Shown here: one piece after another, positions 1-64,000 of the stretch
Position numbering within the stretch: the first letter of the stretch is position 1
Layout of the letters: every line of letters starts with the position of its first letter
NCBI GenBank assembly: GCA_963662625.1
Contig: OY759726.1
Location: 352,001 to 416,000 of the forward strand
From: Nitrosopumilus sp.
Lineage (GTDB): Archaea; Thermoproteota; Nitrososphaeria; Nitrososphaerales; Nitrosopumilaceae
Reading direction: 5' to 3'
DNA: 64,000 nt
Program-made: the position numbers and the translations under genes
Notes under the pieces: model-generated
The model's input: only the letters and a program-made list of their open reading frames with translations
The model's database searches: none
What the model was told of the DNA's origin: nothing

Positions 1-167
1 ACGTCGACATAGACGAGGCGGTAAAGGCGGCGCCGGTGGCAGTGGCCGCAACGGCGGCGCCGGCCGCGGGCGAGGCGGCGCCAAGCGAGGAAAAGAAGGA
101 AGAGCCCAAGGACGAAGGCAAGAAGGAAGAGGCGGCCATGGAAGGCCTGTCCTCACTGTTTGGCTAG
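1..167 (+). CDS. rpl12: 50S ribosomal protein L12 (P1/P2 stalk), 3' part only
   Basis: Manual translation VDIDEAVKAAPVAVAATAAPAAGEAAPSEEKKEEPKDEGKKEEAAMEGLSSLFG*; typical aP1 Ala-rich hinge and GLxxLFG end. Confidence 0.93.
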   Translation, partial: VDIDEAVKAAPVAVAATAAPAAGEAAPSEEKKEEPKDEGKKEEAAMEGLSSLFG

Positions 168-342
168 GGGAGCTTTTCCCATTTTTGATCTTTTGTAGCG
201 CGGTCAGGTTCGCGCCCGCGCGGGATTAGCGGGACTGCCGGCGTGCAATGAGACGCGGGGGCGCGGCAGGCCCGAGACGGCCTGCGTGCTTTTGCCACCC
301 GGCAGCCGTTACCGGATTGCCCACGGCCATGCCGCGGCAGGA

Positions 343-1209
343 TCAGGACGGGCTGTAGCCTTTTGCCATGCCCGCAAGCGACCTGGCATGGGCGTGGGCC
401 TTTTGCAGTACGAGGTCGCCCGTCTCGCCGGTCATGAACCCGGACTCTGTCGACACGGCCCGCGCGGACTGCGCCGCCTTGCCGAGAATCTGCGCGACGT
501 TGTCAGGCGTGACGTACGCCGCCTCGATCGACAGCGATGCGGCCTCCTGATGGGCCCGCGCGAACTCGCCGCGGATCGCCTCCAGATCGATCGCCATCTC
601 GTCCTCGGAGTACCTGCGGCCATCCTCCAGTGCCATGTATAGCGTTATCCCGGCCTCTATCGGCTTGATGTCCAGCTTTCCAAGGATCGATGCGAGCTTC
701 TCGTTGATTACCTCGCCCTTCTTCACGGGAGTCGTGTCCTTTTGAATCCAGATCGTCCCTTGGTCGATCTTCGTCGGGATGCCGGCCTCCTTGAACTCCG
801 TGAGCATGGGGCCAGGCGCGATCCCCGTGTTTTTCGCGGGAACCGTGATGTCGATGCTTGAGACGTCGCCCCCCCTGGCAGCCATCATGACCTTGTTTTT
901 TCCAAGCAGCACGTTCAGCCTGAACGGCGACATGTCAGTGAACAGGAGCATGCACTGGCCCGTGACGTCGCCCGCCATGCCCTTGACCCCGGGAACCCCG
1001 ACCCCCTCGAACGCCCTCTGGGCGACCCTGTCCTTTATGCCCATGAACACCACGTCGTCCTTGAGGATCTTCCTCAGCGGCAGGATCTGGGTCGACCTCA
1101 CCTTGTCCATCCTGACCAGCGCCAGGACCCTGTGTCTGCTTGGGAGCTCCTGCAGCTGCTGGTACATCCTGGCCTTCTTCTTGGGGTACGCCGTCCTGTT
1201 TTCATGCAA
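343..1209 (-). CDS. rpl10: 50S ribosomal protein L10 (P0)
   Basis: TGIAPGP and GIPTKIDQGTIWI motifs; overlaps rpl1. Confidence 0.95.
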   Translation of the reverse strand: MHENRTAYPKKKARMYQQLQELPSRHRVLALVRMDKVRSTQILPLRKILKDDVVFMGIKDRVAQRAFEGVGVPGVKGMAGDVTGQCMLLFTDMSPFRLNVLLGKNKVMMAARGGDVSSIDITVPAKNTGIAPGPMLTEFKEAGIPTKIDQGTIWIQKDTTPVKKGEVINEKLASILGKLDIKPIEAGITLYMALEDGRRYSEDEMAIDLEAIRGEFARAHQEAASLSIEAAYVTPDNVAQILGKAAQSARAVSTESGFMTGETGDLVLQKAHAHARSLAGMAKGYSPS

Positions 1210-1864
1210 ACTTCTTCTTGACCTCCTGGATCTGCTTTATCGGCTGGCCCATCGTGGCCTTCACCATTACCCTCTTGATGTTCTTTTCGCCGTTCGGCAG
1301 TTTCTTCTCCACCGCGCTCAGCACCGCGTGCGCGTTTACCGCCAGGTCCCCGTCTTCCATGGACTCGTCGCCGATCTTGCACGACACGGACAGCGACGCC
1401 CTGGTCCTGACCTTGATTGACGACCTGAACCTGGACAGGAACGCCTCGATCGGCGCGTTAAACGGGACCGGGGTCGGCATCTTCCCCCTGGGGCCCAGGA
1501 GCTGGCCCAGCGTCTTGCCTACCAGCGGCATGACCTGGGTGTCCGCCAGGAAGAAGTCGTACTTGTTGATGAACTTCCTGGACTCCCTCTTGTTGGCGGC
1601 GAACTTCTCCAGCTCCTCCGTCCCGACCACGGCGTCGGCGTTTGCCTGCTTTGCCTTCAGGCTCATGTCGCCCGTCGCCATGACGCAGACCGTCGCGGGG
1701 GAGCTGGTCTTTGGCAGCTGCACCACCTCGTTTAGCGCAAAGCCCTTCTTGACGTCGATGTCCTTGAAGTTGACGATGAGCTCTATCGACTGCTTGAACT
1801 TCCTCTGCTTCGTGTTCTGCTTGGCCTCCTTTATCATGTCGGCAAGCTGGGGCTCTGCAATCAT
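1202..1864 (-). CDS. rpl1: 50S ribosomal protein L1
   Basis: RKFKQSIELIVNFK, LGPRGKMPTP, KATMG motifs. Confidence 0.97.
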   Translation of the reverse strand: MIAEPQLADMIKEAKQNTKQRKFKQSIELIVNFKDIDVKKGFALNEVVQLPKTSSPATVCVMATGDMSLKAKQANADAVVGTEELEKFAANKRESRKFINKYDFFLADTQVMPLVGKTLGQLLGPRGKMPTPVPFNAPIEAFLSRFRSSIKVRTRASLSVSCKIGDESMEDGDLAVNAHAVLSAVEKKLPNGEKNIKRVMVKATMGQPIKQIQEVKKKFA

Positions 1865-2259
1865 TACGGATCACTGTCCCGATCGCCTACTTAAAATCGT
1901 TTAGAGGCAAGATCCGCGCGCCGCCGGGCCCGCGGGGAAACTGCCGCCGCTACCGGGATCCCCGACACCGGATCCGGCCGCCCCGGCATCCCGCGCGGCC
2001 CGCGGCGGGGGCGGCCAAGCCGCGGCGGCAGGGCCCGGCCGCGGGAGGGCGCCGGGCTGGTGCGGGGGACGCGCCGGCCCATGGCGAGCCGGGAGGCCGC
2101 GGCGGCACCGCGCGGCTAGGCCGGCCGCCCCCAAAGGTGCCGCGGCCGGTGCCACGGTTTGTTTTAAAAATTTACATGTTTTAGAAGCAATGTTTGGAAT
2201 TCAATGGCGATTTGCCCGGCAAAATTACATTTATTAAATCGCCGCCCGCTTTTTGTTCA

Positions 2260-2715
2260 ATGCACAAGTTCGACGATCTGGACATGAAGCTGCTGTACGA
2301 GCTCACGATCGACGGCTCCATCTCGGTCCCCGCGCTGTCTAAGAAGCTGGGAATCAACGCGTCGGTGCTGTACAGCAGGATAAAGCGGCTGGTAAAGAAG
2401 AAGATGATCAAAAAGTTCACGGTGGAGATCGACGACTCCCTGCTGGGCATAGGGGTCAAGGCGTCCGTCGGGATCAACCGCGACCCAAAGTTCAAGGACG
2501 CCATCCACAAGAAGTTCTTGGAGACCCCGGAGGTCGTGTCCATCTCGGAGGTCACCGGCAGGTTTGACATCATGATAAAGGTCTATGCCAGGAACCTGGA
2601 GGCGCTGCACTCCGTGGTGATCGAGAAGATCGGGAAGATCGACGGGATCCAGAACACCGAGACGTTCGTCGAGCTGCAAAAGACGGACAAGGATCCGGTA
2701 TACCTCATCCGGTAG
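2260..2715 (+). CDS. Lrp/AsnC family transcriptional regulator
   Basis: N-terminal HTH (DDLDMKLLYEL...SRIKRL) and RAM domain (EVTGRFD); start placed at ATG 2260. Confidence 0.9.
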   Translation: MHKFDDLDMKLLYELTIDGSISVPALSKKLGINASVLYSRIKRLVKKKMIKKFTVEIDDSLLGIGVKASVGINRDPKFKDAIHKKFLETPEVVSISEVTGRFDIMIKVYARNLEALHSVVIEKIGKIDGIQNTETFVELQKTDKDPVYLIR

Positions 2716-2720
2716 GGCGC

Positions 2721-3200
2721 CTACTGGAACTTTTCGTCCCACTTGCCCTCGCTGATCTCGGCGGTGATCTCCTTTGGCGTCTTCCCCTCGACCTTGACCC
2801 CAAGGGCCAGGCACGTGCCTATGACGGTCTTCGTGACCGCCTTGAGCGACGACGAGTAAGAGCCCTCCAGCTTGGTGTTGGCCACCTTGATGATGGAGTC
2901 CATGGTCACGTCCGCCACCCACTCTGTCCCGGACGCGCCGGAGCCCTTCTGGATCCCGGCCTCCTTCATGACGAGCGCCGCGGACGACGGTATGCCTATC
3001 TCTATCTCGTACTTTTTGGTGTCGCTGTCCACTATCACCGTGACGGGCACCTTCATGCCGTCAAAGTCCTTCGTCCTCTCGTTGATCGCGCTGATCACCT
3101 CCATGATGTTCACGCCGAGCGGGCCCAGCGCAGGCCCCAGTGGCGGGCCCGCGGACGCCGCCCCGCCGGTCACGAGTGATGATACTTTCTGCTCTCCCAT
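2721..3200 (-). CDS. rpl11: 50S ribosomal protein L11
   Basis: GGAASAGPPLGPALGPLG motif. Confidence 0.97.
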   Translation of the reverse strand: MGEQKVSSLVTGGAASAGPPLGPALGPLGVNIMEVISAINERTKDFDGMKVPVTVIVDSDTKKYEIEIGIPSSAALVMKEAGIQKGSGASGTEWVADVTMDSIIKVANTKLEGSYSSSLKAVTKTVIGTCLALGVKVEGKTPKEITAEISEGKWDEKFQ

Positions 3201-3237
3201 TGCCTAGTCGCCCACTAATGAAAATTTAATCCTTCCC

Positions 3238-3696
3238 CTAGGCCTCGCTCAGCAGCTTCAGGTAGTTCGCGTCCACCGTCACCGGGAGCTGGTACGACGC
3301 GTCGAGCAGCACCACGGTGGCCTCCTCCTTGTCCTGGTCGATCCTGGTGATGGTGGCCTTCATCCCCTTGAACGGCCCGCCCGTGATCTCCACCGTGTTG
3401 TCCACCGCCAGCTGGGACACCGTGGACTTTTTGATCAGGTAGCCCTCTATGTCCTTGAAGTCCAGCTCCCCGCGCAGCTGCCCCCTTATGTGCCTGATGC
3501 CCTCCACCGCCATGTACGCGTCGCTCGGGTTCACCGCCTCGATCACGACATAGCCCTTGAGGTTGTCGACCAGGAGGACAGACTGTATGTTGATCTGGTT
3601 CGAGTTGGACTTTGCCTCCAGCAGCCTCAGGACCACCTTTTCCTGGCCCCCGGTAGTCCTGATTGCAAAGAGGTGGGATTTTACTTCTTCGGTCAA
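3238..3696 (-). CDS. spt5: Transcription elongation factor Spt5/NusG
   Basis: NGN domain (TTGGQE, KGYVVIEA) plus KOW (VEITGGPFKG). Confidence 0.95.
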   Translation of the reverse strand: MTEEVKSHLFAIRTTGGQEKVVLRLLEAKSNSNQINIQSVLLVDNLKGYVVIEAVNPSDAYMAVEGIRHIRGQLRGELDFKDIEGYLIKKSTVSQLAVDNTVEITGGPFKGMKATITRIDQDKEEATVVLLDASYQLPVTVDANYLKLLSEA

Positions 3697-3872
3697 CTCT
3701 GCCTACCGTACGTGAGTACCGAAAATACGAACTGTATGATAAAGCCAATCGTGCCGACGCCGGCAATGCCCAGCAACACGAGCCTGAGGTGCTGCTGGTA
3801 CTCCTCCTTGTCCGGCTTTTTTGCCATCTTCATGGTGTTGACCATGTTCTTCAAAGTCTGCCTCGGATTCAT
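3693..3872 (-). CDS. secE: Protein translocase subunit SecE/Sec61-gamma (59 aa; missing from ORF track)
   Basis: Manual translation MNPRQTLKNMVNTMKMAKKPDKEEYQQHLRLVLLGIAGVGTIGFIIQFVFSVLTYGRQS*; KPxxEEY plus TM helix; TTGA overlap with spt5. Confidence 0.92.
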   Translation of the reverse strand: MNPRQTLKNMVNTMKMAKKPDKEEYQQHLRLVLLGIAGVGTIGFIIQFVFSVLTYGRQS

Positions 3873-3981
3873 TGCTGGAAATTACTTGCGTGACTTTATA
3901 TCTCTTATTCCGCGGATCCCTGCCGCGCCGCGCCGCGCAGCCGAAAAAGCTTTTTTTATCCGGGCGTCCGACATGTGTGTC

Positions 3982-4758
3982 GTGGAACTGCTCGTGGCGT
4001 ACCGGGACGATCCGGCCGGGCTCAACATGGCGGAGTCCCTGGCCGGGGACATGGATCTGCGGGACGGCGTCTACCGGGGGAAGCACTACGACCTGGTGAC
4101 GATCCCGACGCCGACCATCTCGGCAGACTGGCTGGAAGACAGGTACGACTACGACGGCTTTGTGTTTCTGTCAAAGCACGCGGCCGAGTCCGGGATCCTG
4201 GCCCTGACGTGCCACAGCACGGGCAACTTCGCGGGGGCGAAGTTCGGCGGCAGCGACAGGCAGGTCGCGGTGCCACACCCGGCCCTGCAGAAGGAGTACC
4301 TCCGGGCCCTGCGGGATGACGGTGGGCGGTTTCCGGGGTTCCAGATCACCATAGAGGCGACCCACCACGGCCCCACGGCCCTGTCCAGGCCCTCGATATT
4401 CGTCGAGGTCGGGACCGGGGAGGAGCAGTGGACGGACGCCGCGCTGTGCGGCAGGGTCGCGTCCGTCGTGCACCGGGTGATGGCGCGGCCGCGCGGGAGC
4501 TTCCCGGAGGCCATATGCTTTGGCGGCTCGCACTACCCTGAAAAATTCACCCGGGAACTGCTCGACGGGGAGCACTCCCTCGGGACCGTGATGCCGGCGC
4601 ACGCGCTGGGCGGCCTCGACGGGGAGATGCTCGGGCACATCCTGTCCCGGAACAGGGGCGCGACCGCCGCGCTGCTGGACTGGGACGGCCTCGGGCCGCA
4701 CAGGCAGAGGGTGGTCGGCCTCTTGGAGGGCACCGACCTGGAGGTGATAAAGCTGTGA
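3982..4758 (+). CDS. dtdA: Archaeal D-aminoacyl-tRNA deacylase (DTD2)
   Basis: FLSKH, LTCHSTGN, IEATHHGPT, FVEVG, GGSHY motifs; GTG start inferred. Confidence 0.9.
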   Translation: MELLVAYRDDPAGLNMAESLAGDMDLRDGVYRGKHYDLVTIPTPTISADWLEDRYDYDGFVFLSKHAAESGILALTCHSTGNFAGAKFGGSDRQVAVPHPALQKEYLRALRDDGGRFPGFQITIEATHHGPTALSRPSIFVEVGTGEEQWTDAALCGRVASVVHRVMARPRGSFPEAICFGGSHYPEKFTRELLDGEHSLGTVMPAHALGGLDGEMLGHILSRNRGATAALLDWDGLGPHRQRVVGLLEGTDLEVIKL

Positions 4759-5054
4759 ACGTCGAGGAGAGGGTCTACAGGAAGCTGCTAGACGTGCCCC
4801 GGGGCAAGGTCACCACGTACGGCGAGCTCGCGAGGGCCGTGGGGATGGAGAACGGGCAGCGCGCGGTAGGGCGCATCATGAACCGGAACCCGTACCCGGC
4901 GCTGGTGCCGTGCCACAGGGTCATCCTGTCCAGCGGGAAGATCGGCGGCTATGCGTACGGGGGCGAGGTCAAGGCCAGCATGCTCGCCCGGGAGGGCGTG
5001 GACGTACTGGACGGGAAGGTCGCCGACTTTGAGGAACGGCTCCACAGGTTCTAG
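4755..5054 (+). CDS. ogt: O6-methylguanine-DNA methyltransferase family protein (short form)
   Basis: GKVTTYGELA, RAVG, active-site PCHRV. Confidence 0.88.
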   Translation: MNVEERVYRKLLDVPRGKVTTYGELARAVGMENGQRAVGRIMNRNPYPALVPCHRVILSSGKIGGYAYGGEVKASMLAREGVDVLDGKVADFEERLHRF

Positions 5055-5506
5055 CCATTTCTCTTGGCGACAGCCTCTTCCATCAGGGTCCTGAGGTGGG
5101 CCTTGTTCCTCACGGTGTTGCCGCCCACCTTCTTGTACAGGGTCCAGAACTCGGGGTTGGTCAGGTCCTTCCTGTCCTTGGCGATCTTCAGCAACCTCCT
5201 CAGCGAGCGGACCTTCGCCACGTAGGCGCTCTTCTTTCCCACCCTGGCGCCCTTCCGCCCATGCTTGGAGCCCTGGGTGGTCCCGCGCTTGTTCCTCTGG
5301 GACTTCTTCTTGTGGGCCCGCCCCTTGGAGGTGCCGGTGATCGACTTTATCTTGATCGTGTTGGCCGTTATCAGGCTGCGGATGTTCGCCCTGGTGATGG
5401 CGTCGGCGACGTCTTCCAGGTGGTCCGAGTCAAACTTCACCCTGTGGATCCCCACGCCCGTGACCCTGGACACGAGCCTTTTTTTGGCCCTGAGGTTAAC
5501 TACCAC
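5051..5506 (-). CDS. rpl19e: 50S ribosomal protein L19e
   Basis: NLRAKKRL, DAITRANIRSLI, GSKHGRKGAR. Confidence 0.95.
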   Translation of the reverse strand: MVVNLRAKKRLVSRVTGVGIHRVKFDSDHLEDVADAITRANIRSLITANTIKIKSITGTSKGRAHKKKSQRNKRGTTQGSKHGRKGARVGKKSAYVAKVRSLRRLLKIAKDRKDLTNPEFWTLYKKVGGNTVRNKAHLRTLMEEAVAKRNG

Positions 5507-5894
5507 CGGCGCTCACCCTGGCGTTGAAGATCTTAAACTTGCCCTCGATCGCCCTTGCCATTATCTCCTTCCTCTTCTTCGTGCCGACGCCGTGCCCGAA
5601 CCTGACGCCGTCGGTCTTGGGATCGAGCTTCTCCAGGTCGGCGGCGTTGTGCACCAAGTTGTCGGTGTACCCTGACGGGTGCAGCCCCCTGGAGCGTTTC
5701 GGCCCGCCGTAGCCCACCTTGACGAGCCCGGGGCGGCCCCGGCTCTTCTGCTTGCGCTGGTGGTGATCTATCCCCTTCGGCTTCCTCCACGTGGTCTGGA
5801 GCCTCTTGTAGCGCCAGCTCTCGGGCCTCACAAAGTCCGGGTTCCCGCCCTTGACCTCGTCGCGCTTCTCCAGGGCGTCCTTGTTGATTGGCAT
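5496..5894 (-). CDS. rpl32e: 50S ribosomal protein L32e
   Basis: WRKPKGIDH, KVGYG, RGLHPSG; real start ATG 5894 (ORF-track extension is spurious). Confidence 0.95.
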   Translation of the reverse strand: MPINKDALEKRDEVKGGNPDFVRPESWRYKRLQTTWRKPKGIDHHQRKQKSRGRPGLVKVGYGGPKRSRGLHPSGYTDNLVHNAADLEKLDPKTDGVRFGHGVGTKKRKEIMARAIEGKFKIFNARVSAGGS

Positions 5895-5938
5895 CAGGCT
5901 ATTTCCTGAAATTTTACATAAATACGTTCCTAGGACGG

Positions 5939-6041
5939 CAGTTGAGCTAAATGCGTGCCGGATCGAGGCGGGGCGCGTGGCCCCGCGGTGCGCAAAGCCC
6001 CGGCCACTGCGTCTGGCGCGGGCTCGCATTTCGCCCAGCTG
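5939..6041. mobile_element. 103-bp MITE with degenerate ISH3-type TIRs and 5-bp TSD GACGG
   Basis: Left end CAGTTGAGCTAAATGCG, right end CGCATTTCGCCCAGCTG; both resemble the CAGTTAAGCGAAATGTAC TIR at 42347; GACGG at 5934-5938 and 6042-6046. Confidence 0.75.
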
Positions 6042-6472
6042 GACGGCCAGGCCAGCCGCCGGGCCCCAGCCCCAGGAGGCCGGCCCGCCCGGATGCCGCG
6101 CCGCCCGGCCGCACCCGTCGGGGCGCCCTGCCCAACCGCGCGGCAGCTCGGATTGCCCCGCTCGTGCGCAGGGGAGCCGGCCCCGCGCCATGAGAGGGGT
6201 CGATCCGCCCGGGCGACGGCGCCCGGGCGGCAGCCACGCGTTCGCGCGCGCCACTGCGTACGCGGGGCGCCGGGCGCCCCGCCCGCGCGCGGCCCCGCCG
6301 CCGGCGCGGGATCCCGCGCGCCCCGGATCCGCCGGCGCGCCGGGGCGCGGCATGTGCCGCGGCCCGACGGCATTTCTTGGCAAAGAGATAATAAGGAACG
6401 TCAAGTCGGATCGAAATATCTCATGGCGGGGTTCGGGAGTTCTGCAGGGGAATTCGCTGGGGGCGGCACGGA

Positions 6473-8074
6473 ATGACGCAGGTGCTGGGCAGCGCGGCCG
6501 GCGAGAAATTCGCCTCGCAGCTGGTCGGCTTCGGGATAAACCCGTCCAGGGCATACAGGAACCTGACCGTGGAGGAGCTTATGGACGCCGCGGTGTCCAG
6601 GGGAGAGGGCGTGGTCAACGCCACCGGCTCGCTCTCCGTAAACACCGGAAAGTACACCGGCCGCTCCCCCGATGATCGCTTTATCGTGTACGACGGAAGG
6701 ACCCACGATGCGGTGGACTGGGGCAAAATCAACCACCGGTTCCCGGGAGACAAGTTCGAGGCGATCCTGAAGAACATGAGGGACTCTGTAAGGGACAGGG
6801 ATCTCTTCGTGTTCGACGGGTTCGTGGGGGCCGCAAGGGAGGCAAGGCTCCCGATACGAGTCATCAATGACAGGGCTTGGCAGAGTCTCTTCGCCAGGCA
6901 GCTGTTCATCAGGCCGTCAAGGGCGGAGCTTGAGGCGCACGAGCCGGAATTCACGGTGCTGTGCATCAACGACTTCGAGTCGGTCCCGGATGTGGACGGC
7001 ACGGCCTCGAACGTCTTCATCCTCATCGACCTGACCCGGAAGATCGTGCTGATTGGCGGGACCCGGTACGCCGGCGAGATGAAAAAGTCGATGTTCAGCG
7101 TGATGAACTTCCTGCTGCCCGAGCGGGGGATATTTCCCATGCACTGCTCTGCGAACGTCGGCAAGGGCGGCGACACGGCGCTGTTCTTTGGCCTGTCCGG
7201 CACCGGCAAGACGTCGCTGTCGGCCGATCCGAACCGCCTGCTCATCGGCGACGACGAGCACGGCTGGTCCGACTCCGGAATATTCAATTTCGAGGGGGGG
7301 TGCTACGCCAAGTGCATCAACCTGAACCGCGAGGAGGAGCCGGAGATCTGGGACGCGATCAGGCCGGGCGCGGTCCTGGAAAACGTGGCCCTGCGCGGCT
7401 CCGAGCCCGACTACGACGACAACCGGATAACCGAGAACACCCGCGTGGCATACCCGCTGGAGCACATCCGGGGGGCGGTCATCCCTAGCATCGGCGGCCA
7501 CCCTCGGGTGATCGTGTTCCTTACCGCCGACGCGCTGGGGGTCCTGCCGCCGATCTCCAGGCTCACGAAGGAGGGGGCGATGTTCCACTTCATGTCCGGC
7601 TATACCAGCAAGCTCGCCGGAACCGAGAGGGGGATCAAGGAGCCAAAGTCGGTGTTTTCGGAATGCTTCGGGGCCCCCTTCATGCCCCGGCCGGCGTCGG
7701 CCTACGCCAAGCTGCTCGGAGAGAAGATCGCCGCGCACAACACCGTCGTGTACCTGGTAAACACGGGCTGGTCGGGCGGCCCGTACGGCGTGGGGAAGCG
7801 GATCAAGATAAAGTACAGCAGGGCGATGGTGACCGCGGCCATCACCGGGGCGCTTGACAACGTGCGGTACAACCACGATGACATCTTCAACTTGGACACC
7901 CCCGCCGAGGTCCCGGGCGTCCCGCCCGAGATCCTGGATCCCAAAAACACCTGGGTCGACAAGGACTCGTATGACCTGGCCGCAAGCAAGCTGGCGTACA
8001 TGTTCATCGAGAACTTTAAGAAGTTCAACGGCGTCGACGCGGGCATAATAGGCGCAGGGCCGAGGCCCGCCTAG
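6473..8074 (+). CDS. pckA: Phosphoenolpyruvate carboxykinase (ATP)
   Basis: TGRSPDDRF, YAGEMKKS, FGLSGTGKTSLS, IGDDEHGW, EGGCYAK, ENTR. Confidence 0.97.
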   Translation: MTQVLGSAAGEKFASQLVGFGINPSRAYRNLTVEELMDAAVSRGEGVVNATGSLSVNTGKYTGRSPDDRFIVYDGRTHDAVDWGKINHRFPGDKFEAILKNMRDSVRDRDLFVFDGFVGAAREARLPIRVINDRAWQSLFARQLFIRPSRAELEAHEPEFTVLCINDFESVPDVDGTASNVFILIDLTRKIVLIGGTRYAGEMKKSMFSVMNFLLPERGIFPMHCSANVGKGGDTALFFGLSGTGKTSLSADPNRLLIGDDEHGWSDSGIFNFEGGCYAKCINLNREEEPEIWDAIRPGAVLENVALRGSEPDYDDNRITENTRVAYPLEHIRGAVIPSIGGHPRVIVFLTADALGVLPPISRLTKEGAMFHFMSGYTSKLAGTERGIKEPKSVFSECFGAPFMPRPASAYAKLLGEKIAAHNTVVYLVNTGWSGGPYGVGKRIKIKYSRAMVTAAITGALDNVRYNHDDIFNLDTPAEVPGVPPEILDPKNTWVDKDSYDLAASKLAYMFIENFKKFNGVDAGIIGAGPRPA

Positions 8075-10131
8075 GCCGCCCTCCGGATGATCAGCCCGAT
8101 CGCGCCGATCGCCGCGACGATGCCCGCCATGATCCCGATCTGCCTTTCGGGGACGTCGACATCCCATGGGCCTCCCCCTGAGCGTCCGGGCAGCGAGTCC
8201 ACGGTGACCGTCGCAAACGCGTCGTGCGGCTCCCCATCCACCAGGATGTCTGCCTCTATCCAGTACTCGGCGTTCCCGTATATGCCGACAGACCCGGGCC
8301 TTTCCGGAGTCATCGTGGCCGTCTGCGTCCTTCCGTCGATGCTGTTCGTGGCAGAGACCTTCGCGAACCCCCACTCTTCGGGGTGGCGGACGTCGAAAAC
8401 CAGCCTGTCCCCCTGCACGCTGGCGCCGACGCTCCCCTCGGTGTGGTGGATCACGAGGGGAACCGCGTATTCGGTCTCCCCGTGGCTGACGCGTATCCTC
8501 GCCTCGTGGTCGCCGTAGTCGTCCCCCTCCACGTCCAGCCCTACCCTCAGCACGCCTCCCTCCAGGAAGCTTGAAAACCCCACGGATTCCGGGCCGTCAA
8601 ACGACACGGCCAGCCCGTCAAGCGTCCCCTCCAGCGGCTTCAGGCGCAGCTCCTTCTGCACCGCGGGCTCGAACGACGAGAGGCTCGCCACCAAGCTCGG
8701 GGGCTGTATGATCAGCCTTGCCCCGAACGCCTCGGCGATGTCCAGCCTGCCGGCCCCAGCGTCGTTGACGGAAAACTCGTTCCCGTACGCGTCGGCCACC
8801 GGCTTCACCGTGGTCAGGAGCAGCGACTTGATCTCGTGGTGGTGGATCCCGGGGTTCTTCTGCATCAGCAGGGCGGCCGCCCCGCTGACGTGGGGCGCGG
8901 CGTAGCTCGTGCCGCTGGTAAAGTTGTATCCCGCGTTGTTCTGGGTGGTGTTGATGTAGGCGCCCGGGGCCACGATGTCGGGCTTGATGTAAAACGGCGA
9001 CACCGGGCCCCTCGAGCTGAAGTGGGCCACGAAGTCGGGGTTGTAAAACAGGTGGAGCGCGCCCTCCAGCGGCCCGGCCAGCATGTCGATGATCTCCAGC
9101 CCGTCCTTCCTGTCGATGGACACCACGGGGATCCTCGGCTCGTAGCCATCTCCTGCAAACCGGTGCTTCAACTCCCCGAGGAAGATCCCGGGCTTGTTGT
9201 TGTAGACGATCAGCGCGGCGGCGCCGGCGTCGGCGGAGTTGGACTCTTTTTCCGAAAAGTACAGGATCTCGCCCTCCACGCTGCCCCTCTCGGCCAGCAG
9301 GATCTTGCCGCCGGCGTCGATGCCCACGAAGTCGCCTGCCCGCGCGTGGCCCGCGGACACGACCTCGGCGCGCACCGGCTCGTAGAGCATGGACGAGCCT
9401 GCCATCGGGATTGCGGTGTACTGCTTGCCGTCCACCTCGAGCGTCGCGACCAGGCTGGAGGCGAGGTTGTTGTACGTCGCGCCCACCGTCACCGTGCCCG
9501 GGTTCCTCCCGGGGCTGCCGATGGATCCGCCGTCCGGCCCGTCGTTCCCCGCGGCCGCCACCACGAATATCTCGCGGTCAAGCGCGTCGTTTATCGCGCG
9601 CTCTATCCTCGTGTTGGTCTTGTTCACGCCCAGGCTGATGTTGATGATGTCGGCGCCGTCGTCGATCGCCATGCCTATGGCCCTGATGATCAGATCCGAC
9701 GACACCCCCTTGCCGTCCTCGGAGACCTTGTAGGCCAGGATCTTGGCCTTCGGCGCGATGCCGGTCACGTGCCCGTCGGCGGCGATCACCCCGGCTACCT
9801 GGGTGCCGTGCCCGTTCGTGTCGATCGGCAGCTCCGCCTCGTCGATAAAGTTGTACCCGCCGATTACCTTCCCGTCAGGCCCCCATCCCAGCAGGTCCGG
9901 GTGGTTGTAGTCCACCCCAGTATCGATCACTGCCACCACCACCCCGCCGCCGTCGATCCCCCCCGTCCTTGGAACGTCGGTCCCGACGAACGGGGCGCTC
10001 TTGTCCAGGTAGGCGCGGCCGCCGTCGCCCGGGTATGCCCCGTGCGAGACGGCATACGCCGACAGGGCCACGATTGCTGCAAATGCCAGGAATCTCGCGA
10101 TCCCGGCCCCCCGCGAGCATGTGAACGCCAA
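8071..10131 (-). CDS. Membrane-anchored S8 (Vpr-like) serine peptidase with PA domain
   Basis: Triad VIDTG, HGTQVAG, GTSYAAPHVSG; signal-like N-terminus; C-terminal TM helix. Confidence 0.92.
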   Translation of the reverse strand: MAFTCSRGAGIARFLAFAAIVALSAYAVSHGAYPGDGGRAYLDKSAPFVGTDVPRTGGIDGGGVVVAVIDTGVDYNHPDLLGWGPDGKVIGGYNFIDEAELPIDTNGHGTQVAGVIAADGHVTGIAPKAKILAYKVSEDGKGVSSDLIIRAIGMAIDDGADIINISLGVNKTNTRIERAINDALDREIFVVAAAGNDGPDGGSIGSPGRNPGTVTVGATYNNLASSLVATLEVDGKQYTAIPMAGSSMLYEPVRAEVVSAGHARAGDFVGIDAGGKILLAERGSVEGEILYFSEKESNSADAGAAALIVYNNKPGIFLGELKHRFAGDGYEPRIPVVSIDRKDGLEIIDMLAGPLEGALHLFYNPDFVAHFSSRGPVSPFYIKPDIVAPGAYINTTQNNAGYNFTSGTSYAAPHVSGAAALLMQKNPGIHHHEIKSLLLTTVKPVADAYGNEFSVNDAGAGRLDIAEAFGARLIIQPPSLVASLSSFEPAVQKELRLKPLEGTLDGLAVSFDGPESVGFSSFLEGGVLRVGLDVEGDDYGDHEARIRVSHGETEYAVPLVIHHTEGSVGASVQGDRLVFDVRHPEEWGFAKVSATNSIDGRTQTATMTPERPGSVGIYGNAEYWIEADILVDGEPHDAFATVTVDSLPGRSGGGPWDVDVPERQIGIMAGIVAAIGAIGLIIRRAA

Positions 10132-10175
10132 TTGATTTGTAAAGCAATAAATGGAATAAAAATTTAGACTGCCTT

Positions 10176-10796
10176 ATGGGAAAATACACACTTCCTGAAA
10201 TGCCCTATGCCTACGACGCGCTGGAGCCCCACATCGACGCAAGAACGATGGAGATCCACCACACAAAGCATCATCAGGCGTACACCGACAAGCTCAACGC
10301 GGCCCTGGACGGGTGTCCTACCGAGGTCCAAGACAAGGACATCCTGGACATCCTGTCCGACTTGGACTCGGTTCCCGAGGACAAGAGGGGCGCGGTCAAC
10401 TTCAACGGCGGCGGCTATGACAACCACAGGCTGTTCTGGGGCAACATGAAACCAGACGGGGGCGGAGAGCCTGGGGGCGCCGTGGCAGACGCGATCGGCG
10501 AGTCCTTCGGCAGCTTTCCGGACTTTAAGGAGAAGTTCTCGTCCACCACGGCGGTGATACAGGGCAGCGGCTGGGGCTGGCTTGTATACAACCCGTCGTC
10601 TGGCAAGGTGGAGTACAAGTCCATGCCGAACCAGACCAGCCCGAGGACAGAAGGGCTGGTACCACTGCTGGGATGCGACGTCTGGGAACACGCGTACTAC
10701 CTGAAGTACCAGAACAAGAGACCGGACTACATATCATCGTGGTGGAACGTGGTCAACTGGGACGAGGTAGACGCCAGACTCTCCAGGGCAAAGTAA
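10176..10796 (+). CDS. sod: Fe/Mn superoxide dismutase
   Basis: [32 protein letters not shown]. Confidence 0.97.
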
Positions 10797-10852
10797 GCCC
10801 CCTCTTTTTTTATCCGCCGGCACGCCCCGAGGGGCGCGCGGCCCCGAATGAA

Positions 10853-10860
10853 TTTATAAA
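10853..10860 (+). promoter_or_regulatory. Putative TATA box for prefoldin-ftsY-argF
   Basis: TTTATAAA ending 24 bp before ATG 10884, consistent with leaderless transcript. Confidence 0.55.
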
Positions 10861-10883
10861 CTAGCGCCGGTGTCTTGGTGTAA

Positions 10884-11315
10884 ATGAGCAGGGAGCAGGC
10901 GCAACAGTTGGCACAGGAGATGCAGATGCTGGAGGCGTACTATGCGGAACTGGTCCAGAAGGAGTCGGCGCTGCTCTCCGTACTGAAGGAGGCCTCCTCC
11001 GCGATAGAGTCGATAAGATCGCTGAAGGACGAACCCGAGTCGGAGGCCCTGATGCCCGTGGGGATGGGGACGTACGTCCGGGGCAGGGTCTCCTCTGGCA
11101 GCAGGTTCGTCCTGAACGTCGGCGCCGGCATCGCGGTGGAAAAGGACGCGGATCCGGCCATCAACTACCTGGAGTCGCGGGTCAAGGAGATCGAGGTCGC
11201 GGTACAGGACACCCTTGCCAAGAGGCAGGACGTCGCGTCGAGGATGGAGCGCGGCAGGGAGCAGATGAACCAGCTCATCCAGGCTGCACAGAAACCAGGT
11301 CCAGGCAATGTTTGA
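10884..11315 (+). CDS. pfdA: Prefoldin subunit alpha
   Basis: Coiled-coil plus beta hairpins (LMPVGMGTYV, LNVGAGIAVEK); upstream of ftsY. Confidence 0.9.
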   Translation: MSREQAQQLAQEMQMLEAYYAELVQKESALLSVLKEASSAIESIRSLKDEPESEALMPVGMGTYVRGRVSSGSRFVLNVGAGIAVEKDADPAINYLESRVKEIEVAVQDTLAKRQDVASRMERGREQMNQLIQAAQKPGPGNV

Positions 11316-13314
11316 CAGCCTTCGCAGCGCGTTCTCGAACGCCGCGAAACGCCTGGGGGAGAAGGAACTCGGGGAAAAGGACATAGACGGCATGCTCTCC
11401 GAGCTGGAGATCTCCATGCTGGAGTCCGACGTAGCGGGCGAGGTAATCGACTCGGTAAAGTCCGACCTGAAGGGCAGGCTGGCCGGCTCCAAGGTGGACA
11501 AGGGCGAGGTAGCGAAGTTCGTCAAGGACAGCCTGATATCCAGCGTGTCCTCGCTGTTCGACGCCGCCGGGAGCGTCGATCTAGTGGGGCTGATCAACGA
11601 AAAGAAAAGCCGGGGGCAGCCGTTCCTGATACTGTTCGTGGGGATCAACGGGACGGGGAAGACCACGTCCCTTGCCAAGGTGGCGCACATGCTCCGGCAG
11701 GCCAAGTTCTCGGTGGTGATAGCGGCAGCCGACACGTTCAGGGCCGGCGCCATCGAGCAGCTGCGCGAGCACGCAAACCGCCTCAACCTGAAACTCGTGG
11801 CGCAAAACTACAACTCTGATCCCGCGGCCGTGGCCAGGGACGCCGTCCTGTACGCGAAGTCCCACAAGACGGACTGCGTCCTGATTGACACGGCAGGGCG
11901 CATGCAGACGAGCAGGAACCTCATGGAGCAGGTCGCGAAGATCACCAAGGTCGTCAGGCCTGACTTTAAGATCTTCGTGGGCGACTCGCTGGCGGGAAAC
12001 GACACGGTGAACCAGGCGCGGGAGTTCTTCGAGCACACCAGGTTTGACGGCTCCATCCTGACGAAGAGCGACGCGGACGCCCGCGGCGGGGCCGCACTCT
12101 CCATAGTGAAGATAACCTCGAAGCCCGTCTTGTACATAGGCGTGGGGCAGGAGTACCCGGATCTCAGGCCGTTTGACAAGGAGACGTTCCTGAAAAACGT
12201 CTTCGGCTCGCTGGAGGGCGTTGACATAAAGGAACTGCCACCCGAGCCCGGGCCTGCCGTGGCAGAACCGGAACATGCCAGGGAAATGCCGGAACATGCC
12301 AGGGAAGTGCTGGCACATGCCAGGGAAGTGCCGGAACCGGACGATGCTGCGACAGAACCGAAGCCGGAAGAGCCGGCAGCTGCGGAACCGAAGCCGGAAG
12401 AGTCGGCAGCTGCGGAACCGAAGCCGGAAGAGCCGGCAGCTGCGGAACCGAAGCCGGAAGAGCCGGAAGCTGCGGAACCGAAGCCGGAAGAGCCGGAAGC
12501 TGCGGAACCGAAGCCGGAAGAGCCGGAAGCTGCGGAACCGAAGCCGGAAGAGCCGGAAGCTGCGGAACCGAAGCCGGAAGAGCCGGAAGCTGCGGAACCG
12601 AAGCCGGAAGAGCCGGAAGCTGCGGAACCGAAGCCGGAAGAGCCGGAAGCTGCGGAACCGAAGCCGGAAGAGCCGGAAGCTGCGGAACCGAAGCCGGAAG
12701 CTGCGGAACCGAAGCCGGAAGAGCCGGAAGCTGCGGAACCGAAGCCGGAAGAGCCGGAAGCTGCGGAACCGAAGCCGGAAGCTGCGGAACCGAAGCCGGA
12801 AGAGCCGGAAGCTGCGGAACCGAAGCCGGAAGAGCCGGAAGCTGCGGAACCGAAGCCGGAAGAGCCGGAAGCTGCGGAACCGAAGCCGGAAGAGCCGGAA
12901 GCTGCGGAACCGAAGCCGGAAGAGCCGGAAGCTGCGGAACCGAAGCCGGAAGAGCCGGAAGCTGCGGAACCGAAGCCGGAAGAGCCAACCATGGGAGAAC
13001 CCGGCGATGTCAAGGAATCTTCACAAGAGGTCACTGCCAATGATCCATTTGAAGGAATCAACGATGAAGATATTTACAATTACTCTGATCTGTTTGATGT
13101 TCCCCCGCCAGAAAATGACGACGAAGCCGCCAAGCTTGGAACCAAGATTAGGCGCTGGATAAAACAGGGACGCCCAGAACATGAGACCGACTCAAAGACC
13201 GACTCAAAGACCGACTCAAAGACCGACGATGCCGGTGATCACGATGAACACGAACAGGACACAGAAGAAAAACCTAAAAAGAAACGGGGCGTATTTGGAT
13301 TCTTCAAGAGATGA
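11308..13314 (+). CDS. ftsY: SRP receptor FtsY with long acidic Pro/Glu C-terminal repeat extension
   Basis: GINGTGKTT, DTFRAGAIEQL, DTAGR, TKSDADARGG; then (EPKPEEPEAA)n. Confidence 0.95.
   Translation: MFDSLRSAFSNAAKRLGEKELGEKDIDGMLSELEISMLESDVAGEVIDSVKSDLKGRLAGSKVDKGEVAKFVKDSLISSVSSLFDAAGSVDLVGLINEKKSRGQPFLILFVGINGTGKTTSLAKVAHMLRQAKFSVVIAAADTFRAGAIEQLREHANRLNLKLVAQNYNSDPAAVARDAVLYAKSHKTDCVLIDTAGRMQTSRNLMEQVAKITKVVRPDFKIFVGDSLAGNDTVNQAREFFEHTRFDGSILTKSDADARGGAALSIVKITSKPVLYIGVGQEYPDLRPFDKETFLKNVFGSLEGVDIKELPPEPGPAVAEPEHAREMPEHAREVLAHAREVPEPDDAATEPKPEEPAAAEPKPEESAAAEPKPEEPAAAEPKPEEPEAAEPKPEEPEAAEPKPEEPEAAEPKPEEPEAAEPKPEEPEAAEPKPEEPEAAEPKPEEPEAAEPKPEEPEAAEPKPEAAEPKPEEPEAAEPKPEEPEAAEPKPEAAEPKPEEPEAAEPKPEEPEAAEPKPEEPEAAEPKPEEPEAAEPKPEEPEAAEPKPEEPEAAEPKPEEPTMGEPGDVKESSQEVTANDPFEGINDEDIYNYSDLFDVPPPENDDEAAKLGTKIRRWIKQGRPEHETDSKTDSKTDSKTDDAGDHDEHEQDTEEKPKKKRGVFGFFKR
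12355..12987 (+). repeat. 30-bp coding tandem repeat GAACCGAAGCCGGAAGAGCCGGAAGCTGCG (19 full, two 21-bp short, one partial unit)
   Basis: Read directly; extra 21-bp x3 repeat (12268-12330) and 12-bp x3 repeat (13185-13220) nearby. Confidence 0.97.
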
Positions 13315-14225
13315 AACTCAAAACCAAGGATCTGCTCACGTTAAAGGAACTGTCTCCAAAGGAATTTGCTCGGCTAATCAACTACTCCATCAAACTAAAA
13401 AAACAGGCCAAAAAGGGGGATTACAGGCCCCTTCTAAAAAACAAAACACTCGCAATGATCTTCCAAAAGCCGTCTACCAGGACCCGGGTGAGTTTTGAAG
13501 CCGGGATGTTCCAGCTGGGGGGGCACGCGATCAACCTTTCCCCAAGCGACATGCAGCTGTCACGCGGCGAGTCCGTAGAAGACACCGTAATGACCCTGTC
13601 CGGATACGCCGACTGCATTCTGGCGCGGGTATACGGGCACGACATGATCGAGCAGATGGCAGAACACGCGACAATCCCAGTTATCAACGGGCTGTCCGAC
13701 TCGTTCCACCCGTGCCAGATCCTTGCAGATTTTATGACGATAAAAGAAAAAAAGAAGAGCCTCAGGGGCCTGAAGGTCTCCTGGATCGGGGATGGGAACA
13801 ACGTGTGCAATTCCATGATGTATGGCGCCATGCTTTCGGGCGCCTCCATGTCGATTGCGACCCCGAGGGGGTTTGAGCCAGACCGGGACGCGGTCAGGGA
13901 ATCCGGAAAACTGACCGAGATCGAGGTCACGACGGATCCGTCCAAGGCGGTAAAGGACGCCGACGTCGTGGTCACCGACACTTTCACGTCAATCCACAAC
14001 CGCGATCCAAAGAGGATGAAAAAATTCCTGCCAAAGTACCAGGTCAACGAGTCCCTGATGGCAATGGCGAAGAGCGACGCGATATTCATGCACTGCCTTC
14101 CGGCAAAGCGGGACAGCGAAGTGACCCCCGGCGTCATCGACGGCCCGCAGTCAGTCGTCTGGGACGAGGCGGAGAACCGCCTCCATACCCAGAAGGCCCT
14201 GCTGGCCTCCCTGATCCGCGCTTAA
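13311..14225 (+). CDS. argF: Ornithine carbamoyltransferase
   Basis: PSTRTRVSF, HPCQILAD, FMHCLP, EAENRLH. Confidence 0.96.
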   Translation: MKLKTKDLLTLKELSPKEFARLINYSIKLKKQAKKGDYRPLLKNKTLAMIFQKPSTRTRVSFEAGMFQLGGHAINLSPSDMQLSRGESVEDTVMTLSGYADCILARVYGHDMIEQMAEHATIPVINGLSDSFHPCQILADFMTIKEKKKSLRGLKVSWIGDGNNVCNSMMYGAMLSGASMSIATPRGFEPDRDAVRESGKLTEIEVTTDPSKAVKDADVVVTDTFTSIHNRDPKRMKKFLPKYQVNESLMAMAKSDAIFMHCLPAKRDSEVTPGVIDGPQSVVWDEAENRLHTQKALLASLIRA

Positions 14226-14227
14226 CG

Positions 14228-14235
14228 TATATAAG
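14228..14235 (+). promoter_or_regulatory. Putative TATA box of rpl18-secY-cbf5 operon
   Basis: TATATAAG ending 27 bp before ATG 14262. Confidence 0.6.
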
Positions 14236-14261
14236 AGCAGATTCAAACCCGTGTTCTATAG

Positions 14262-14744
14262 ATGGCCTATTCCAAGATATTGCGCAGGCTCCGGGAGGAG
14301 AAGACCAATTACAAGAAGCGCGGGACGATGCTCATGGGCAAGCGCGACTTTATCACCGTGAACATCACCAACGAGAACACCCACGTCCAGGTACTAAAGC
14401 CGGGCATGACCGGGGACAGGATACTGGCCCACGCGCACTCCCGGTACCTGCTCGGGAAGGGGTGGAAGGGATCTAGGAAAAGCATCTCCGCGGCGTACCT
14501 TACGGGCTACCTGGCGGGAAAAAAGGCCCTGGCGCAGGACGTCAAGGACGCCATCCTGTACACGGGCACGAGAAAGTACACGCAGAGGATGGCCGCCGCC
14601 CTGAAGGGGATAATCGACGCGGGGGTCGCCGTCCCCGCCGATTCTGAGACGTTCCCGCCAGACGAGCGGATAAACGGGGAGCACCTTACAGTAAAAAACG
14701 ACGTATCCAGAATAAAGTCAACCATAGACGCCGAGGTCAAGTAG
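14262..14744 (+). CDS. rpl18: 50S ribosomal protein L18
   Basis: RRLREEKTNYKKR, AAYLTGYLAG. Confidence 0.95.
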   Translation: MAYSKILRRLREEKTNYKKRGTMLMGKRDFITVNITNENTHVQVLKPGMTGDRILAHAHSRYLLGKGWKGSRKSISAAYLTGYLAGKKALAQDVKDAILYTGTRKYTQRMAAALKGIIDAGVAVPADSETFPPDERINGEHLTVKNDVSRIKSTIDAEVK

Positions 14745-14746
14745 GG

Positions 14747-15418
14747 ATGAGTCAGACAACGCAAAGCTGGCACGGAAGAGGCGGCCCCAGGCAGGGCGGC
14801 CCGAGAAGGCCCAGGCGCGAGCAGGAAGAGGAGGTCTGGATCCCCAAGACGATCCTGGGGCGGAAGGTGGTCGCAGGCGAGGTCACGTCGCTGGAGCAGA
14901 TCATCCAGGACGGCCTGAGGATCCAGGAGGCCGGAATCATCAAGAAGCTCCTGCCTGACCTGAAAAGCGAGGTCGTCGACGTGGGGATCATCCAAAAGAT
15001 GACGTCCAACGGCCAGTCCACGCGGTTCAAGGCAATCGTCGCCGCGGGAAACGAGAACGGCTACCTGGGAATCGGCCAGGGCAAGTCAAAGCAGATGAGG
15101 ATCGCGATCGAAAAGGCGACCAACCAGGCCTACCTCAACGTGAACCCGATCAAGCTGGGATGCGGAAGCTGGGAATGCAGGTGCGACCAGCAGCACTCGG
15201 TGCCGTTCAAGGTCCGGGGGAAGGGGGGCAGCGTCACGATCGAAATCATCCCCGCGCCGCGCGGCCTGGGGCTTGTCGCAGGCGGCAAGATTAAGCGGCT
15301 GCTGGAACTGGCAGGCCTGAAGGACGCGTGGACCACGGCGAAGGGCTCCACGCCCACCATGAACTCCACGTCTAAAGCCATCTTGGACTGCCTGAGGCAG
15401 ACGTTCAGCCAGGGTTGA
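14747..15418 (+). CDS. rps5: 30S ribosomal protein S5
   Basis: WIPKT, GCGSWEC, PAPRGLGLVAG. Confidence 0.96.
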   Translation: MSQTTQSWHGRGGPRQGGPRRPRREQEEEVWIPKTILGRKVVAGEVTSLEQIIQDGLRIQEAGIIKKLLPDLKSEVVDVGIIQKMTSNGQSTRFKAIVAAGNENGYLGIGQGKSKQMRIAIEKATNQAYLNVNPIKLGCGSWECRCDQQHSVPFKVRGKGGSVTIEIIPAPRGLGLVAGGKIKRLLELAGLKDAWTTAKGSTPTMNSTSKAILDCLRQTFSQG

Positions 15419-15423
15419 TGCAC

Positions 15424-15891
15424 ATGGCAAACGCGTACCTCGTTGTGAGAATAAAGGGCCAGGCCGACGTCCCGCACTGGGCCACGTACACGATGGGCCT
15501 CCTGAAGCTGGAAAAAAAATACCGCGCGACCATTCTGCCCGCCAAGGACAACACGCTTGGGATGCTGAACAAGATAAAGCACTACGTCTCATGGATCGAG
15601 CTCGACGCGGGCCTGGCAAAGGAGATCTTGGACAAAAAGGCGAGAAAGTCGGGCTACAAGAAGATCACAGCGGAGGATCTCGCAGGCCTCGGGTTTGCGA
15701 GCGTGGACGAGTTGGCCGCGGCCCTGTCCGAGGGGAAGGCCGTCCTATCAAAACTGAAGCCGCTAAAGCCGTGGTTTGCGCTCGCGCCGCCGAGGCACGG
15801 GTTCAAGCGCAGCACCAAACGGCTTTATGGGCAGAAGGGGATACTGGGACAGAACAAGGATCTGGGGACACTGGTAAGGAACATGATGTGA
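15424..15891 (+). CDS. rpl30: 50S ribosomal protein L30 (uL30, long archaeal form)
   Basis: LVVRIKG, FALAPPRHGFK; position in operon; start ambiguous among 15415-15424. Confidence 0.92.
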   Translation: MANAYLVVRIKGQADVPHWATYTMGLLKLEKKYRATILPAKDNTLGMLNKIKHYVSWIELDAGLAKEILDKKARKSGYKKITAEDLAGLGFASVDELAAALSEGKAVLSKLKPLKPWFALAPPRHGFKRSTKRLYGQKGILGQNKDLGTLVRNMM

Positions 15892-15892
15892 T

Positions 15893-16318
15893 ATGGCGAC
15901 GCGGCTAAGAAAGACTAGAAAGCTCCGGGGCGGGCGCAACATGGGCTGGGGCCAGGTGGGCCAGCACCGCGCAAGCGGGCACAAGGGGGGCCTGGGGGTC
16001 TCCGGACTGATGAAGCACCATTACAGTACCTTGCTAAAAGACGATCCGGATCATTTCGGGCACGACTCCACCAGCCCGCCCCACCCGAACATCACAAGAA
16101 AGTGGGCCAGCATCCGCGATCTCGACGACCTGTTCACAAAGTTCGGAAAGGAAGAGGGCGGCAAGAAGGTCATCGACCTGGCAGCCGCCGGGTATGACAA
16201 GCTCCTCGGCGGCGGGAAGGCCACCGGCGCATACTCTGTCAGGATAGGGAGGTCCACCGCGTCAGCGGAAGAAAAGGTCAAGGCCGCCGGGGGAGAGGTG
16301 CTATCAGACGATGGCTGA
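15893..16318 (+). CDS. rpl15: 50S ribosomal protein L15
   Basis: KLRGGRNMGWG, GYDKLLGGG, KVKAAGGEV. Confidence 0.95.
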   Translation: MATRLRKTRKLRGGRNMGWGQVGQHRASGHKGGLGVSGLMKHHYSTLLKDDPDHFGHDSTSPPHPNITRKWASIRDLDDLFTKFGKEEGGKKVIDLAAAGYDKLLGGGKATGAYSVRIGRSTASAEEKVKAAGGEVLSDDG

Positions 16319-17741
16319 GGGCAGCGTAACCACGATAATCCGCAAGGTCGTGTTCAGGGCCGAGCCGTACATCCCCCAGGTACCGAAGCCGAAAAAGAAG
16401 ATCCCGCTGTCCATGAGGCTGCTGTGGTGCGGGGTCGCGCTGCTGATCTACATGGTGATGGGCCAGACCCCGCTGTTCGGGGCGACCGCCCCGGAATTCG
16501 ACTTCCTGCAGTTCGCCAGGGTCATATTCGCCTCGCAGCAGGGGACGCTGGTCGAGCTGGGGATAGGGCCGATCGTGACGGCGGGCCTGCTGATGCAGCT
16601 GCTGCGCGGCTCGGAGATCCTCAAATTCAACTTCAGGAACCCCGAGGAGAGGGGGATATTCCAGACCGCGACCAAGCTGGTGACCTACATCGTGATCGTG
16701 GCCGAGTCCATAGTGTACGCCATAGCGGTGTACGGCCCCGGGATAACCGAGCCCCACGTGATGTACATCATGATAGGGCAGCTCATGGCCGCCTCGATAA
16801 TCATCATGTTCCTCGACGAGCTGATCCAGAAGGGCTGGGGCCTGGGCAGCGGGATCAGCCTGTTCATCATGGCAGGGGTGGCGCAGCAGATCCTGTGGAG
16901 CCTGTTCAGCCCGCTGCCGGCCGGGGACGGCGGGACGATCGGCATACTACCGTACATCGGCCAGTCGGTCATGAACGGCGACCTGTCCAACGTGTTCTTC
17001 CGCTCGAACCAGCTTCCCAGCATCTTCGGGCTGCTCCTCACGGCAGGCGTGCTGCTGATACTGGTGTTCACGCAGGGGATGAAGGTCGAGATCCCGATCG
17101 TCTCGACAAAGTACAGGGGCTTCTCGGCGGTATACCCGATCAAGATGATGTACGTCTCGAACATACCCGTGATCCTGGCGTCGGCGCTCACCGCCAACGC
17201 CGTCTTCATCGGGCAGATGCTCTGGGCCAACATGAACCCGCGGAACAACAACTTCTTCATGAACATACTCGGGCAGTTCGACCCCACGAGCCCGTCCACG
17301 CCGATCGGGGGGCTGATCTACTACATCACGCCGCCCAGGGGACTGGAGGTCGCCGCCGAGGATCCCGGACGCGCGGTGGGATACGTGCTGTTCATGGTGG
17401 CCATAGTGATCGTGTTCGGGAGGCTGTGGGTGGAGCTCGGCGGCCTGTCGCCGAAGAGCGCGGCGCAGAACCTGCTCGACGCGGACGTGCAGATCCCGGG
17501 ATTCAGGCGGTCCAACAAGCCCGTCGAGGCGCTGCTGAACAAGTACATCCCGTCCGTCACGCTGATAGGCTCGGCCATCCTGGGGGTGCTGGCCGGCGTG
17601 TCCGACGTCCTGGGGGTGTTCGGCTCCGGGATCGGGGTCCTGCTGATGGTAGATATTCTTATTAACTATTACACCCAACTGGTGAGGGAACAAGTAGAAG
17701 TCGTGATGCCTCGGCTAGGAGCCTTACTTGGAAGAAAATAA
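16311..17741 (+). CDS. secY: Preprotein translocase subunit SecY
   Basis: GTLVELGIGPIVTAG, GWGLGSGISLFI, YVSNIPVIL, IPGFRR. Confidence 0.98.
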   Translation: MAEGSVTTIIRKVVFRAEPYIPQVPKPKKKIPLSMRLLWCGVALLIYMVMGQTPLFGATAPEFDFLQFARVIFASQQGTLVELGIGPIVTAGLLMQLLRGSEILKFNFRNPEERGIFQTATKLVTYIVIVAESIVYAIAVYGPGITEPHVMYIMIGQLMAASIIIMFLDELIQKGWGLGSGISLFIMAGVAQQILWSLFSPLPAGDGGTIGILPYIGQSVMNGDLSNVFFRSNQLPSIFGLLLTAGVLLILVFTQGMKVEIPIVSTKYRGFSAVYPIKMMYVSNIPVILASALTANAVFIGQMLWANMNPRNNNFFMNILGQFDPTSPSTPIGGLIYYITPPRGLEVAAEDPGRAVGYVLFMVAIVIVFGRLWVELGGLSPKSAAQNLLDADVQIPGFRRSNKPVEALLNKYIPSVTLIGSAILGVLAGVSDVLGVFGSGIGVLLMVDILINYYTQLVREQVEVVMPRLGALLGRK

Positions 17742-18306
17742 GAGAGTGATAATGGCAGGAATACCCGGAGTCGGGAAGACCACGCTACTCAAGAAGCTCG
17801 TCGGGTCATTCAAGGACCGCGGCATGAAGGTCAGCGTCAACAGCTTTGGCACCGTGATGTTCGACGTCGCGCAGGAGAACGGGGTGCAGAGCAGGGACGA
17901 GCTGCGCAAGCTGCCCCTGTCCGAGCAGCAGCGGCTCCAGAGGACCGCCGCCGAGAAGCTGGCGAGGCTCGGGGACGACATAGTGGTGATAGACACGCAT
18001 GCGTTCATCAGCACCCCGGAGGGGTACTATCCAGGCCTTCCGGCGCATGTGCTGGAGATCATACAGCCCACCAGCTTCATCTCGGTCTCGGCAAAGCCCG
18101 AGGAGATCTACAACAGGCGGATGAACGACGCCACGAGGAGCCGGGACGTGATCACCCTGACCCGGATCAAGAAGGACCTGGACGTGCAGGCAGGCATGAT
18201 CTCCTCGTGCGCGGTGATAACCGGGACCCCCATCGTGTTTATCTCAAACGACCAAGGCAGAGTGGACGAGGCGGCCGCCGACATCATGGCGGCGCTGGGG
18301 GTGTGA
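17728..18306 (+). CDS. adkA: Archaeal adenylate kinase
   Basis: GIPGVGKTT, RDELRKL, DTHA, GYYPGLP. Confidence 0.93.
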   Translation: MEENKRVIMAGIPGVGKTTLLKKLVGSFKDRGMKVSVNSFGTVMFDVAQENGVQSRDELRKLPLSEQQRLQRTAAEKLARLGDDIVVIDTHAFISTPEGYYPGLPAHVLEIIQPTSFISVSAKPEEIYNRRMNDATRSRDVITLTRIKKDLDVQAGMISSCAVITGTPIVFISNDQGRVDEAAADIMAALGV

Positions 18307-18310
18307 AGGC

Positions 18311-18952
18311 ATGGAGCCCGGATCCGTCCTGCTGTTCTTGGACTCGCTCTTCCTGCAGGGCGACGGCGGCGGGTTCTTCGACTTCATGGGCGGCCGCGCG
18401 GGCGCGCTTGGCAGCGACGACCCGATGATCCAGGGGCTCATCGCGTCGATGTTCGCCGTGGCCGGGTTCGGGATACTGCTCAACCTGTTCAACTCGGGGG
18501 TCAGGAAGAAGATGGTGGACCAGACGAAGCTCAGGAGGATAATGAAGGAGACCCGGGCATGGCAGAAGGAGAGGATCGCCGCGATGAGGGCAAAGGACCA
18601 GGCCAAGACCAGCGAGCTCAACAAAAAGTCCGCCTACATGAACAAGATGTCCATGGAGATGATGCAGATGAACATGAGGCCGATGATGATAACGTTCGTC
18701 CCGCTGATCCTGATATTCTACCTCGTGCTGCCGCAGCTGTTCTCGTACACCGTGGCGCTATCCCCCATACCGCTGAACGTGATCCCCGGCGACTTCTTCC
18801 AGCTCACGTGCACCGCCGGGCAGGCGGCGGATCCAGAGCACGTCTGCACCGACGAAAACTCGCTGTACCTCTGGGCGTGGTACTTCCTCTCCTCCATCGC
18901 CTTCAGCGGCATCATAATGAAGCTCACAAAAACCTCGATGGATCTCAGTTGA
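18311..18952 (+). CDS. EMC3/TMCO1 (DUF106) membrane insertase-family protein
   Basis: TM-coiled coil-TM layout, MRPMMITFVP, WAWYFLSS; usual position after adk. Confidence 0.88.
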   Translation: MEPGSVLLFLDSLFLQGDGGGFFDFMGGRAGALGSDDPMIQGLIASMFAVAGFGILLNLFNSGVRKKMVDQTKLRRIMKETRAWQKERIAAMRAKDQAKTSELNKKSAYMNKMSMEMMQMNMRPMMITFVPLILIFYLVLPQLFSYTVALSPIPLNVIPGDFFQLTCTAGQAADPEHVCTDENSLYLWAWYFLSSIAFSGIIMKLTKTSMDLS

Positions 18953-19509
18953 AAAAGTCAATCGTGATCTCCGGGCCGCCAGCAGTGGGGAAGACTACCG
19001 TGGCCAAGGGGCTGGCAGAGGAGTTCGGCATAACGTACATCAGCGGCGGCGACGTCCTGAAGGAGATGGCAAGGGAGCATGGCTACGACTCCGTCGGCGA
19101 CGACTGGTGGGACACGCAGGAGGGGCTAGACTTCCTCGGCAAGCGGGAGGAGAACCCGGAGTTTGACAAGAGGCTTGACGGCAAGCTGATGGAGCTGTTC
19201 GCCAAGGGCGGGTTCGTCATCACCAGCTACACCCTCCCGTGGCTGGTCGACGACGGGATCAAGATATGGCTGGAGGGCTCGCATGCCAGCAGCATAGAGA
19301 GGATGCAGAACAGGGACGGCATGAGCCCGGAGGAGGCGTCCAGCATCACCAAGCAGAGGTTCGACAAAAACAAGGACCTCTACAAGAGGATATACGACTT
19401 TGACTTCGGGGCCGACGAGTCGGTGTTCGACGCGGTGATCAACACGGACAGCCTTACGGCAAGGCAGGTGATCGGCGTCGCGACCGAGACCGTGAGGAAG
19501 ATGCTGTGA
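18949..19509 (+). CDS. cmk: Cytidylate kinase
   Basis: ISGPPAVGKTTVAK; TTG start overlapping upstream stop. Confidence 0.9.
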   Translation: MKKSIVISGPPAVGKTTVAKGLAEEFGITYISGGDVLKEMAREHGYDSVGDDWWDTQEGLDFLGKREENPEFDKRLDGKLMELFAKGGFVITSYTLPWLVDDGIKIWLEGSHASSIERMQNRDGMSPEEASSITKQRFDKNKDLYKRIYDFDFGADESVFDAVINTDSLTARQVIGVATETVRKML

Positions 19510-20507
19510 CGCTCAAGCAGCTGCGCGGCCTGGAGGTGGTCGACCAGGACGTCACCGACGACAAGTACGGCACGTACTACGACCGGCGCTCGGTGGAGCA
19601 GCTGCTCCGCTACGGCCTGATAATACTGGACAAGCCGCCCGGCCCCACCAGCCACGAGACTGTCGCGTGGGCCAAGAGGATCATGAAGCTCCCGAAGATC
19701 GGCCACAGCGGGACGCTTGACCCCCAGGTGTCGGGGGTGCTGCCGCTGGGACTCGGCGAGGCGACAAAGGCGCTGGGGGTCCTGCTCTACGGCCCAAAGG
19801 AGTACCAGGCGCTGGGCAGGCTCCACTCCCTCCCGGCGAAGGAGAAGCTTGACCTGGCGATCGACGCGTTCCGGGGGGAGATATACCAAAAGCCGCCGCA
19901 GCGCTCGGCCGTCCTGCGGCAGACGAGGACGAGGACGATCTACGAGCTGGAGGTACTGGAGCGAAAGGAGAGGCTGCTGCTGGCCCGCGTGCTGTGCGAG
20001 GCCGGCACGTACATCAGGAAGCTGTACTACGACATCGGGGAGGTCCTCGGCCCCGGGGCCACGATGATCGAGCTGCGCCGGACGCGGGTGCACCAGTTTT
20101 CCGAGGCCGACGGGTTGGTGACGCTGCACGAGCTCGCCGACGCGTTTGCGCTGTGGGAGGAAGAAAAGGACGACTCCAAGCTGCTCCGGACGATACGGCC
20201 GGTCGAGCACGCCCTCAGCGAGATGAAGTCGGTGGTGATCAGGGACTCGGCGGTGGACGCGATGTGCCACGGCGCGCAGCTGGCGATCCCGGGAGTCCTC
20301 GAGGTCTCGCCCGGCCTCAGGAAGGGCGACGCCGTGGGGGTGTACACGCAGAAGGGCGAGGCGGTGGCGCTCGCCGAGTCCGTGATGTCCGAAGCGGAGA
20401 TCAAGGACGCCACGAAGGGCTACGCCCTTGAGACGAGGAGGATCATCATGGCGCCCGGCACCTACCCCCGGAAATGGCGGGCCAGGGCCTCCGCCCCAAA
20501 GGAATAA
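19506..20507 (+). CDS. cbf5: H/ACA pseudouridine synthase Cbf5
   Basis: DKPPGPTSHE, GHSGTLDP, EAGTYIRKL, PUA domain. Confidence 0.96.
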   Translation: MTLKQLRGLEVVDQDVTDDKYGTYYDRRSVEQLLRYGLIILDKPPGPTSHETVAWAKRIMKLPKIGHSGTLDPQVSGVLPLGLGEATKALGVLLYGPKEYQALGRLHSLPAKEKLDLAIDAFRGEIYQKPPQRSAVLRQTRTRTIYELEVLERKERLLLARVLCEAGTYIRKLYYDIGEVLGPGATMIELRRTRVHQFSEADGLVTLHELADAFALWEEEKDDSKLLRTIRPVEHALSEMKSVVIRDSAVDAMCHGAQLAIPGVLEVSPGLRKGDAVGVYTQKGEAVALAESVMSEAEIKDATKGYALETRRIIMAPGTYPRKWRARASAPKE

Positions 20508-20533
20508 AACTTTGGAAAACGACCCCCCTGCAG

Positions 20534-20980
20534 TTGCCTGCAAAAAGCCTCGTGATCTTCGTAGCGGTGGGAGTCGCGGCGGGGCTGGCGCTCGGGGCCT
20601 ACCTGATCGACGCGCGGCAGGAGGGCCAGCCCGCATTCGTCGAGGGGCCGTCGCTGTCGGTGGTCACCGAAAAGTCCGACTTTAAAAGGGGCGAGCAGAT
20701 AAGGATAAGGATCGTGAACTCTGGAACGGTGCCGCTGGAGTTCCCGGACGCCTCCTACGGGCTCAGGATCACGGGGCTGTCTGGGATGCTGATGTACGCG
20801 CCGGTGTCGGCGCAGGTGGCGTCAGGCCTGGAGCCGCGCGACGAGGTGGAGTTCGTCTGGGACCAGGTCAAAAACGACGGGGATCCGGTTCTGGAGGGGC
20901 TCTACAAGATCCACTCCGGGGGGTCGGACCCGCAGGGAAACGCGGTCGAGAGGTCGGTCACCGTGGCCGTCTGGAAATAG
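20534..20980 (+). CDS. Hypothetical membrane-anchored Ig-like protein
   Basis: N-terminal TM helix then beta-rich domain (VVTEKSDFKRGE, FVWDQ, EGLY); TTG start inferred. Confidence 0.7.
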   Translation: MPAKSLVIFVAVGVAAGLALGAYLIDARQEGQPAFVEGPSLSVVTEKSDFKRGEQIRIRIVNSGTVPLEFPDASYGLRITGLSGMLMYAPVSAQVASGLEPRDEVEFVWDQVKNDGDPVLEGLYKIHSGGSDPQGNAVERSVTVAVWK

Positions 20981-21040
20981 GGCCCCCGGGTAACACAATA
21001 TATAATCAAATCCCGCCGAATAACACTGTCACACGACAGT

Positions 21041-21140
21041 GCCGGGGTCGCCTAGCCTGGTAGGGCGCGCGCCTGGAATTAACTACCATAGAGCGCGTTC
21101 TCGCAAGGGAACGGGAGTTCAAATCTCCCTCCCGGCGCCA
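21041..21140 (+). tRNA. tRNA-Ser(GGA) with 13-nt intron at 37/38 (21079-21091), encoded CCA
   Basis: Acceptor GCCGGGG/TCCCGGC, anticodon stem CGCGC/GCGCG, long variable arm TTCTCGCAAGGGAA, T-loop GTTCAAATC, ends GCCA. Confidence 0.92.
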
Positions 21141-21210
21141 TCATCATGCGGCAGGCCCGGCCGAAGCCGGGCCCGGGGGGTGCCGGATTCCGGCCGCGCG
21201 GGGAACCTGC

Positions 21211-21720
21211 CTAGTTGAGGATCTTGAGGCTCCTGCATATGGAATAGAGCGTCCTCTTCAGGTTCTTGTCCACAAGCGTGTCCATCCTGTGGCGCAGGAC
21301 GCGCTTTGCCTCGTCCCTTTCGGCGCCCGGCGGGAGCGACAGGACGTTGTTGATAAGCTCCGGCAGGGACTCGCGGATCCACCCGTCCAGCATGGAGTAT
21401 ATCTTGGGGGGCAGCAGGTCGCACTTGTCCCTGTCCAGGTCGATCACCTCGGCAAAGTTCTCGTGCTCCACCCTGTACACCAGCGCCAGTATTATGTTGT
21501 CCGGGGTCGGGTGCTGCAGGATCTCCACGGAGCGCTCGCCAGTCTTTCCCTGGGCGATCTTGTTCTTGAGGCCCACCGGGTCTATTATTATGCCGTTGAC
21601 CCCCACCTTGCGCCCGTCGACCCCGGTCACTATGCCGAACACGAAGTCGTTGTACTCGCCGTTGGGCCTGGTCGAAAACACGTGGACGCCCTCCTTCAGG
21701 ACTGGCTTTCTGCCAAACAT
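21211..21720 (-). CDS. Hypothetical protein
   Basis: Clean 169-aa ORF with host-like codon use and AT-rich upstream element. Confidence 0.75.
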   Translation of the reverse strand: MFGRKPVLKEGVHVFSTRPNGEYNDFVFGIVTGVDGRKVGVNGIIIDPVGLKNKIAQGKTGERSVEILQHPTPDNIILALVYRVEHENFAEVIDLDRDKCDLLPPKIYSMLDGWIRESLPELINNVLSLPPGAERDEAKRVLRHRMDTLVDKNLKRTLYSICRSLKILN

Positions 21721-21760
21721 GGTACAGGTCAGTCGTGCGGCGCACTTAATATGTCTTGAA

Positions 21761-21991
21761 CTACCGCCCGCCCCTGCTGAGCTCCGCCTCCCTCATGAGG
21801 TCGTCCTGTTCCCGGATTGCCCTGCTGAGGCGCTTCGACTCGCGGTCCTTGCCGGTGCATGTGAAGGCTCCGCCGTCGTACCTGTAGTGGGCCGAGCCGT
21901 CCTGGTTCTGCCACTGCAGCTTGTTGGCGTACGGGTGCATGTACCTCGACATCCTGCACACCAGCCTCTCGCCGCACTTGTGGCAGACCAT
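21761..21991 (-). CDS. Small Cys/His-containing hypothetical protein (76 aa, CxxC)
   Basis: MVCHKCGERLVCR...LQWQNQDGSAHY...FTC; GAGGGG upstream of ATG. Confidence 0.55.
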   Translation of the reverse strand: MVCHKCGERLVCRMSRYMHPYANKLQWQNQDGSAHYRYDGGAFTCTGKDRESKRLSRAIREQDDLMREAELSRGGR

Positions 21992-22154
21992 GGCTGCCCC
22001 CTCGCGCTTCTCCGCCACGACTCGGCACGCGTTCCCAAACAATAAGACTGTTCCGCGCACCCGCGGCGTCCCCCGCCCCCGGGCCGCCCGAGCTCCGGAA
22101 ATGCCGGGAATCCGATTAGTTAATTCTTAATACTGGGATTATGCAGGCACTGCG

Positions 22155-24842
22155 TTGGAAAAAAACGAGCTGCTGAGGGAGTTCTCGGCGGATCCCGACA
22201 GGTACTACCGCGTGGACCTCTTCGAGGAGCACGGGTTCGACAGGAGGCAGTGCGCCAGGTGCCGCAGGTACTTTTGGACGCTGGATCCTGGGAGGGACAT
22301 GTGCCCCGACGACGCGCCCGACACCTACTCGTTCATAGGCGATCCGCCCACCACGGAGAGGCTCGACTACGCGCGGTCCTGGGAGCGCATCGAGGAGTTC
22401 TTCGTGGAGAACGGGCACTCGTCCATACCGAGGTACCCGGTAGTCTGCAGGTGGCGGGACGACCTGTACTTTACGATCGCGTCGATCGTGGACTTTCAGA
22501 GGGTGATGGGCTCCAAGGTCGTGTTCGAGTTTCCCGCCAACCCGCTGGTCGTGCCGCAGACGTGCCTGCGGTTCAAGGACCTGGAGAACGTGGGCGTCAC
22601 GGGGCGGCACTTTTCGAGCTTCTGCATGGTCGGGCAGCACAGCGTCGCCGGCGGCGACGGCGGGTACTGGAAGGACAGGTGCATCGACCTGGACTTCAGG
22701 CTGCTGACCGACCGGTTCGGGATAGGCAGGGAGGAGGTGGTCTTCGTGGAGGACGTGTGGGCCGGCGGGGGCTCGTTTGGCTCGTCGCTGGAGTACTTTG
22801 TGAGGGGGCTGGAGCTGGGAAACGCGGTGTTCACCGAGTTCCAGGGGGACCTGGGCAGGCACTCCGTCCTTGACCAGAAGATCATCGACATGGGCGCGGG
22901 CCTGGAGCGCTTCGCGTGGGTCACGATGGGGACCCCGACGGCGTACGACTGCTGCTTCGGCCCGATCAACGGCATGCTGCTCGGGGAGCTGGGGCTGGAC
23001 ACGGACTCCCCGTGGCTCCCGGGATACTTTACGGAGGTCGCAAAGGCGCTTGAGCGCTTCGGCGACCTCAACGACGTGAGGCGCCACGCGACGAAGCGGG
23101 CAAACCTCTCGGACGGCCAGCTGGACAGGGTGGTCGCCCCGCTGGAGGGGGCGTACCTGATAGCGGATCACCTGAGGACGCTGATCTTCGCGATCGCGGA
23201 CGGCGCGCTGCCGAGCAACGTCGGAGGGGGCTACAACCTGAGGATGATGCTGCGGCGGATCAACGGCACCGCCAGGAGGCTCGGCCTGGGCCTGGACCTC
23301 GCCGCCCTGGTAGACGCGCACGTCGACTACCTCATGGGCATGTACCCGGAGCTCGACTCAAAGCGCGGGGACGTCAAGGCGATCCTCGAAATAGAGTCGC
23401 GGAGATACGAGGAGTCCAAGGCGCACATGAGGAAGAAGGCCGACAGGATCCGGGAGCGCGGGATCCCCACGGTGGACGATCTGATCACTCTGTACGAGTC
23501 AGACGGAATAACGCCGGACTACCTCAGGGAGGTGCACGCGATATCGGAGATACCGCCCACGTTCTACTCCAGGCTGTCCGACCTGCACCAGTCCGCGAGG
23601 AAGAAGGGCGCCGCGGAGCTCCCGCCGATGGACGTGCCCGAGACCGACGCCCTGTTTTACAAGGACGACCCGATGGAGTTTGAGGCCCGGGTCCTCAGGG
23701 CGTTCGACGGATGCGTGGTGCTCGACAGGACGTCGTTCTACGCCCGGGGAGGGGGCCAGGAGCCCGACCACGGGACGATAGCCGGGTTCGAGGTGACCGA
23801 CGTGGACAGGCACGCGGGGGTCATCGTGCACAGGCTGCGGGGCGGGACGCCGGCCGAGGGCCGGACGGTGGAGTGCAGGGTAGACGCGCAGAGGCGCATG
23901 GACATCACGAAAAACCACACCGGCACGCACATACTCAACGCGTCGTCGCGGGAGGTGCTGGGCTCCTGGGTCTGGCAGCACTCGGCGTTCAAGGACCGCG
24001 ACCACGCCAGGCTGGACATCACCCACCACTCGTCGCTCACCGACGCGCAGGTGAGGCAGATCGAGGACGCCGCGAACGGCATGGTGGGGGAGGATCTCCC
24101 GGTGGGGGTGCAGTACCTCGACAGGGGCTCCGCGGAACGGAGGTACGGGTTCAGGATCTACCAGGGGGGCGTCGTGCCGGTAAAGTCTGTGCGGATAGTG
24201 TCAATCGGGGACAGGGACGTCGAGGCGTGCGGCGGGACGCACGTGGGAAAGACCGGGGAGATCGGGCTGATCAAGATAACCAGGACGAAGCGCATACAGG
24301 ACGGGGTGGTCAGGCTGGAGTTCGTGTCCGGCCCTGCCGCGTTCGAGTACGCCCGGCTCCAGCGGGCGAGGGCCGAGGAGCAGAAGGAGCTAGACGCGGG
24401 CAGGGAAAGGCTCGAGAGGGAGCGCGGGGAGAGGCGGCGCAAGGCGAGGGAGGCGATGCCGGCGCTCCTGTCCAGGATCCTCGCGGGGGAGGCAGGCGAC
24501 ATAGAGGGGATCCAGGTGAGCGACGGGATGTGCTTCACGGCAAGCGACCGGTACGACGAGTTCTTCCACGTCGACTTCGGAAGGAGGGTGGCCGGCGAGG
24601 CGGCCGGCTCGGCATACTGCGGGATATTCGACTCGGGGCCGACTGTCCGGGTGGTGGTGTGCTGCGGCGGGCAGTCCGGCAAGGACGCGGGGGACGTCGC
24701 AAGGCGGGTCTCGGCGGTACTCGGCGGCTCCGGCGGCGGGGACGCGGGGTTCGCGCAGGGGGGCGGAAGGGACACCTCCAAAAAGGGCCAGGCGGTAGAG
24801 CTGGCACGATCGATCATGCTGGGGCGGGAAGATGGGGGCTGA
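22155..24842 (+). CDS. alaS: Alanine--tRNA ligase
   Basis: FTIASI, GLELGNAVF, IDMGAGLER, editing HTGTH and ACGGTH, C-terminal GGG. Confidence 0.97.
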   Translation: MEKNELLREFSADPDRYYRVDLFEEHGFDRRQCARCRRYFWTLDPGRDMCPDDAPDTYSFIGDPPTTERLDYARSWERIEEFFVENGHSSIPRYPVVCRWRDDLYFTIASIVDFQRVMGSKVVFEFPANPLVVPQTCLRFKDLENVGVTGRHFSSFCMVGQHSVAGGDGGYWKDRCIDLDFRLLTDRFGIGREEVVFVEDVWAGGGSFGSSLEYFVRGLELGNAVFTEFQGDLGRHSVLDQKIIDMGAGLERFAWVTMGTPTAYDCCFGPINGMLLGELGLDTDSPWLPGYFTEVAKALERFGDLNDVRRHATKRANLSDGQLDRVVAPLEGAYLIADHLRTLIFAIADGALPSNVGGGYNLRMMLRRINGTARRLGLGLDLAALVDAHVDYLMGMYPELDSKRGDVKAILEIESRRYEESKAHMRKKADRIRERGIPTVDDLITLYESDGITPDYLREVHAISEIPPTFYSRLSDLHQSARKKGAAELPPMDVPETDALFYKDDPMEFEARVLRAFDGCVVLDRTSFYARGGGQEPDHGTIAGFEVTDVDRHAGVIVHRLRGGTPAEGRTVECRVDAQRRMDITKNHTGTHILNASSREVLGSWVWQHSAFKDRDHARLDITHHSSLTDAQVRQIEDAANGMVGEDLPVGVQYLDRGSAERRYGFRIYQGGVVPVKSVRIVSIGDRDVEACGGTHVGKTGEIGLIKITRTKRIQDGVVRLEFVSGPAAFEYARLQRARAEEQKELDAGRERLERERGERRRKAREAMPALLSRILAGEAGDIEGIQVSDGMCFTASDRYDEFFHVDFGRRVAGEAAGSAYCGIFDSGPTVRVVVCCGGQSGKDAGDVARRVSAVLGGSGGGDAGFAQGGGRDTSKKGQAVELARSIMLGREDGG

Positions 24843-27690
24843 CTGGGGCGAGATCGAGGCCCGGTGGAGGGCCAGGTGGCGGGAGGACCGCGACTTTGAG
24901 GCCGATCCCGGGGAGGGGAAGAAGAAGTTCATCACGGTGGCGTACCCGTACCCCAACTCGCCGCAGCACATAGGGCACGGGAGGACCTACACCATAGCCG
25001 ACGTCCACGCTAGGTTCTACAGGATGAAGGGCTACAACGTCCTGTTCCCTATGGGGTTCCACTACACCGGCACCCCGATACTCGGGATGGCGAAGAGGGT
25101 GGAGTCGGGCGACGCCGAGCTGATAGACGGGCTGAGGAACCTCTACCACGTCCCAGACCGGGACATCGGGACGTTTTCGGAGCCGATCAAGATAGCGGAC
25201 TACTTCCACGAGGAGATCAAGGCCGGCATGATCGAGATGGGCTATTCCATAGACTGGAGGCGGGAGTTCACCACCATAGACCCGGCATACCAGAAGTTCA
25301 TCGAGTGGCAGATAGTCACGCTGAGGGAAAAGAACCTGATCATCCAGGGGAGCCACCCGGTGGGGTGGTGCCCCAGTGACCAGAACCCGGTGTCGCAGCA
25401 CGACACGCTGGGCGACGTGGAGCCGGACTTTACCGAGTACGTGCTGGTCAAGTTCCGGCTGGGGGACCGCGTGGTGCCCGCCGCGACGCTGCGGCCCGAG
25501 ACGCTCTTTGGCGTGACGAACCTCTGGGTCAACCCCGACACCGTGTACCGGAAGGTCTCGGTCGACGGCGAGGGCTGGATCGTGTCGGCCGAGTGCGCCC
25601 ACAAGCTGGAGTTCCTGGACAAGGAAGTCGAGTACGAGGGGGAGGTTGCCGGGGCCGACCTGGTAGGGAAGATCGCGGAGGTGCCGCACAGCGGCGCGCG
25701 GGTGCCCGTGCTGGGGGCGGGCTTCGTCAAGCCGGGGACCGGCACGGGGCTCGTGATGTCGGTGCCCGCGCACGCGCCGTTTGACTACCAGGCGCTGGCA
25801 GACCTCGAGAAGAGCCCCCCGGCGGGCTCGGCGCCGCCGGGGATCGTCCCTGTCTCCCTGATAGCCACGGAGGGGCACGGCCCGTTCCCGGCAAGGGAGG
25901 CGTGCGAGAGGCTCGGCATCAGGGACCAGGACGACCCGAGGCTGGAGGAGGCGACCTCCGAGGTCTACGAGAGGGAGTTCTACAAGGGGATCCTCACGGA
26001 CGCCTGCGGGGAATTCGCGGGAAGGAAGGTCTCCGAGGCCAAGGACGCGATCAGGGAGTGGCTGTCGCGAGGCGGGCACTCCGACGTCCTGCTGGAGCTC
26101 ACGAACGCGCCGGTGCGGTGCCGCTGCGGGGCCGAGTGCGTCGTGAAGATCCTCTCGAACCAGTGGTTCCTGAACTACGGGGACGCGCGGTGGAAGGAGA
26201 GGGCCAGGGAGTGCCTGGACGGCATGAGCGTACTGCCGCCGGAGATCGTTGGGGAGTTCCACTACGTGGTGGGCTGGCTGCGGGAGAGGGCGTGCGCCAG
26301 GCAGCACGGGCTCGGGACCAGGCTCCCGTGGGACAGGGACTGGATCGTCGAGAGCCTCTCCGACTCTGTGATCTACATGTCGTATTACGCGATCTCGAGG
26401 TTCGTCAACGACGGGACCATATCGGCCGAGGACATGTCGAGGGAGTTCTTCGACTACGTGTTCCTGGGGCGGGGATCCGCCGCCGGCATCCCGGGGATCG
26501 GGGAGGCCGTGGCGGAGCGCATACGCGGCGAGTTCCTGTACTTTTACCCCGTGGACTCGCGGCACTCCGGGCGCGACCTGGTCCCGAACCACCTGACGTT
26601 CTTCGTGCTCAACCACGTCGCGGTATTCGGAGAGGGCGACTGGCCGCGGCAGATCGTGGTCAACGGATCCGTCCTGATGGACGGCAAAAAGATGTCCAAG
26701 AGCATGGGAAACATCATCCCGCTGCGGAAGGCCATACGGGACCACGGCGCGGACCCCATCCGGCTCGCGATACTCGTATCCGCGGAGCTGCTCCAGGACG
26801 CCGACTTTAACCTGGACTCCGTGGGCGGCATCAGGCACAAGCTCGAGGCCATGCTGGGGGAGTGCTCGAGGCTGCGCCCCGGCGGCGCGGGGGCCGGAGG
26901 GCCGGAGGACAGGTGGATCGCAAGCCGGCTGGACGCGCTCGTGGCCAGCGTCAGCGACTCCGTGGAGAGGATGAGGCTGCGCGAGGCGCTGCACGGGATC
27001 CTGTTCTCGTTCGAGGACGACATACAGTGGTACCTGAAGCGGGCTGGCGCCAAGGGGCGCGATGACTGCGTGCCGACGCTGCACCGCGTCTACAGCACCA
27101 GGGTGGCGCTGCTGTCCCCGTTCGCCCCGCACGCGGCCGAGGAGATGTGGCACGCCCTGGGCAACCCCGGCGCGGCGTCCAAGTCAGGGTGGCCCGAGCC
27201 CGCCGGGCCGATCGACGCCGGGGCGATCCAGTCCGAAGACCTGCTAAAGTCGATCATCGCCGACATCGCGAACATCCTGAAGGTGACCGGGATGAAGCCG
27301 TCACGGATAACCGTCTACACCGCGTCCCGCCCCAAGGCCGGGACGTACCGCGCGGTGCTCGGGAGCGTGACGTCGGGCCGGACCACCATGGGGGAGGTGA
27401 TGAGGGGGCTGGCGGCGAACCCGGAGACGGCAGATGCCAGGCGCAACCCGGACTTTGTGCAAAAGGCGCTACGGGACATCCTGTCCGCGCCGTCCGAGAT
27501 CAGGGGCGCGAGGCTCCAGGCAGCGGGCTTTGACGAGCACGGGTTCCTGTCGCGGGAGCTGGAGTCGGTGGTGATGGCGGAGTTCGGGGCGCCCGTGTCC
27601 GTCCTTGCCGAGGACGACCCGGGCATCCGCGACCCCAAGGGCAAGGCCAGGCACGCCAGGCCGTTCAAGCCAGCGATCCTGATCGAGTGA
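24832..27690 (+). CDS. leuS: Leucine--tRNA ligase
   Basis: YPYPN..HIGH, ATLRPET, KMSKS. Confidence 0.97.
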   Translation: MGADWGEIEARWRARWREDRDFEADPGEGKKKFITVAYPYPNSPQHIGHGRTYTIADVHARFYRMKGYNVLFPMGFHYTGTPILGMAKRVESGDAELIDGLRNLYHVPDRDIGTFSEPIKIADYFHEEIKAGMIEMGYSIDWRREFTTIDPAYQKFIEWQIVTLREKNLIIQGSHPVGWCPSDQNPVSQHDTLGDVEPDFTEYVLVKFRLGDRVVPAATLRPETLFGVTNLWVNPDTVYRKVSVDGEGWIVSAECAHKLEFLDKEVEYEGEVAGADLVGKIAEVPHSGARVPVLGAGFVKPGTGTGLVMSVPAHAPFDYQALADLEKSPPAGSAPPGIVPVSLIATEGHGPFPAREACERLGIRDQDDPRLEEATSEVYEREFYKGILTDACGEFAGRKVSEAKDAIREWLSRGGHSDVLLELTNAPVRCRCGAECVVKILSNQWFLNYGDARWKERARECLDGMSVLPPEIVGEFHYVVGWLRERACARQHGLGTRLPWDRDWIVESLSDSVIYMSYYAISRFVNDGTISAEDMSREFFDYVFLGRGSAAGIPGIGEAVAERIRGEFLYFYPVDSRHSGRDLVPNHLTFFVLNHVAVFGEGDWPRQIVVNGSVLMDGKKMSKSMGNIIPLRKAIRDHGADPIRLAILVSAELLQDADFNLDSVGGIRHKLEAMLGECSRLRPGGAGAGGPEDRWIASRLDALVASVSDSVERMRLREALHGILFSFEDDIQWYLKRAGAKGRDDCVPTLHRVYSTRVALLSPFAPHAAEEMWHALGNPGAASKSGWPEPAGPIDAGAIQSEDLLKSIIADIANILKVTGMKPSRITVYTASRPKAGTYRAVLGSVTSGRTTMGEVMRGLAANPETADARRNPDFVQKALRDILSAPSEIRGARLQAAGFDEHGFLSRELESVVMAEFGAPVSVLAEDDPGIRDPKGKARHARPFKPAILIE

Positions 27691-27740
27691 CTCCCGGGAT
27701 CCGACGTGGCGGCCCGCCCGCGGCGTGCCGCTAGGCGGCG

Positions 27741-28340
27741 CTAGAAATGTCCCTCGAACGCCACCTCGGACAGGGGAAGCTGCCCTCCCCTCGGGGGCGG
27801 ATCCGCCGCCCTCTTGCCCACGACCACCATCATCGTGATGACGTGGTCCGGCGGCAGGTTGATCATCTCCCCTACCCTGCCAAAATCGAACCCCTCCATG
27901 GGGCACGAGTCGTAGCCCATGGCCCTCGCGGCCAGCATTATGGTCTGGGCCGCCAGGCTGCAGGATCTGAACGCCTCGTCCCTCTCCAGGCCCTCGTTCC
28001 CCCCGTACGACCGCCTGATCGCGTCGGCGACGCCCCTCCGCTGCCCCTCGGGAAGGCTCTCCCAGTACCTCTCGGGATCCCTGTCCCACGCCTTCAGGTC
28101 TGCGCACAGGACGATCACCAGGGACGCCTCGGCCACCTGCCTCTGGCCGTACGACAGCCCGCACAGCCTGTCCTTTGCGGCCTGCTCGGCCACCGTGACG
28201 AACCTCCAGTTCTGGATGTTGTAGGACGTCGGTGAAAGTATTGCAAGTTCCAGCAGCCGCCTGACCTCGCCGCGGGGCATCTCGTGCCTCCTGAATCTCT
28301 TGACCGAGCGGCGGCTCCTGATCGCCTCGAACGCGTCCAT
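27741..28340 (-). CDS. Nitroreductase family protein
   Basis: IRSRRSVKRF, SPTSYNIQNWRF, GYDSCPMEGFD. Confidence 0.92.
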   Translation of the reverse strand: MDAFEAIRSRRSVKRFRRHEMPRGEVRRLLELAILSPTSYNIQNWRFVTVAEQAAKDRLCGLSYGQRQVAEASLVIVLCADLKAWDRDPERYWESLPEGQRRGVADAIRRSYGGNEGLERDEAFRSCSLAAQTIMLAARAMGYDSCPMEGFDFGRVGEMINLPPDHVITMMVVVGKRAADPPPRGGQLPLSEVAFEGHF

Positions 28341-28407
28341 GGTTACATGGTGGTCGCCTGGCCTCGCTAAATAAAGGCTCGGCACGGCGCCGCGCCACGG
28401 CCGGCCC

Positions 28408-31400
28408 TCACGGCGGCACCAGGCCGATCTCCATGGGAACGGTGGAGCCCGGCGCGGGGTCGGCAACTGTCAGCATTCCCGGAACCCTGGATGCGGGATC
28501 CCCGGGGGAAGTCGCATGCCAGTACAGGAGTACTGCTTGCGCACGAAAGTCCGCGGGAACGATGTCCGTGGATGCGGTGCCGCCTGCGTCGGTGACCACA
28601 TCCCACGTTTCGCCCGTGGAGTACGTGTGTATGCGGACGGTCACTCCGGGCAACGCGGGCTCTCCGGCGTCCCTGGTGCCGTCGTAGTCTAGGTCGCGGA
28701 ATGTCGTGACGTTGAGGGTGACCGCCTCGGACGGCAACACCGGACGGAACCCCGCGTCAAACGTCGCGGTCTTGCCCGGTCCAGGACTCACGTACGCGTA
28801 GAACGGACCGGTGGTGATGACGTGATCAAACGGAAAGTACGAAGTCTGCACCAGTACCGTTTCGTCCATGGCGTTTATGCCAAATATGTACGTGCCTCCT
28901 GCGTCGGTAACCGCTTCCAAAACGGCATGTGGGCTTGCGGGGTCTATCACATGCATCGTGTACCCGGGGATTCCTGCCTCTCCCGCGTCCCTTGTGCCGT
29001 TGCCGTTCGTGTCGTAGAACACCGTGCCTGCCACGATCACCGGGGCGGCCGTGGGGCCGTCTGCAACCGTGACGGTGATGCCCATTGAGCTGGGATGCCC
29101 AAAGCCGCCGGAGGACACCACGGTGATGTCGTAGGACGCCTTTGCGTACTCGGCAGACTTGGACAGGAGCACGTTTCCGCGCACCTCGAACAGATCCCCG
29201 TCTCCTTCCGGGACCACGCTGTACGAGGGGTTCTGCCCGTCAAGGAACCTGTTCTGCGCCGCGAGGGTAGTTACTGCGAGGTCGCCAACTGCCACCTCGG
29301 TATCGCCCGGCACGACGTACCAGTCTCCCAGATCTTGGTTGAACGAGTCCGCGCCTGAGAACATGCCGGACATGTCGGTGGCGGCAGAGACGTCCCAGGA
29401 GTCCAGGGGCTGGTTGAAGGATCCAGCATCCCGGAACATGCTCGACATGTAGGCGACACTTGAGACGTCCCAGGAGCCCAGGGGCTGGTTGAAGGATTCA
29501 GCATCCCGGAACATGTCGGACATGTCGGTGGCGGCAGAGACGTCCCAGGAGTCCAGGGGCTGGTTGAAGGAGGATGCAAACGCGAACACGCCGTACATGT
29601 CGGTGGCGGCAGAGACGTCCCAGGAGTCCAGGGGCTGGTCGAAGGAGAAGGCACCCATGAACATGCCGGACATGTCGGTGGCGGCAGAGACGTCCCAGGA
29701 GTCCAGGGGCTGGTCGAAGGAGTTCGCTCCCGCTAACATGCCGGACATGTCGGTGGCGGCAGAGACGTCCCAGGCGTCAAGGGGCTGGTTGAAGGATTCA
29801 GCATCCCGGAACATGCCGGACATGTCCGTCACGCCAGACACGTCCCAAGAGGAGATGCCGCCGTTGAAAGAGGATGCACCATGGAACATACGGGACATGT
29901 CGGTGACCTCGGCGAGGTCAGGGGCGTCCGTCGCGTTGTATGTCATGTTGGCCGCGTCTCGGAACGCCGACTCCATCGTGGTCCACTCTGCGGTGCCCCA
30001 CTGGTCTATCGAGCGCAGCTTGGCGGCGTTCTCTGGATCCCCGCCCAGGTAGATCCTCGTAAAGTCGCCGTACACCTGCACGGTCCATGTGCCGGGGGAG
30101 GTGTAAATGTGGGTAGTGTCAGACCTATGCATGCTAACGTGTCCGTCCCCCCAGTCGACTGCATAAGTGCCGGTGGCATCACCTACAGGGATCGTGATTG
30201 TTTCCCCAGGATAGTCAGTCTGCCACGTAGTGACAAACCGGTCGGATGTCGCAGGCGGCTGTATTGGTGGGACTACCGTGATGGTCAGGCTAATGGAGTT
30301 GGGCGACGAAAAGCCCCCGGTGGACACTATGGTGATGTCGTAGGAGGGCTTTGTGTATGTGGGTAATTTGTATTGGAGTACATTCCCATACATCTCGAAC
30401 ATGTCCCCGTCGCCTTCCGGCACGACAGTATATGTGGGGTTCTGCCCCTCAAGGTATCCATTCTGCGCCGTGATAGCAGTTACCATGACCGCGTCGTGGA
30501 ATACCATGGTGGAGACAGGCACGATGTACCAGTCTCCCAGATCTTGGTTGAACGAGTCCGCGCCTGAGAACATGCCGTACATGTAGGTGGCGGCAGAGAC
30601 GTCCCAGGAGTCCAGGGGCTGGTCGAAGGATCCAGCATCCCAGAACATGCTTGACATGTCGGTGACGCTTGAGACGTCCCAGTCGCCCAGATCCTGGTTG
30701 AACGAGTCCGCGCCTGAGAACATGCCGTACATGTAGGTGGCGGCAGAGACGTCCCAGGAGTCCAGGGGCTGGTCGAAGGATCCAGCATCCCGGAACATGC
30801 TTGACATGTCGGTGACGCTTGAGACGTCCCAGGAGTCCAGGGGCTGGTCGAAGGATCCAGCATCCCGGAACATGCTTGACATGTAGGTGACGCTTGAGAC
30901 GTCCCAGTCGCCCAGATCTTGGTTGAACGAGTCCGCGCCTGAGAACATGAAGGACATGTAGGTGGCGGCAGAGACGTCCCAGGAGTCCAGGGGCTGGTCG
31001 AAGGATCCAGCATCCCGGAACATGCTTGACATGTCGGTGACGCTTGAGACATCCCAGGAGTCGAGGGGCTGGTCGAAGGAGGCGTTCTGGGCGAACATAT
31101 GATTCATGTCCGTCACGCCTGACACGTCCCAGGAGTCCAGGGGCTGGTCGAAGGAGGATGCAAACGCGAACATGCCGGACATGTCGGTGGCGGCAGAGAC
31201 GTCCCAGGAGTCCAGGGGCTGGTCGAAGGAGGATGCAAACGCGAACATGCCGGACATGTCGGTGACACTTGAGACATTCCAGGAGTCGAGGGGCTGGTCG
31301 AAGGAGGCGTTCTGGGCGAACATATGATTCATGTCCGTCACGCCCGACACGTCCCAGGAGTCCAGGGGCTGGTCGAAGGAGTTCGCTCCCTCGAACATCC

Positions 31401-32352
31401 AGCTCATGTCCGTCACGCCCGACACGTCCCAGGAGTCCAGGGGCTGGTCGAAGGAGGCGTTCTGGGCGAACATATGATTCATGTCCGTCACGCCCGACAC
31501 GTCCCAGGAGTCCAAGGGCTGGTCGAAGGAGGCGGCGTCCTTGAACATCCCCTCCATGTCCGTCACGCCCGACACGTCCCAGGAGTCCAAGGGCTGGTCG
31601 AAGGAGGCGGCGTCCTTGAACATCCCCTCCATGTCCGTCACGCCCGACACGTCCCAGGAGTCCAGGGGCTGGTTGAAGGAGTCCGCGCCCGTGAACATCC
31701 AGCTCATGTCCGTCACGCCCGACACGTCCCAAGAGGAGGTGCCGCCGTTGAAGGAGGATGCACCATGGAACATACTGGACATGTCGGTGACCTCGGCGAG
31801 GTCAGGGGCGTCCGTCGCGTTGTATGTCATGTTGGCCGCGTCTCGGAACGCCGACTCCATCGTGGTCCACTCTGCGGTGCCCCACTGGTCTATCGAGCGC
31901 AGCTTGGCGGCGTTCTCTGGATCCCCGCCCAGGTAGATCCTCGCAAAGTCCCCCCACACCTGCACGGTGTAAATCCCGGGTGAGTCGTATTCGTGCGTGG
32001 CGTCGCCCGAATGCGTGCCGGTGCTACCGTCCCCCCAGTCCACCGCATAGGTGCCCTCGGCGTCCCCGACGGGGATTGTTATGGACTCCCCGGCGGCGCC
32101 GGTCTCCCAGGTGGTGATGAAGAGGCTTTCGGGCAGCGGCATGGATCCGGCGGGCCCCGCCGGGCTGCCTGCGTGCGTCATGCCTCCGTCTCCCGCGCCC
32201 AGTGCTACAGGCGATGCCACGATCGCGGACGCCATCGCCGCGACTGCGAGACAAAGCACCAAACGCGTTATCAGCACGCGCGCGTTCCTCCCAGTGGGGA
32301 AAGACAGACCGATCCAGCGAACCGTGGCGATCCCGACCCCCAATGACTGCAT
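28408..32352 (-). CDS. BspA/DUF285 leucine-rich-repeat surface protein with PKD-like and SdrD-B-like domains
   Basis: Many 25-aa MF..A.SF(D/N)QPLDSWDVS repeats; two VDWGDG modules; C-terminal DTNGNGTRDAGE and DYDGTRDAGE; signal-like segment; start uncertain. Confidence 0.9.
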   Translation of the reverse strand: MQSLGVGIATVRWIGLSFPTGRNARVLITRLVLCLAVAAMASAIVASPVALGAGDGGMTHAGSPAGPAGSMPLPESLFITTWETGAAGESITIPVGDAEGTYAVDWGDGSTGTHSGDATHEYDSPGIYTVQVWGDFARIYLGGDPENAAKLRSIDQWGTAEWTTMESAFRDAANMTYNATDAPDLAEVTDMSSMFHGASSFNGGTSSWDVSGVTDMSWMFTGADSFNQPLDSWDVSGVTDMEGMFKDAASFDQPLDSWDVSGVTDMEGMFKDAASFDQPLDSWDVSGVTDMNHMFAQNASFDQPLDSWDVSGVTDMSWMFEGANSFDQPLDSWDVSGVTDMNHMFAQNASFDQPLDSWNVSSVTDMSGMFAFASSFDQPLDSWDVSAATDMSGMFAFASSFDQPLDSWDVSGVTDMNHMFAQNASFDQPLDSWDVSSVTDMSSMFRDAGSFDQPLDSWDVSAATYMSFMFSGADSFNQDLGDWDVSSVTYMSSMFRDAGSFDQPLDSWDVSSVTDMSSMFRDAGSFDQPLDSWDVSAATYMYGMFSGADSFNQDLGDWDVSSVTDMSSMFWDAGSFDQPLDSWDVSAATYMYGMFSGADSFNQDLGDWYIVPVSTMVFHDAVMVTAITAQNGYLEGQNPTYTVVPEGDGDMFEMYGNVLQYKLPTYTKPSYDITIVSTGGFSSPNSISLTITVVPPIQPPATSDRFVTTWQTDYPGETITIPVGDATGTYAVDWGDGHVSMHRSDTTHIYTSPGTWTVQVYGDFTRIYLGGDPENAAKLRSIDQWGTAEWTTMESAFRDAANMTYNATDAPDLAEVTDMSRMFHGASSFNGGISSWDVSGVTDMSGMFRDAESFNQPLDAWDVSAATDMSGMLAGANSFDQPLDSWDVSAATDMSGMFMGAFSFDQPLDSWDVSAATDMYGVFAFASSFNQPLDSWDVSAATDMSDMFRDAESFNQPLGSWDVSSVAYMSSMFRDAGSFNQPLDSWDVSAATDMSGMFSGADSFNQDLGDWYVVPGDTEVAVGDLAVTTLAAQNRFLDGQNPSYSVVPEGDGDLFEVRGNVLLSKSAEYAKASYDITVVSSGGFGHPSSMGITVTVADGPTAAPVIVAGTVFYDTNGNGTRDAGEAGIPGYTMHVIDPASPHAVLEAVTDAGGTYIFGINAMDETVLVQTSYFPFDHVITTGPFYAYVSPGPGKTATFDAGFRPVLPSEAVTLNVTTFRDLDYDGTRDAGEPALPGVTVRIHTYSTGETWDVVTDAGGTASTDIVPADFRAQAVLLYWHATSPGDPASRVPGMLTVADPAPGSTVPMEIGLVPP
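29330..31790 (-). repeat. Two arrays of 75-bp DUF285 repeat units (approx. 29330-29900 and 30530-31790)
   Basis: GTCCCAGGAGTCCAGGGGCTGGTCGAAGGA core recurs at 75-bp period. Confidence 0.92.
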
Positions 32353-32629
32353 GCCCTAGCATTGCCCCCGTCGCACATAAATGCAGATGGTTTGCGGCAA
32401 GGCCTTGGCCGGATTCGCGCCTGGGCGGAAAGTGTCGGCGGCAGGTTTTGTTCATGCCGTGTCCGGTACCTGACGATGTACCGTCAGCCCGCACACCGAC
32501 AGATCCGCGCCGGATTTACACCTGGTGGGAAGCCGGACACAGCTTGCGTTCTCGTAGTGCCGGCGGCCCTGAACACGCACGCCGGCCCAGACAGTGTATT
32601 TATTAGGCACGGCCCAATTCCAAGTCAGC

Positions 32630-33643
32630 TTGAAGATCGCGGTGATGGGAATGGGAGTGGCAGGATCCTACCTTATGGCAAGGCTCAAGGGCTCCGAACA
32701 CGACGTCACAGGGTATGAGCGGATGCCCGCAGAAAGGCATGACTCCATCTGCGCATGGGGAACGATAAAGTCGGAACTGTCGGAGTTCTGCAAGAAGACC
32801 GGGAGAAACTTTGACGACTATGTAATACATGACGGAAAAAGCATGCACGTAAAGATGAACGACAACGTCAAGTTTGACATCGGCCTGAAGGGGCTGTGCA
32901 CGTACGACAAGCTGGGCCTGATCCGGGACTTTATCAAGGACTCCAACGTGGTTTACGGCCGGTCGCCCAAGCTGGAAGACTTGGAAAAAGAGTACGACAT
33001 GATAGTCGACTGCACCGGATTTCACAGGGTGTACCTGCCGAGGCTTGCCGAGGACTTTTTCCTGCCCACGTATGAATACAAGGTGGAGTACGAGAACGGG
33101 CTGCCGTATGAAGACTTTTACATAGAGCCGTTCCCTGGCATGTCTGGGTACTTTTGGTACTTCCCGCTTGGGGAGAAGTGGGCCCACATAGGCGCCGGCG
33201 ACTACCGCAAGAACCACATAAAGGCGACCGACGGGTTCCTGAAAAAACACGGCGGCAGGGTGGTTGCGACCAAGGGCAGGCCGATCAGGCTCGCGACGCC
33301 GGACAGGTGCAAGCCCTACTACTCTGGAAAGGTGGTGGGAGTGGGGGAATCGATCGGGACGGTGTACGCCCTGCTCGGCGAGGGGATAATCCCGTCAATG
33401 CAGTGCGCCGAAATATTCCTGGAGAACATGCGCGACTTTAAGGCCTACGAGAAGGCGGTGGAGGACCACTTCAAGGTGTACGCCAAGGTGTTCAACTTTG
33501 TAAGGGCAAAGATACGCAAGGACTTTAGCATCCTAAAGTCGCTGCCAGACTTTATAGCCATATTCCGATACATGAAAAAACACGAGGACCGGTTCGGGAT
33601 GGACATCAGGATGGCAGACCTGATGAAGGTGGCAAAGGCCTAG
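32630..33643 (+). CDS. NAD(P)/FAD-dependent oxidoreductase (geranylgeranyl-reductase-like)
   Basis: GMGVAG Rossmann motif, GYFWYFP, VGESIG..ALLGEGI. Confidence 0.85.
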   Translation: MKIAVMGMGVAGSYLMARLKGSEHDVTGYERMPAERHDSICAWGTIKSELSEFCKKTGRNFDDYVIHDGKSMHVKMNDNVKFDIGLKGLCTYDKLGLIRDFIKDSNVVYGRSPKLEDLEKEYDMIVDCTGFHRVYLPRLAEDFFLPTYEYKVEYENGLPYEDFYIEPFPGMSGYFWYFPLGEKWAHIGAGDYRKNHIKATDGFLKKHGGRVVATKGRPIRLATPDRCKPYYSGKVVGVGESIGTVYALLGEGIIPSMQCAEIFLENMRDFKAYEKAVEDHFKVYAKVFNFVRAKIRKDFSILKSLPDFIAIFRYMKKHEDRFGMDIRMADLMKVAKA

Positions 33644-33719
33644 GGCGTGCGCAACGCGGCGGCCCAACGGGCCAGGCCGGGGTGCCATGACCAGTGCGCC
33701 AAAACGCGCCCCGCGGCCC

Positions 33720-35056
33720 CAGTAGATCGAAATGTACCCCTGTGGGGCGTTGGCCAGCATGTATTGACCTGGCACTGGAACGTTTTGGACAGAAAAACCA
33801 ATGGATCAGGCGCCCCTGTCATCCGTCATGTACAACCAAAACGAACCGCAGGGGCACCGACTCAGGGTGGCCGGCAAGGCGTTTAAAATGTTGCCCGGGC
33901 TGCTGGAGAGGGCGGGCATCGGGTTCTCGGGCCGGCACAACGCCGTGTACGGCATGGCCGACTTCGTGCGCGTTCTGGTGTCCATGTGCAGGGACCGCGC
34001 GTGCGCGTCTGGCGCCACCGGGACGCTCGCCGTGCGCCACGGGCCCCGCCGCGTGCCGTCGTCGGCGTGGGTGCTCTCCAGGATACGGGGGGCGTGCCCC
34101 GAACCGGACGCCATGCGGGAGCGGTGCGCCGGCGCCCTCGCATCCACCGTGCGGGATGCCGGGCGGTCGAGGATCCTCAGGCGGATCCGCTGCGTCGTGG
34201 CCCTGGACTACCACCTGATACCCAGGTACGACAGGGATCCCGCGACCAGGGAGGAGCAGCTGGTGCGCGCGAGGCACAGGTCCGGGACGTCGCGCTTCGA
34301 GGGGTACGCCACCGCCCAGATGGTGGACGGGCCGGGGCTGAACCTGGCGTGCAGGCCCAAGGGGGGGAGCACGGGGGCCGGAATCGTGCGCGAGCTGCTG
34401 CGTGACTGCGCTGGCGTGGGCGTCCGCCCCAGGCTGGTCCTGCTGGACCGGGGATTCTTCTCGGCAGGGGTCGTCGGGGAGCTGTCCGGGTCGGGCCACA
34501 GGTTCATCATGCCCGCGTCGCGGACTGCCGGGATAAAGAGGGCCGTGGGGGAGCACGCCCGCGGGGAGAGGGCCGCGGTGTCCCCGCACGCCCTGACGCC
34601 CCAGGACAGGAAGGCCAGCGAGCCGTTCACCCTGGTGATAGTCCCGAAGAAGGAGGGCGAGGACGGGTGGGACTCGGGGGACGCGCAGGAGAGGTACCTG
34701 GCGTACGCCACCAACGCGGACGCCGGCAGGGCGGTGCGCGCCGCCGACGTCCCTGACGAGTACCGGAAGAGGTGGGGGATAGAGACCGGGTACAGGGACG
34801 CCGAGAAGGCCAGGCCCAGGACCACCAGCCCGGACGCCTCGGTCAGGACGTTCCTGTTCTTCATGGCGCTGGTGATGTACAACCTGTGGATGATGTCGGT
34901 GGAATGGTCCGCCGGGTGGTACGGGAGCCGCGACACCGCCTCGATCCGGCTGGCGGTCATGCTGGAGTGCATGGTGGGGATGGCTGCGGGCGGGACGGAT
35001 GGCTGCCGGGCGTGGCCCAACCAGTCGTCTGGCGGCTAGTACATTTCGATCTACTG
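33720..35056 (+). mobile_element. ISH3/IS4-superfamily insertion sequence (1337 bp)
   Basis: Perfect 18-bp TIR CAGTAGATCGAAATGTAC (33720-33737, 35039-35056); no direct TSD. Confidence 0.92.
33801..35039 (+). CDS. ISH3-family DDE transposase, catalytic motifs intact
   Basis: VALDYH, LLDRGFFS, YRKRWGIETGYR. Confidence 0.88.
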   Translation: MDQAPLSSVMYNQNEPQGHRLRVAGKAFKMLPGLLERAGIGFSGRHNAVYGMADFVRVLVSMCRDRACASGATGTLAVRHGPRRVPSSAWVLSRIRGACPEPDAMRERCAGALASTVRDAGRSRILRRIRCVVALDYHLIPRYDRDPATREEQLVRARHRSGTSRFEGYATAQMVDGPGLNLACRPKGGSTGAGIVRELLRDCAGVGVRPRLVLLDRGFFSAGVVGELSGSGHRFIMPASRTAGIKRAVGEHARGERAAVSPHALTPQDRKASEPFTLVIVPKKEGEDGWDSGDAQERYLAYATNADAGRAVRAADVPDEYRKRWGIETGYRDAEKARPRTTSPDASVRTFLFFMALVMYNLWMMSVEWSAGWYGSRDTASIRLAVMLECMVGMAAGGTDGCRAWPNQSSGG

Positions 35057-36090
35057 GGGCCGGCCAGCGCCGGGCCGATGACCCACCCTATGCCAAAGAC
35101 CGTCTCGTATGCCCCGATGGCCTTTCCGGACGCCGCCCCTTGCGTTCTGCTCAGGACTATCTCGAGCGTCAGCGGGAAGAATATCCCGAACCCGAACCCC
35201 ATCAGCAGCAGCGCGGCGGCGAACCCCGCCGCGGAGTCCGCCGCGGCCGAGAGCGCCAGGCCCGCCGACACCGCCAGCGCGGCGAACACCAGGGTCGTGC
35301 CGGTCCTTCGCGCAAGGCGGCCGCCGACGGCGAGCGACGCGATCCTGGAAATCCCGAAGACAAAGTACAGCAGCAGGACGTCTACGTCCGAGATCCCCCC
35401 GTCGTTGAGGAACGCGGGGTAGATCGAGAGTATCACCCCAAACGACGACGTGAAGAAGATCACCAGGACGATCACCTCGGGGAATTTTTTCATCTCCCCG
35501 AATGACGCCATGCTGAACCGCTTGCCGCCGCCCGCCGCGTCGCTTCGAGATGCCAGCAGCGCCGAGATTATGGCGGTGGCCAGGATGAGCGCGGTGACCT
35601 GGAACAGCGCCCTGTAGGTCATGTCGGCGTCCTCCAGCAGCACGGTGCCCGCCAGGGGGCCGGCCATGAACCCGGTCACGAAGAACATCGTGAACCACGA
35701 GATGTTCCGCACCCTGTCCCCCTCGCCGCTGTGCTGCGAGATGATGGACTCGCACGGGGGCCAGAAGAACGCGTGCGCTATCCCCGTCAGGACGCGGAAC
35801 CCCATGATCTCCGGGATCGACTGCGCCACGGACAGGAGGTAGATCGACGCCGCATTCAGCGCGGATCCCAGCGCCAGGAGGCGGCCGCCGCTGAACCTGT
35901 CCAGCAGCGCCCCCACGAACAGGGGGATGAACATGTACGGGAGGAAGTTCACCAGCCCCACGAGGCCCAGTTCGGAGTACGACGCCCCGATGACGTTCTT
36001 TGCAAACAGCGGAAGGATCGGCCCGTGGAGCCCGTACGAGATCCCGATGATCAGGCCCGTGGCGTTTACGAGTATCAGGGCCCTGTTCAT
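35057..36090 (-). pseudogene. MFS transporter truncated at C-terminus by the IS (reads through to 34957)
   Basis: Multi-TM ORF, GALLDRFSGGR motif; hydrophobic pattern stops at GPALAGP exactly at the TIR. Confidence 0.8.
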
Positions 36091-36776
36091 TTGTATGCGG
36101 CCACCATTATGGCCCCGCCCATAAGATCCTTCTCGAACTCGACTTTGGGGAATTTTTCCAGCAGCAGTTTTTCCAGCATCTTGTTCCGCGGCCACCTCTT
36201 GTACGTGCCGTAGAGCGTCCCGAACTTCAGCCCCAGCCTGCCGCCCACGAGCAGCGCGAGCAGTGGCATGACGCACCTCAGGTAAAAGGAGGCGCCGCAC
36301 CTGGCCGCCGCGTTGTCGGGCTTTCCCAGGTCCACTACCACCAGCCTGCCCCCGTCCTTGAGCACCCGGTGGGCCTCGGATATGGCGATCCTCAGGTTTA
36401 TCGCGTCCCGCAGGGAATAACCGCACAGCACGGCGTCAAACTCCCCGTCCCTGAATGGGATATGCTCAAATACCCCGCTCGCCATGTCGGGAGCCCTCTC
36501 AAAGTGCCTGCCCGTGTTCTTTAGCATCGGGACGAGCGGGTCGTAGAGCGTGATCGAGATCCTGCCCCCGCACAGCTCCGACGCCGTCTTGGACATGTTG
36601 CCAAACCCCGAACCCGCGTCCAGGACCCTGTCGCCGGGCAGCACCCTGCCCCGGATTCCCCTGTTCCGGTGCTCCGCGTCCTTTCCGAGGGAGATGTACG
36701 AGTTTACCCTGTCGTAGACCGGGATGATCTCCCGGAGCACCTCCATTACCTCGCCCCAGTAGCTGCCCAGCCCCAT
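36087..36776 (-). CDS. UbiE/MenG-like class I SAM methyltransferase
   Basis: YDRVNSYISLG, VLDAGSGFG, IPFRDGEFD, HRVLKDGG. Confidence 0.88.
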   Translation of the reverse strand: MGLGSYWGEVMEVLREIIPVYDRVNSYISLGKDAEHRNRGIRGRVLPGDRVLDAGSGFGNMSKTASELCGGRISITLYDPLVPMLKNTGRHFERAPDMASGVFEHIPFRDGEFDAVLCGYSLRDAINLRIAISEAHRVLKDGGRLVVVDLGKPDNAAARCGASFYLRCVMPLLALLVGGRLGLKFGTLYGTYKRWPRNKMLEKLLLEKFPKVEFEKDLMGGAIMVAAYK

Positions 36777-36821
36777 ACCTACTGTCCCCGCAAGCCGGTT
36801 TGAATAGTTTTCAGATCGCGT

Positions 36822-37547
36822 CTACGCCGGGGCGAATTTTGGCGCGTCCTTGGAGTAGCCCGCGAGCTCGTCTTCCCGGATCTTCTCGAACAGCCTGCCC
36901 TCGGCCGTGATCTTTGCCATCTTTATGTGGTTGATCCCCTCCTTCTGTTCGGCCTTTATGTTGATCGCCGCGATTGCCAGGGACGCCGCGTCGTCCATCG
37001 TCATCCCGGGATCGTAGTGCTTTTCCAGGAACGAGTTGACGTCGTCGGAGCCGGCGCCGATCGCCACCGCCGCATACTGCACGTAGGCCCCGCTGGGATC
37101 CGTCACGTAGACGGACTCGCCCTTTTGATCGATTCCCGCGATGATCAGGGCCACGCCGTTCGGCCTCACTCCGGAATACTGGGTGAACTGGTGGGACTGG
37201 TCTGCCAGGTGCTTTGCGACGGTAGCTACCTCGACGGACTCGTCGTATGTCAGCCTGTTGCCCTGCGAAAAGAACCTCGCGTTGTCTACCTGCACCCGGG
37301 CGTCCGGGATGTAGCCGGCGGCCGCCACCCCGATGTGGTGGTCCACCTGGAAGATCTTCTGGGTGACGTTCGACGTCTGCAGGGATCTCGGCTTTTCCTC
37401 GACTGCCATTATCACCCCCTGCTTGGTGCCGATTCCCAGCGCCAGGGTTCCCCTCTTGACGGTCTCGATGGCATACTCCACCTGGTAGATCCTGCCGTCC
37501 GGGGAATACATTGTGGGCGTCATGTCGTACCCGCGCGATGCCATCAT
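36822..37547 (-). CDS. psmA: Proteasome subunit alpha
   Basis: GYDMTPTMYSPDGRIYQVEYA, RPNGVAL, TDPSG. Confidence 0.96.
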   Translation of the reverse strand: MMASRGYDMTPTMYSPDGRIYQVEYAIETVKRGTLALGIGTKQGVIMAVEEKPRSLQTSNVTQKIFQVDHHIGVAAAGYIPDARVQVDNARFFSQGNRLTYDESVEVATVAKHLADQSHQFTQYSGVRPNGVALIIAGIDQKGESVYVTDPSGAYVQYAAVAIGAGSDDVNSFLEKHYDPGMTMDDAASLAIAAINIKAEQKEGINHIKMAKITAEGRLFEKIREDELAGYSKDAPKFAPA

Positions 37548-37700
37548 GCCATGTCGACTCCTCTTCCAGTCAATTTAAGGGTAATTGTCGCGGCGTGCGG
37601 CGTTGACGGGCGCCTCGCGCGCCGCCGCCCCGCCCCTGCCCCAACCCGCATGCCGCGGATGCGGCCCGGATCAGAACCAGGGCGCGCCGCCAACCAAACC

Positions 37701-37708
37701 TATATAAC
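37701..37708 (+). promoter_or_regulatory. Putative TATA box for gdh
   Basis: TATATAAC ending 22 bp before ATG 37730. Confidence 0.55.
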
Positions 37709-37729
37709 ATAATCCGTGCAATCGTGGGC

Positions 37730-39004
37730 ATGGCCAGCGTGGATCCGTTTGCAAACGCGACGAAGCAGGTCAATGACGCCTGCGACATACTGAACATCAA
37801 GGACAAGCAGCTGCGCGAGTACCTTGCCATGCCCAACAGGGTCCTGAGGGTCAAGATCCCCGTTAGGATGGACAACGGCAAGATCAGGGTATTCACGGGC
37901 TTTAGGAGCCAGCACAACAACGACCGCGGCCCGTACAAGGGCGGGATCAGGTACTTCAACCCCGAGGGCGGGGTGGAGTACATGGAACGCGAGGTCATGG
38001 CGCTGTCCTCCTGGATGACGTGGAAGTGCGCCATCGTGGACATCCCGCTGGGCGGGGGAAAGGGCGGCATCTATGTCAACCCGAAGACCGAGAAGCTCAG
38101 CGACGGCGAGCTGGAAAGGCTCACCAGGGGGTACGCGTACAAGATTGCCGAGGTGATCGGCCCGGAGAAGGACATCCCGGCGCCCGACGTGTACACCACC
38201 GGCAGGGAGATGACCCAGATAATGGATACTTTTAGCAAGCTTAACGGGAACCGGCATTCCCCGGGCGTGATTACCGGCAAGCCGATCTCCATGGGGGGGT
38301 CGCTTGCCAGGAACGTGGCCACGGGCCTGGGCGCCGCATACTGCTGCAGGGAGGCTGCAAATGCGCTGAAGATAAAGCTGGCAGGCGCCAAGGTGGTCCT
38401 ACAGGGGTTCGGAAACGCGTCCACGTTTGCCGGAGAATACCTGGAAAAGATGGGCGCCAAGGTCATCGCCGTGAGCGACTCCAAGGGTTCCATCTCGATC
38501 CCGAAGGGCGCCAAGGTCAGCAAGATCCTGGCGCACAAGCAGGAGACGGGCTCCGTCGTGGGCTTCCAAGGCAGCAAGAAGATCACCACCGGGCAGCTTT
38601 TGACCACAAAGTGCGACGTGCTGGTTCCTGGCGCGCTGGAAAACCAGATCACCGCAAGGATCGCCAAGAACCTAAAGTGCAAGATCATCGCGGAGGCCGC
38701 GAACGGCCCGACGCTGCCAGAGGCAGACCCGATCATCCACAAGAAGAACATCCTGGTCATCCCGGACATCCTGGCGAACTCCGGCGGCGTCTGCATATCG
38801 TACCTGGAGTGGGTCCAGAACAACATGGGTTACTATTGGTCGTTTGACGAGGTCGCCGGCAAGATGGAGGCCAACATCACCAAGGGCTTCAAGGACGCCT
38901 ACGCGCTGTCCAAGAAGCACAAGATCGACATGAGGAGGGCCACGATGGCCCTGGCAGTCGAGAGGGTCGTCGAGGCGTTCGGCCACAAAGGCATCTGGCC
39001 CTAG
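37730..39004 (+). CDS. gdhA: Glutamate dehydrogenase (Glu/Leu/Phe/Val family)
   Basis: GPYKGGIR, PLGGGKGG, DIPAPD, QGFGN, EAANGP. Confidence 0.95.
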   Translation: MASVDPFANATKQVNDACDILNIKDKQLREYLAMPNRVLRVKIPVRMDNGKIRVFTGFRSQHNNDRGPYKGGIRYFNPEGGVEYMEREVMALSSWMTWKCAIVDIPLGGGKGGIYVNPKTEKLSDGELERLTRGYAYKIAEVIGPEKDIPAPDVYTTGREMTQIMDTFSKLNGNRHSPGVITGKPISMGGSLARNVATGLGAAYCCREAANALKIKLAGAKVVLQGFGNASTFAGEYLEKMGAKVIAVSDSKGSISIPKGAKVSKILAHKQETGSVVGFQGSKKITTGQLLTTKCDVLVPGALENQITARIAKNLKCKIIAEAANGPTLPEADPIIHKKNILVIPDILANSGGVCISYLEWVQNNMGYYWSFDEVAGKMEANITKGFKDAYALSKKHKIDMRRATMALAVERVVEAFGHKGIWP

Positions 39005-39378
39005 GCCAGGTAGGGCTCGTAGCACACCAGCTGCTCGGTAAACATCACCTGCCCCCGCGTTATCATGCGGAGCCGCTTTTTGAAGGACAGGTCTATCCTC
39101 GTCCTCCGCTCCAGCAGCCGTATCGCCTTCCCCGTGAGGCGGGAGCCCTTCTTGTCCCTATCAAACAGGATGATCACGCTCTCGTACCTCGCAACCGAGT
39201 CCGCAAAATCCACCATCCCGCCAAAACGGTTGAGCTGCAGGACCTTGCCGGAAAACCCCAGCCTTTGCAGCGCGCACGCGTCACGCTTGCCCTCCACGAC
39301 CACCGCGCTGCCCCGCATGGCGTTCAGGTGCGCGATGAACCCCCTCAGCTGGTCGATCTCGTGCTCCGTGACGCGCAT
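39001..39378 (-). CDS. Toprim domain protein
   Basis: VVVEGKRD and LFDRDKKG motifs. Confidence 0.85.
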   Translation of the reverse strand: MRVTEHEIDQLRGFIAHLNAMRGSAVVVEGKRDACALQRLGFSGKVLQLNRFGGMVDFADSVARYESVIILFDRDKKGSRLTGKAIRLLERRTRIDLSFKKRLRMITRGQVMFTEQLVCYEPYLA

Positions 39379-39427
39379 GTTGCGGTACCGGCTCGGACAT
39401 ATTAAGCGCTTTTGATAAGGAACCGCG

Positions 39428-40111
39428 ATGGCGGACGTCTTGCTGGTGCAGAACACCCGGGCGGAGGGATCCGGGCGCCTGGGCGAGCTGTTGCGGGGGG
39501 ACGGGTTCGACGTCCGCTCCGTGCACGCTAAGACCGAGAGGATCCCGGACTCGGGGCACTCCCTGGCGGTGATCCTGGGAGCCCCGGAAAGCGCCAACGG
39601 CCGGGCGGGGTACCTGCAGTCGGAGCAACGGCTGATCAGAAAGAGCGTGAGCGACGGCATCCCGGTCCTTGGCATATGCCTCGGCTCCCAGCTGATCGCA
39701 AAGGCGTTCGGGGCGGACGTCTACCGCGGGCCGAGGAAGGAGATCGGCTTTTACAGCGACCTGGAGGCAATCCCCGGCTCCCGGCTGTTCTCCGGGTTCG
39801 AGAACCCGTTTACCGTGTTCCACTGGCACGGCGACACGTTTGATCTTCCAGAGGGGGCGGTGCGCCTGGCGCGTTCCGGGCAGTACCAAAACCAGGCGTT
39901 CCGGATCGGCAGCGCGGTGGGGCTCCAGTTCCACCTGGAGGCAGACGGGAGGATGGTGAACGCGTGGCTTGACAGAACCGAAGACGCCCTGAGGCGGATC
40001 CCCGACGCAGACCCCGAAAGGATACGGTCGGAGATCGGCGAAAAGACCCCCGCCGTGATGGCCAACATGGAGAAGTTTTACGGCAACTTCAAGGCAGAGT
40101 TCGGGCTCTGA
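39428..40111 (+). CDS. Type 1 glutamine amidotransferase
   Basis: LGICLGSQ, HWHGDTF, GLQFHLE. Confidence 0.92.
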   Translation: MADVLLVQNTRAEGSGRLGELLRGDGFDVRSVHAKTERIPDSGHSLAVILGAPESANGRAGYLQSEQRLIRKSVSDGIPVLGICLGSQLIAKAFGADVYRGPRKEIGFYSDLEAIPGSRLFSGFENPFTVFHWHGDTFDLPEGAVRLARSGQYQNQAFRIGSAVGLQFHLEADGRMVNAWLDRTEDALRRIPDADPERIRSEIGEKTPAVMANMEKFYGNFKAEFGL

Positions 40112-40187
40112 CGGCGCGCCCCCGCCGGCATGGCGGGTCGCGCGGGCGCCCGGGCGGCCATCTGCGGCGCGGGCCTCCTTTGTGCAG

Positions 40188-40660
40188 TGTATGAAAAGCC
40201 GGTCCGCCAGCCATCAGTGCCCGCCCCCATCCGCCCGGGGCCGTTTTTCCTGATCGCGCCCGTGGCATTCTTGTCACGGAAGGCCCTCGGCGGGGCCTGG
40301 CAGTTGCCGGCGTCCGGGGAGAGGTGCAGCCTGTCCCCGTTGCAGTGCGCCACGTGCCCGGGCATGCTCCCGCGGTGCCATGCCCCGTCCCCCGCGCCCC
40401 GGAAGAGCCGCCCGGCCTTCCCGCTGGCCTGGGGGCCGCGCGGCCCGGAGCTTGCGGGCCCGGCGCCCCGGCCGGGGGCCCCGCCCCGGACGCGGCGGGC
40501 CTCCGCGGCCGGGGAGGGGCCTTCCCGCGGCCGCTCCGGCCCACGGGGCACGGGCCGTTGCCGGGGGGCACGGTCGCATGCGTGCCGAACCGCCCGGTCG
40601 CGTCCCCGGGCGCCGGCACAGCGTCCCCCGGCGCGGCCTGCGCGGGCACGCGCGCCGCGG
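40188..40660 (-). mobile_element. Degenerate IS481-like (integrase core) transposase 3' remnant
   Basis: GRFGTHATVPPGNGPCP resembles FGxPxxILSDNGSxF; HCNGDRLHLSP..CQAP resembles YNxxRxHxSL..xTP; TGTATGAAAAG end at 40188. Confidence 0.65.
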
Positions 40661-41135
40661 CCGCATGACCAAGGCGGGGGCCCCGCCGGTGCGGCATCTG
40701 CCGGCGGGGGCGGCGACGGTGCACGTGGCCGTGGCGGCCAGAAGGGGGCCTCCCGCCCCGACCGGCGCGTCTTGCCACGGGACTGCAGGGAAGCGCGGGG
40801 GTTCCAAGGCAAGGGCGGCGGCTGCCGCCAAGATGCCGGGGATCGCGCCCTGGATGCCGAAGGAGGGGACTGGCCCTGGGGCGTGCCCGGCGGGGGCAGG
40901 AAGTGCACGGAGCGCGGGGAGGAGCGCGGGGCATGAACGCGGGCCACATCATGGCCAGGGGCTTGTGCGTTTGAACCATGGGGTTCGATGCCCGACCCAG
41001 CAGCTACACCCAGGCCCTGACGAATGGATGGAGATGGTGCTGGGATTCGATGCCCGAATGGACACGTGTCCGCACCATCCCTTGGAAACGGACGCCGCCC
41101 AGCGTGAGCCATGCCCTGACGCATGAAAGCGGCCG
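40656..41135 (+). mobile_element. Degenerate IS110-family C-terminal remnant plus non-coding right end
   Basis: RGRMTKAGAPPVRHLPAGAA...KRGGSKARAAAAAKMPGIAPWMPKEG resembles GRITKxGxxxxRxLLxEAA...KRGxxKAxVAxAxKxxxIxxxMLK. Confidence 0.65.
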
Positions 41136-41178
41136 CCATATTTATTAAGATTGCACACAGGCAGTTATAGAACTAATA

Positions 41179-41748
41179 ATGACTTGGAAAAATTCAAAAC
41201 AGACACTGCCTGTAATATTTACAATTACAGCTCTTCTAATCGCAATCCCTGGAATCGCATATGCAAATACAGAACCTTGGACTTGGCCATCAGCTGATCA
41301 ACATTATCTGTGCACATCATCTGTGCCAAATATTACCCATACATCAAATGTTAATCCATGTGGTGACTTGAACAGTTCATCTAATGTTTGGGAAGCAGGC
41401 TCAGGTAACTCTTGGGATCTTGATCCATCTAGTAGTGGTTGGCCAGTATATGCATGGAGTCTTCCATCTGGAACTGGAGGCGAAACATATGTGGCATACA
41501 ACTCTAGTGGTGAAGCACGTTATGCATGGATAGTTATGAACAAAAATTTGTCTTGGGAAGATTCCAATAAAGACTGGTGGACTAGTGGTTATGACTGGAG
41601 AACCTTTACTGGTCATGAGTTTGGCCATCTGGCAGGAATATCTCATACATCAAATAGTAATTCCATAATGTATGATTCAAGAGGACCTAATGACGCAGAA
41701 CGCAGCCCCCCACAACATGAAATAAACCACATGAAGGACAAGTATTGA
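41179..41748 (+). CDS. Secreted matrixin-like (metzincin) zinc metallopeptidase, AT-rich
   Basis: Signal peptide (..IAYA), HEFGHLAGISH, Met-turn SIMY. Confidence 0.85.
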   Translation: MTWKNSKQTLPVIFTITALLIAIPGIAYANTEPWTWPSADQHYLCTSSVPNITHTSNVNPCGDLNSSSNVWEAGSGNSWDLDPSSSGWPVYAWSLPSGTGGETYVAYNSSGEARYAWIVMNKNLSWEDSNKDWWTSGYDWRTFTGHEFGHLAGISHTSNSNSIMYDSRGPNDAERSPPQHEINHMKDKY

Positions 41749-42314
41749 AGATGATTAACAAAGTTATATTTTCAATATTGGTGATTGCCGTTGCAAGCAT
41801 CTCATTTACTGCTTTGTTAACCAATCAGGATAAAGAGATGAATGTACAAGAAGAGATTACAATTCAGAAAATGAGCTCCTATATTGCAACTGATGTTGAT
41901 GAAATAAAAGCTCTGTCGACTGTAATTTTGGAGGGAAGAGTTATTGACAAATATGTTGTGATGGAGTCAAGAGACGAATTTGGAAAGTTTGTAGATAACG
42001 ATTCAAGCTTGGCAGCAGTAACATATCCTAACATCATATATGAAGTCAAAACAATGGTAAATTACAAGGGCGCTGAGCAAGACAGCATATTGTTGCAAAT
42101 TCCAGGCGGAACAATGAATGGAATTACTGTTACCTCAGACCATGTTGAATATGCAGTTGGAGATATTGTTGTTGTCTTAGTTGATGGGCCATTTGAAAAT
42201 GGATATTATCAACCAACATCTGGCCCACACTCTATATTCAAAATAGACGGTGATTTGGCATCTACGGTTAGAGGCAGCTTGAATGCCGACCAACTAAAGG
42301 ACTCACTAGACTAG
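41745..42314 (+). CDS. Membrane-anchored/secreted hypothetical protein coupled to the peptidase
   Basis: TTGA overlap; N-terminal TM; ILEGRV, QIPGG, VGDIVVV beta-rich domain. Confidence 0.8.
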   Translation: MKMINKVIFSILVIAVASISFTALLTNQDKEMNVQEEITIQKMSSYIATDVDEIKALSTVILEGRVIDKYVVMESRDEFGKFVDNDSSLAAVTYPNIIYEVKTMVNYKGAEQDSILLQIPGGTMNGITVTSDHVEYAVGDIVVVLVDGPFENGYYQPTSGPHSIFKIDGDLASTVRGSLNADQLKDSLD

Positions 42315-42346
42315 AGTGACGCTCATAAATAATTTCCTCCCTGAGA

Positions 42347-43661
42347 CAGTTAAGCGAAATGTACCCGATCCTGCCCCCTCATGGCGGGGGCTTGGGCTCC
42401 AGTATCCTGGCCGACTCCAACTGGCAGGCGAACGCCCGCTGGGCCGTCACGCCGTTCCCGCAACCCCTTCCAGAAAGGACGGCCCGCACCACCACCCACT
42501 CGTTGTACGCCAGCAGCGAGTAGCAGGGGCACGGCATGCGGGCCCCCTCGTCGGCGACCCTAGTCTTGGCCCCCATGGGCCCTGTAACCCTGTACGACGT
42601 CCCGGTGCCCCGCCTGCGCGGGTACCCCCTTGCGCTGGCTGCGGGACGGTTGGTCGCAAACCCGACGTGCCGCTCCTCAGGGACGGGGGGATCGTCGCAC
42701 TTCTTCCTCTCCTCGATCTTGACGTGGTACCCCGCGGAGTTCCGCCCCCCGGCCGCCGCCGGGGACACGCCGGGCCTGGCGTTGCGCGCGGACTCCCGCA
42801 GCGCGGCCACCGCGTTGCCGGTGTTCCTGCACGGCACGGGGTACCCGGTGCGGGCCCTGCCCGGCGCCCTGACCGTCCCCGCCGCGAGGGACTCCCTGCT
42901 CGGCAGGACGGGGCCGGGCCCGATTCCGGCGTCCCGGACAGACCGCAGCGCCCTTTCGACGAAACCGGGCACGGAACCGGACATGCTCGCGCGGTACGCG
43001 CCCAAAACCAGCGGGTACCTGCCCCCGACGCACCGGGCCGCGGCGTGCCTCCCGGACAGCCTGGTTCCGTTCTTGCTCCCGGGGCGGGTCAGCCCGGGCC
43101 CCGGCGCGGAACCGTGGCGCGGTATCAGGTGCATGCCGGTGGCGACGGGGGGCTTGCGGGGCAGCCTTCCGGCCCTTTTGGGCGCGGCCGCTTGCCTCCC
43201 CACGGCGCCGCCGAGGGCATCCTGGATCCCGGCGCCGCCGGCCCCCCGGGCGCCAAGGCGGACCGCCTGCCCGGGGGGGCCGCCCTGCTGTGCACGGCCT
43301 TGGCCGCGTTGGCGCACCCCCCGACCTGGTGCGGGACAGGACCGGGGAGCGGTGCCACTGTGCACGGCCTTGGCCGCGTTGGCGCACCCCCCGACCGACG
43401 AGTCCCGGAGCGCGGCCCCAAGCATGCCCCGGCTGGGGGCGCCCGCTCCAAACACGGCGTTGCGGCCCGCTGGCCGCATGAGCTGGGCCAGGAACCCGCG
43501 CATGCCTGCGACGACACCCTGATATAGGCGGGGGTCGTTCACCATGTCGCGGCCCTGGCGGGTCTTGTTTCGAGACAATCCAAGTCTTGTCGGGGCCCAT
43601 CCCCTGTTGATCTGTTTGGAATTGCGAGAGTTGACTATTTGGTCTACTTTTCGCTTAACTG
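42347..43661 (-). mobile_element. Nested degenerate ISH3-family element (1315 bp) with 6-bp TSD CTGAGA
   Basis: TIR CAGTTAAGCGAAATGTA / TACTTTTCGCTTAACTG; CTGAGA at 42341-42346 and 43662-43667; YPRRRGTGTSYR is a decayed YxxRWGIETxYR. Confidence 0.9.
43288..43396. repeat. 39-bp direct repeat enclosing a 31-bp unique insert
   Basis: CTGTGCACGGCCTTGGCCGCGTTGGCGCACCCCCCGACC at 43288-43326 and 43358-43396. Confidence 0.93.
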
Positions 43662-44381
43662 CTGAGAGGGGGCACTGCAGAAAAGCCTGTTGATCACCGG
43701 ATCGCCGAACCATCCACGGGCGGGACCGACAGGAAACCGCGGGACCTGACGGAGGCCATGCGCGCAGAGAGGGACGCCAGGATCCGCAACAGGACGGTGG
43801 CAGTGCGCGGGGTGCCCGGCGGATACCCCGCGAGGGACGCCGCGTACTTCGTAGACGTAGAACAGCGCACAGTCCGCCCGTGGGCGGGACGGTCCGGCAC
43901 CGGCGGCCTCCGGGACATTCCCGGCAGGGGAAGGAACCCGCGCGTCCGGTACGGCCCCATGGGCAGGCTTGCCGGCAGGCTCGGCCGCATGGGCATGCCC
44001 GCGCCGAGGAAGCTCCGCAACAGGGTGCGCGGGGTGCCCGGGCGCGCGCACGTCCCGTGCAGCGTGCGCAGGATCATGAGGGAACTGGGGTTCTCCCCCA
44101 AGAGGCCCGCCACCAAATATGCAGCTGCCGCAGGCGACGACGCGGTGCGGCGGCTGCGGGCCTGCGCCGCAGGCGCGATTCTGCGCGCAAGGAGGCGCAA
44201 GACGGCGACAGTGGTGCAGGACGGGCCCGCCTTCGTCAGGATGGGCACCAACGGCCGGAGGCTGTGGTCCCGCGTAGGGGAGGGGGCCGCCGCCGGCAGG
44301 CCCGGCAGGAGGGACAGGGCAGCCGCGTGCGGCTCCCTCGCGGCCGACGGGACGGGGCCGGTGCGGCCGTGCGGCAGGCCC

Positions 44382-44492
44382 GGTGGGGACACCTTCCTGG
44401 CGTACCCCAGGGAGATCCATGAGGCTGTGACATGAGGTGCGTGATCTGCCGGAGGGGTGGGGACACCTTCCTGGCGTACCCCAGGGAGATCC
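44382..44492. repeat. 37-bp direct repeat enclosing a 37-bp unique insert
   Basis: GGTGGGGACACCTTCCTGGCGTACCCCAGGGAGATCC at 44382-44418 and 44456-44492; single copy in IS630 copy B. Confidence 0.95.
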
Positions 44493-44811
44493 GGCGCAAG
44501 CGGGGGCGCGCGCCGGTGGCAGCGGGCAACGCGGGGCAGCACGGGACGGCGGACGCGGGGGAATGCCTGCGGGACCGCCGAGAGATCGAGGCACTGTACC
44601 TTCCCACCGCCACGCCGAAGCCCGGCGCGGCGGGGGCCGTGTGGAAGGAGGCAAAGCACGGGCGGGTCACGTCCAGGCACCACGGGACGCTGGACGGCTT
44701 GAGGCGCTCAGTCTCGGAGTATTTCAGGACGTGCCCGATCAGGGCGGGCACCTGCAAGTTCCTGTACCGTTCCATATGAGGGGAAATTTTCAATAATCGT
44801 CACTATAGGCC

Positions 44812-44830
44812 CTTTTTTCTTTTTTTATTT
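44812..44830 (+). terminator. Oligo-T terminator, originally directly after the 41745-42314 gene
   Basis: CTTTTTTCTTTTTTTATTT follows the regenerated TAG after IS630 copy A. Confidence 0.55.
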
Positions 44831-44845
44831 AAGTAATCTAGAATA

Positions 44846-45500
44846 TAGCTTGGTGCGTAACTGCCAGAAATTGCCGGGTCTAATCAGTTAACCCATAGCA
44901 CAACCATGCCAAACCGAAAAGGCCTTGGATCGCGGCCGCGCACCGTGCCCGTTGGCCGCAACCGACAACGGGAAGTGCGCCAGGCGCGGGCGGGGCCTGG
45001 CGGTGCCGCATGACCCCGGCCGGGGGGCGGCCTGAGGGAGGCCAACGCAGGCAAGGAGGGCGCCCCGTTCAGGTACGCCGGGGCGCTGGTCATGGCGGCG
45101 GCCGCGCTGGGGACCGCGTGGGGGATCCGGTACAGGCAGCTGTCCGGGCTCCTCGCGGGGATGCTGGGGGGGCGCGGCGCGGGGCGGTGCGGGACCGGCC
45201 GGGGGGCGGCCCGGAGGCGCGCGCCGGCAGGGTGGGCACGGAGGAGAGGGAGGAGAACGTCCGGTACCGGGAGGCCAGGAAGGGGCACGGCAGGAGGTGG
45301 CTGACCGGGATAACCATGTCGGCGTTCAAGAGGATGTTCGGCGACCACGCGCGCTCGCGCAAGTGGGAGAACATCGTGCAGGAGGCAAGGCTCAGGATGG
45401 CCCAGTACAACCGGTGGGCGGGTGAGGCGGGGGCGTAGGGACTCCAAGCGGCACGGCCTGGCCACGGCCCGGGGATCGTGCCGAGTTGTGCAACAGACTA
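44846..45500 (+). mobile_element. Internally deleted IS5-family (IS903-like) element, 655 bp, 8-bp TSD CTAGAATA
   Basis: TSD at 44838-44845 and 45501-45508; imperfect TIR TAGCTTGGTGCGTAACT / TAGTCTGTTGCACAACT; fragments NAGKEGAPFRY..YRQLSG and GRRWLTGITMSAFKRMFG..YNR. Confidence 0.8.
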
Positions 45501-45544
45501 CTAGAATAGTAAAGGGTAAAGCATAGTATGTCATAATAGGTATA

Positions 45545-46435
45545 ATGACTGGAAAAAAGACAATCATAATTGCTTCATTGATTGCTGCAGTGTTAATCCC
45601 ACTATCACTACAAGTAGGAAGTGCTGACCAAAACACTCAGGCTCAAAATGTAAAACAACTGTTTGCAGATGTCGACCAAGAGATTAGACAGTATGTAAAC
45701 GGAGATATGAAAAACCCTGAAGACAAAAAAGCACAACTAATTGAAAAGTATTCAAACAATCTTGAGGCAATAATCAATACCATAACAATTCATGACAACT
45801 TACAATTTGACTCTGAAGTAGAGGGAATAAAAGAGTTGATTATCTCAGAACACATGAGTGAGGTAAATAGACAGAAAATAATCTCCCAAATCCCTGATGA
45901 TGCCATTACAGAAACTATAGAGGTAGAACCTGATTTATCCAAACAAGGGGTATTTGAGCTGCCAAAGGCATATGCTGCCGGAAATCCATACCCAATAAAC
46001 ACATGGAAACAAGTAACCCATGACAGAACAGGCGGTTCTGGTACTGACAGTTCTGGTAACTCTTACAACATCAATGGCAACAATCACTTTACCTCACTAT
46101 CAACCTCATATACATCATCCAAAGTAACATACACTTTGACATTCAAAGATGAAGACCACCCAAATCCATTCTGGGATAAATTTTGGGATAATTGGAGACA
46201 GATTCAGTATGGTAGGACCACTGATATCGAATCCTTCACAGTTGATTCTAATGGGGTAAAGTTTCCAGGAATTTGGGATAATGACAAGACGTTTGCAGAG
46301 TTTATGGGTCAACATGGTACAAAAACCAGATCATACTATTCGGGAATGAGTATCTATGTTAGTAATGTCTGGAATCATGCTATGGATACAACCAATGAAA
46401 ACCCTGGAATGTCAATTACAACATTGACTACATAA
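45545..46435 (+). CDS. Secreted hypothetical protein (296 aa), AT-rich
   Basis: Signal peptide; acidic helical N-half; second AYA site; C-half with FKDEDHP, GRTTDIESF, VWNHA; oligo-T follows. Confidence 0.82.
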   Translation: MTGKKTIIIASLIAAVLIPLSLQVGSADQNTQAQNVKQLFADVDQEIRQYVNGDMKNPEDKKAQLIEKYSNNLEAIINTITIHDNLQFDSEVEGIKELIISEHMSEVNRQKIISQIPDDAITETIEVEPDLSKQGVFELPKAYAAGNPYPINTWKQVTHDRTGGSGTDSSGNSYNINGNNHFTSLSTSYTSSKVTYTLTFKDEDHPNPFWDKFWDNWRQIQYGRTTDIESFTVDSNGVKFPGIWDNDKTFAEFMGQHGTKTRSYYSGMSIYVSNVWNHAMDTTNENPGMSITTLTT

Positions 46436-46498
46436 CCTTTTTATTTTTTTAAAAATATGAATGAAAAACCACTAGTTGCTAAATTTAACATCTATGTA

Positions 46499-47591
46499 TA
46501 GCAACGCGCATAAATTCATGAGACCAATTTTGTCAGGCCAAAACACATTTTGATCGCGGCGTCCCACGCAAGCCATGGCCACAACCACGCCGGAAGATCC
46601 CTGGGAGGCGTACAAAAAAGAGAAGGGCCCAAGGGTGATCAAGGGGATGGCCGCGGCGAGCATGGTGTGCATGAACGATGAAAGCGTCCAACACACGGCA
46701 GACTCCATCATGCAGTGCCCCGACCGGGTGTCGTTCCGGGCGGGACACCTCGGGGAGGGCGGCACCGGTGCCCCCCCTGGAACCTTCCCAAGGGCGGGAG
46801 GCCTCCAAAGGCCAGGCTTGAGGAGATCCAGGGCATGCCGGGCGGCACGGGCGGCACTGCCACCCCGGCGGGGCCCCACGACGACATGCGGAGAACGCCG
46901 GGCGCGGCATACCGCGTCGCGTAGGCCGGGAGGATCATAGGGAACACCGGCCTGTCCCCCAAGGCGCCGCAGCGCGCCCGCGCCGGCAAGGCGGCCCGGG
47001 CGGGACACGCGGGCGGCAGAAGAGGGCAAGGGGGAAGATCCCGCGCCGGGAAGGGCAGGATCTTGCCACGGTAATGCCGGGCGGGGTGTCTGCACACACG
47101 ACCCGGCGGCCGGGAGGAGGTGCCGGTCCCCCGGGGGCGGACGGATCGTCGTGGGGGGCACGACGGCAACCGCTGCAAGACGGTGGCGTACGGGGCGCCG
47201 GCAGCTGGCGGGCGCAGGCACTTCCGCGTTCACGACAGGTCCGGCAGGGACAAGTTCCTGCCGTGCCCCAAGGGGCCGCGCCGACGCTTCGGGAGGGTGC
47301 ACGCAATGATGGACGGCGCGTCGCCCCACGCTGCCGGGGCCGTGAAAAGATACGTCCCGCGCAGCCCCGGCACGGGGGCCGTGTGCCTCTTCGCCGCCAC
47401 GCCGAAGCCGGACGCCACGGGGGAACACTGGCGCAGGCCAAGGCGCGGCACCCGGTGCCGGGCATTGCAGGACGTTCGGGGAGGCGTGGCGCACCCTGTC
47501 CGAATGCCCAGGGACGTCCCACGCCAACCTGGGCGTTATGGGGCACACCGGCAGGAAATCCTTGGCGCTCAAGAACTTTTGAGCGTTGCTA
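46499..47591 (+). mobile_element. Degenerate IS630-family element of a second subfamily
   Basis: TIR TAGCAACGCGCATAAATTCATGAG / TAGCAACGCTCAAAAGTTCTTGAG; AYKKEKGPRV, MMDGASPH, ATPKP fragments; frameshifts; TSD TA on left, TG on right. Confidence 0.85.
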
Positions 47592-47730
47592 TGCTAGAGT
47601 TAGACGGTAAAATTGTAGGCAGGATGGATATCCCACAAGGAGATCTTAGTCTTTCTCATGATGATATAATTAAAATTTTAAAGCAGCAAATCAAAACACA
47701 ACTAAAATTAAAAGAAGGGCATGAGAACAA

Positions 47731-47782
47731 CCACAAGAATCATGATAAAAAATACCACAAGAATCATGATAAAAAATACCAC
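47731..47782 (+). repeat. 24-bp tandem duplication CCACAAGAATCATGATAAAAAATA
   Basis: Read directly. Confidence 0.9.
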
Positions 47783-47791
47783 TAGAAAAAA

Positions 47792-49188
47792 TTACTGCAG
47801 ATAGCTAGGAATCTTTTTTATAATGTATGAAAGTGATATTTTTCCAGGACCGCTAACAATTACAAACAAACATGCAGATACCTGGAATAAATTCAGCTAG
47901 AGTGACGCTCATAAATAATTTCCTCCCTGAGAGGGGGCACTGCAGAAAAGCCTGTTGATCACCGGATCGCCGAACCATCAATGGACGAGACCGACAGGAA
48001 ACTACGGGACCTGACGGAGGCCATGCGCGCAGAGAGGGACGCCAGGATCCGCAACAGGATGATGGCAGTGCGCGGGGTGCCCGGCGGATACTCCACGAGG
48101 GACGCCGCGTACTTCGTAGACGTAGAACAGCGCACCGTCCGCCTGTGGGTGGAACGATCCGGCGCCGGCGGCGCCGGTGGCCTCCGGGACATTCCCGGCA
48201 GGGGAAGGAACCCGCGCATCCGGTACGGCCTCATGGGCAGGCTTGCCGGCAGGCTCGGCCGCATGGGCATGCTCACGCCGGGGAGGCCCCGCAACAGGGT
48301 GCGCCGGAAGCCCGGGCGCGCGCACGGCCCGTGCGGCGTGCGCAGGATCATGAGGGAACTGGGGTTCTCCCCCAAGAGGTCCACCACCAAATATGCAGCT
48401 GCCGCAGGCGACGACGCGGTGCGGCGGTGGCAGGCCGACGCCGCAGGCGCGATTCTGCGCGCAAGGAGGCGCAAGACGGTGACAGTCGTGCAGGACGGGC
48501 CCGTCTTCGCCAGGATGGGCACCAACGGCAGGAGGCTGTGGTCCCGCGTCGGGGAGGGGGTCGCCGCCGGCAGGTCCGGCAGGAGGGACAGGGTAGTCGC
48601 GTGCGGCTCCCTCGCGGCCGACGGGACGGGGCCGGTGCGGCCGTGCGGCAGGTCCGGCGGGGACACCTTCCTGGCGTACCTCAAGGAGATCCGGCGCAAG
48701 TGGGGGCGCGCGCTGGTGATAATGGACAACGCGGGGCAGCACAGGACGGCGGACGCGGGGGAATACCTGCGGGACCACCGAGAGATCGAGGCACTGTACC
48801 TTCCCACCGCCACGCCGAAGCCCGGCGCGGCGGGGGCCGTGTGGAAGGAGGCAAAGTACAGGCTGGCCACGTCCAGGCACTACGAGACGCTGGACGGCTT
48901 GAGGCGCTCAGTCTCGGAGTATTTCAGGACGTGCCCGATCAGGGTGGACACCTGCAAGTTCCTGTACCGTTCCATATGAGGGGAAATTTTCAATAATCGT
49001 CACTATAGTGCAATTGGTATTTGCATCTCTACAGGTATTCCCATACTTGATATCCAGTTACCAAATCCTGGATTACCAAACTTTCCTACTCCGTGAGCTA
49101 TAAAGATTACTCCAATGACTGATCGCAGTCCCATATTTACAATATCGTCAAATTTGGATATTGAAAATCCCGTATTTTCTTCAATGGT
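47792..49188 (-). pseudogene. DoxX-family membrane protein gene split by IS630 copy B, with internal deletion and lost start
   Basis: GLRSVIGVIFIAHGVGKF...MQIPIAL / AEFIPGI resumes across the IS; ..VIVSGPGKISLSYIIKKIPSYLQ* in a shifted frame. Confidence 0.8.
47900..49005 (+). mobile_element. IS630-family element copy B; ORF 47981-48979 open but probably inactive
   Basis: TA TSD at 47898-47899 and 49006-49007 (CTAG target); MDNAGQH kept, but QDG for QDE and PKPGAAG for PxLxxxE. Confidence 0.92.
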
Positions 49189-49257
49189 ACGGAAAGTCGG
49201 TCCGCGCCGGATCAAGAGGACGGTAGCCGACTATTTTAGGCTGTACCGGTCACGGAA

Positions 49258-50726
49258 GTATGAGGTCACGTATGCTGACCCTTTAATCAACAAGGCGCGA
49301 TCCTGCTGATCCTTATTGCAGGAGGTGCCAGTACGTGCGTGGCAAGGTGCAGAACGACCAGGCAGCCGGGGGGCCTGCTGGCACGGGCGCTTGACGATAT
49401 CGACTCACTCAAGTCAAAATACATGGAGGCGGTGGCAGATAACAAGAGGCTCCAGGCCCGCCTCGCGTACTACGAGAACGCCCATTCCCCGCCGTCGGCC
49501 AAGTCGCTGGAATGGAAGGAGGCCAGGCGGGCGAGGAGGAAGGCCCGGAAGGCGGCGCCGGAGGGGGGCGACGGCGCCCCCGCGAGGAGGCCCGGCGGGC
49601 AGCCGGGGCACCGCGGGGCGTCCCGCAGGCACGCGCCGGGGCGCACGGCGCGCCACGGGTCCGATGGGGGCGTCCCGCCAGAATGCGGCCGGTGCGGCCG
49701 CGGGACCGTGCCGGGCAGGCCCGCCGCGCGGGACATCCCGGACTTCGAGGTGGTGGTGACGGAGACGCGGCATGCCGTCCAGACCGCCGTGTGCCCCAAG
49801 TGCGGCAGGGGGCACGTGGCGCCAAGCGGCCTCCCGGCGCGCGGGAGCTACGGCAAGAACACGGTGGCCGCGCTGCGCCACGCGGCCGTCCCGTTCGGGA
49901 AGATAGCGGGTGCCGTGCGGGAGATCACCGGGGTGAGGATCGCGAAACCTGCAGCCATAAACGTGACGGGGCGCACCCGCGACGCGATGCGCGGGCCGTT
50001 CCGGGACATCGTGGGCCGCGCCAGGAGGTCCAAGAATGCCGGGGCCGACGAGACGCGCGCCATCCTGGCGGGAGAGGACGGGTGGGCGCGGGTCATCCAG
50101 TCAGGCAGGGACGCCGTGATCGTGCACGGCCGGAGCAGGGGGCCGCGGGTGCCAGGCAGGCACGCGGGCGGGTACCGCGGGATCGTCACGTCCGACAGGC
50201 CCTCCGCGTACGGGAGGTCCGGCCCGGGCGGGCGCCACCGGCCGTGCCGGCCCCGCGGGCTGCGGGAGCTGCGGCACGCGGCGGAGAGGAAGGGGACGAC
50301 GCCGCGCGCCGGGGTGCCGCGCCGGCAGGTGTCAGGCGCGTACGCCGGGGCGCTGGCGGCCGCCGCCCCGGGCAGGCACCCGGCGCGCCTGCGCCGCGCC
50401 TCCGGGTCTGGGATGCGCAGGCTGCTGTTCGGGCACGGGGACGCCGGGGGCACCGCGCTTGCCCCACTGGTGGGCAGGCTGCAGGCGCCGCTGCCCCACC
50501 TGTTCACGTTCCCGGGGCACAGGGGGGCGGGGCCCACGAACAACGCCCCCGGGCGCGGCCTGCGGCATGTGGTGGTGTCCCGAAAGATAAGCGGCCAGAC
50601 CAGGGGCGGGAAGCCCTGGAGGGACAGGTGGTCCTACTTCATGACGTGCATGATCACGTGGGAGAGGCACGGGAAATCCCTGTCAGGCGAGGTATCCAAG
50701 ATAGTGTAGGGGTGGTGACCTCATAC
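49258..50726 (+). mobile_element. IS66-family element; stop-free but degenerate transposase 49339-50709
   Basis: Perfect 12-bp TIR GTATGAGGTCAC; NAHSPPS, GGQPGH, CPKCG, ADET, TSD, PTNNAPGR (for TNNxAER), RKISG; no TSD. Confidence 0.9.
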
Positions 50727-50781
50727 AACTAGTACTTTAATAAAGTTTAATATATTGAGCTTTGATCTAACCGATAGTCAG

Positions 50782-52896
50782 ATGAATTCAGTTAAACAGA
50801 TTTTTAGCGAAACCATCAAAACCGATCACAAAGTAATTACGGAGGAGGCAGCAAAGTCCATTCTCAAGGCCTACGGGGTGAAAGTCCCGCCGTACGCGCT
50901 CGTGACGTCCGCCGGGGACGCCGCGAAGCAGGCAAAGAGGATAGGGTTCCCGCTGGTAATGAAGGTGGTCTCGCCGCAGATCCTCCACAAGACGGACGTC
51001 GGCGGCGTCAAGGTAGGCATCGAGAGCGTGGACGACGTCAGGAGGACGTTCAAGGACATGCATGGCAGGCTATCGAAAAAAGGGGCCGACGTGAAGGGGA
51101 TACTCCTCGAGAAGATGGTTCCAAAGGGCGTCGAGCTGATCGTCGGGATCCAAAACGATCCGCAGTTTGGCCCGGTCATCATGGTCGGGCTGGGCGGGAT
51201 CATGACCGAGGTGATGAAGGACGTCGCGTTCAGGATGCTGCCCATTACGGCCGCGGACGCAAAGTCGATGCTGGGCGAGCTGAAGGGATCCAAGGTCCTG
51301 GAGGGATTCCGCGGGAGCAAGCCCGTGGACACCGACATGGTGGCAAAAATGCTGGTCCAGATCGGGAAGCTGGGAGTGGAGAATGCCGACTATATCAACA
51401 GCGTCGACTTTAACCCGGTAGTGGTGTACCCAAAATCCCACTTTGTGGTGGACGCAAAGATAATCCTTAACGACGGGGTGAGGAAGAACTCCGTCACCAG
51501 AACAAAGCCTAACAAGGAGTTCATGGAGGAGTTCTTCACGCCAAAGTCCGTGGCGCTGGTGGGCGCGTCTTCCACCCCCGGGAAGATAGGCAACTCCATA
51601 CTGGACAGCCTCGTGAATTACGACTACAAGGGAAAGGTATACCCGATAAACCCCAAGGCCGACAAGATATTTGGCAAAAAATGCTACCCCTCGGTCGCGG
51701 CGATACCGGGCAAGGTGGACCTGGTGGTGGTCTCCGTGGACTTGTCGGTGACGGCCCCCGTCTTGGAGGACTGCGCGAAGAAGGGCGTGCACAGCGTGGT
51801 AATCGTCTCAGGCGGCGGAAAGGAGCTGGGCGGCGAGAGGGCCGAATACGAGGCCGAGATAAAGAGGATCTCCGAAAAGCACAAGATAAGGATCATCGGC
51901 CCGAACTGCATCGGGATGTTCAACGCGTCAAACAGGCTGGACTGCGCGTTCCAGGGGCAGGAGAGGATGGTTCGCGCCAGGCTGGGCCCGGTCGCGCTGC
52001 TGTCACAGAGCGGGACCATGGGGATCAGCTTCCTGGAAACTGCCGACTCGTTTGGCCTCTCCAAGATGGTCAGTTACGGGAACCGCTCCGACGTGGACGA
52101 GGCTGACATGATCTGGTACCTTGCAAGCGATCCACAGACCAAGGTGATCGCGCTGTACGTGGAGGGGTTCGGCGACGGCAGGAAATTCGTCAACACCGCC
52201 AAAAGGGTGATGAGGGAGAAGAAAAAGCCCGTGATCATATGGAAGAGCGGCAGGACGGAACTCGGGGCAAAGCAGGCGGCGTCCCACACTGGCTCGCTGG
52301 GGGGCTCGAACGCCATAATCATGGGGGCGTTCAAGCAGGCCGGAATCATCTCGGTGGACAGCTACCAGGAGCTTGCGGCAGTCGCAAAGGCGCTGGCGTG
52401 GCAGCCCGCATCCAGGGGGAACAGGGCCGCGATGTGCAGCAACGGGGCAGGGCCCATGATCGGCGGGATTGACCACTTTGGGAGGCTGGGCCTGCGGCTC
52501 GCGAGGGTCACTCCAAAATCCCGCAAGAAGATGAAGGACCACTTCCCGCCGACGTACGTCATCGGCAACGGAAACCCGGCCGACGTCACGGGCGGCGCCA
52601 ACGCCGACGACTACAGGTTCGTGATTCAGACGTTCATGGACGACCCGAACGTGGACATCGTGATGCCGTGGTTCGTGTTCCAAGACGATCCGCTCGAGGA
52701 GACCATAATCGATCACCTGGCGGCGTTTTCAAAGAAGGGGAAGAAGCCCCTGCTGGTGGGCGGAAACGGCGGCCCGTACACCCAGAAGATCTCCAAGCTC
52801 ATCGAGGAGAAGGGTGTCCCGGTGTACGACGACCTCAGGGACTGGGTCGCGGCGGCATCTGCGCTTTCCCAATGGGGAAAGATCTCCAAGAAATAG
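50782..52896 (+). CDS. 3-hydroxypropionate--CoA ligase (ADP-forming), 3HP/4HB cycle
   Basis: ATP-grasp N-terminus (HKTDVGGV), CoA-binding (VGAS, GPNCIG), SHTGSL; adjacent crotonase as in Nitrosopumilus. Confidence 0.85.
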
Positions 52897-52932
52897 ACAA
52901 CATTTAAGTCCGGCAGGGCAGCCTGTAAGCAC

Positions 52933-53694
52933 ATGTCAATGGTCACCAAGTCCATCTCCGACGGCATATGCACGGTGGAGATCAACAGGCCCAACAAGCT
53001 CAACGCAATGAATGCCGACATCGCAAAAGAGATAATATCGACCTTCGAGGTGCTGGAGCACGACGATGACGTCAAGGTCATAATCCTTACCGGGAAGGGC
53101 GACAAGGCCTTTTCCGCGGGTGCCGACATCAAGTACATGTCAAAGATAACCCCCGACGAGTCGGTCGAATACGCAAAGCTGGGCCAGCTCATGACTTCCA
53201 CCGTGGAGCTGGCAAGGCAGCCCACGATTGCGGCCATCAACGGGTTTGCGCTCGGCGGCGGGTGCGAACTCGCGATGTCGTGCGACATCAGGATAGCGGC
53301 AGACACTGCCAAGATGGGCCAGCCGGAAGTCACGATCGGCATACCCCCGGGATGGGGCGGGACCCAGCGCCTGATGAGGATCGTCGGGATAGCAAAGGCG
53401 AAGGAACTGGTATACACCGGAAGGCTGGTCGACGCGGCCGAGGCAAAGGAGATCGGCCTCGTAAACCAGGTCGTCCCCCTCGCGTCACTGCAGGAAGAGG
53501 CGCAGAAGATTGCGCAGAAGATTGCCGGGAACTCCGAGATAGGGGTCCAGATGTCCAAGGTCACCATCAACAAGGGCAGGAACGCGGATCTCGACACGGG
53601 GCTCGCGGTGGAGATCCTGGCATGGAGGAACTGCTTCACGCACCCTGACAGGGAAGAAAGAATGACCGATTTCGTGAACAGGTCTTCAAAATAG
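52933..53694 (+). CDS. Enoyl-CoA hydratase (3-hydroxypropionyl-CoA dehydratase/crotonyl-CoA hydratase)
   Basis: [33 protein letters not shown]. Confidence 0.92.
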
Positions 53695-53799
53695 GAAGCC
53701 CAACCGCTTATTTTATTGGAATGCCGCGGGCGGAAGCCGGATCCCCGCGCGGCGGGGGGGCAGATAAAGCTTTAATTGTGCGAATTCAGGCCAAAACCT

Positions 53800-54114
53800 A
53801 TGGTAGAATTTATGCCGATTTCGCAAGTAAAAAAAATGCGCAGCGGAATCAACACAAAAGCCAGTGTAAAAAGCAAGGGAGATCCAAGGACAGTGAACCT
53901 GAGAAGCGGCGGAACCATTGATGTTTGTGACGCGGTCATTGCAGACGGCGACACTGAAGAGGATCAAATGAAACTGGCGCTTTGGGGAGACGACATCAAC
54001 GAGGTGAATGTGGGCGACGTGGTGGTGATTACCAACGGCTACACAAACGAGTTCAGGGGAGAGGTTTCCCTCACGAAAGGCAAGTTTGGTCAGATGACGG
54101 TCAATCCAGAATAG
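53800..54114 (+). CDS. Single OB-fold ssDNA-binding protein
   Basis: LALWG, VGDVVVITNGY..EFRGEVSL..GKFG; start uncertain. Confidence 0.85.
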   Translation: MVEFMPISQVKKMRSGINTKASVKSKGDPRTVNLRSGGTIDVCDAVIADGDTEEDQMKLALWGDDINEVNVGDVVVITNGYTNEFRGEVSLTKGKFGQMTVNPE

Positions 54115-54139
54115 GGCTCGGGCCGGTCTGATTTTATTT

Positions 54140-55351
54140 TCAAGCTCTTTTTGTTTTCTTTGATGGCTTAGTTTTCTTCGCGGGCCTGGTTTTTGGCGCC
54201 GCGCTCTTCGCGGGCCTGCCCGGTTTAGCCTTGGGGGCCGCGCGCTTCGCGGGCCTGGTTTTTGGCGCCGCGCTCTTCGCGGGCCTGCCCGGTTTAGCCT
54301 TGGGGGCCGCGCGCTTCGCGGGCCTGGTTTTTGGCGCCGCGCTCTTCGCGGGCCTGCCCGGTTTAGCCTTGGGGGCCGCGCGCTTCGCGGGCCTGGTTTT
54401 TGGCGCCGCGCTCTTCGCGGGCTTCCTTGCAGGTTTCCTTGCGGGCTTTGCGGCCCTCTTCGCGGGCTTCCTTGCGGGCTTTGCTTTGGTGGCCGCGCTC
54501 TTCGCGGGCTTCCTTGCAGGTTTCCTTGCGGGCTTTGCGGCCCTCTTCGCGGGCTTCCTTGCGGGCTTTGCTTTGGTGGCCGCGCTCTTCGCGGGCTTCC
54601 TTGCAGGTTTCCTTGCGGGCTTTGCGGCCCTCTTCGCGGGCTTCCTTGCCGCCGTCCTCTTGGCGGCGGCCAATTCCGCCATCCTGGCCGCCTTCCTTGC
54701 GGCGGCCTTTCTTTTCTTGGCCAGGAATTCCCTGAATTGGGAATTGGCCGCGTCGAACCGCTCCGCGGCGGATTTTTCCAGCACCTCGGTCTGCTCTAGT
54801 TCCTTGGCAAAGCTTGCGATGGATTTCTTGCTGGAGGCCACTAGGCCGGACAGGGCGGGCTTGAGCTTTGACTGTTTCTGGATGTTGGTGCCGATGTGCG
54901 ACTTTAGCGCGGAATATTTTGAGATTTCCTTGGAGATTTTCTTGGCCGTGGCCTTCCTGGAACGGATCTCCGACTCCAGTTCCCCGATGCGCTCGTTGAT
55001 GAGCCGCCGCCTGGACTCTGCCTGTTCCGTCTCGACTGGGCCGTCGGCGAACTCGACCTCCTGCTCGGCTTGGGAGGCGGCGTCTTTTTCCCTGGCCAGG
55101 CGCTCCTGCGCGCCCGCGATCAGGCGGCCGATGCTTTCCGACTGGGAGATCCTCTGCTGCAGGTCGGCGGAGACCCCTTCCACTGACTCCCTTGCGGACT
55201 CGATCTTCCTTGCGATGGAATCCAGTCGCGTCTCGGAGCGCCTTTGATCTGACCTTGCCTGCTTGAGCTGCAGTTCTATTTTTTTCCGCAGCGCCGTGGC
55301 CTCGTTTTTTTTCTGTCTCAGGCCGGAGACCGTGTTTTCTAGCGATGACAC
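54140..55351 (-). CDS. Coiled-coil protein with histone-H1-like Pro/Ala/Lys/Arg repeat tail
   Basis: Long heptad region followed by PAKRAAKPARK.. repeats. Confidence 0.8.
   Translation of the reverse strand: MSSLENTVSGLRQKKNEATALRKKIELQLKQARSDQRRSETRLDSIARKIESARESVEGVSADLQQRISQSESIGRLIAGAQERLAREKDAASQAEQEVEFADGPVETEQAESRRRLINERIGELESEIRSRKATAKKISKEISKYSALKSHIGTNIQKQSKLKPALSGLVASSKKSIASFAKELEQTEVLEKSAAERFDAANSQFREFLAKKRKAAARKAARMAELAAAKRTAARKPAKRAAKPARKPARKPAKSAATKAKPARKPAKRAAKPARKPARKPAKSAATKAKPARKPAKRAAKPARKPARKPAKSAAPKTRPAKRAAPKAKPGRPAKSAAPKTRPAKRAAPKAKPGRPAKSAAPKTRPAKRAAPKAKPGRPAKSAAPKTRPAKKTKPSKKTKRA
54172..54650 (-). repeat. Coding tandem repeats: 69-bp x3 and 87-bp x2 plus partial units
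   Basis: PAKSAAPKTRPAKRAAPKAKPGR and PAKRAAKPARKPARKPAKSAATKAKPARK. Confidence 0.92.
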
Positions 55352-55512
55352 AACTAAAACACGCCCTGCGAGTCGGTTAAATTGTTAAGATGACCATGAT
55401 TTGACTTACCGGTTAACAAAATTAACTTCATTTGAAGGCATTCCGGCCCACGGCACGGCCGCCGCGCCGTGCACAAGGTCTATAAAAAACGCGCCCCGGC
55501 GGAAATGGTAGA

Positions 55513-55824
55513 ATGGACTTCCATCCCAGGGATCTGCCGGTCTCGAAGACGTATGATCTCAGGGACGAGAAGGACGCGTACGACGCCGTAAGCGACATGG
55601 TCGCGGCCGGTTTCAGGGGCAGAAGGGACGGCTTCAGGGTGCTGATGCCAAAGGAGCCCAAGCTGGCAAAAAGGATAGGGTACGCCGTTACGACCGGCGT
55701 GACTGCCGGGCTCCGCAAAAAAAACGAGATCAGGGACGTGAGGTACTGGACGTACCACCACGACCAGGATCATTACGCGATCGTCCTGATCAGCAGCGGG
55801 GCGCTGGAGGGCCTAGGGCACTGA
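55513..55824 (+). CDS. Hypothetical protein
   Basis: 103-aa ORF, TATAAAA upstream, host codon use. Confidence 0.72.
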   Translation: MDFHPRDLPVSKTYDLRDEKDAYDAVSDMVAAGFRGRRDGFRVLMPKEPKLAKRIGYAVTTGVTAGLRKKNEIRDVRYWTYHHDQDHYAIVLISSGALEGLGH

Positions 55825-56481
55825 CCTGCCAAAGAACTTGTATAGCTTGGTCCGCTTGGCCAGGACGCCCGACAGCATCATGCCCAGGACGAGCCCCCCC
55901 AGGATGTCCATAGGGTAGTGCTCCAAGACGTACACCCTGCTGACGGACACTAGCGCCGGGTACAGGAACATCAGGTAGGCCCCGCGGGGGAACCGCTCGG
56001 ACAGCGCGTATCCCAGTATTATCGCGAATATCATGGTGCGGGCTGCATGCCCGGACGGGTATGAGGCGGCGTACCCACCCTCGCAGAACAGCGCAAACGT
56101 GTCCCGGCTGAGCTCCACGGGGAACGGCACCCCCTCGTACTCCAGTGGTGGCATGGCCCTGTCGACCCCGCATTTGACGTACCCGGTAAGCAGGGTGGAC
56201 AGCACGATCAGTATCATCAGGGTGATGCCGATCCTCCTGGTTTTTTTTATTGCCAGCACCAGTATGCCGAACCCGAGCATGTAGAACGAGTCGCCGCTCT
56301 CGGTGACGTACTGCATCACGAGATCCACCACGGGGTCCCCGGCGGCCTCATGCGCAATCTCCACGGCCCCACGGTCAAGGCTCTCGGTGGCGCCGGAGTA
56401 CACGAGGGCCGTCACTGCAAGGAACGCGGCGGCGGACAGGACGAACGGGCGCGACCTTATGTCAAAAATCCAGCTTTGCAA
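55813..56481 (-). CDS. PAP2-family membrane phosphatase
   Basis: KxxxxRxxP, SYPSGH, SRVYVLEHYPMD. Confidence 0.9.
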   Translation of the reverse strand: MQSWIFDIRSRPFVLSAAAFLAVTALVYSGATESLDRGAVEIAHEAAGDPVVDLVMQYVTESGDSFYMLGFGILVLAIKKTRRIGITLMILIVLSTLLTGYVKCGVDRAMPPLEYEGVPFPVELSRDTFALFCEGGYAASYPSGHAARTMIFAIILGYALSERFPRGAYLMFLYPALVSVSRVYVLEHYPMDILGGLVLGMMLSGVLAKRTKLYKFFGRSVP

Positions 56482-56722
56482 CTAATTCAACCCCGGGCAT
56501 GCCGTTTTTAATTTTTCTCAGGCCCCGTGGCGCTCCGCCCCGCCGCGCCCGGAGTTGGCATGCCTGCGCGGGGCGGCATAGGGCGCGGATCGGCGCCCCC
56601 AGGTCCCGGCCGCCTGCTGGATCCCCGCGGGCGGGCCCGGCGGCGGCCCGGGGGACGCGGCCCCCGGCGTGGCGCGCGGGCGCCGGCTCAAAGCATTTAA
56701 CCGGGGCAGGGATAGGAAACCC

Positions 56723-57928
56723 GTGAAGGTTCTCACGCTGGATGATTTTGATCTGAAAGGCAAGACCGTCTTTTTGCGCGTCGACATGAACTGCCCGATA
56801 GATCCCGAAAGCATGGAGATTTCGGGGACCAAGAGGATAGAAGAGGCCACGGAGACCATAAGGGACCTCGGGGAGTCCAAGCTGGTCGTGGCCACGCACC
56901 AAGGCAGGGTGGGGAACAAGGACTACACCGGGATGGACAAGCACGCAAGGGTGCTGGAGGAGTTCCTCGGCAGGGACATCAAGTACGTCGAAGACGTGAT
57001 CGGGGCCGCCGCGCAGCACGAGATAAAGAACCTGAAGGACGGGGAGATACTGCTTCTGGACAACCTGAGGCTGTGCGCCGAGGAGAATTACGAGTTCCGG
57101 CCATCGGAGGCGGCCAAAACCATCATGGTAAGCAGGCTGTCGAAGCACTTTGATCTCTGCGTCCTCGACTCGTTTCCGAGCGCCCACAGGTCCCACCCGT
57201 CCATAGTCGGGTTCCCGCAGGTCATGCCCGCGTGCGCGGGGAGGATCGCCGAGCGGGAGGTGAGGAACCTGGACGAGATAATAACCGTTGCAAAGGCGCC
57301 CCACGTCATCGTCCTGGGAGGCTCGAAGGTGCCCGACAGGCTGGAAGCCATAAGGCTGCTCATCCGGAACGGCCGCGCGGACCACATCCTGCTGACGGGC
57401 CTGATAGGCAACGTGTTCATGAGGGCGCAGGGCAGGATCAAGTCCCCGCTGGGGATAAAGCGGGAGGAGGAGGTGGTCGCAAAGGCCCACTCCCTGATCG
57501 GGGAGTACCCGGACGTCTTCTCGACCCCGGTGGACGTCGCGATCGACAAGGACGGCGAGAGGATGGAGATCGACGTCAGGGACCTGGCCAGGGGGGACAG
57601 GATCTACGATCTGGGCCCGAAGACGGTAAGCCACTACTCCAGGGAGATCGCGAGCGCCGGGACCGCGTTTATCAGCGGGCCGGCGGGGTTCTTCGAGATG
57701 GAGAACTTCAGCGCGGGGACGAAGGGGCTCCTGGAGGCCGTGGCAAACTCTATGGCCACCACGATAGTCAGCGGGGGCCACCTGACGTCCGCGCTGAAGA
57801 GGTACGGCCTGGCGGGGCAGATCAACCACATCAGCACCGCCGGCGGGGCTCTGGTCCTGTACCTGACGGGCCAGAAGCTGCCGATGGTGAAGGCGCTGGA
57901 GGACGCCGCCGGCAGGCACGGGGGCTAG
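56723..57928 (+). CDS. pgk: Phosphoglycerate kinase
   Basis: LRVDMNCP, THQGR, AHRSHPS, LGGSK, DLGPKT, HISTAGGA. Confidence 0.95.
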   Translation: MKVLTLDDFDLKGKTVFLRVDMNCPIDPESMEISGTKRIEEATETIRDLGESKLVVATHQGRVGNKDYTGMDKHARVLEEFLGRDIKYVEDVIGAAAQHEIKNLKDGEILLLDNLRLCAEENYEFRPSEAAKTIMVSRLSKHFDLCVLDSFPSAHRSHPSIVGFPQVMPACAGRIAEREVRNLDEIITVAKAPHVIVLGGSKVPDRLEAIRLLIRNGRADHILLTGLIGNVFMRAQGRIKSPLGIKREEEVVAKAHSLIGEYPDVFSTPVDVAIDKDGERMEIDVRDLARGDRIYDLGPKTVSHYSREIASAGTAFISGPAGFFEMENFSAGTKGLLEAVANSMATTIVSGGHLTSALKRYGLAGQINHISTAGGALVLYLTGQKLPMVKALEDAAGRHGG

Positions 57929-58272
57929 AGTTCCGCGCCGCACGACGGGTTGGGGCAGGCCCGCTCTTCCAGCCTTCCCAGAAACACGTCAAGGCCGCAC
58001 GCGCCGCAGCGGTGCCTCTCCACCGCGTCGAAGAGCTTCAACCACACGGTGGTGAAGTTCTGGGCTATGTTTCGGGCCATCCCCGAGTCGCAGAGCCCCG
58101 TTATGTACGGCTCGATGTCGTCCACTATCCACTCCGGATCCAGGTCCCCGTTGCGCTTGAGGACGTCGAAGATCTCGTCGTTTGTGAACTTCTTGTCTAC
58201 GTCGTTGTGCATGTCGAAAATTATCTTCCGGATCTGGAGGGGGACCGGTGTTTCCGGCACAAAGTCTGCCAT
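57925..58272 (-). CDS. Hypothetical protein with C-terminal Zn-ribbon
   Basis: CGAC...CPNPSC; coupled to sufU stop. Confidence 0.78.
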   Translation of the reverse strand: MADFVPETPVPLQIRKIIFDMHNDVDKKFTNDEIFDVLKRNGDLDPEWIVDDIEPYITGLCDSGMARNIAQNFTTVWLKLFDAVERHRCGACGLDVFLGRLEERACPNPSCGAEL

Positions 58273-58715
58273 CAGTACAGGTTTGCTGCCTCTTCCTTCA
58301 ACTTGTCCGCGTCCCCGGGGTCCTGTGGCCGGGATCCCAGGTAGGAATAGAGCGCGTACTTTAGCACCTTGAGCGACAGCAGCGCGCACTTTATCCTGAC
58401 GGCCTGCAGGTTCCCCAGCCCCAGCTCGCCGAGGATGTCGTCCTTGCCTATGCCCCTCACCTCGTCTATTCCCTTTCCCTTTGCCATCTCGGTCAGCACG
58501 GAGGAGCACGCCATGCATATGGCGCAGCCCTTGCCGTGGAACTTGATGTCCGACACCGTGTCGCCGTCGATCTTCATGTCGATGTCTATGCTGTCGCCGC
58601 ACAGGGGGTTGGAGTCGTGGTACGTCACGTCATGATCCTCGATCGTGCCGTAATTGGCGGGGTTCCTGAAGTAGTCGATGATCATCTCGTGGTAGATGTC
58701 CGCGTTGGAGCTCAT
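58272..58715 (-). CDS. sufU: Fe-S cluster scaffold SufU/IscU
   Basis: NPLCGD, GCAICMA, RIKCALL. Confidence 0.92.
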   Translation of the reverse strand: MSSNADIYHEMIIDYFRNPANYGTIEDHDVTYHDSNPLCGDSIDIDMKIDGDTVSDIKFHGKGCAICMACSSVLTEMAKGKGIDEVRGIGKDDILGELGLGNLQAVRIKCALLSLKVLKYALYSYLGSRPQDPGDADKLKEEAANLY

Positions 58716-59956
58716 AGTTTGAACAGCTCCGCCACCTTATTGAGTGAATCGACCAGGGCGTCTACGTCCTCCCGGGTGTTGTACACGTAAAAGCTTGCCC
58801 TCGACGTCGCCGCCACCTGGAGCCTCTCCATCAGCACCTGGGCGCAGTGGTGCCCGGACCGTATGGCGATCCCCTCCTCGTCGATGATCTGGGCGACGTC
58901 GTGCGGGTGGACGTCCGCAAAATTAAACGAGATCACCCCCCCGCGCCTTGCCACGTCCCTGGTCCCGTAGATGTGCAGCCCCTTGACCCCGGACATCCTC
59001 TCGAGCGCATACCCGGTCAGTTCGGCTTCGTGCTCCCGCACGTTGTCCATTCCCAGCCCCGACAGGTAGTCTATCGCCGCCCCGAGCCCCACCACGTCGG
59101 CGATGTTCGGGGTCCCGGCCTCGAATTTGTACGGTAGGTCGTTCCAGGTCGTCTCGTACTTGTGCACCTCCCGGATCATGTCGCCCCCGCCGTGGAACGG
59201 GGACATGCCCTCGAGCACCCGCTTCCTTACCCACAGCACCCCGATCCCGGTGGGGCCCAGCATCTTGTGCCCGGAGAACGCGAAAAAGTCGCAGCCCAGC
59301 TCCTCGAGGTCGACCCTCATGTGCGGGACGGCCTGGGCGCCGTCGACCAGCGTCAGCGCACCCGCAGCCTTGCATTTCGAGATTACTGCGGCGGCGTCCG
59401 TGATGGTCCCCATGACGTTGGACATCAGGCTGAACGCCACGAGCTTGACCCGCCCCGTCGCCAGCAGCCTGTCTAGATCCTCCAGGATCAGCTCGCCGTC
59501 GTCGTCCATCCCGATGTACTCGATCCTCGCCTTTTTTTCCCGCGCCAGCAGCTGCCACGGGACGATGTTGCTGTGGTGCTCGTATTCCGTCGTGACCACT
59601 ATGTCGCCCTCCCCGACGTGGTCCCGGCCCCACGCGTACGCCACCAGGTTGATCGCCTCGGTGGTCCCGCGGACGAAGATGATCTCCGTCCTGTCCTTTA
59701 TGTTGACAAAGCCGGCGACCTTGTCACGGGCCTGCTCGTAGGCCTCGGTCGCCTCCTCCGCCAGTGCGTAGACCGCCCTGTGGATGTTGGCGTTGTGGTT
59801 CCGGTAATAGTCGTCGATGGCGTCGATGACCTGGTTTGGCTTTTGCGTGGTGGACGCGTTGTCAAGGTACACCAGCGGCTTGTTCTCGCGCACGGTCCTC
59901 CCCAGTATCGGGAAGTCCTTGCGCAGGTTTCCAAATGACGATTGTGCGCTCTGCAT
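58712..59956 (-). CDS. sufS: Cysteine desulfurase SufS
   Basis: YLDNASTTQKP, DGAQ, SGHKMLGPTG, RSGHHCA. Confidence 0.96.
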   Translation of the reverse strand: MQSAQSSFGNLRKDFPILGRTVRENKPLVYLDNASTTQKPNQVIDAIDDYYRNHNANIHRAVYALAEEATEAYEQARDKVAGFVNIKDRTEIIFVRGTTEAINLVAYAWGRDHVGEGDIVVTTEYEHHSNIVPWQLLAREKKARIEYIGMDDDGELILEDLDRLLATGRVKLVAFSLMSNVMGTITDAAAVISKCKAAGALTLVDGAQAVPHMRVDLEELGCDFFAFSGHKMLGPTGIGVLWVRKRVLEGMSPFHGGGDMIREVHKYETTWNDLPYKFEAGTPNIADVVGLGAAIDYLSGLGMDNVREHEAELTGYALERMSGVKGLHIYGTRDVARRGGVISFNFADVHPHDVAQIIDEEGIAIRSGHHCAQVLMERLQVAATSRASFYVYNTREDVDALVDSLNKVAELFKL

Positions 59957-59961
59957 GCCTC

Positions 59962-60270
59962 TCAAACCTCGACGTAGATCTCGCCATCGTCTATTTTAAC
60001 ATTGTATACCCGGAGGGGCGCCTCGGCCGGCGGGTTACGGGGCCGGCCGTCCTCCAGGTTGAAGACCGAGAGGTGCAGCGGGCAGCGCACCCCCTCGTCG
60101 CTCAGGAAGCCCGCGGACAGGTCCGCCTCGGCGTGCGTGCAGATCAGGTCCGTGGCGCGTACCGTGCCCCCGGAGTTTGCGAGCAGGATCCTCTTGCCGG
60201 CGTGCGCGAAGCCGAACAGGGCGCCGTCCCGCACCTCGTCTGCCCTGCAGGCCCTGACCCATCTAGCCAG
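59962..60270 (-). CDS. Rieske-type ferredoxin
   Basis: CTH and CPLH ligands; N-terminus (L)ARWVRAC suggests a CTG start. Confidence 0.88.
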   Translation of the reverse strand: MARWVRACRADEVRDGALFGFAHAGKRILLANSGGTVRATDLICTHAEADLSAGFLSDEGVRCPLHLSVFNLEDGRPRNPPAEAPLRVYNVKIDDGEIYVEV

Positions 60271-60275
60271 TTTGA

Positions 60276-61673
60276 CTACCTGTACTTGTAATGCTGCTCA
60301 ATCTCGGCGTCCTCGTTGTACCTGGTCTCCTCGACCTCGACGAACTTTGCAAGCTCCTCGTCCGTGTTGATGGACAGCTCGCGGCCGTCCCATTTTGACT
60401 CGATAAGGTACGCTATCCAGGCCCTCACCTGGAACGACATCTTCCTGGAAAGCGGTTCCAGGAACCCCTCGACGATCGTCCTCTCGGCCTCCTCGCGGCT
60501 CAGGCACCTCGTCTTCAGGTAGAATATCTGCTCCTCGTCGATCTGCGCCACCGACGCCGAGTGGGTCGCCTTGACGTCGTTGGTGAAGATCTCCAGCCCG
60601 GGGATGGCGTCCGACTTTGCGTCGCCGTCAAGCAGTATGGAGCGCCCCGACAGGAACGAGTTGGACTTTGTGGCGTTCTCCTTGATCCGGATCATGCCCT
60701 TGAAGAGCGACTTTGACCTGTTCCGCAGGATTGACTTCTCCACCACGCGCCCCTCGGTCGCGGGGCTCTCGTGGTTGACGTTGGTCTGGATGTCGAAGGT
60801 CTGCTCGTTGTTGCCAAATACCACCTCGGAGTCGTTTGCTGACGCCCCCGTGCCGTTCAGGTAATAGTCTATCTTGTACCTGGAGAGCAGCGAGCCGAAC
60901 AGGCCCGAATACCAGTTGACCCGGGCGTCCTGCTCCAGGTCGGTCCTCCTCGTGGAGAAGTTGACTGACGACTGGTCCATCATCTGCAGCGTGGTGATGT
61001 CAAGCCGGGCGTTTGCCCGCGCGGTGGTGTTCAGCAGCTCCAGGTAGGCCTGCTGCTTCTGCGCCGCGGGCGAGTACAGCTCCTGCACTATCGTAGCCCT
61101 GCTGCCCTCCTCCGCGTGGATGATGTTCCTGGATATGGTGGAGACGCCGTCCTCGGAGAGGCACGACAGTATGTGCACGGGATCCTCCACCACGAGGTTC
61201 CTCGGCACGTAGACGAACACCCCGGTGTTGAACGCGGCGTTGTTCAGGGCGGTGAACTTGTCATCCTCGGGATCCGAGGACTCCAGCGCCCGCCTGACCA
61301 GGTCGGGGTGGTCCGCCACGGCGCTGCCGATCGAGCTGATCACCAGCCCCTCGGACCGCAGGCCCTCGGGGACGTTGATGCTGCCGATGTTCGTGCCGAC
61401 TTGCACGATGCCGGTCTGCCCCTCCACCTCGCCGAGCCGCTTTTGCAGGAACGCTGGGACGGAATCGGCCGTATCTGGCGCCAGCGAGACCTGGCCCGGA
61501 TCCATCTTTTGCGCGTCGGTATACTTGCTGTACAGCGCTGACGTCTCCACGGGCAGGCGCCCGTATACCGAGAGGGAGTTCTTCCTGTACTCGTTCAGCC
61601 AGGCCGGCTCGTTCTTCGACGACGAGATCTCGTCTATGTGATCCTGGCCTAGGTTTGAAAGGATTTGCGGCAT
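60276..61673 (-). CDS. sufD: Fe-S cluster assembly protein SufD
   Basis: FTALN, IPGLEIFTNDVKATHSA, FYLKTR. Confidence 0.93.
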   Translation of the reverse strand: MPQILSNLGQDHIDEISSSKNEPAWLNEYRKNSLSVYGRLPVETSALYSKYTDAQKMDPGQVSLAPDTADSVPAFLQKRLGEVEGQTGIVQVGTNIGSINVPEGLRSEGLVISSIGSAVADHPDLVRRALESSDPEDDKFTALNNAAFNTGVFVYVPRNLVVEDPVHILSCLSEDGVSTISRNIIHAEEGSRATIVQELYSPAAQKQQAYLELLNTTARANARLDITTLQMMDQSSVNFSTRRTDLEQDARVNWYSGLFGSLLSRYKIDYYLNGTGASANDSEVVFGNNEQTFDIQTNVNHESPATEGRVVEKSILRNRSKSLFKGMIRIKENATKSNSFLSGRSILLDGDAKSDAIPGLEIFTNDVKATHSASVAQIDEEQIFYLKTRCLSREEAERTIVEGFLEPLSRKMSFQVRAWIAYLIESKWDGRELSINTDEELAKFVEVEETRYNEDAEIEQHYKYR

Positions 61674-61689
61674 GTCGGTTCGGTCGGGG

Positions 61690-63090
61690 CTAGCCTACTG
61701 AATCGTCCATTTCCAGCTTGATGAGCCTGTTCAGTTCCACGGCGTACTCCATCGGGAGTTCCTTCGTGAACGGCTCCATGAACCCGTTGACTATCAGTGA
61801 AAGCGCCTCCTCCTCAGTAAACCCCCTGCTCATCAGGTAGAATATCTGCTCGTCGCCGATCTTCCCCACCGTCGCCTCGTGGGTGATCGTGGCGTCCTCC
61901 TGGTTGATCTCCATGTACGGGTAGGTGTCGGTCTTGGAGGTGTCGTCCAGGAGCAGCGCGTCGCACCTGACGGTGGACTTGACGCCCGTGGCGCCCTTGG
62001 CCACGTTGAGCAGCCCCCGGTACGTGGAACGCCCGTCCAGCCTGCTGACGGACTTTGACGTGATCTTCGAGGTCGTGTTCGGGGCCAAGTGGACCATCTT
62101 TGCGCCCGTGTCCTGGTGCTGGCCTTTCCCGGCGAACGCGATCGAGAGCGTCTCCCCGTACGCGCGCTCGCCCAGCAGGTAGACCCCCGGGTACTTCATG
62201 GTCAGCCTGCTCCCGATGTTCCCGTCGATCCACTCCACCGTGGCCCCCTCGTACGCGTACGCCCGCTTTGTGACGAGGTTGTACACGTCGTTGCTCCAGT
62301 TCTGTATGGTGGTGTAGCGCAGCTTCGCGTCCTTGTGCGCGACCAGTTCGACCACCGCGGAGTGCAGGGATTCCGACGAGTACACGGGGGCGGTGCAGCC
62401 CTCGATGTAGTGCACTTCTGCTCCCTCGTCCACTACGATCAGCGTCCTTTCGAACTGGCCGATGTTCTCGGCGTTGATCCTAAAGTATGCCTGCAACGGC
62501 ATGTCTACCTTGATGCCGGGGGGCACGTAGATGAAGGATCCCCCGCTCCATACCGCGCTGTTGAGGGCGGCAAACTTGTTGTCCTCGGGCGGTATGACCT
62601 TGCCGAAGTACTTTCTGAAGATCTCCGGCTGCTCCTTCAGGGCAGAGTCCGTGTCAAGGAACAGCACTCCCTGCTTTTCCAAGTCCTCCCGGAGGTTGTG
62701 GTACACCACCTCGGACTCGTACTGCGCCCCCACTCCCGCCAGGAACTTCTTTTCGGCCTCGGGGATTCCCAGCTTGTCAAAGGTGTTCTTAACGTCCTCT
62801 GGGACGTCGTCCCAGTTCTTCTCGGTCTTTTCGGACGCCTTTGCATAGTAGTAGATGTTCTGGAAGTCGATCACGCTGAGGTCCCCTCCCCACGTCGGCA
62901 TCGGCTTGCTCATGAAAATTTCGTAGGAACGCAGCCTGAAGTCGAGCATCCACTGCGGCTCGCCCTTCATCTTGCTGATTCCGATTACGGTCTCCTTGGT
63001 CAGGCCCTTCTTGCTCAGGTGGACGTACATCTCGGTAGAGTCCTTAAAGTCGTACTTCGAGTAGTCCATGTCTAGGTTTTCAGTGGCCAT
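61690..63090 (-). CDS. sufB: Fe-S cluster assembly protein SufB
   Basis: AQYESE, GQFERTL, EGCTAP, HEATVGK, FYLMSRG. Confidence 0.97.
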
Positions 63091-63372
63091 ATAGAGAATA
63101 ACTCCGTTATATTATAAATACATGAGGAAAAATAGGCGTAGCTAAATAGCTGGGGCCAAACTGCGCGCGTCCGGCCCCGGCGGGGGGCGGATCCGCCCTC
63201 CCGCGCGATCCGCCGCTCCCTGGAACCGCCGGCTTCGCGCCGCCGGCCGCCGCAAACGGGATCCCGCGAAATCCGCGGCGTCATGCGGCGCTGGGGGGGC
63301 TGGCCGTCTTCCGGATCCCGACGGGCGCCGCATTCCCAAAAAGCTTTTTAATGACAACTGGGGACAAAGTCC

Positions 63373-63756
63373 ATGGAAACGAGTCTGGTAAAGCAGGTAA
63401 GGGCAGAGGAGAACTCGAAGATCAAGGCGCTCCAAAAGACCATCTCCGACACGAAGGCATCCCTGAAGAAGGCAAGGAAGGAAGCAAGGAAGAAGATAAG
63501 GGCTACGAAAAAGTCCGAGGTGGAACGAATCAGGGCCGAGAAGATTCAGGCAAAGGAGGAAGCTAGGAGGCGCGCCATAGAGGCAAAGAAGAACGTCAAG
63601 AGGATGCGAAAGCGCGTCAAGGAGACGAGGCACACGGCCAAGCAGGAAGCCCGCGCAAAGATCAAGGACGCGAAGAAGGCCCTAAAGGATGCAAAAAAGC
63701 ACCCCGAGAAGGCCGCGGCTGATCCAAAGCCGTCCAAGGCAGAGGCTAAGGCCTGA
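63373..63756 (+). CDS. Small, very basic Lys/Ala/Glu-rich helical protein
   Basis: 127-aa ORF, low complexity; TTTTTAAT upstream. Confidence 0.68.
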   Translation: METSLVKQVRAEENSKIKALQKTISDTKASLKKARKEARKKIRATKKSEVERIRAEKIQAKEEARRRAIEAKKNVKRMRKRVKETRHTAKQEARAKIKDAKKALKDAKKHPEKAAADPKPSKAEAKA

Positions 63757-64000
63757 AACTGTCCAGTTCTTGGACGAGTTTTTGGTAGAGCTCGCTTCGT
63801 TTGTTTTTTTCCGAAGCCACGATCTCCGTAAAGTCGGGAAACTCCCTGCGGTTCTTCTCCAGGTACCCTACGAAGACGTCGCAGTCGTGTATGTCGCCCG
63901 CGAGCTTCTGCAGGAACTTCAGGTTGGTGATGAGCTTGTCGTGGGCGTCCGCCGGGAACAGTTCCAGCACGTACCTCAGTTTTTTGGCGTCCTTGCGCAG
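63746..64000 (-). CDS. CHAD domain protein, 3' part only
   Basis: LRKDAKKLRYVLE and LQKLAGDIHDCDV motifs. Confidence 0.85.
   Translation of the reverse strand: MRKDAKKLRYVLELFPADAHDKLITNLKFLQKLAGDIHDCDVFVGYLEKNRREFPDFTEIVASEKNKRSELYQKLVQELDSFRP

Follow-up and report, generated by a model that had tools for sequence, protein, structure and literature searches.

In repeat-induced point mutation (RIP), known from Neurospora and other fungi, repeats accumulate C·G>T·A transitions with a preference for CpA, whereby many stop codons are formed and the mutations taper off at the repeat borders. APOBEC3 acts on single-stranded DNA, where its deamination of cytosine results in strand-asymmetric runs of G>A, and diversity-generating retroelements (DGRs) replace adenine by any base within one short variable repeat via a reverse transcriptase, using a nearby repeat as template.

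We analyzed a stretch of 64,000 nucleotides from Nitrosopumilus sp. (GCA_963662625.1 OY759726.1:352001-416000), referred to as the window, together with related repeats throughout the genome. From sequence comparison within this one genome we conclude that the IS elements of this archaeon have probably been struck by a type of hypermutation confined to mobile elements. Both in the region described below and genome-wide, decayed IS copies differ from intact copies almost solely by A>G and T>C, and about half of the changes are coupled doubles which turn 5'-TNNA-3' into 5'-CNNG-3', i.e. which affect adenines of both strands at a distance of 3 bp. A directional A·T→G·C hypermutation disabling transposases of unrelated families had been claimed in a preliminary description of the window and is borne out for IS elements, not for native genes. 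The coupling of the changes as TNNA>CNNG pairs is a feature absent from that description.

Between 40.2 and 50.7 kb the window contains an IS graveyard embedded in DNA of 35–40% GC. Blocks of 70–86% GC (0.86 for 40400-40599) alternate with spacers of 31–43% GC, and the GC-rich blocks are members of repeat families scattered across the 1,858,698-bp genome. The region consists of the following parts:

40178..41003, no strand: unclassified repeat remnant of family F11, heavily hypermutated, the most GC-rich block of the region (GC 0.75-0.86)
41004..42312, plus strand: AT-rich spacer with two intact ORFs (GC 0.34-0.43), unameliorated foreign-like DNA
42313..42346, plus strand: left end of IS630-family copy A, identical in sequence to the left end of copy B
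42347..43661, minus strand: hypermutated IS4/ISH3-type (DDE_Tnp_1) copy, sitting inside IS630 copy A (target duplication CTGAGA)
43662..44808, plus strand: remainder of IS630-family copy A, hypermutated, with an internal 74-nt duplication; compared with copy B
44845..45504, minus strand: IS5-type (DDE_Tnp_1) copy of family F5, internally deleted and moderately hypermutated
45505..46495, plus strand: AT-rich spacer (GC 0.36-0.40) with an intact 296-aa ORF (45545-46435, GC3 0.33)
46496..47598, no strand: unclassified repeat remnant of family F12, hypermutated; compared with genome positions 347474-348416
47897..49009, plus strand: IS630-family copy B, mutated less than any other member of this family; an open 332-aa ORF lies at 47981-48979
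49003..49215, minus strand: AT-rich N-terminal fragment (70 aa) of a DoxX-like gene, adjoining the end of IS630 copy B
49255..50734, plus strand: IS66-family copy, partly degraded, with ORF 49339-50709 (DDE_Tnp_IS66, E 2.8e-9)

The ISH3/IS4-type element, whose insertion severed the left end of IS630 copy A from its remainder, has four masters elsewhere in the genome (99.6–100% identical). The 92 differences leading from master to copy include 40 of type A>G and 35 of type T>C, with 19 TNNA>CNNG doubles. Within the ORF, 80 of the 91 differences lie at codon positions 1 and 2 and 79 are nonsynonymous, while no stop occurs in the master frame; the reported replacement of WGIET by RGTGT is indeed what the sequence reads. 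The master ORF matches DDE_Tnp_1 and the copy has no Pfam match. For the two IS630 copies, which had been described as differing mostly by transitions, the step from B to A comprises 25 T>C and 23 A>G, the rest being 4 G>A and 4 C>T as well as 11 transversions and 9 gap columns, and 8 TNNA>CNNG doubles were found. Private GC alleles had been ascribed to both copies. This holds for copy A, since the other copies agree with B at 22 A/T to G/C (W>S) differences, but not for copy B, which has at most one and which carries no A>G or T>C singleton when seven lineages are compared. The ORF of copy B matches DDE_3 (E 4.2e-10) and HTH domains; for the remainder of copy A the Pfam search gave no match.

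The other repeats of the region change in the same direction. Compared to a less mutated copy (genome 1674239-1674723), the F11 remnant, which has no match in the Pfam search, exhibits W>S transitions at 77 of 165 W sites along with 7 S>W transitions, 17 transversions and 18 T..A>C..G pairs. In the F12 remnant, 91 of 330 W sites show W>S transitions and 31 of 609 S sites S>W transitions. The F5 copy, whose two blocks are the ends of a 1,297-bp master, carries 34 W>S versus 10 S>W transitions and 20 transversions. Sister copies of the IS66 element are even more GC-rich than the copy found here, from which 63 W>S versus 22 S>W transitions lead to copy 621396 and 62 versus 12 to copy 457221. The ORFs of the first spacer, 41179-41748 (matrixin-like, Peptidase_M10 E 6.9e-7) and 41745-42314, have a GC3 of 0.28 and 0.34, and the 296-aa ORF of the second belongs to no known family and has no Pfam match. 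Dead gene halves were said to have stayed AT-rich, which applies to the DoxX fragment (GC 0.40, GC3 0.31; DoxX E 1.3e-4, 23.0 bits, slightly below the Pfam cut-off of 23.6); a search for the remaining half of this gene did not find it.

Genome-wide, 42 diverged copies were evaluated, in which A>G affected 15.8% of 14,435 A/T site-copies and G>A 2.6% of 32,404 G/C site-copies. For the IS110 family the least mutated copy, 1194284, served as reference. Copies 719418 and 728432 differ from it by 44 W>S transitions and nothing else, copy 476448 by 89 W>S and 2 other changes, and copy 17305, the heaviest, by W>S changes at 199 of 521 W sites (38% of all A/T sites) together with 1 S>W and 4 transversions. 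The change sets are nested, as 44 of 44 and 88 of 89 fall inside the 199 of copy 17305, which might be due to descent or to sites being susceptible in a fixed order. Copies 17305 and 1507275 have 167 W>S changes in common but none of their 8 and 37 others. In line with the earlier supposition that decayed copies are still mobilised, already mutated copies were duplicated again: 719418 and 728432 have all 44 changes in common, and copies 1063441 and 1066494 have in common 74 W>S and 23 other changes.

The polarity of these changes was derived from 38 outgroup transposases, which mostly side with the residue of 1194284 at 36 of 39, 71 of 74, 149 of 157 (the heaviest copy) and 136 of 145 replaced positions. 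Furthermore, the masters of two subfamilies both have T..A where decayed copies of both have C..G. Because intact IS genes already have a GC3 of about 0.9 (masters 0.91), the hits fall on codon positions 1 and 2, where they typically bring about the replacements V>A, L>P, E/D>G or I>T. Along the decay series the Pfam IS110 scores decrease from 98 and 78 bits via 64 and 62 bits to no match. The transposase is destroyed, yet without the creation of any stop codon. Unpaired A>G and T>C on the coding strand were similarly frequent in five of five families, indicating strand symmetry.

Consensus errors gather in repeats, and the GC alleles might thus be an assembly or polishing artefact in repeated DNA. 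However, independently built Logan contigs from three runs match the hypermutated stretches exactly, with no difference at 40314-42340, 45472-46812, 46955-47325 and 47198-47926, and they run from unique AT-rich DNA into the GC-rich remnants, although these three sequence-bearing runs come from one study and may be the source data of the assembly. With respect to the fraction of A/T sites reached, the stepwise erasure of Pfam matches and a pattern that is codon-aware only via the position of A and T, we regard the probability of an artefact as practically negligible.

The coupling was quantified for T(i)..A(i+3). The 1,329 site-copies divide into 896 with neither position changed, 75 with T only, 99 with A only and 259 with both, corresponding to a Mantel-Haenszel odds ratio of 28.6; because the copies are related, these counts exceed the number of independent events, and the inflation is bounded at about 2.5-fold by the spacing and pair-type controls. 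These controls gave odds ratios of 1.0–1.5 at spacings 5–6 and, at spacing 3, of 0.41 for the pairs A..A and T..T. Doubles were observed 233 times versus 35.1 times in 1,000 shuffles (sd 5.7, maximum 54). Among seven copies of 99–99.7% identity, six of nine singleton changes make up three TNNA>CNNG pairs. The excess of TA/CG doubles was found in 12 of 12 catalogued repeat families, including IS110, DDE_Tnp_1 (IS4/IS5-type), IS630 and IS66, and in one further IS630-like family beyond these.

Recurring doubles exhibit the hot-spot consensus S-T-N-N-A-S. A T at −3 contributes +1.16 log-odds, and the doubly changed fraction is 51% for TCGA and 8% for TGCA. When the interior W sites of seven lineages were compared, 211 of 433 were never hit (50 expected) and 26 were hit in all seven (0 expected). 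The rate of doubles is 2–4% at less than 60 bp from an element end and 20–50% at more than 200 bp, whatever the local GC; roughly the last 60–120 bp of each element are spared and the flanks are untouched. The retention of AT-rich termini mentioned in the preliminary description agrees with these little changed ends. In contrast, a GC-context-dependent bias proposed there could not be sustained, as no consistent effect of local GC persisted once the distance from the element end was allowed for.

GC-biased gene conversion among IS copies, likewise proposed there, would spread G/C alleles in short tracts by mismatch repair favouring G:C. It would be consistent with the recurrence of the same doubles in two subfamilies, e.g. 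at master positions 441/445 and 781/784, and with isolated doubles of young copies that are also present in older ones. Conversion, however, requires a source allele, so that the first C..G cannot arise this way, and it is unable to create many private and recurrent new alleles, such as the 44 private W>S changes of copy 1841751 in addition to those of IS630 copy A. Subfamily identity is kept right beside the doubles, and tracts would therefore need to be shorter than approximately 10 bp. Moreover, conversion would couple A..A and T..T neighbours too, which are depleted. In our view this explanation is very improbable.

According to a further alternative, ordinary relaxation, unconstrained dead IS drift to silent-site GC because AT>GC pressure acts on the whole genome, be it through mutation bias or through GC-biased conversion between genome copies, and nothing is aimed at IS. 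The median GC3, taken over 672 long unique ORFs, is 0.867, the IS masters had reached a GC3 of 0.91 and their decay affects codon positions 1 and 2, and the per-site rates given above predict an equilibrium GC near 0.85, approximately the genome GC3. Orthologues in two congeners have a GC3 of 0.35–0.39 compared with 0.87 here; strong lineage-wide GC pressure must therefore have existed, and the IS hypermutation may be linked to it. Relaxation is nevertheless difficult to reconcile with the purity of the young IS divergence (44:0, 89:2 and 199:5), as ordinary divergence in this genome is mixed: two active subfamilies are separated by 51 W>S and 43 S>W changes plus 76 transversions, and in a 7.4-kb surface-protein paralogue pair (97% identity, 2,419-aa protein) the transversions (110) outnumber the transitions (87). 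Of 1,291 W>S changes at four-fold sites of native genes relative to genome G002, 442 are transversions, whereas the heaviest IS copy has no more than 4 among 204 substitutions.

The TNNA coupling was absent from native genes as well. Their T3..A3 pairs are not depleted, and relative to ancestral states the T..A odds ratio is 2.3–4.3, not above other pair types; these controls speak only via silent sites, because selection would purge changes at positions 1 and 2, and the number of informative silent sites is small, some of them being saturated. The TNNA>CNNG pairing is likewise missing from IS copies of a related genome. Since native genes, the paralogue pair and these IS copies lack it, simple relaxation to silent-site GC is disfavoured, and it is further opposed by element ends that are spared regardless of local GC, by adjacent AT-rich ORFs that keep a GC3 of 0.28–0.34 and by the heavily mutated IS110 copies that have no ordinary change in common. 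Consequently, we judge relaxation to be rather improbable.

If repeats were instead sensed by homology and mutated in place, as in RIP, any sufficiently long repeat should be hit, mobile or not. The signature occurs only in multi-copy elements, both strands are hit equally, and the mutation frequency declines towards the repeat edges. Yet the 7.4-kb paralogue pair has 1 TA/CG double versus 53 other doubles, which is weak evidence against repeat sensing because this gene is coding and under selection, and four near-identical and seven 99–99.7% identical IS copies were left unmutated, so that many transpositions leave no mark. Archaea are not known to possess homology-sensing machinery. We consider this explanation unlikely.

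For the preferred reading, a hypermutation aimed at mobile elements, the nature of the agent can be narrowed down. Because both changes of a pair sit in one duplex, a duplex-acting agent with two-fold symmetry would be needed. A strand-symmetric activity on duplex DNA would reach IS DNA in transposition or via repeat sensing, and it might be a dimeric base-converting enzyme; alternatively, a staggered two-strand lesion could be repaired and the resulting G:T mismatches then be repaired towards G:C. IS DNA may be singled out as an exposed transposition intermediate whose ends are covered by the transposase, although we rate this somewhat below an even chance, and in-place sensing of repeated copies appears more doubtful. 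The spared ends and flanks and the nesting without shared ordinary mutations agree with mutations arising at transposition but do not prove it. The inventory of repair and modification genes yielded no discriminating candidate except one extra TGT-family gene, and a search with PF00383 for a lineage-specific deaminase of the CDA superfamily gave one orthologous match in each of the genomes G000, G001, G002 and G008. There is no indication of the lost repair pathway suspected earlier, as NucS and EndoV are also missing from AT-rich congeners.

A literature search revealed no description of such a process, which looks like an apparently undescribed way of mutating mobile DNA to death. With DGRs it shares the adenine-targeted hypermutation in prokaryotes, but here A is converted only to G, T equally to C, and whole IS interiors of 12 repeat families are affected; replacement of adenine by any base was not observed in them. 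Dense clusters of A>G and T>C from both duplex strands resemble the products of ADAR, whose target, however, is RNA, so that the edits are not inherited as DNA. ADARs are not known in archaea, and a single RNA strand could presumably not bring about the two changes of a pair within one DNA duplex. As in amelioration or GC-biased substitution, functionless sequences gain GC towards the silent-site composition of the host. Here, though, hardly any transversions or G·C>A·T changes occur (199 to 5), coupling is seen at spacing 3, and element ends and neighbouring AT-rich DNA are spared; neither the same spectrum or T..A-specific coupling at native neutral sites nor a position-independent action at equal local GC was found.

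APOBEC3 is comparable as a host activity that acts in bursts on transposition intermediates of mobile elements and leaves some copies heavily edited and many untouched. Here the changes are located at adenine/thymine positions, equally on both strands and paired across the duplex, and at least four families of DNA transposons are involved; strand-asymmetric runs were not seen, as A>G and T>C balance in all five families and paired changes lie on opposite strands. RIP is similar in its one-directional transitions on both strands of multi-copy mobile elements, with single-copy genes left alone, in the fading of mutation at repeat edges and in the permanent inactivation. It differs in its direction (C·G>T·A versus A·T>G·C here, where 199 W>S face 1 S>W), in its many stop codons versus none, in its unit, a CpA dinucleotide instead of a coupled TNNA>CNNG pair, and perhaps in the missing signature of the non-mobile paralogue pair, a coding gene under selection. 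Furthermore, RIP calls for a RID/Dim-2-type cytosine methyltransferase and a premeiotic stage; the host here is an archaeon without a sexual cycle, and meiosis is not known from archaea. Tentatively, the observations could be explained by a natural A·T→G·C activity on duplex DNA that acts on two adenines across the helix and serves as a transposon-killing genome defence, whose leakage may have helped to raise the GC content from about 40% to 63%. Such an activity would be the equivalent, in a prokaryote, of RIP and APOBEC, with its chemistry running the other way.

The genome under study is a single contig of 1,858,698 bp with 63.4% GC, of which the window covers positions 352001–416000. Dispersed repeats make up 13.2% of the genome, with a mean GC content of 68.2% versus 62.7% in the remainder. 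Between 40.2 and 50.7 kb of the window, blocks of 70–86% GC alternate with blocks of 31–43% GC at a block size of 0.3–1.4 kb, and each of the GC-rich blocks there belongs to a repeat family with copies throughout the genome. The families, named from a Pfam run on the best-preserved copies, comprise IS110 (DEDD transposase), three or four DDE_Tnp_1 families of the IS4/IS5/ISH3 type, two IS630-like families and one IS66 family.

Repeat copies between 40.2 and 50.7 kb (window coordinates)
40178–41003, unclassified remnant
42313–42346 and 43662–44808, IS630 copy A, interrupted by the ISH3/IS4-type copy
42347–43661, ISH3/IS4-type copy inside IS630 copy A, target duplication CTGAGA
44845–45504, IS5-type copy, internally deleted
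46496–47598, second unclassified remnant
47897–49009, IS630 copy B
49255–50734, IS66 copy

As the preliminary description had noted, the two IS630 copies differ mainly by A/G and T/C transitions: going from B to A, 48 changes from A or T (W) to G or C (S) face 8 of the type G>A or C>T, the remaining differences being 11 transversions and 9 gap columns. Its reading of WGIET as RGTGT in the ISH3-type copy was likewise borne out on the sequence. Compared with the four masters of its family, i.e. the least mutated, intact copies (99.6–100% identical), this copy carries 92 substitutions, 75 of which are A>G or T>C; of the 91 differences within the ORF, 80 are at the first or second codon position and 79 are nonsynonymous, and no stop arises. 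Over 42 diverged copies from five families, 15.8% of 14,435 A/T site-copies had undergone the transition to G/C and 2.6% of 32,404 G/C site-copies the reverse. The codon-phase table gives 5% outside the ORF versus 14–29% inside; the frames of families F1 and F5 are wrong in that table, so that only this contrast is usable (Pfam places the F1 ORF at 217–1428 on the plus strand and the F5 ORF at 66–1259 on the minus strand). A consensus artefact, which the preliminary description had raised, was checked against Logan contigs from three public runs, possibly the source of the assembly. They reproduce four of the window's hypermutated stretches with 0 differences; therefore, in the contig-covered parts of the window, the hypermutated alleles are not polishing errors.

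Further features of the region were recorded along the way. The ISH3-type copy contains a 70-nt internal duplication (43290–43359), and Logan contigs without these 70 nt derive from master copies; IS630 copy A holds a 74-nt internal duplication at about 44419–44492. The spacers between the IS copies carry intact AT-rich ORFs with a GC3 of 0.28–0.34. Those at 41179–42314 and 45545–46435 (one of them matrixin-like) lie between hypermutated copies and, as they resemble the AT-rich congeners in composition, may be recently acquired DNA. The other half of DoxX was not found among ORFs of at least 25 aa at 47590–47930. Elsewhere in the window, long in-frame tandem repeats at 12234–13076, 29282–31840 and 54176–54670 (periods 30, 75 and 39/87 nt) presumably belong to repeat-protein genes.

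The purity of the change is most apparent in the IS110 family, whose copies, named by their genome start, were each compared with 1194284.

Changes in IS110-family copies relative to 1194284
719418 and 728432, 44 W>S each, no other change
476448, 89 W>S, 2 other changes
17305, 199 W>S (38% of 521 A/T sites), 1 S>W, 4 transversions and 9 gap columns

The W>S sets are nested, with 44 of 44 and 88 of 89 contained in the 199 of 17305. Furthermore, 17305 and 1507275 have 167 W>S changes in common and none among their 8 and 37 other changes. As controls, two active IS subfamilies are 51 W>S, 43 S>W and 76 transversions apart, and a paralogue pair of a 7.4-kb surface-protein gene differs by 87 transitions, 110 transversions and 28 gap columns. 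Judged by these comparisons, what has happened to the IS copies is hypermutation rather than slow decay. IS110-family copies at genome positions 719418–729885 and 1063441–1067538 form nearby inverted pairs which are already hypermutated and have all changes in common; they reflect either dead copies that were mobilised or a local inverted duplication.

Counting singletons across the families (329 W>S versus 410 S>W) was discarded as a measure of direction because it is misleading: the least mutated copies are scored as "G>A". Some copies in this count thus seemingly carry G>A and C>T alone, and one of them is 1194284, the least mutated copy of the IS110 family, with a 363-aa ORF and Pfam scores of 98 and 78 bits. 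Copy 728432, at first taken as the master, scores 64 and 62 bits, and 17305, the most heavily mutated, obtains no Pfam score. The blur was cleared up by outgroups and three-lineage tests. With 38 homologues from other records (56–72% identity) as outgroups, we scored the positions at which a copy differs from 1194284 and at which more outgroups carry the residue of 1194284. The latter was favoured at 36 of 39 replaced positions for 728432, 71 of 74 for 476448, 149 of 157 for 17305 and 136 of 145 for 1507275. Moreover, the masters of two subfamilies, 12.5% apart, both have T..A where decayed copies of both have C..G. On these two grounds it is settled that the changes run from A·T to G·C. The search for related loci gave distant methanogen matches only (24–52% identity) and no outgroup DNA of use, and the same-genus genomes, about 72% identical in DNA, contain no close IS relatives and are too distant to polarise IS nucleotides.

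The changes are strongly paired. Among 7 copies that are 99–99.7% identical, six of the nine singleton changes make up three pairs such as TCGA>CCGG. For T and A three positions apart, i.e. T(i)..A(i+3), the 42 diverged copies comprise 896 site-copies with neither base changed, 75 with T only, 99 with A only and 259 with both (site-copies are not event counts, the copies being related), corresponding to a Mantel-Haenszel odds ratio, stratified by copy, of 28.6.

Odds ratios for other base orders and spacings
T..A, spacing 2, 3.7
T..A, spacing 4, 4.6
T..A, spacing 5–6, 1.0–1.5
A..T, spacing 2–4, 2.4–4.4
A..A and T..T on the same strand, spacing 3, 0.41

When the mutated state was permuted within each copy and base, 1,000 shuffles gave 35.1 doubles (sd 5.7, maximum 54) versus 233 observed. 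Between families, the share of transitions that belongs to T..A pairs at spacings 2–4 ranges over about 30–55%, and an excess of the TNNA>CNNG double was present in all 12 catalogued families and in one further IS630-like family.

Certain sites are preferred. In a sequence-context model T at −3 has a log-odds of +1.16, A at −1 and +1 is disfavoured and G or C at +1 is favoured, from which the consensus S-T-N-N-A-S follows. The double change is found in 51% of TCGA site-copies, 8% of TGCA and none of TTAA and TATA. Of 433 interior A/T sites followed through seven IS110-family lineages, 211 never changed (50 expected) and 26 changed in all seven (0 expected). Outside pairs, A>G and T>C occur about equally often on the coding strand. 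The rate of doubles is 2–4% in the outermost 60 bp of an element and rises to 20–50% at more than 200 bp from its ends, whatever the local GC. The dependence on GC context suggested in the preliminary description is consequently a position effect: doubles track element position at every GC level, so that the apparent influence of local GC is that of distance from the element end, and local-GC dependence was ruled out.

Plain relaxation towards genome composition would ascribe the IS changes to a pressure acting on all genes, and such a pressure evidently exists. Orthologues of window genes (window 14000–29000, loci L022–L027) in two genomes of the same genus show 72% DNA identity, and GC at the three codon positions is 0.47/0.42/0.35–0.39 there versus 0.57/0.48/0.87 here, a GC3 rise of about 0.5 within one genus; the median GC3 over 672 long ORFs is 0.867. 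The spectrum of this pressure is unlike that of the IS copies: at four-fold sites, 442 of the 1,291 W>S changes seen in comparison with the congener G002 are transversions. Adjacent third positions T3..A3 show an observed/expected ratio of 1.66 versus 1.30–2.36 for other W-W pairs, i.e. no depletion. In native genes, at sites where both congeners support one ancestral base, T..A at spacing 3 has odds ratios of 4.3 (positions 1 and 2) and 2.3 (third positions), which do not exceed those of A..T, A..A or T..T (about 6,200–6,700 aligned codons per relative); these negative controls are functional genes. Because of the different spectrum and the missing pairing in native genes, plain relaxation was rejected. 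The same activity may once have leaked onto the whole genome. In the related complete genome G008, IS copies (loci L008, L012, L015, L032–L035) show 115 transitions versus 15 transversions, a high transition bias without TNNA pairing (1 TNNA>CNNG double versus 12 others in 7 pairs, a small sample).

As to the mechanism, both members of a pair lie in a single duplex; two lesions made separately, one per strand, would part at replication, and the pair event thus presumably involves both strands of double-stranded DNA. Each pair comprises two adenines on opposite strands with a stagger of 3 bp towards the 3' side; in B-DNA this is the geometry of bases that face each other across the minor groove. 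The agent might be a two-fold symmetric enzyme acting on both adenines; alternatively, a staggered two-strand lesion might be repaired, followed by G:T repair towards G:C. Since four kinds of transposase are affected, we infer that the agent is a function of the host or of a defence island and not of one transposon. Our tentative suggestion is that mutation would come in bursts on transposition intermediates, the ends being shielded by transposase; that repeats would be sensed in place appears rather unlikely. The spared ends and flanks and the nesting without common ordinary mutations fit both models. Interstrand cross-link repair, topoisomerase or restriction-like staggered breaks, EndoMS cuts, RNA editing followed by reverse transcription, and methylation-linked deamination were set aside as unsupported.

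An inventory of the genome under study, the congeners G001 and G002 and G008 revealed no discriminating family among those listed and no culprit. NucS, EndoV, Piwi and MCR alpha were found in none of the four, each of which has one CDA deaminase, one Y-family polymerase, two UDGs and N6/N4 methyltransferases; HhH-GPD matches numbered 1, 2, 1 and 3, respectively. The sole extra of the genome under study is a second TGT-family gene (genome 1524547–1525443, 90 bits), not found in the other three; linking it to hypermutation would be pure speculation. The N6/N4 DNA methyltransferase match at genome 635603–636544 contains two in-frame TAG codons, which may point to a broken gene or to read-through.

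The whole case is built on sequence comparison and on a single genome, and it gives a concrete lead on GC-content jumps inside a genus. As a signature, TNNA>CNNG pairing is simple, and every genome that has several IS copies can be screened for it. The portion of the literature accessible to our search described no mutational genome defence against transposons for bacteria or archaea, and prokaryotic mutation is held to be A·T-biased (PMC2936535). If the changes are the work of an enzyme, it would rank as the first natural A·T>G·C editor acting on double-stranded DNA, relevant to base-editing technology, and would extend the known defences against mobile DNA by a new class.

Follow-up and report, generated by a model that had tools for sequence, protein, structure and literature searches.

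Results

The locus and its insertion sequences

The window, by which we mean the whole stretch of 64,000 nucleotides analysed, corresponds to positions 352001-416000 of a single-contig genome of 1,858,698 bp; coordinates below refer to the window unless they are called genome coordinates. In its PolD DP2 the organism shares 65-76% identity with named Nitrosopumilaceae and is, on these grounds, assigned to this family as an ammonia-oxidising archaeon, with a GC content that is unusually high at 63%. Two islands of lower GC (0.42-0.55) occur in the window at 41001-42000 and 45545-46435, one of which encodes a secreted-looking protein of 296 aa that has no Pfam match and lies between two IS copies.

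Two copies of an insertion sequence are present on the + strand. Copy B (47897-49008) contains an intact 332-aa ORF (47981-48979) with a DDE_3 domain (PF13358, E 4.2e-10), and the assignment of the host element to the IS630/Tc1 type is therefore sound; its ends look inverted-repeat-like by eye. Copy A (42311-44808) is wrecked, and its transposase fragments fall below DDE_3 scoring. The left end of copy A (42311-42346), which is 100% identical to 47897-47932 of copy B, is split from the body by a nested multi-copy element (42347-43661), followed by a degenerate stretch of the transposase region (43662-44381) that gives no DDE_3 match and has GNAGQH where copy B has the motif DNAGQH. The remainder of copy A up to its right end (44493-44808) shows 94% identity to 48656-49008 of copy B. 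The nested element is 1.3 kb long, with inverted ends (CAGTTAAGCG... and ...CGCTTAACTG) and a 6-bp duplication (CTGAGA), and shows 91-97% identity to genome positions 766630-767875 and to three other copies. That these four copies are all equally similar to the one in the window suggests that the element was recently active.

A 37-bp insert between two copies of a 37-bp target

Between the two transposase portions of copy A, the sequence GGTGGGGACACCTTCCTGGCGTACCCCAGGGAGATCC, which begins with G and ends with C, is found at 44382-44418 and again, as an exact direct repeat (100% identity), at 44456-44492, with a start-to-start distance of 74. The 37 bases enclosed by the two copies (44419-44455) are ATGAGGCTGTGACATGAGGTGCGTGATCTGCCGGAGG, a spacer-sized sequence in which a small internal quasi-repeat (ATGAGG, twice) can be read. 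The original prediction had described an exact 37-bp duplication around a 37-bp insert occurring nowhere else in the window, and both statements hold, as the insert has a single occurrence in the window and also in the whole genome. The repeat gave zero matches in 100 shuffles of the window, and its sole other match in the real window is 48656-48692, with 3 mismatches, which is the single-copy target of IS copy B. The added 74 bp (3 x 24 + 2) shift the reading frame, as had been proposed, and the + frame ends in a stop at 44435.

Support for both junctions, for which spanning reads had been called for, came from Logan unitigs. Two runs each contain a 97-letter piece identical to 44389-44485 (zero differences), made up of 30 nt of the first target copy, the whole insert and 30 nt of the second, a span that is one letter below the 31-letter bridging rule, as expected from a k=31 graph around a 37-bp repeat. 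The two runs are two samples from one study, which is possibly the assembly's own source, and so are perhaps not independent.

The state of the site before the event could be read from paralogs. On either side of the scar, alignments to five other IS copies of the genome were obtained, and in each of these copies the left and right alignments overlap by exactly 37 bp; thus the target is single in these copies and the 74 bp represent an insertion together with a target duplication. The insert had been noted as absent from copy B, and this extends to all five copies, which have the single target and lack the 74 bp. Position 3 of the target is C in all five and T in both duplicates of copy A. Since this T is common to the two duplicates, the event occurred on the copy-A lineage. 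The earlier suggestion that both repeats carry copy-A-specific variants therefore stands for this one position; the two remaining mismatches with copy B are not private to copy A. The substitution spectrum of the IS copies showed no clear hypermutation (private changes of copy A: 10 AT-to-GC versus 11 GC-to-AT).

Copy A has two such scars. The other one sits 1 kb upstream, inside the nested element, at 43288-43396, and consists of a 39-bp target (43288-43326), an insert of 31 bp as delimited (43327-43357) for which no donor was found in the genome, and a 39-bp duplicate of the target (43358-43396), with a period of 70. The empty site is present in four paralogs, with a 37-bp overlap.

Scars of the same geometry are found throughout the genome

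A genome-wide list was then made of direct repeats that are isolated, non-tandem and present in two copies, after filtering out the 75-nt coding-repeat arrays of large surface proteins (DUF285, BspA-like), which swamp naive repeat searches; long arrays of this kind are found at 29367-31630 of the window and in other places in the genome. Among exact pairs of at least 24 bp with periods of 35-299, 23 of 32 fell in the 70-74 bin, and every other 5-bp bin held 2 or fewer. Relaxing the match gave the same peak at 69-74: 21 of the 22 pairs at periods 40-130 when up to 4 mismatches in 34 were allowed, 22/23 with up to 6 in 36, and 22/28 with up to 8 in 36, the last search also yielding six further degraded candidates. 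The merged list comprises 27 scars, with periods of 69 (one), 70 (four), 71 (three), 72 (six), 73 (ten) and 74 (three). The genome scan proposed with the original prediction has therefore returned a narrow length distribution and not a broad one.

The duplication measures 36-39 bp in 20/27 scars, and its apparent length has a mode of 37-38 bp, about +0.9 bp of which is accounted for by chance extension of the boundary. Some duplications (34, 35 and 39-43 bp) would need a loose ruler or later mutation. At least nine scars, including the one at 44382-44492, have an empty site in paralogs, with alignment overlaps of 36-40 bp, and one apparent outlier (26/47) became 36/37 once it was set against its paralogs. 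The variances of duplication and insert length are 1.98 and 3.84, compared with 2.29 for their sum, with a covariance of -1.77.

The scars occur genome-wide, and 15/27 are within or next to repeated DNA; for genome windows the share is 16%, a comparison that is somewhat generous because each scar contributes two flanks. Survival at harmless sites is the simplest reading of this enrichment. An alternative raised earlier, of an integrase of unknown type acting on transposases, gains no support from this distribution. A Pfam domain was found in just 5 of 141 ORF fragments around the scars (15 fragments shorter than 100 aa being left out of the scan), and several scars lie directly upstream of genes. 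ORF lengths at occupied and empty sites were too noisy at this high GC to sort scars into genic and non-genic.

One further place, at genome positions 463591-463770, has three copies of a 35-36-nt repeat with periods of 72 and 71. Its two spacers (36 and 35 nt) are unique and gave neither a paralog nor donors, and the repeat has ATGGGGCCG in common with the genuine CRISPR repeat of this genome. It may be either an ectopic site that received two acquisitions, that is, a nascent array, or a relic mini-array.

A complete type I-G system with matching dimensions

The genome contains one Cas1 homologue, located within its CRISPR locus, a full-length Cas4g/Cas1g fusion of 554 aa (NF049935, 727.6 bits against a cut-off of 560) directly followed by a 95-aa Cas2. 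This module is on the leader side of an array (genome 1,683,976-1,693,742) of 135 identical 36-bp repeats and 134 spacers; the leader was placed beside cas2 because the low-coordinate end of the array has a degenerate repeat and the repeat ends, on the minus strand, in ...ATTGAAGC, which we take to be the crRNA handle. On the other side of the array are Cas8g/Csx17, Cas7g (Csb1), Csb2 and Cas3g, partly duplicated. NCBIfam matches above cut-off were obtained for NF049935, TIGR04113, TIGR02570, TIGR02165 and TIGR02621, and the system is classed by its gene content as type I-G, with the full set of Cas4/Cas1 fusion, Cas8g (Csx17), Cas7g (Csb1), Csb2 and Cas3g. The effector genes at genome 1666000-1684200 are doubled in tandem (two Cas7g, two Csb2 and two Cas3g), together with one Cas8g/Csx17 and one Cas3-extension protein, and a gene for an IS481-type transposase separates the effector sets.

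Array spacers are 34 bp (1), 35 bp (22), 36 bp (41), 37 bp (44), 38 bp (17), 39 bp (8) or 40 bp (1) long, giving periods of 70-76 with a mean of 72.61 ± 1.15; the scars average 72.07 ± 1.38 (n=27). For the scar at 44382-44492, comparison with the array places the period of 74 at that of 17/134 array units and the 37-bp insert within the 34-40-bp range of spacers, whereas the 37-bp duplication exceeds the 36-bp repeat by one base, an excess that a chance boundary match is expected to produce about a third of the time. The comparison with the CRISPR repeats and cas1 that had been asked for thus finds matching lengths beside an intact Cas4/Cas1 and Cas2.

The ends of the duplications show a preference. 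G is the 5' base on its own strand at the left end in 19/27 scars (p 3.5e-5) and at the right end in 15/27 (p 0.008), and the left end is often GC, resembling the 5'-GCTTC that the genuine repeat has at its spacer-side end. The targets have no overall resemblance to the CRISPR repeat (best matches 12.96 vs 12.86, p 0.52), and their folding is slightly stronger than that of random 37-mers (p 0.018). As the duplicated target does not resemble the genuine repeat, crRNA-type processing of it by the type I-G Cas5/6-like protein would seem unlikely.

Sources of the inserts

When the inserts were mapped to the host genome, 12/27 matched elsewhere in the same chromosome over their full or near-full length, compared with 2/134 of the array spacers. 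Alignment of scars to donors gave captured lengths of 35-39 bp. Three of the donors, together with the match of array spacer 112, lie at 838-844 kb beside Orc1/Cdc6. This region is likely to be a replication origin, because Orc1/Cdc6 is flanked there by both PolD subunits and accompanied by a lower-GC intergenic stretch. Two further donors are at 881-886 kb, among housekeeping genes. TTN adjoins 4-5 of the 12 donors, which is above chance (P about 0.01-0.03), and the donor match extends at least 2 nt into the duplication on 8/24 sides, where about 2 would be expected, indicating microhomology.

Array spacers 112 (genome 1692138) and 131 (1693522) are perfect matches to the host chromosome (37/37 and 38/38), and their targets lack an upstream TTN, which may be why these self-matching spacers are tolerated. 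An excess of self-derived sequence in the scars relative to the array would be expected if ectopic units were not used in interference and hence not purged.

The insert at 44419-44455 itself has no donor among the sequences covered. The best other matches in the genome are 14-mers at E 0.14; exact searches of three public collections of viral, genome and metagenome sequences gave nothing, as did a search of 200 genomes of the family with up to 3 mismatches. BLAST found no match in phages and, in plasmids, two 25-nt matches at E 0.4 that were taken as chance, and similarity to the array spacers is limited to 9-12-mers. Consequently, the assignment of this insert as a spacer comes from its size and its sister scars. 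It had been called foreign, a description that the data do not bear out, given that 12 of the 27 inserts are copies of the host chromosome. The 27 inserts are all different, and no family, terminal inverted repeats or common sequence was found among them. Their folding energy (MFE per nt -0.112) is that of random sequence (-0.110, p 0.52) and does not differ from that of the array spacers (p 0.58); the idea that the inserts are hairpin elements was rejected on this ground.

Comparison with relatives

For comparison, the census was repeated on equal spans of two complete genomes of the same family that lack Cas1 (G008 and G003), about half of each being sampled. In the first 792 kb, the present genome has 9 pairs, all at periods of 72-74, whereas G008 has 3 (63, 72 and 103) and G003 has 4 (54, 86, 90 and 111), so that pairs at 69-76 make up 1/7 in the Cas1-less relatives and 9/9 here. 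The period peak goes with the presence of the integrase in this comparison with about half of each of two Cas1-less genomes. The one exception, an isolated pair with a 39-bp repeat and a period of 72 at position 229546 of contig C1 of G008, may be either a relic scar left by a CRISPR system since lost or a chance occurrence. A congener with the same Cas4/1 (G002) gave no pair at 69-76 in 141 kb of short contigs, where about 2 were expected, a span too short to be informative. DNA identity to the relatives is only about 70%. The genes flanking the scar at 103299 are nearly contiguous in G003, which is weakly consistent with an empty site, and the IS copies of G008 gave no alignment across the target at 44382-44492.

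Discussion

Off-target integration as the best explanation

Very probably, the scar at 44382-44492 arose when the genome's own type I-G Cas4/Cas1-Cas2 integrated one spacer off-target, at an ectopic site. We infer this catalyst from the anatomy of the scars, the empty paralogous sites that mark the events as insertions, the geometry of the array, the captured sister inserts, the intact adaptation module and the lack of the signal in the spans sampled from two Cas1-less relatives. In terms of the established Cas1-Cas2 reaction, Cas4/Cas1-Cas2 would have been loaded with a prespacer processed to about 36-38 bp. Its two 3'-OH ends would each attack one strand of non-CRISPR DNA, 5' of a G and at a distance of about 36-37 bp from each other, and filling of the gaps would then double the intervening 37 bp on either side of the new insert. 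Here the target would have been the transposase gene of an IS630-type copy, and because that copy was already damaged the 74-bp insertion could be tolerated and then fixed. The same reaction would have produced at least 26 more scars around the chromosome, nearly half of them with inserts that appear to have been captured from host DNA, notably near the replication origin.

The original prediction had included ectopic spacer acquisition by Cas1-Cas2, and this part of it is supported by the intact Cas1, the fitting geometry, an insert that is not ancestral to the IS and the narrow lengths. None of the results named beforehand as speaking against it (no Cas1, an ancestral insert, broad lengths, no spanning reads) came about. 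Two features are not accounted for by the textbook reaction, namely the excess of microhomology at the junctions and a modal duplication of 37-38 bp, not 36. Other observations also count against the reading of the scars as Cas4/Cas1-Cas2 products: the sequences searched gave no donor for the insert at 44419-44455, the targets show no overall likeness to the CRISPR repeat, TTN is found at only 4-5 of the 12 donors, and one pair of period 72 occurs in G008, which has no Cas1.

The last of these points, together with the microhomology, would suit a lineage-wide process independent of Cas, by which some integrase or repair pathway of another kind adds about 72 nt as a short genomic copy with a compensating duplication of the target. 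Such a process would also account for the many inserts that copy the host genome's own DNA and for a sum of duplication and insert that is steadier than its parts, although the negative covariance (-1.77) is what ambiguous boundaries alone would be expected to give. We consider it unlikely. The scar periods coincide with those of the resident array, the peak is missing from 792 kb of each Cas1-less relative (1/7 against 9/9 pairs), TTN is enriched at the donors, the inserts are no more prone to form hairpins than random sequence (-0.112 against -0.110, p 0.52), and the genome contains no second Cas1 or casposase-like gene. Replication slippage is another candidate, as is microhomology-mediated template switching during repair, in which a distant stretch was copied and the 37-bp target copied again. 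This would explain why several sister scars have short microhomologies linking the ends of insert and target, and perhaps the ATGAGG quasi-repeat in the insert, but it predicts broad lengths, whereas 23/32 to 21/22 of the isolated pairs, a share that varies with stringency, occupy a period range of just 6 bp. With a duplication equal in length to the CRISPR repeat, and a signal that is missing in the two relatives sampled, we regard it as very improbable.

That the scar sits within mobile DNA might instead suggest the footprint or copy of a tiny MITE-like element making a 37-bp target duplication. However, the 27 inserts are all different, have neither family nor terminal inverted repeats nor any excess of secondary structure, and in 12 cases are plain copies of unrelated chromosomal sites; this origin is hardly plausible. 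Multi-copy IS elements can confuse assemblers, but an assembly artefact is scarcely credible when two runs contain identical 97-letter unitigs that reach from the insert 30 nt into both repeat copies, and when 26 more scars of the same geometry exist, many of them in unique DNA. Insertion by a casposon or casposase was also considered and rejected. Casposons are multi-kilobase elements with a Cas1-family casposase encoded away from CRISPR loci, and they duplicate about 14-15 bp of target; the duplication here is 37 bp, the insert is 37 bp, and the sole Cas1 is in the CRISPR locus.

Relation to known systems

Off-target integration by Cas1-Cas2 that gives rise to neo-CRISPR loci is credited, in the available text of the sources, to Nivala, Shipman and Church (Nat Microbiol 2018; PMC6698737, PMC7054753, PMC9456107, bioRxiv 10.1101/148544), who used the type I-E system of E. 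coli with over-produced Cas1-Cas2 and supplied oligonucleotides (PMC7054753, bioRxiv 10.1101/148544); for natural cases, the accessible portion of the preprint mentions just 'two other species' (bioRxiv 10.1101/148544). As far as those portions go, the events described there resemble ours in having a repeat-length target duplication around a spacer-length insert, in lying outside CRISPR loci of a genome with its own integrase gene, and in being spread around the chromosome, with a possible second acquisition in the present case at 463.6 kb. They differ, on the same partial text, in that the scars described here are natural, fixed and archaeal, are assigned to a Cas4/Cas1 fusion of type I-G whose ruler is 36 bp, number at least 27 per 1.86 Mb and have about 44% self-derived inserts. 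Nivala et al. are reported also to have noted, in 2018, circumstantial cases in Yersinia and Sulfolobus.

The closest adaptation system is the type I-U/I-G Cas4/Cas1-Cas2 of Geobacter sulfurreducens, for which the available text of Almendros et al. (2019; PMC6547450) gives 36 bp as the predominant length of new spacers, TTN as the PAM in about 50% of the unique spacers acquired, and both host chromosome and plasmids as sources. The Cas4-Cas1 fusion, spacers of ~36 bp and acquisition from the host chromosome are, in the portions available, features common to that system and the present one, and TTN may be another; by the same text only integration into the array was scored there, whereas our products lie outside the array and the PAM is judged on 12 donors, 4-5 of them with TTN. 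An archaeal precedent for integration at non-CRISPR DNA is provided in vitro by Pyrococcus furiosus Cas1-Cas2, which, according to the accessible text, carries out full-site integration guided by few sequence features and by spacing (PMC6698737). The catalysis proposed here would be of the same kind, but the off-target sites of P. furiosus are described in that text as sharing several motifs of the repeat, whereas ours have just a terminal 5'-G(C) and a slightly higher foldability of the target. Finally, 'ectopic spacer acquisition' in Streptococcus thermophilus and S. mutans denotes, in the available text, a new spacer inserted away from the leader-proximal repeat (PMC7999890, PMC5338259, PMC8265633). 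Those events, as they appear in these sources, take place inside the array at genuine repeats, whereas here ordinary genomic DNA was used and the new 'repeat' came from host sequence. The literature search, which reached few of the subscription-journal papers, turned up no natural genome reported to carry dozens of such fixed scars, and no report of any for type I-G. The proposed mechanism is known, and what is new is the type I-G system and the striking natural density.

Significance

Off-target integration has been proposed as the origin of new CRISPR arrays and as a hidden cost of adaptive immunity, and in the literature covered most of the evidence for it comes from E. coli that over-expresses Cas1-Cas2. 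With about 27 clean scars in a natural genome, the misses of the integrase can be counted, and a general scan for isolated repeat pairs with the period of the array can be applied to any genome. The scars also give access to the intrinsic ruler (about 36-37 bp) and the 5'-G end preference of type I-G Cas4/Cas1-Cas2 away from leader and repeat, to the captured DNA before autoimmunity purges self-targeting spacers from the array, and to evidence that integration can break genes, here a transposase.

A wider interpretation, which we put forward tentatively and regard as possible though rather doubtful, is that the CRISPR integrase acts in this lineage as a recurrent, genome-wide insertion mutagen. 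The fixed scars would then document naive adaptation in nature, free of selection, with self-derived inserts at about 44%, against 2/134 in the array, and a hot spot at the origin. The integrase may prefer mobile or structured DNA, disabling IS elements, and the repeats at genome 463591-463770 may be an array caught at its birth.
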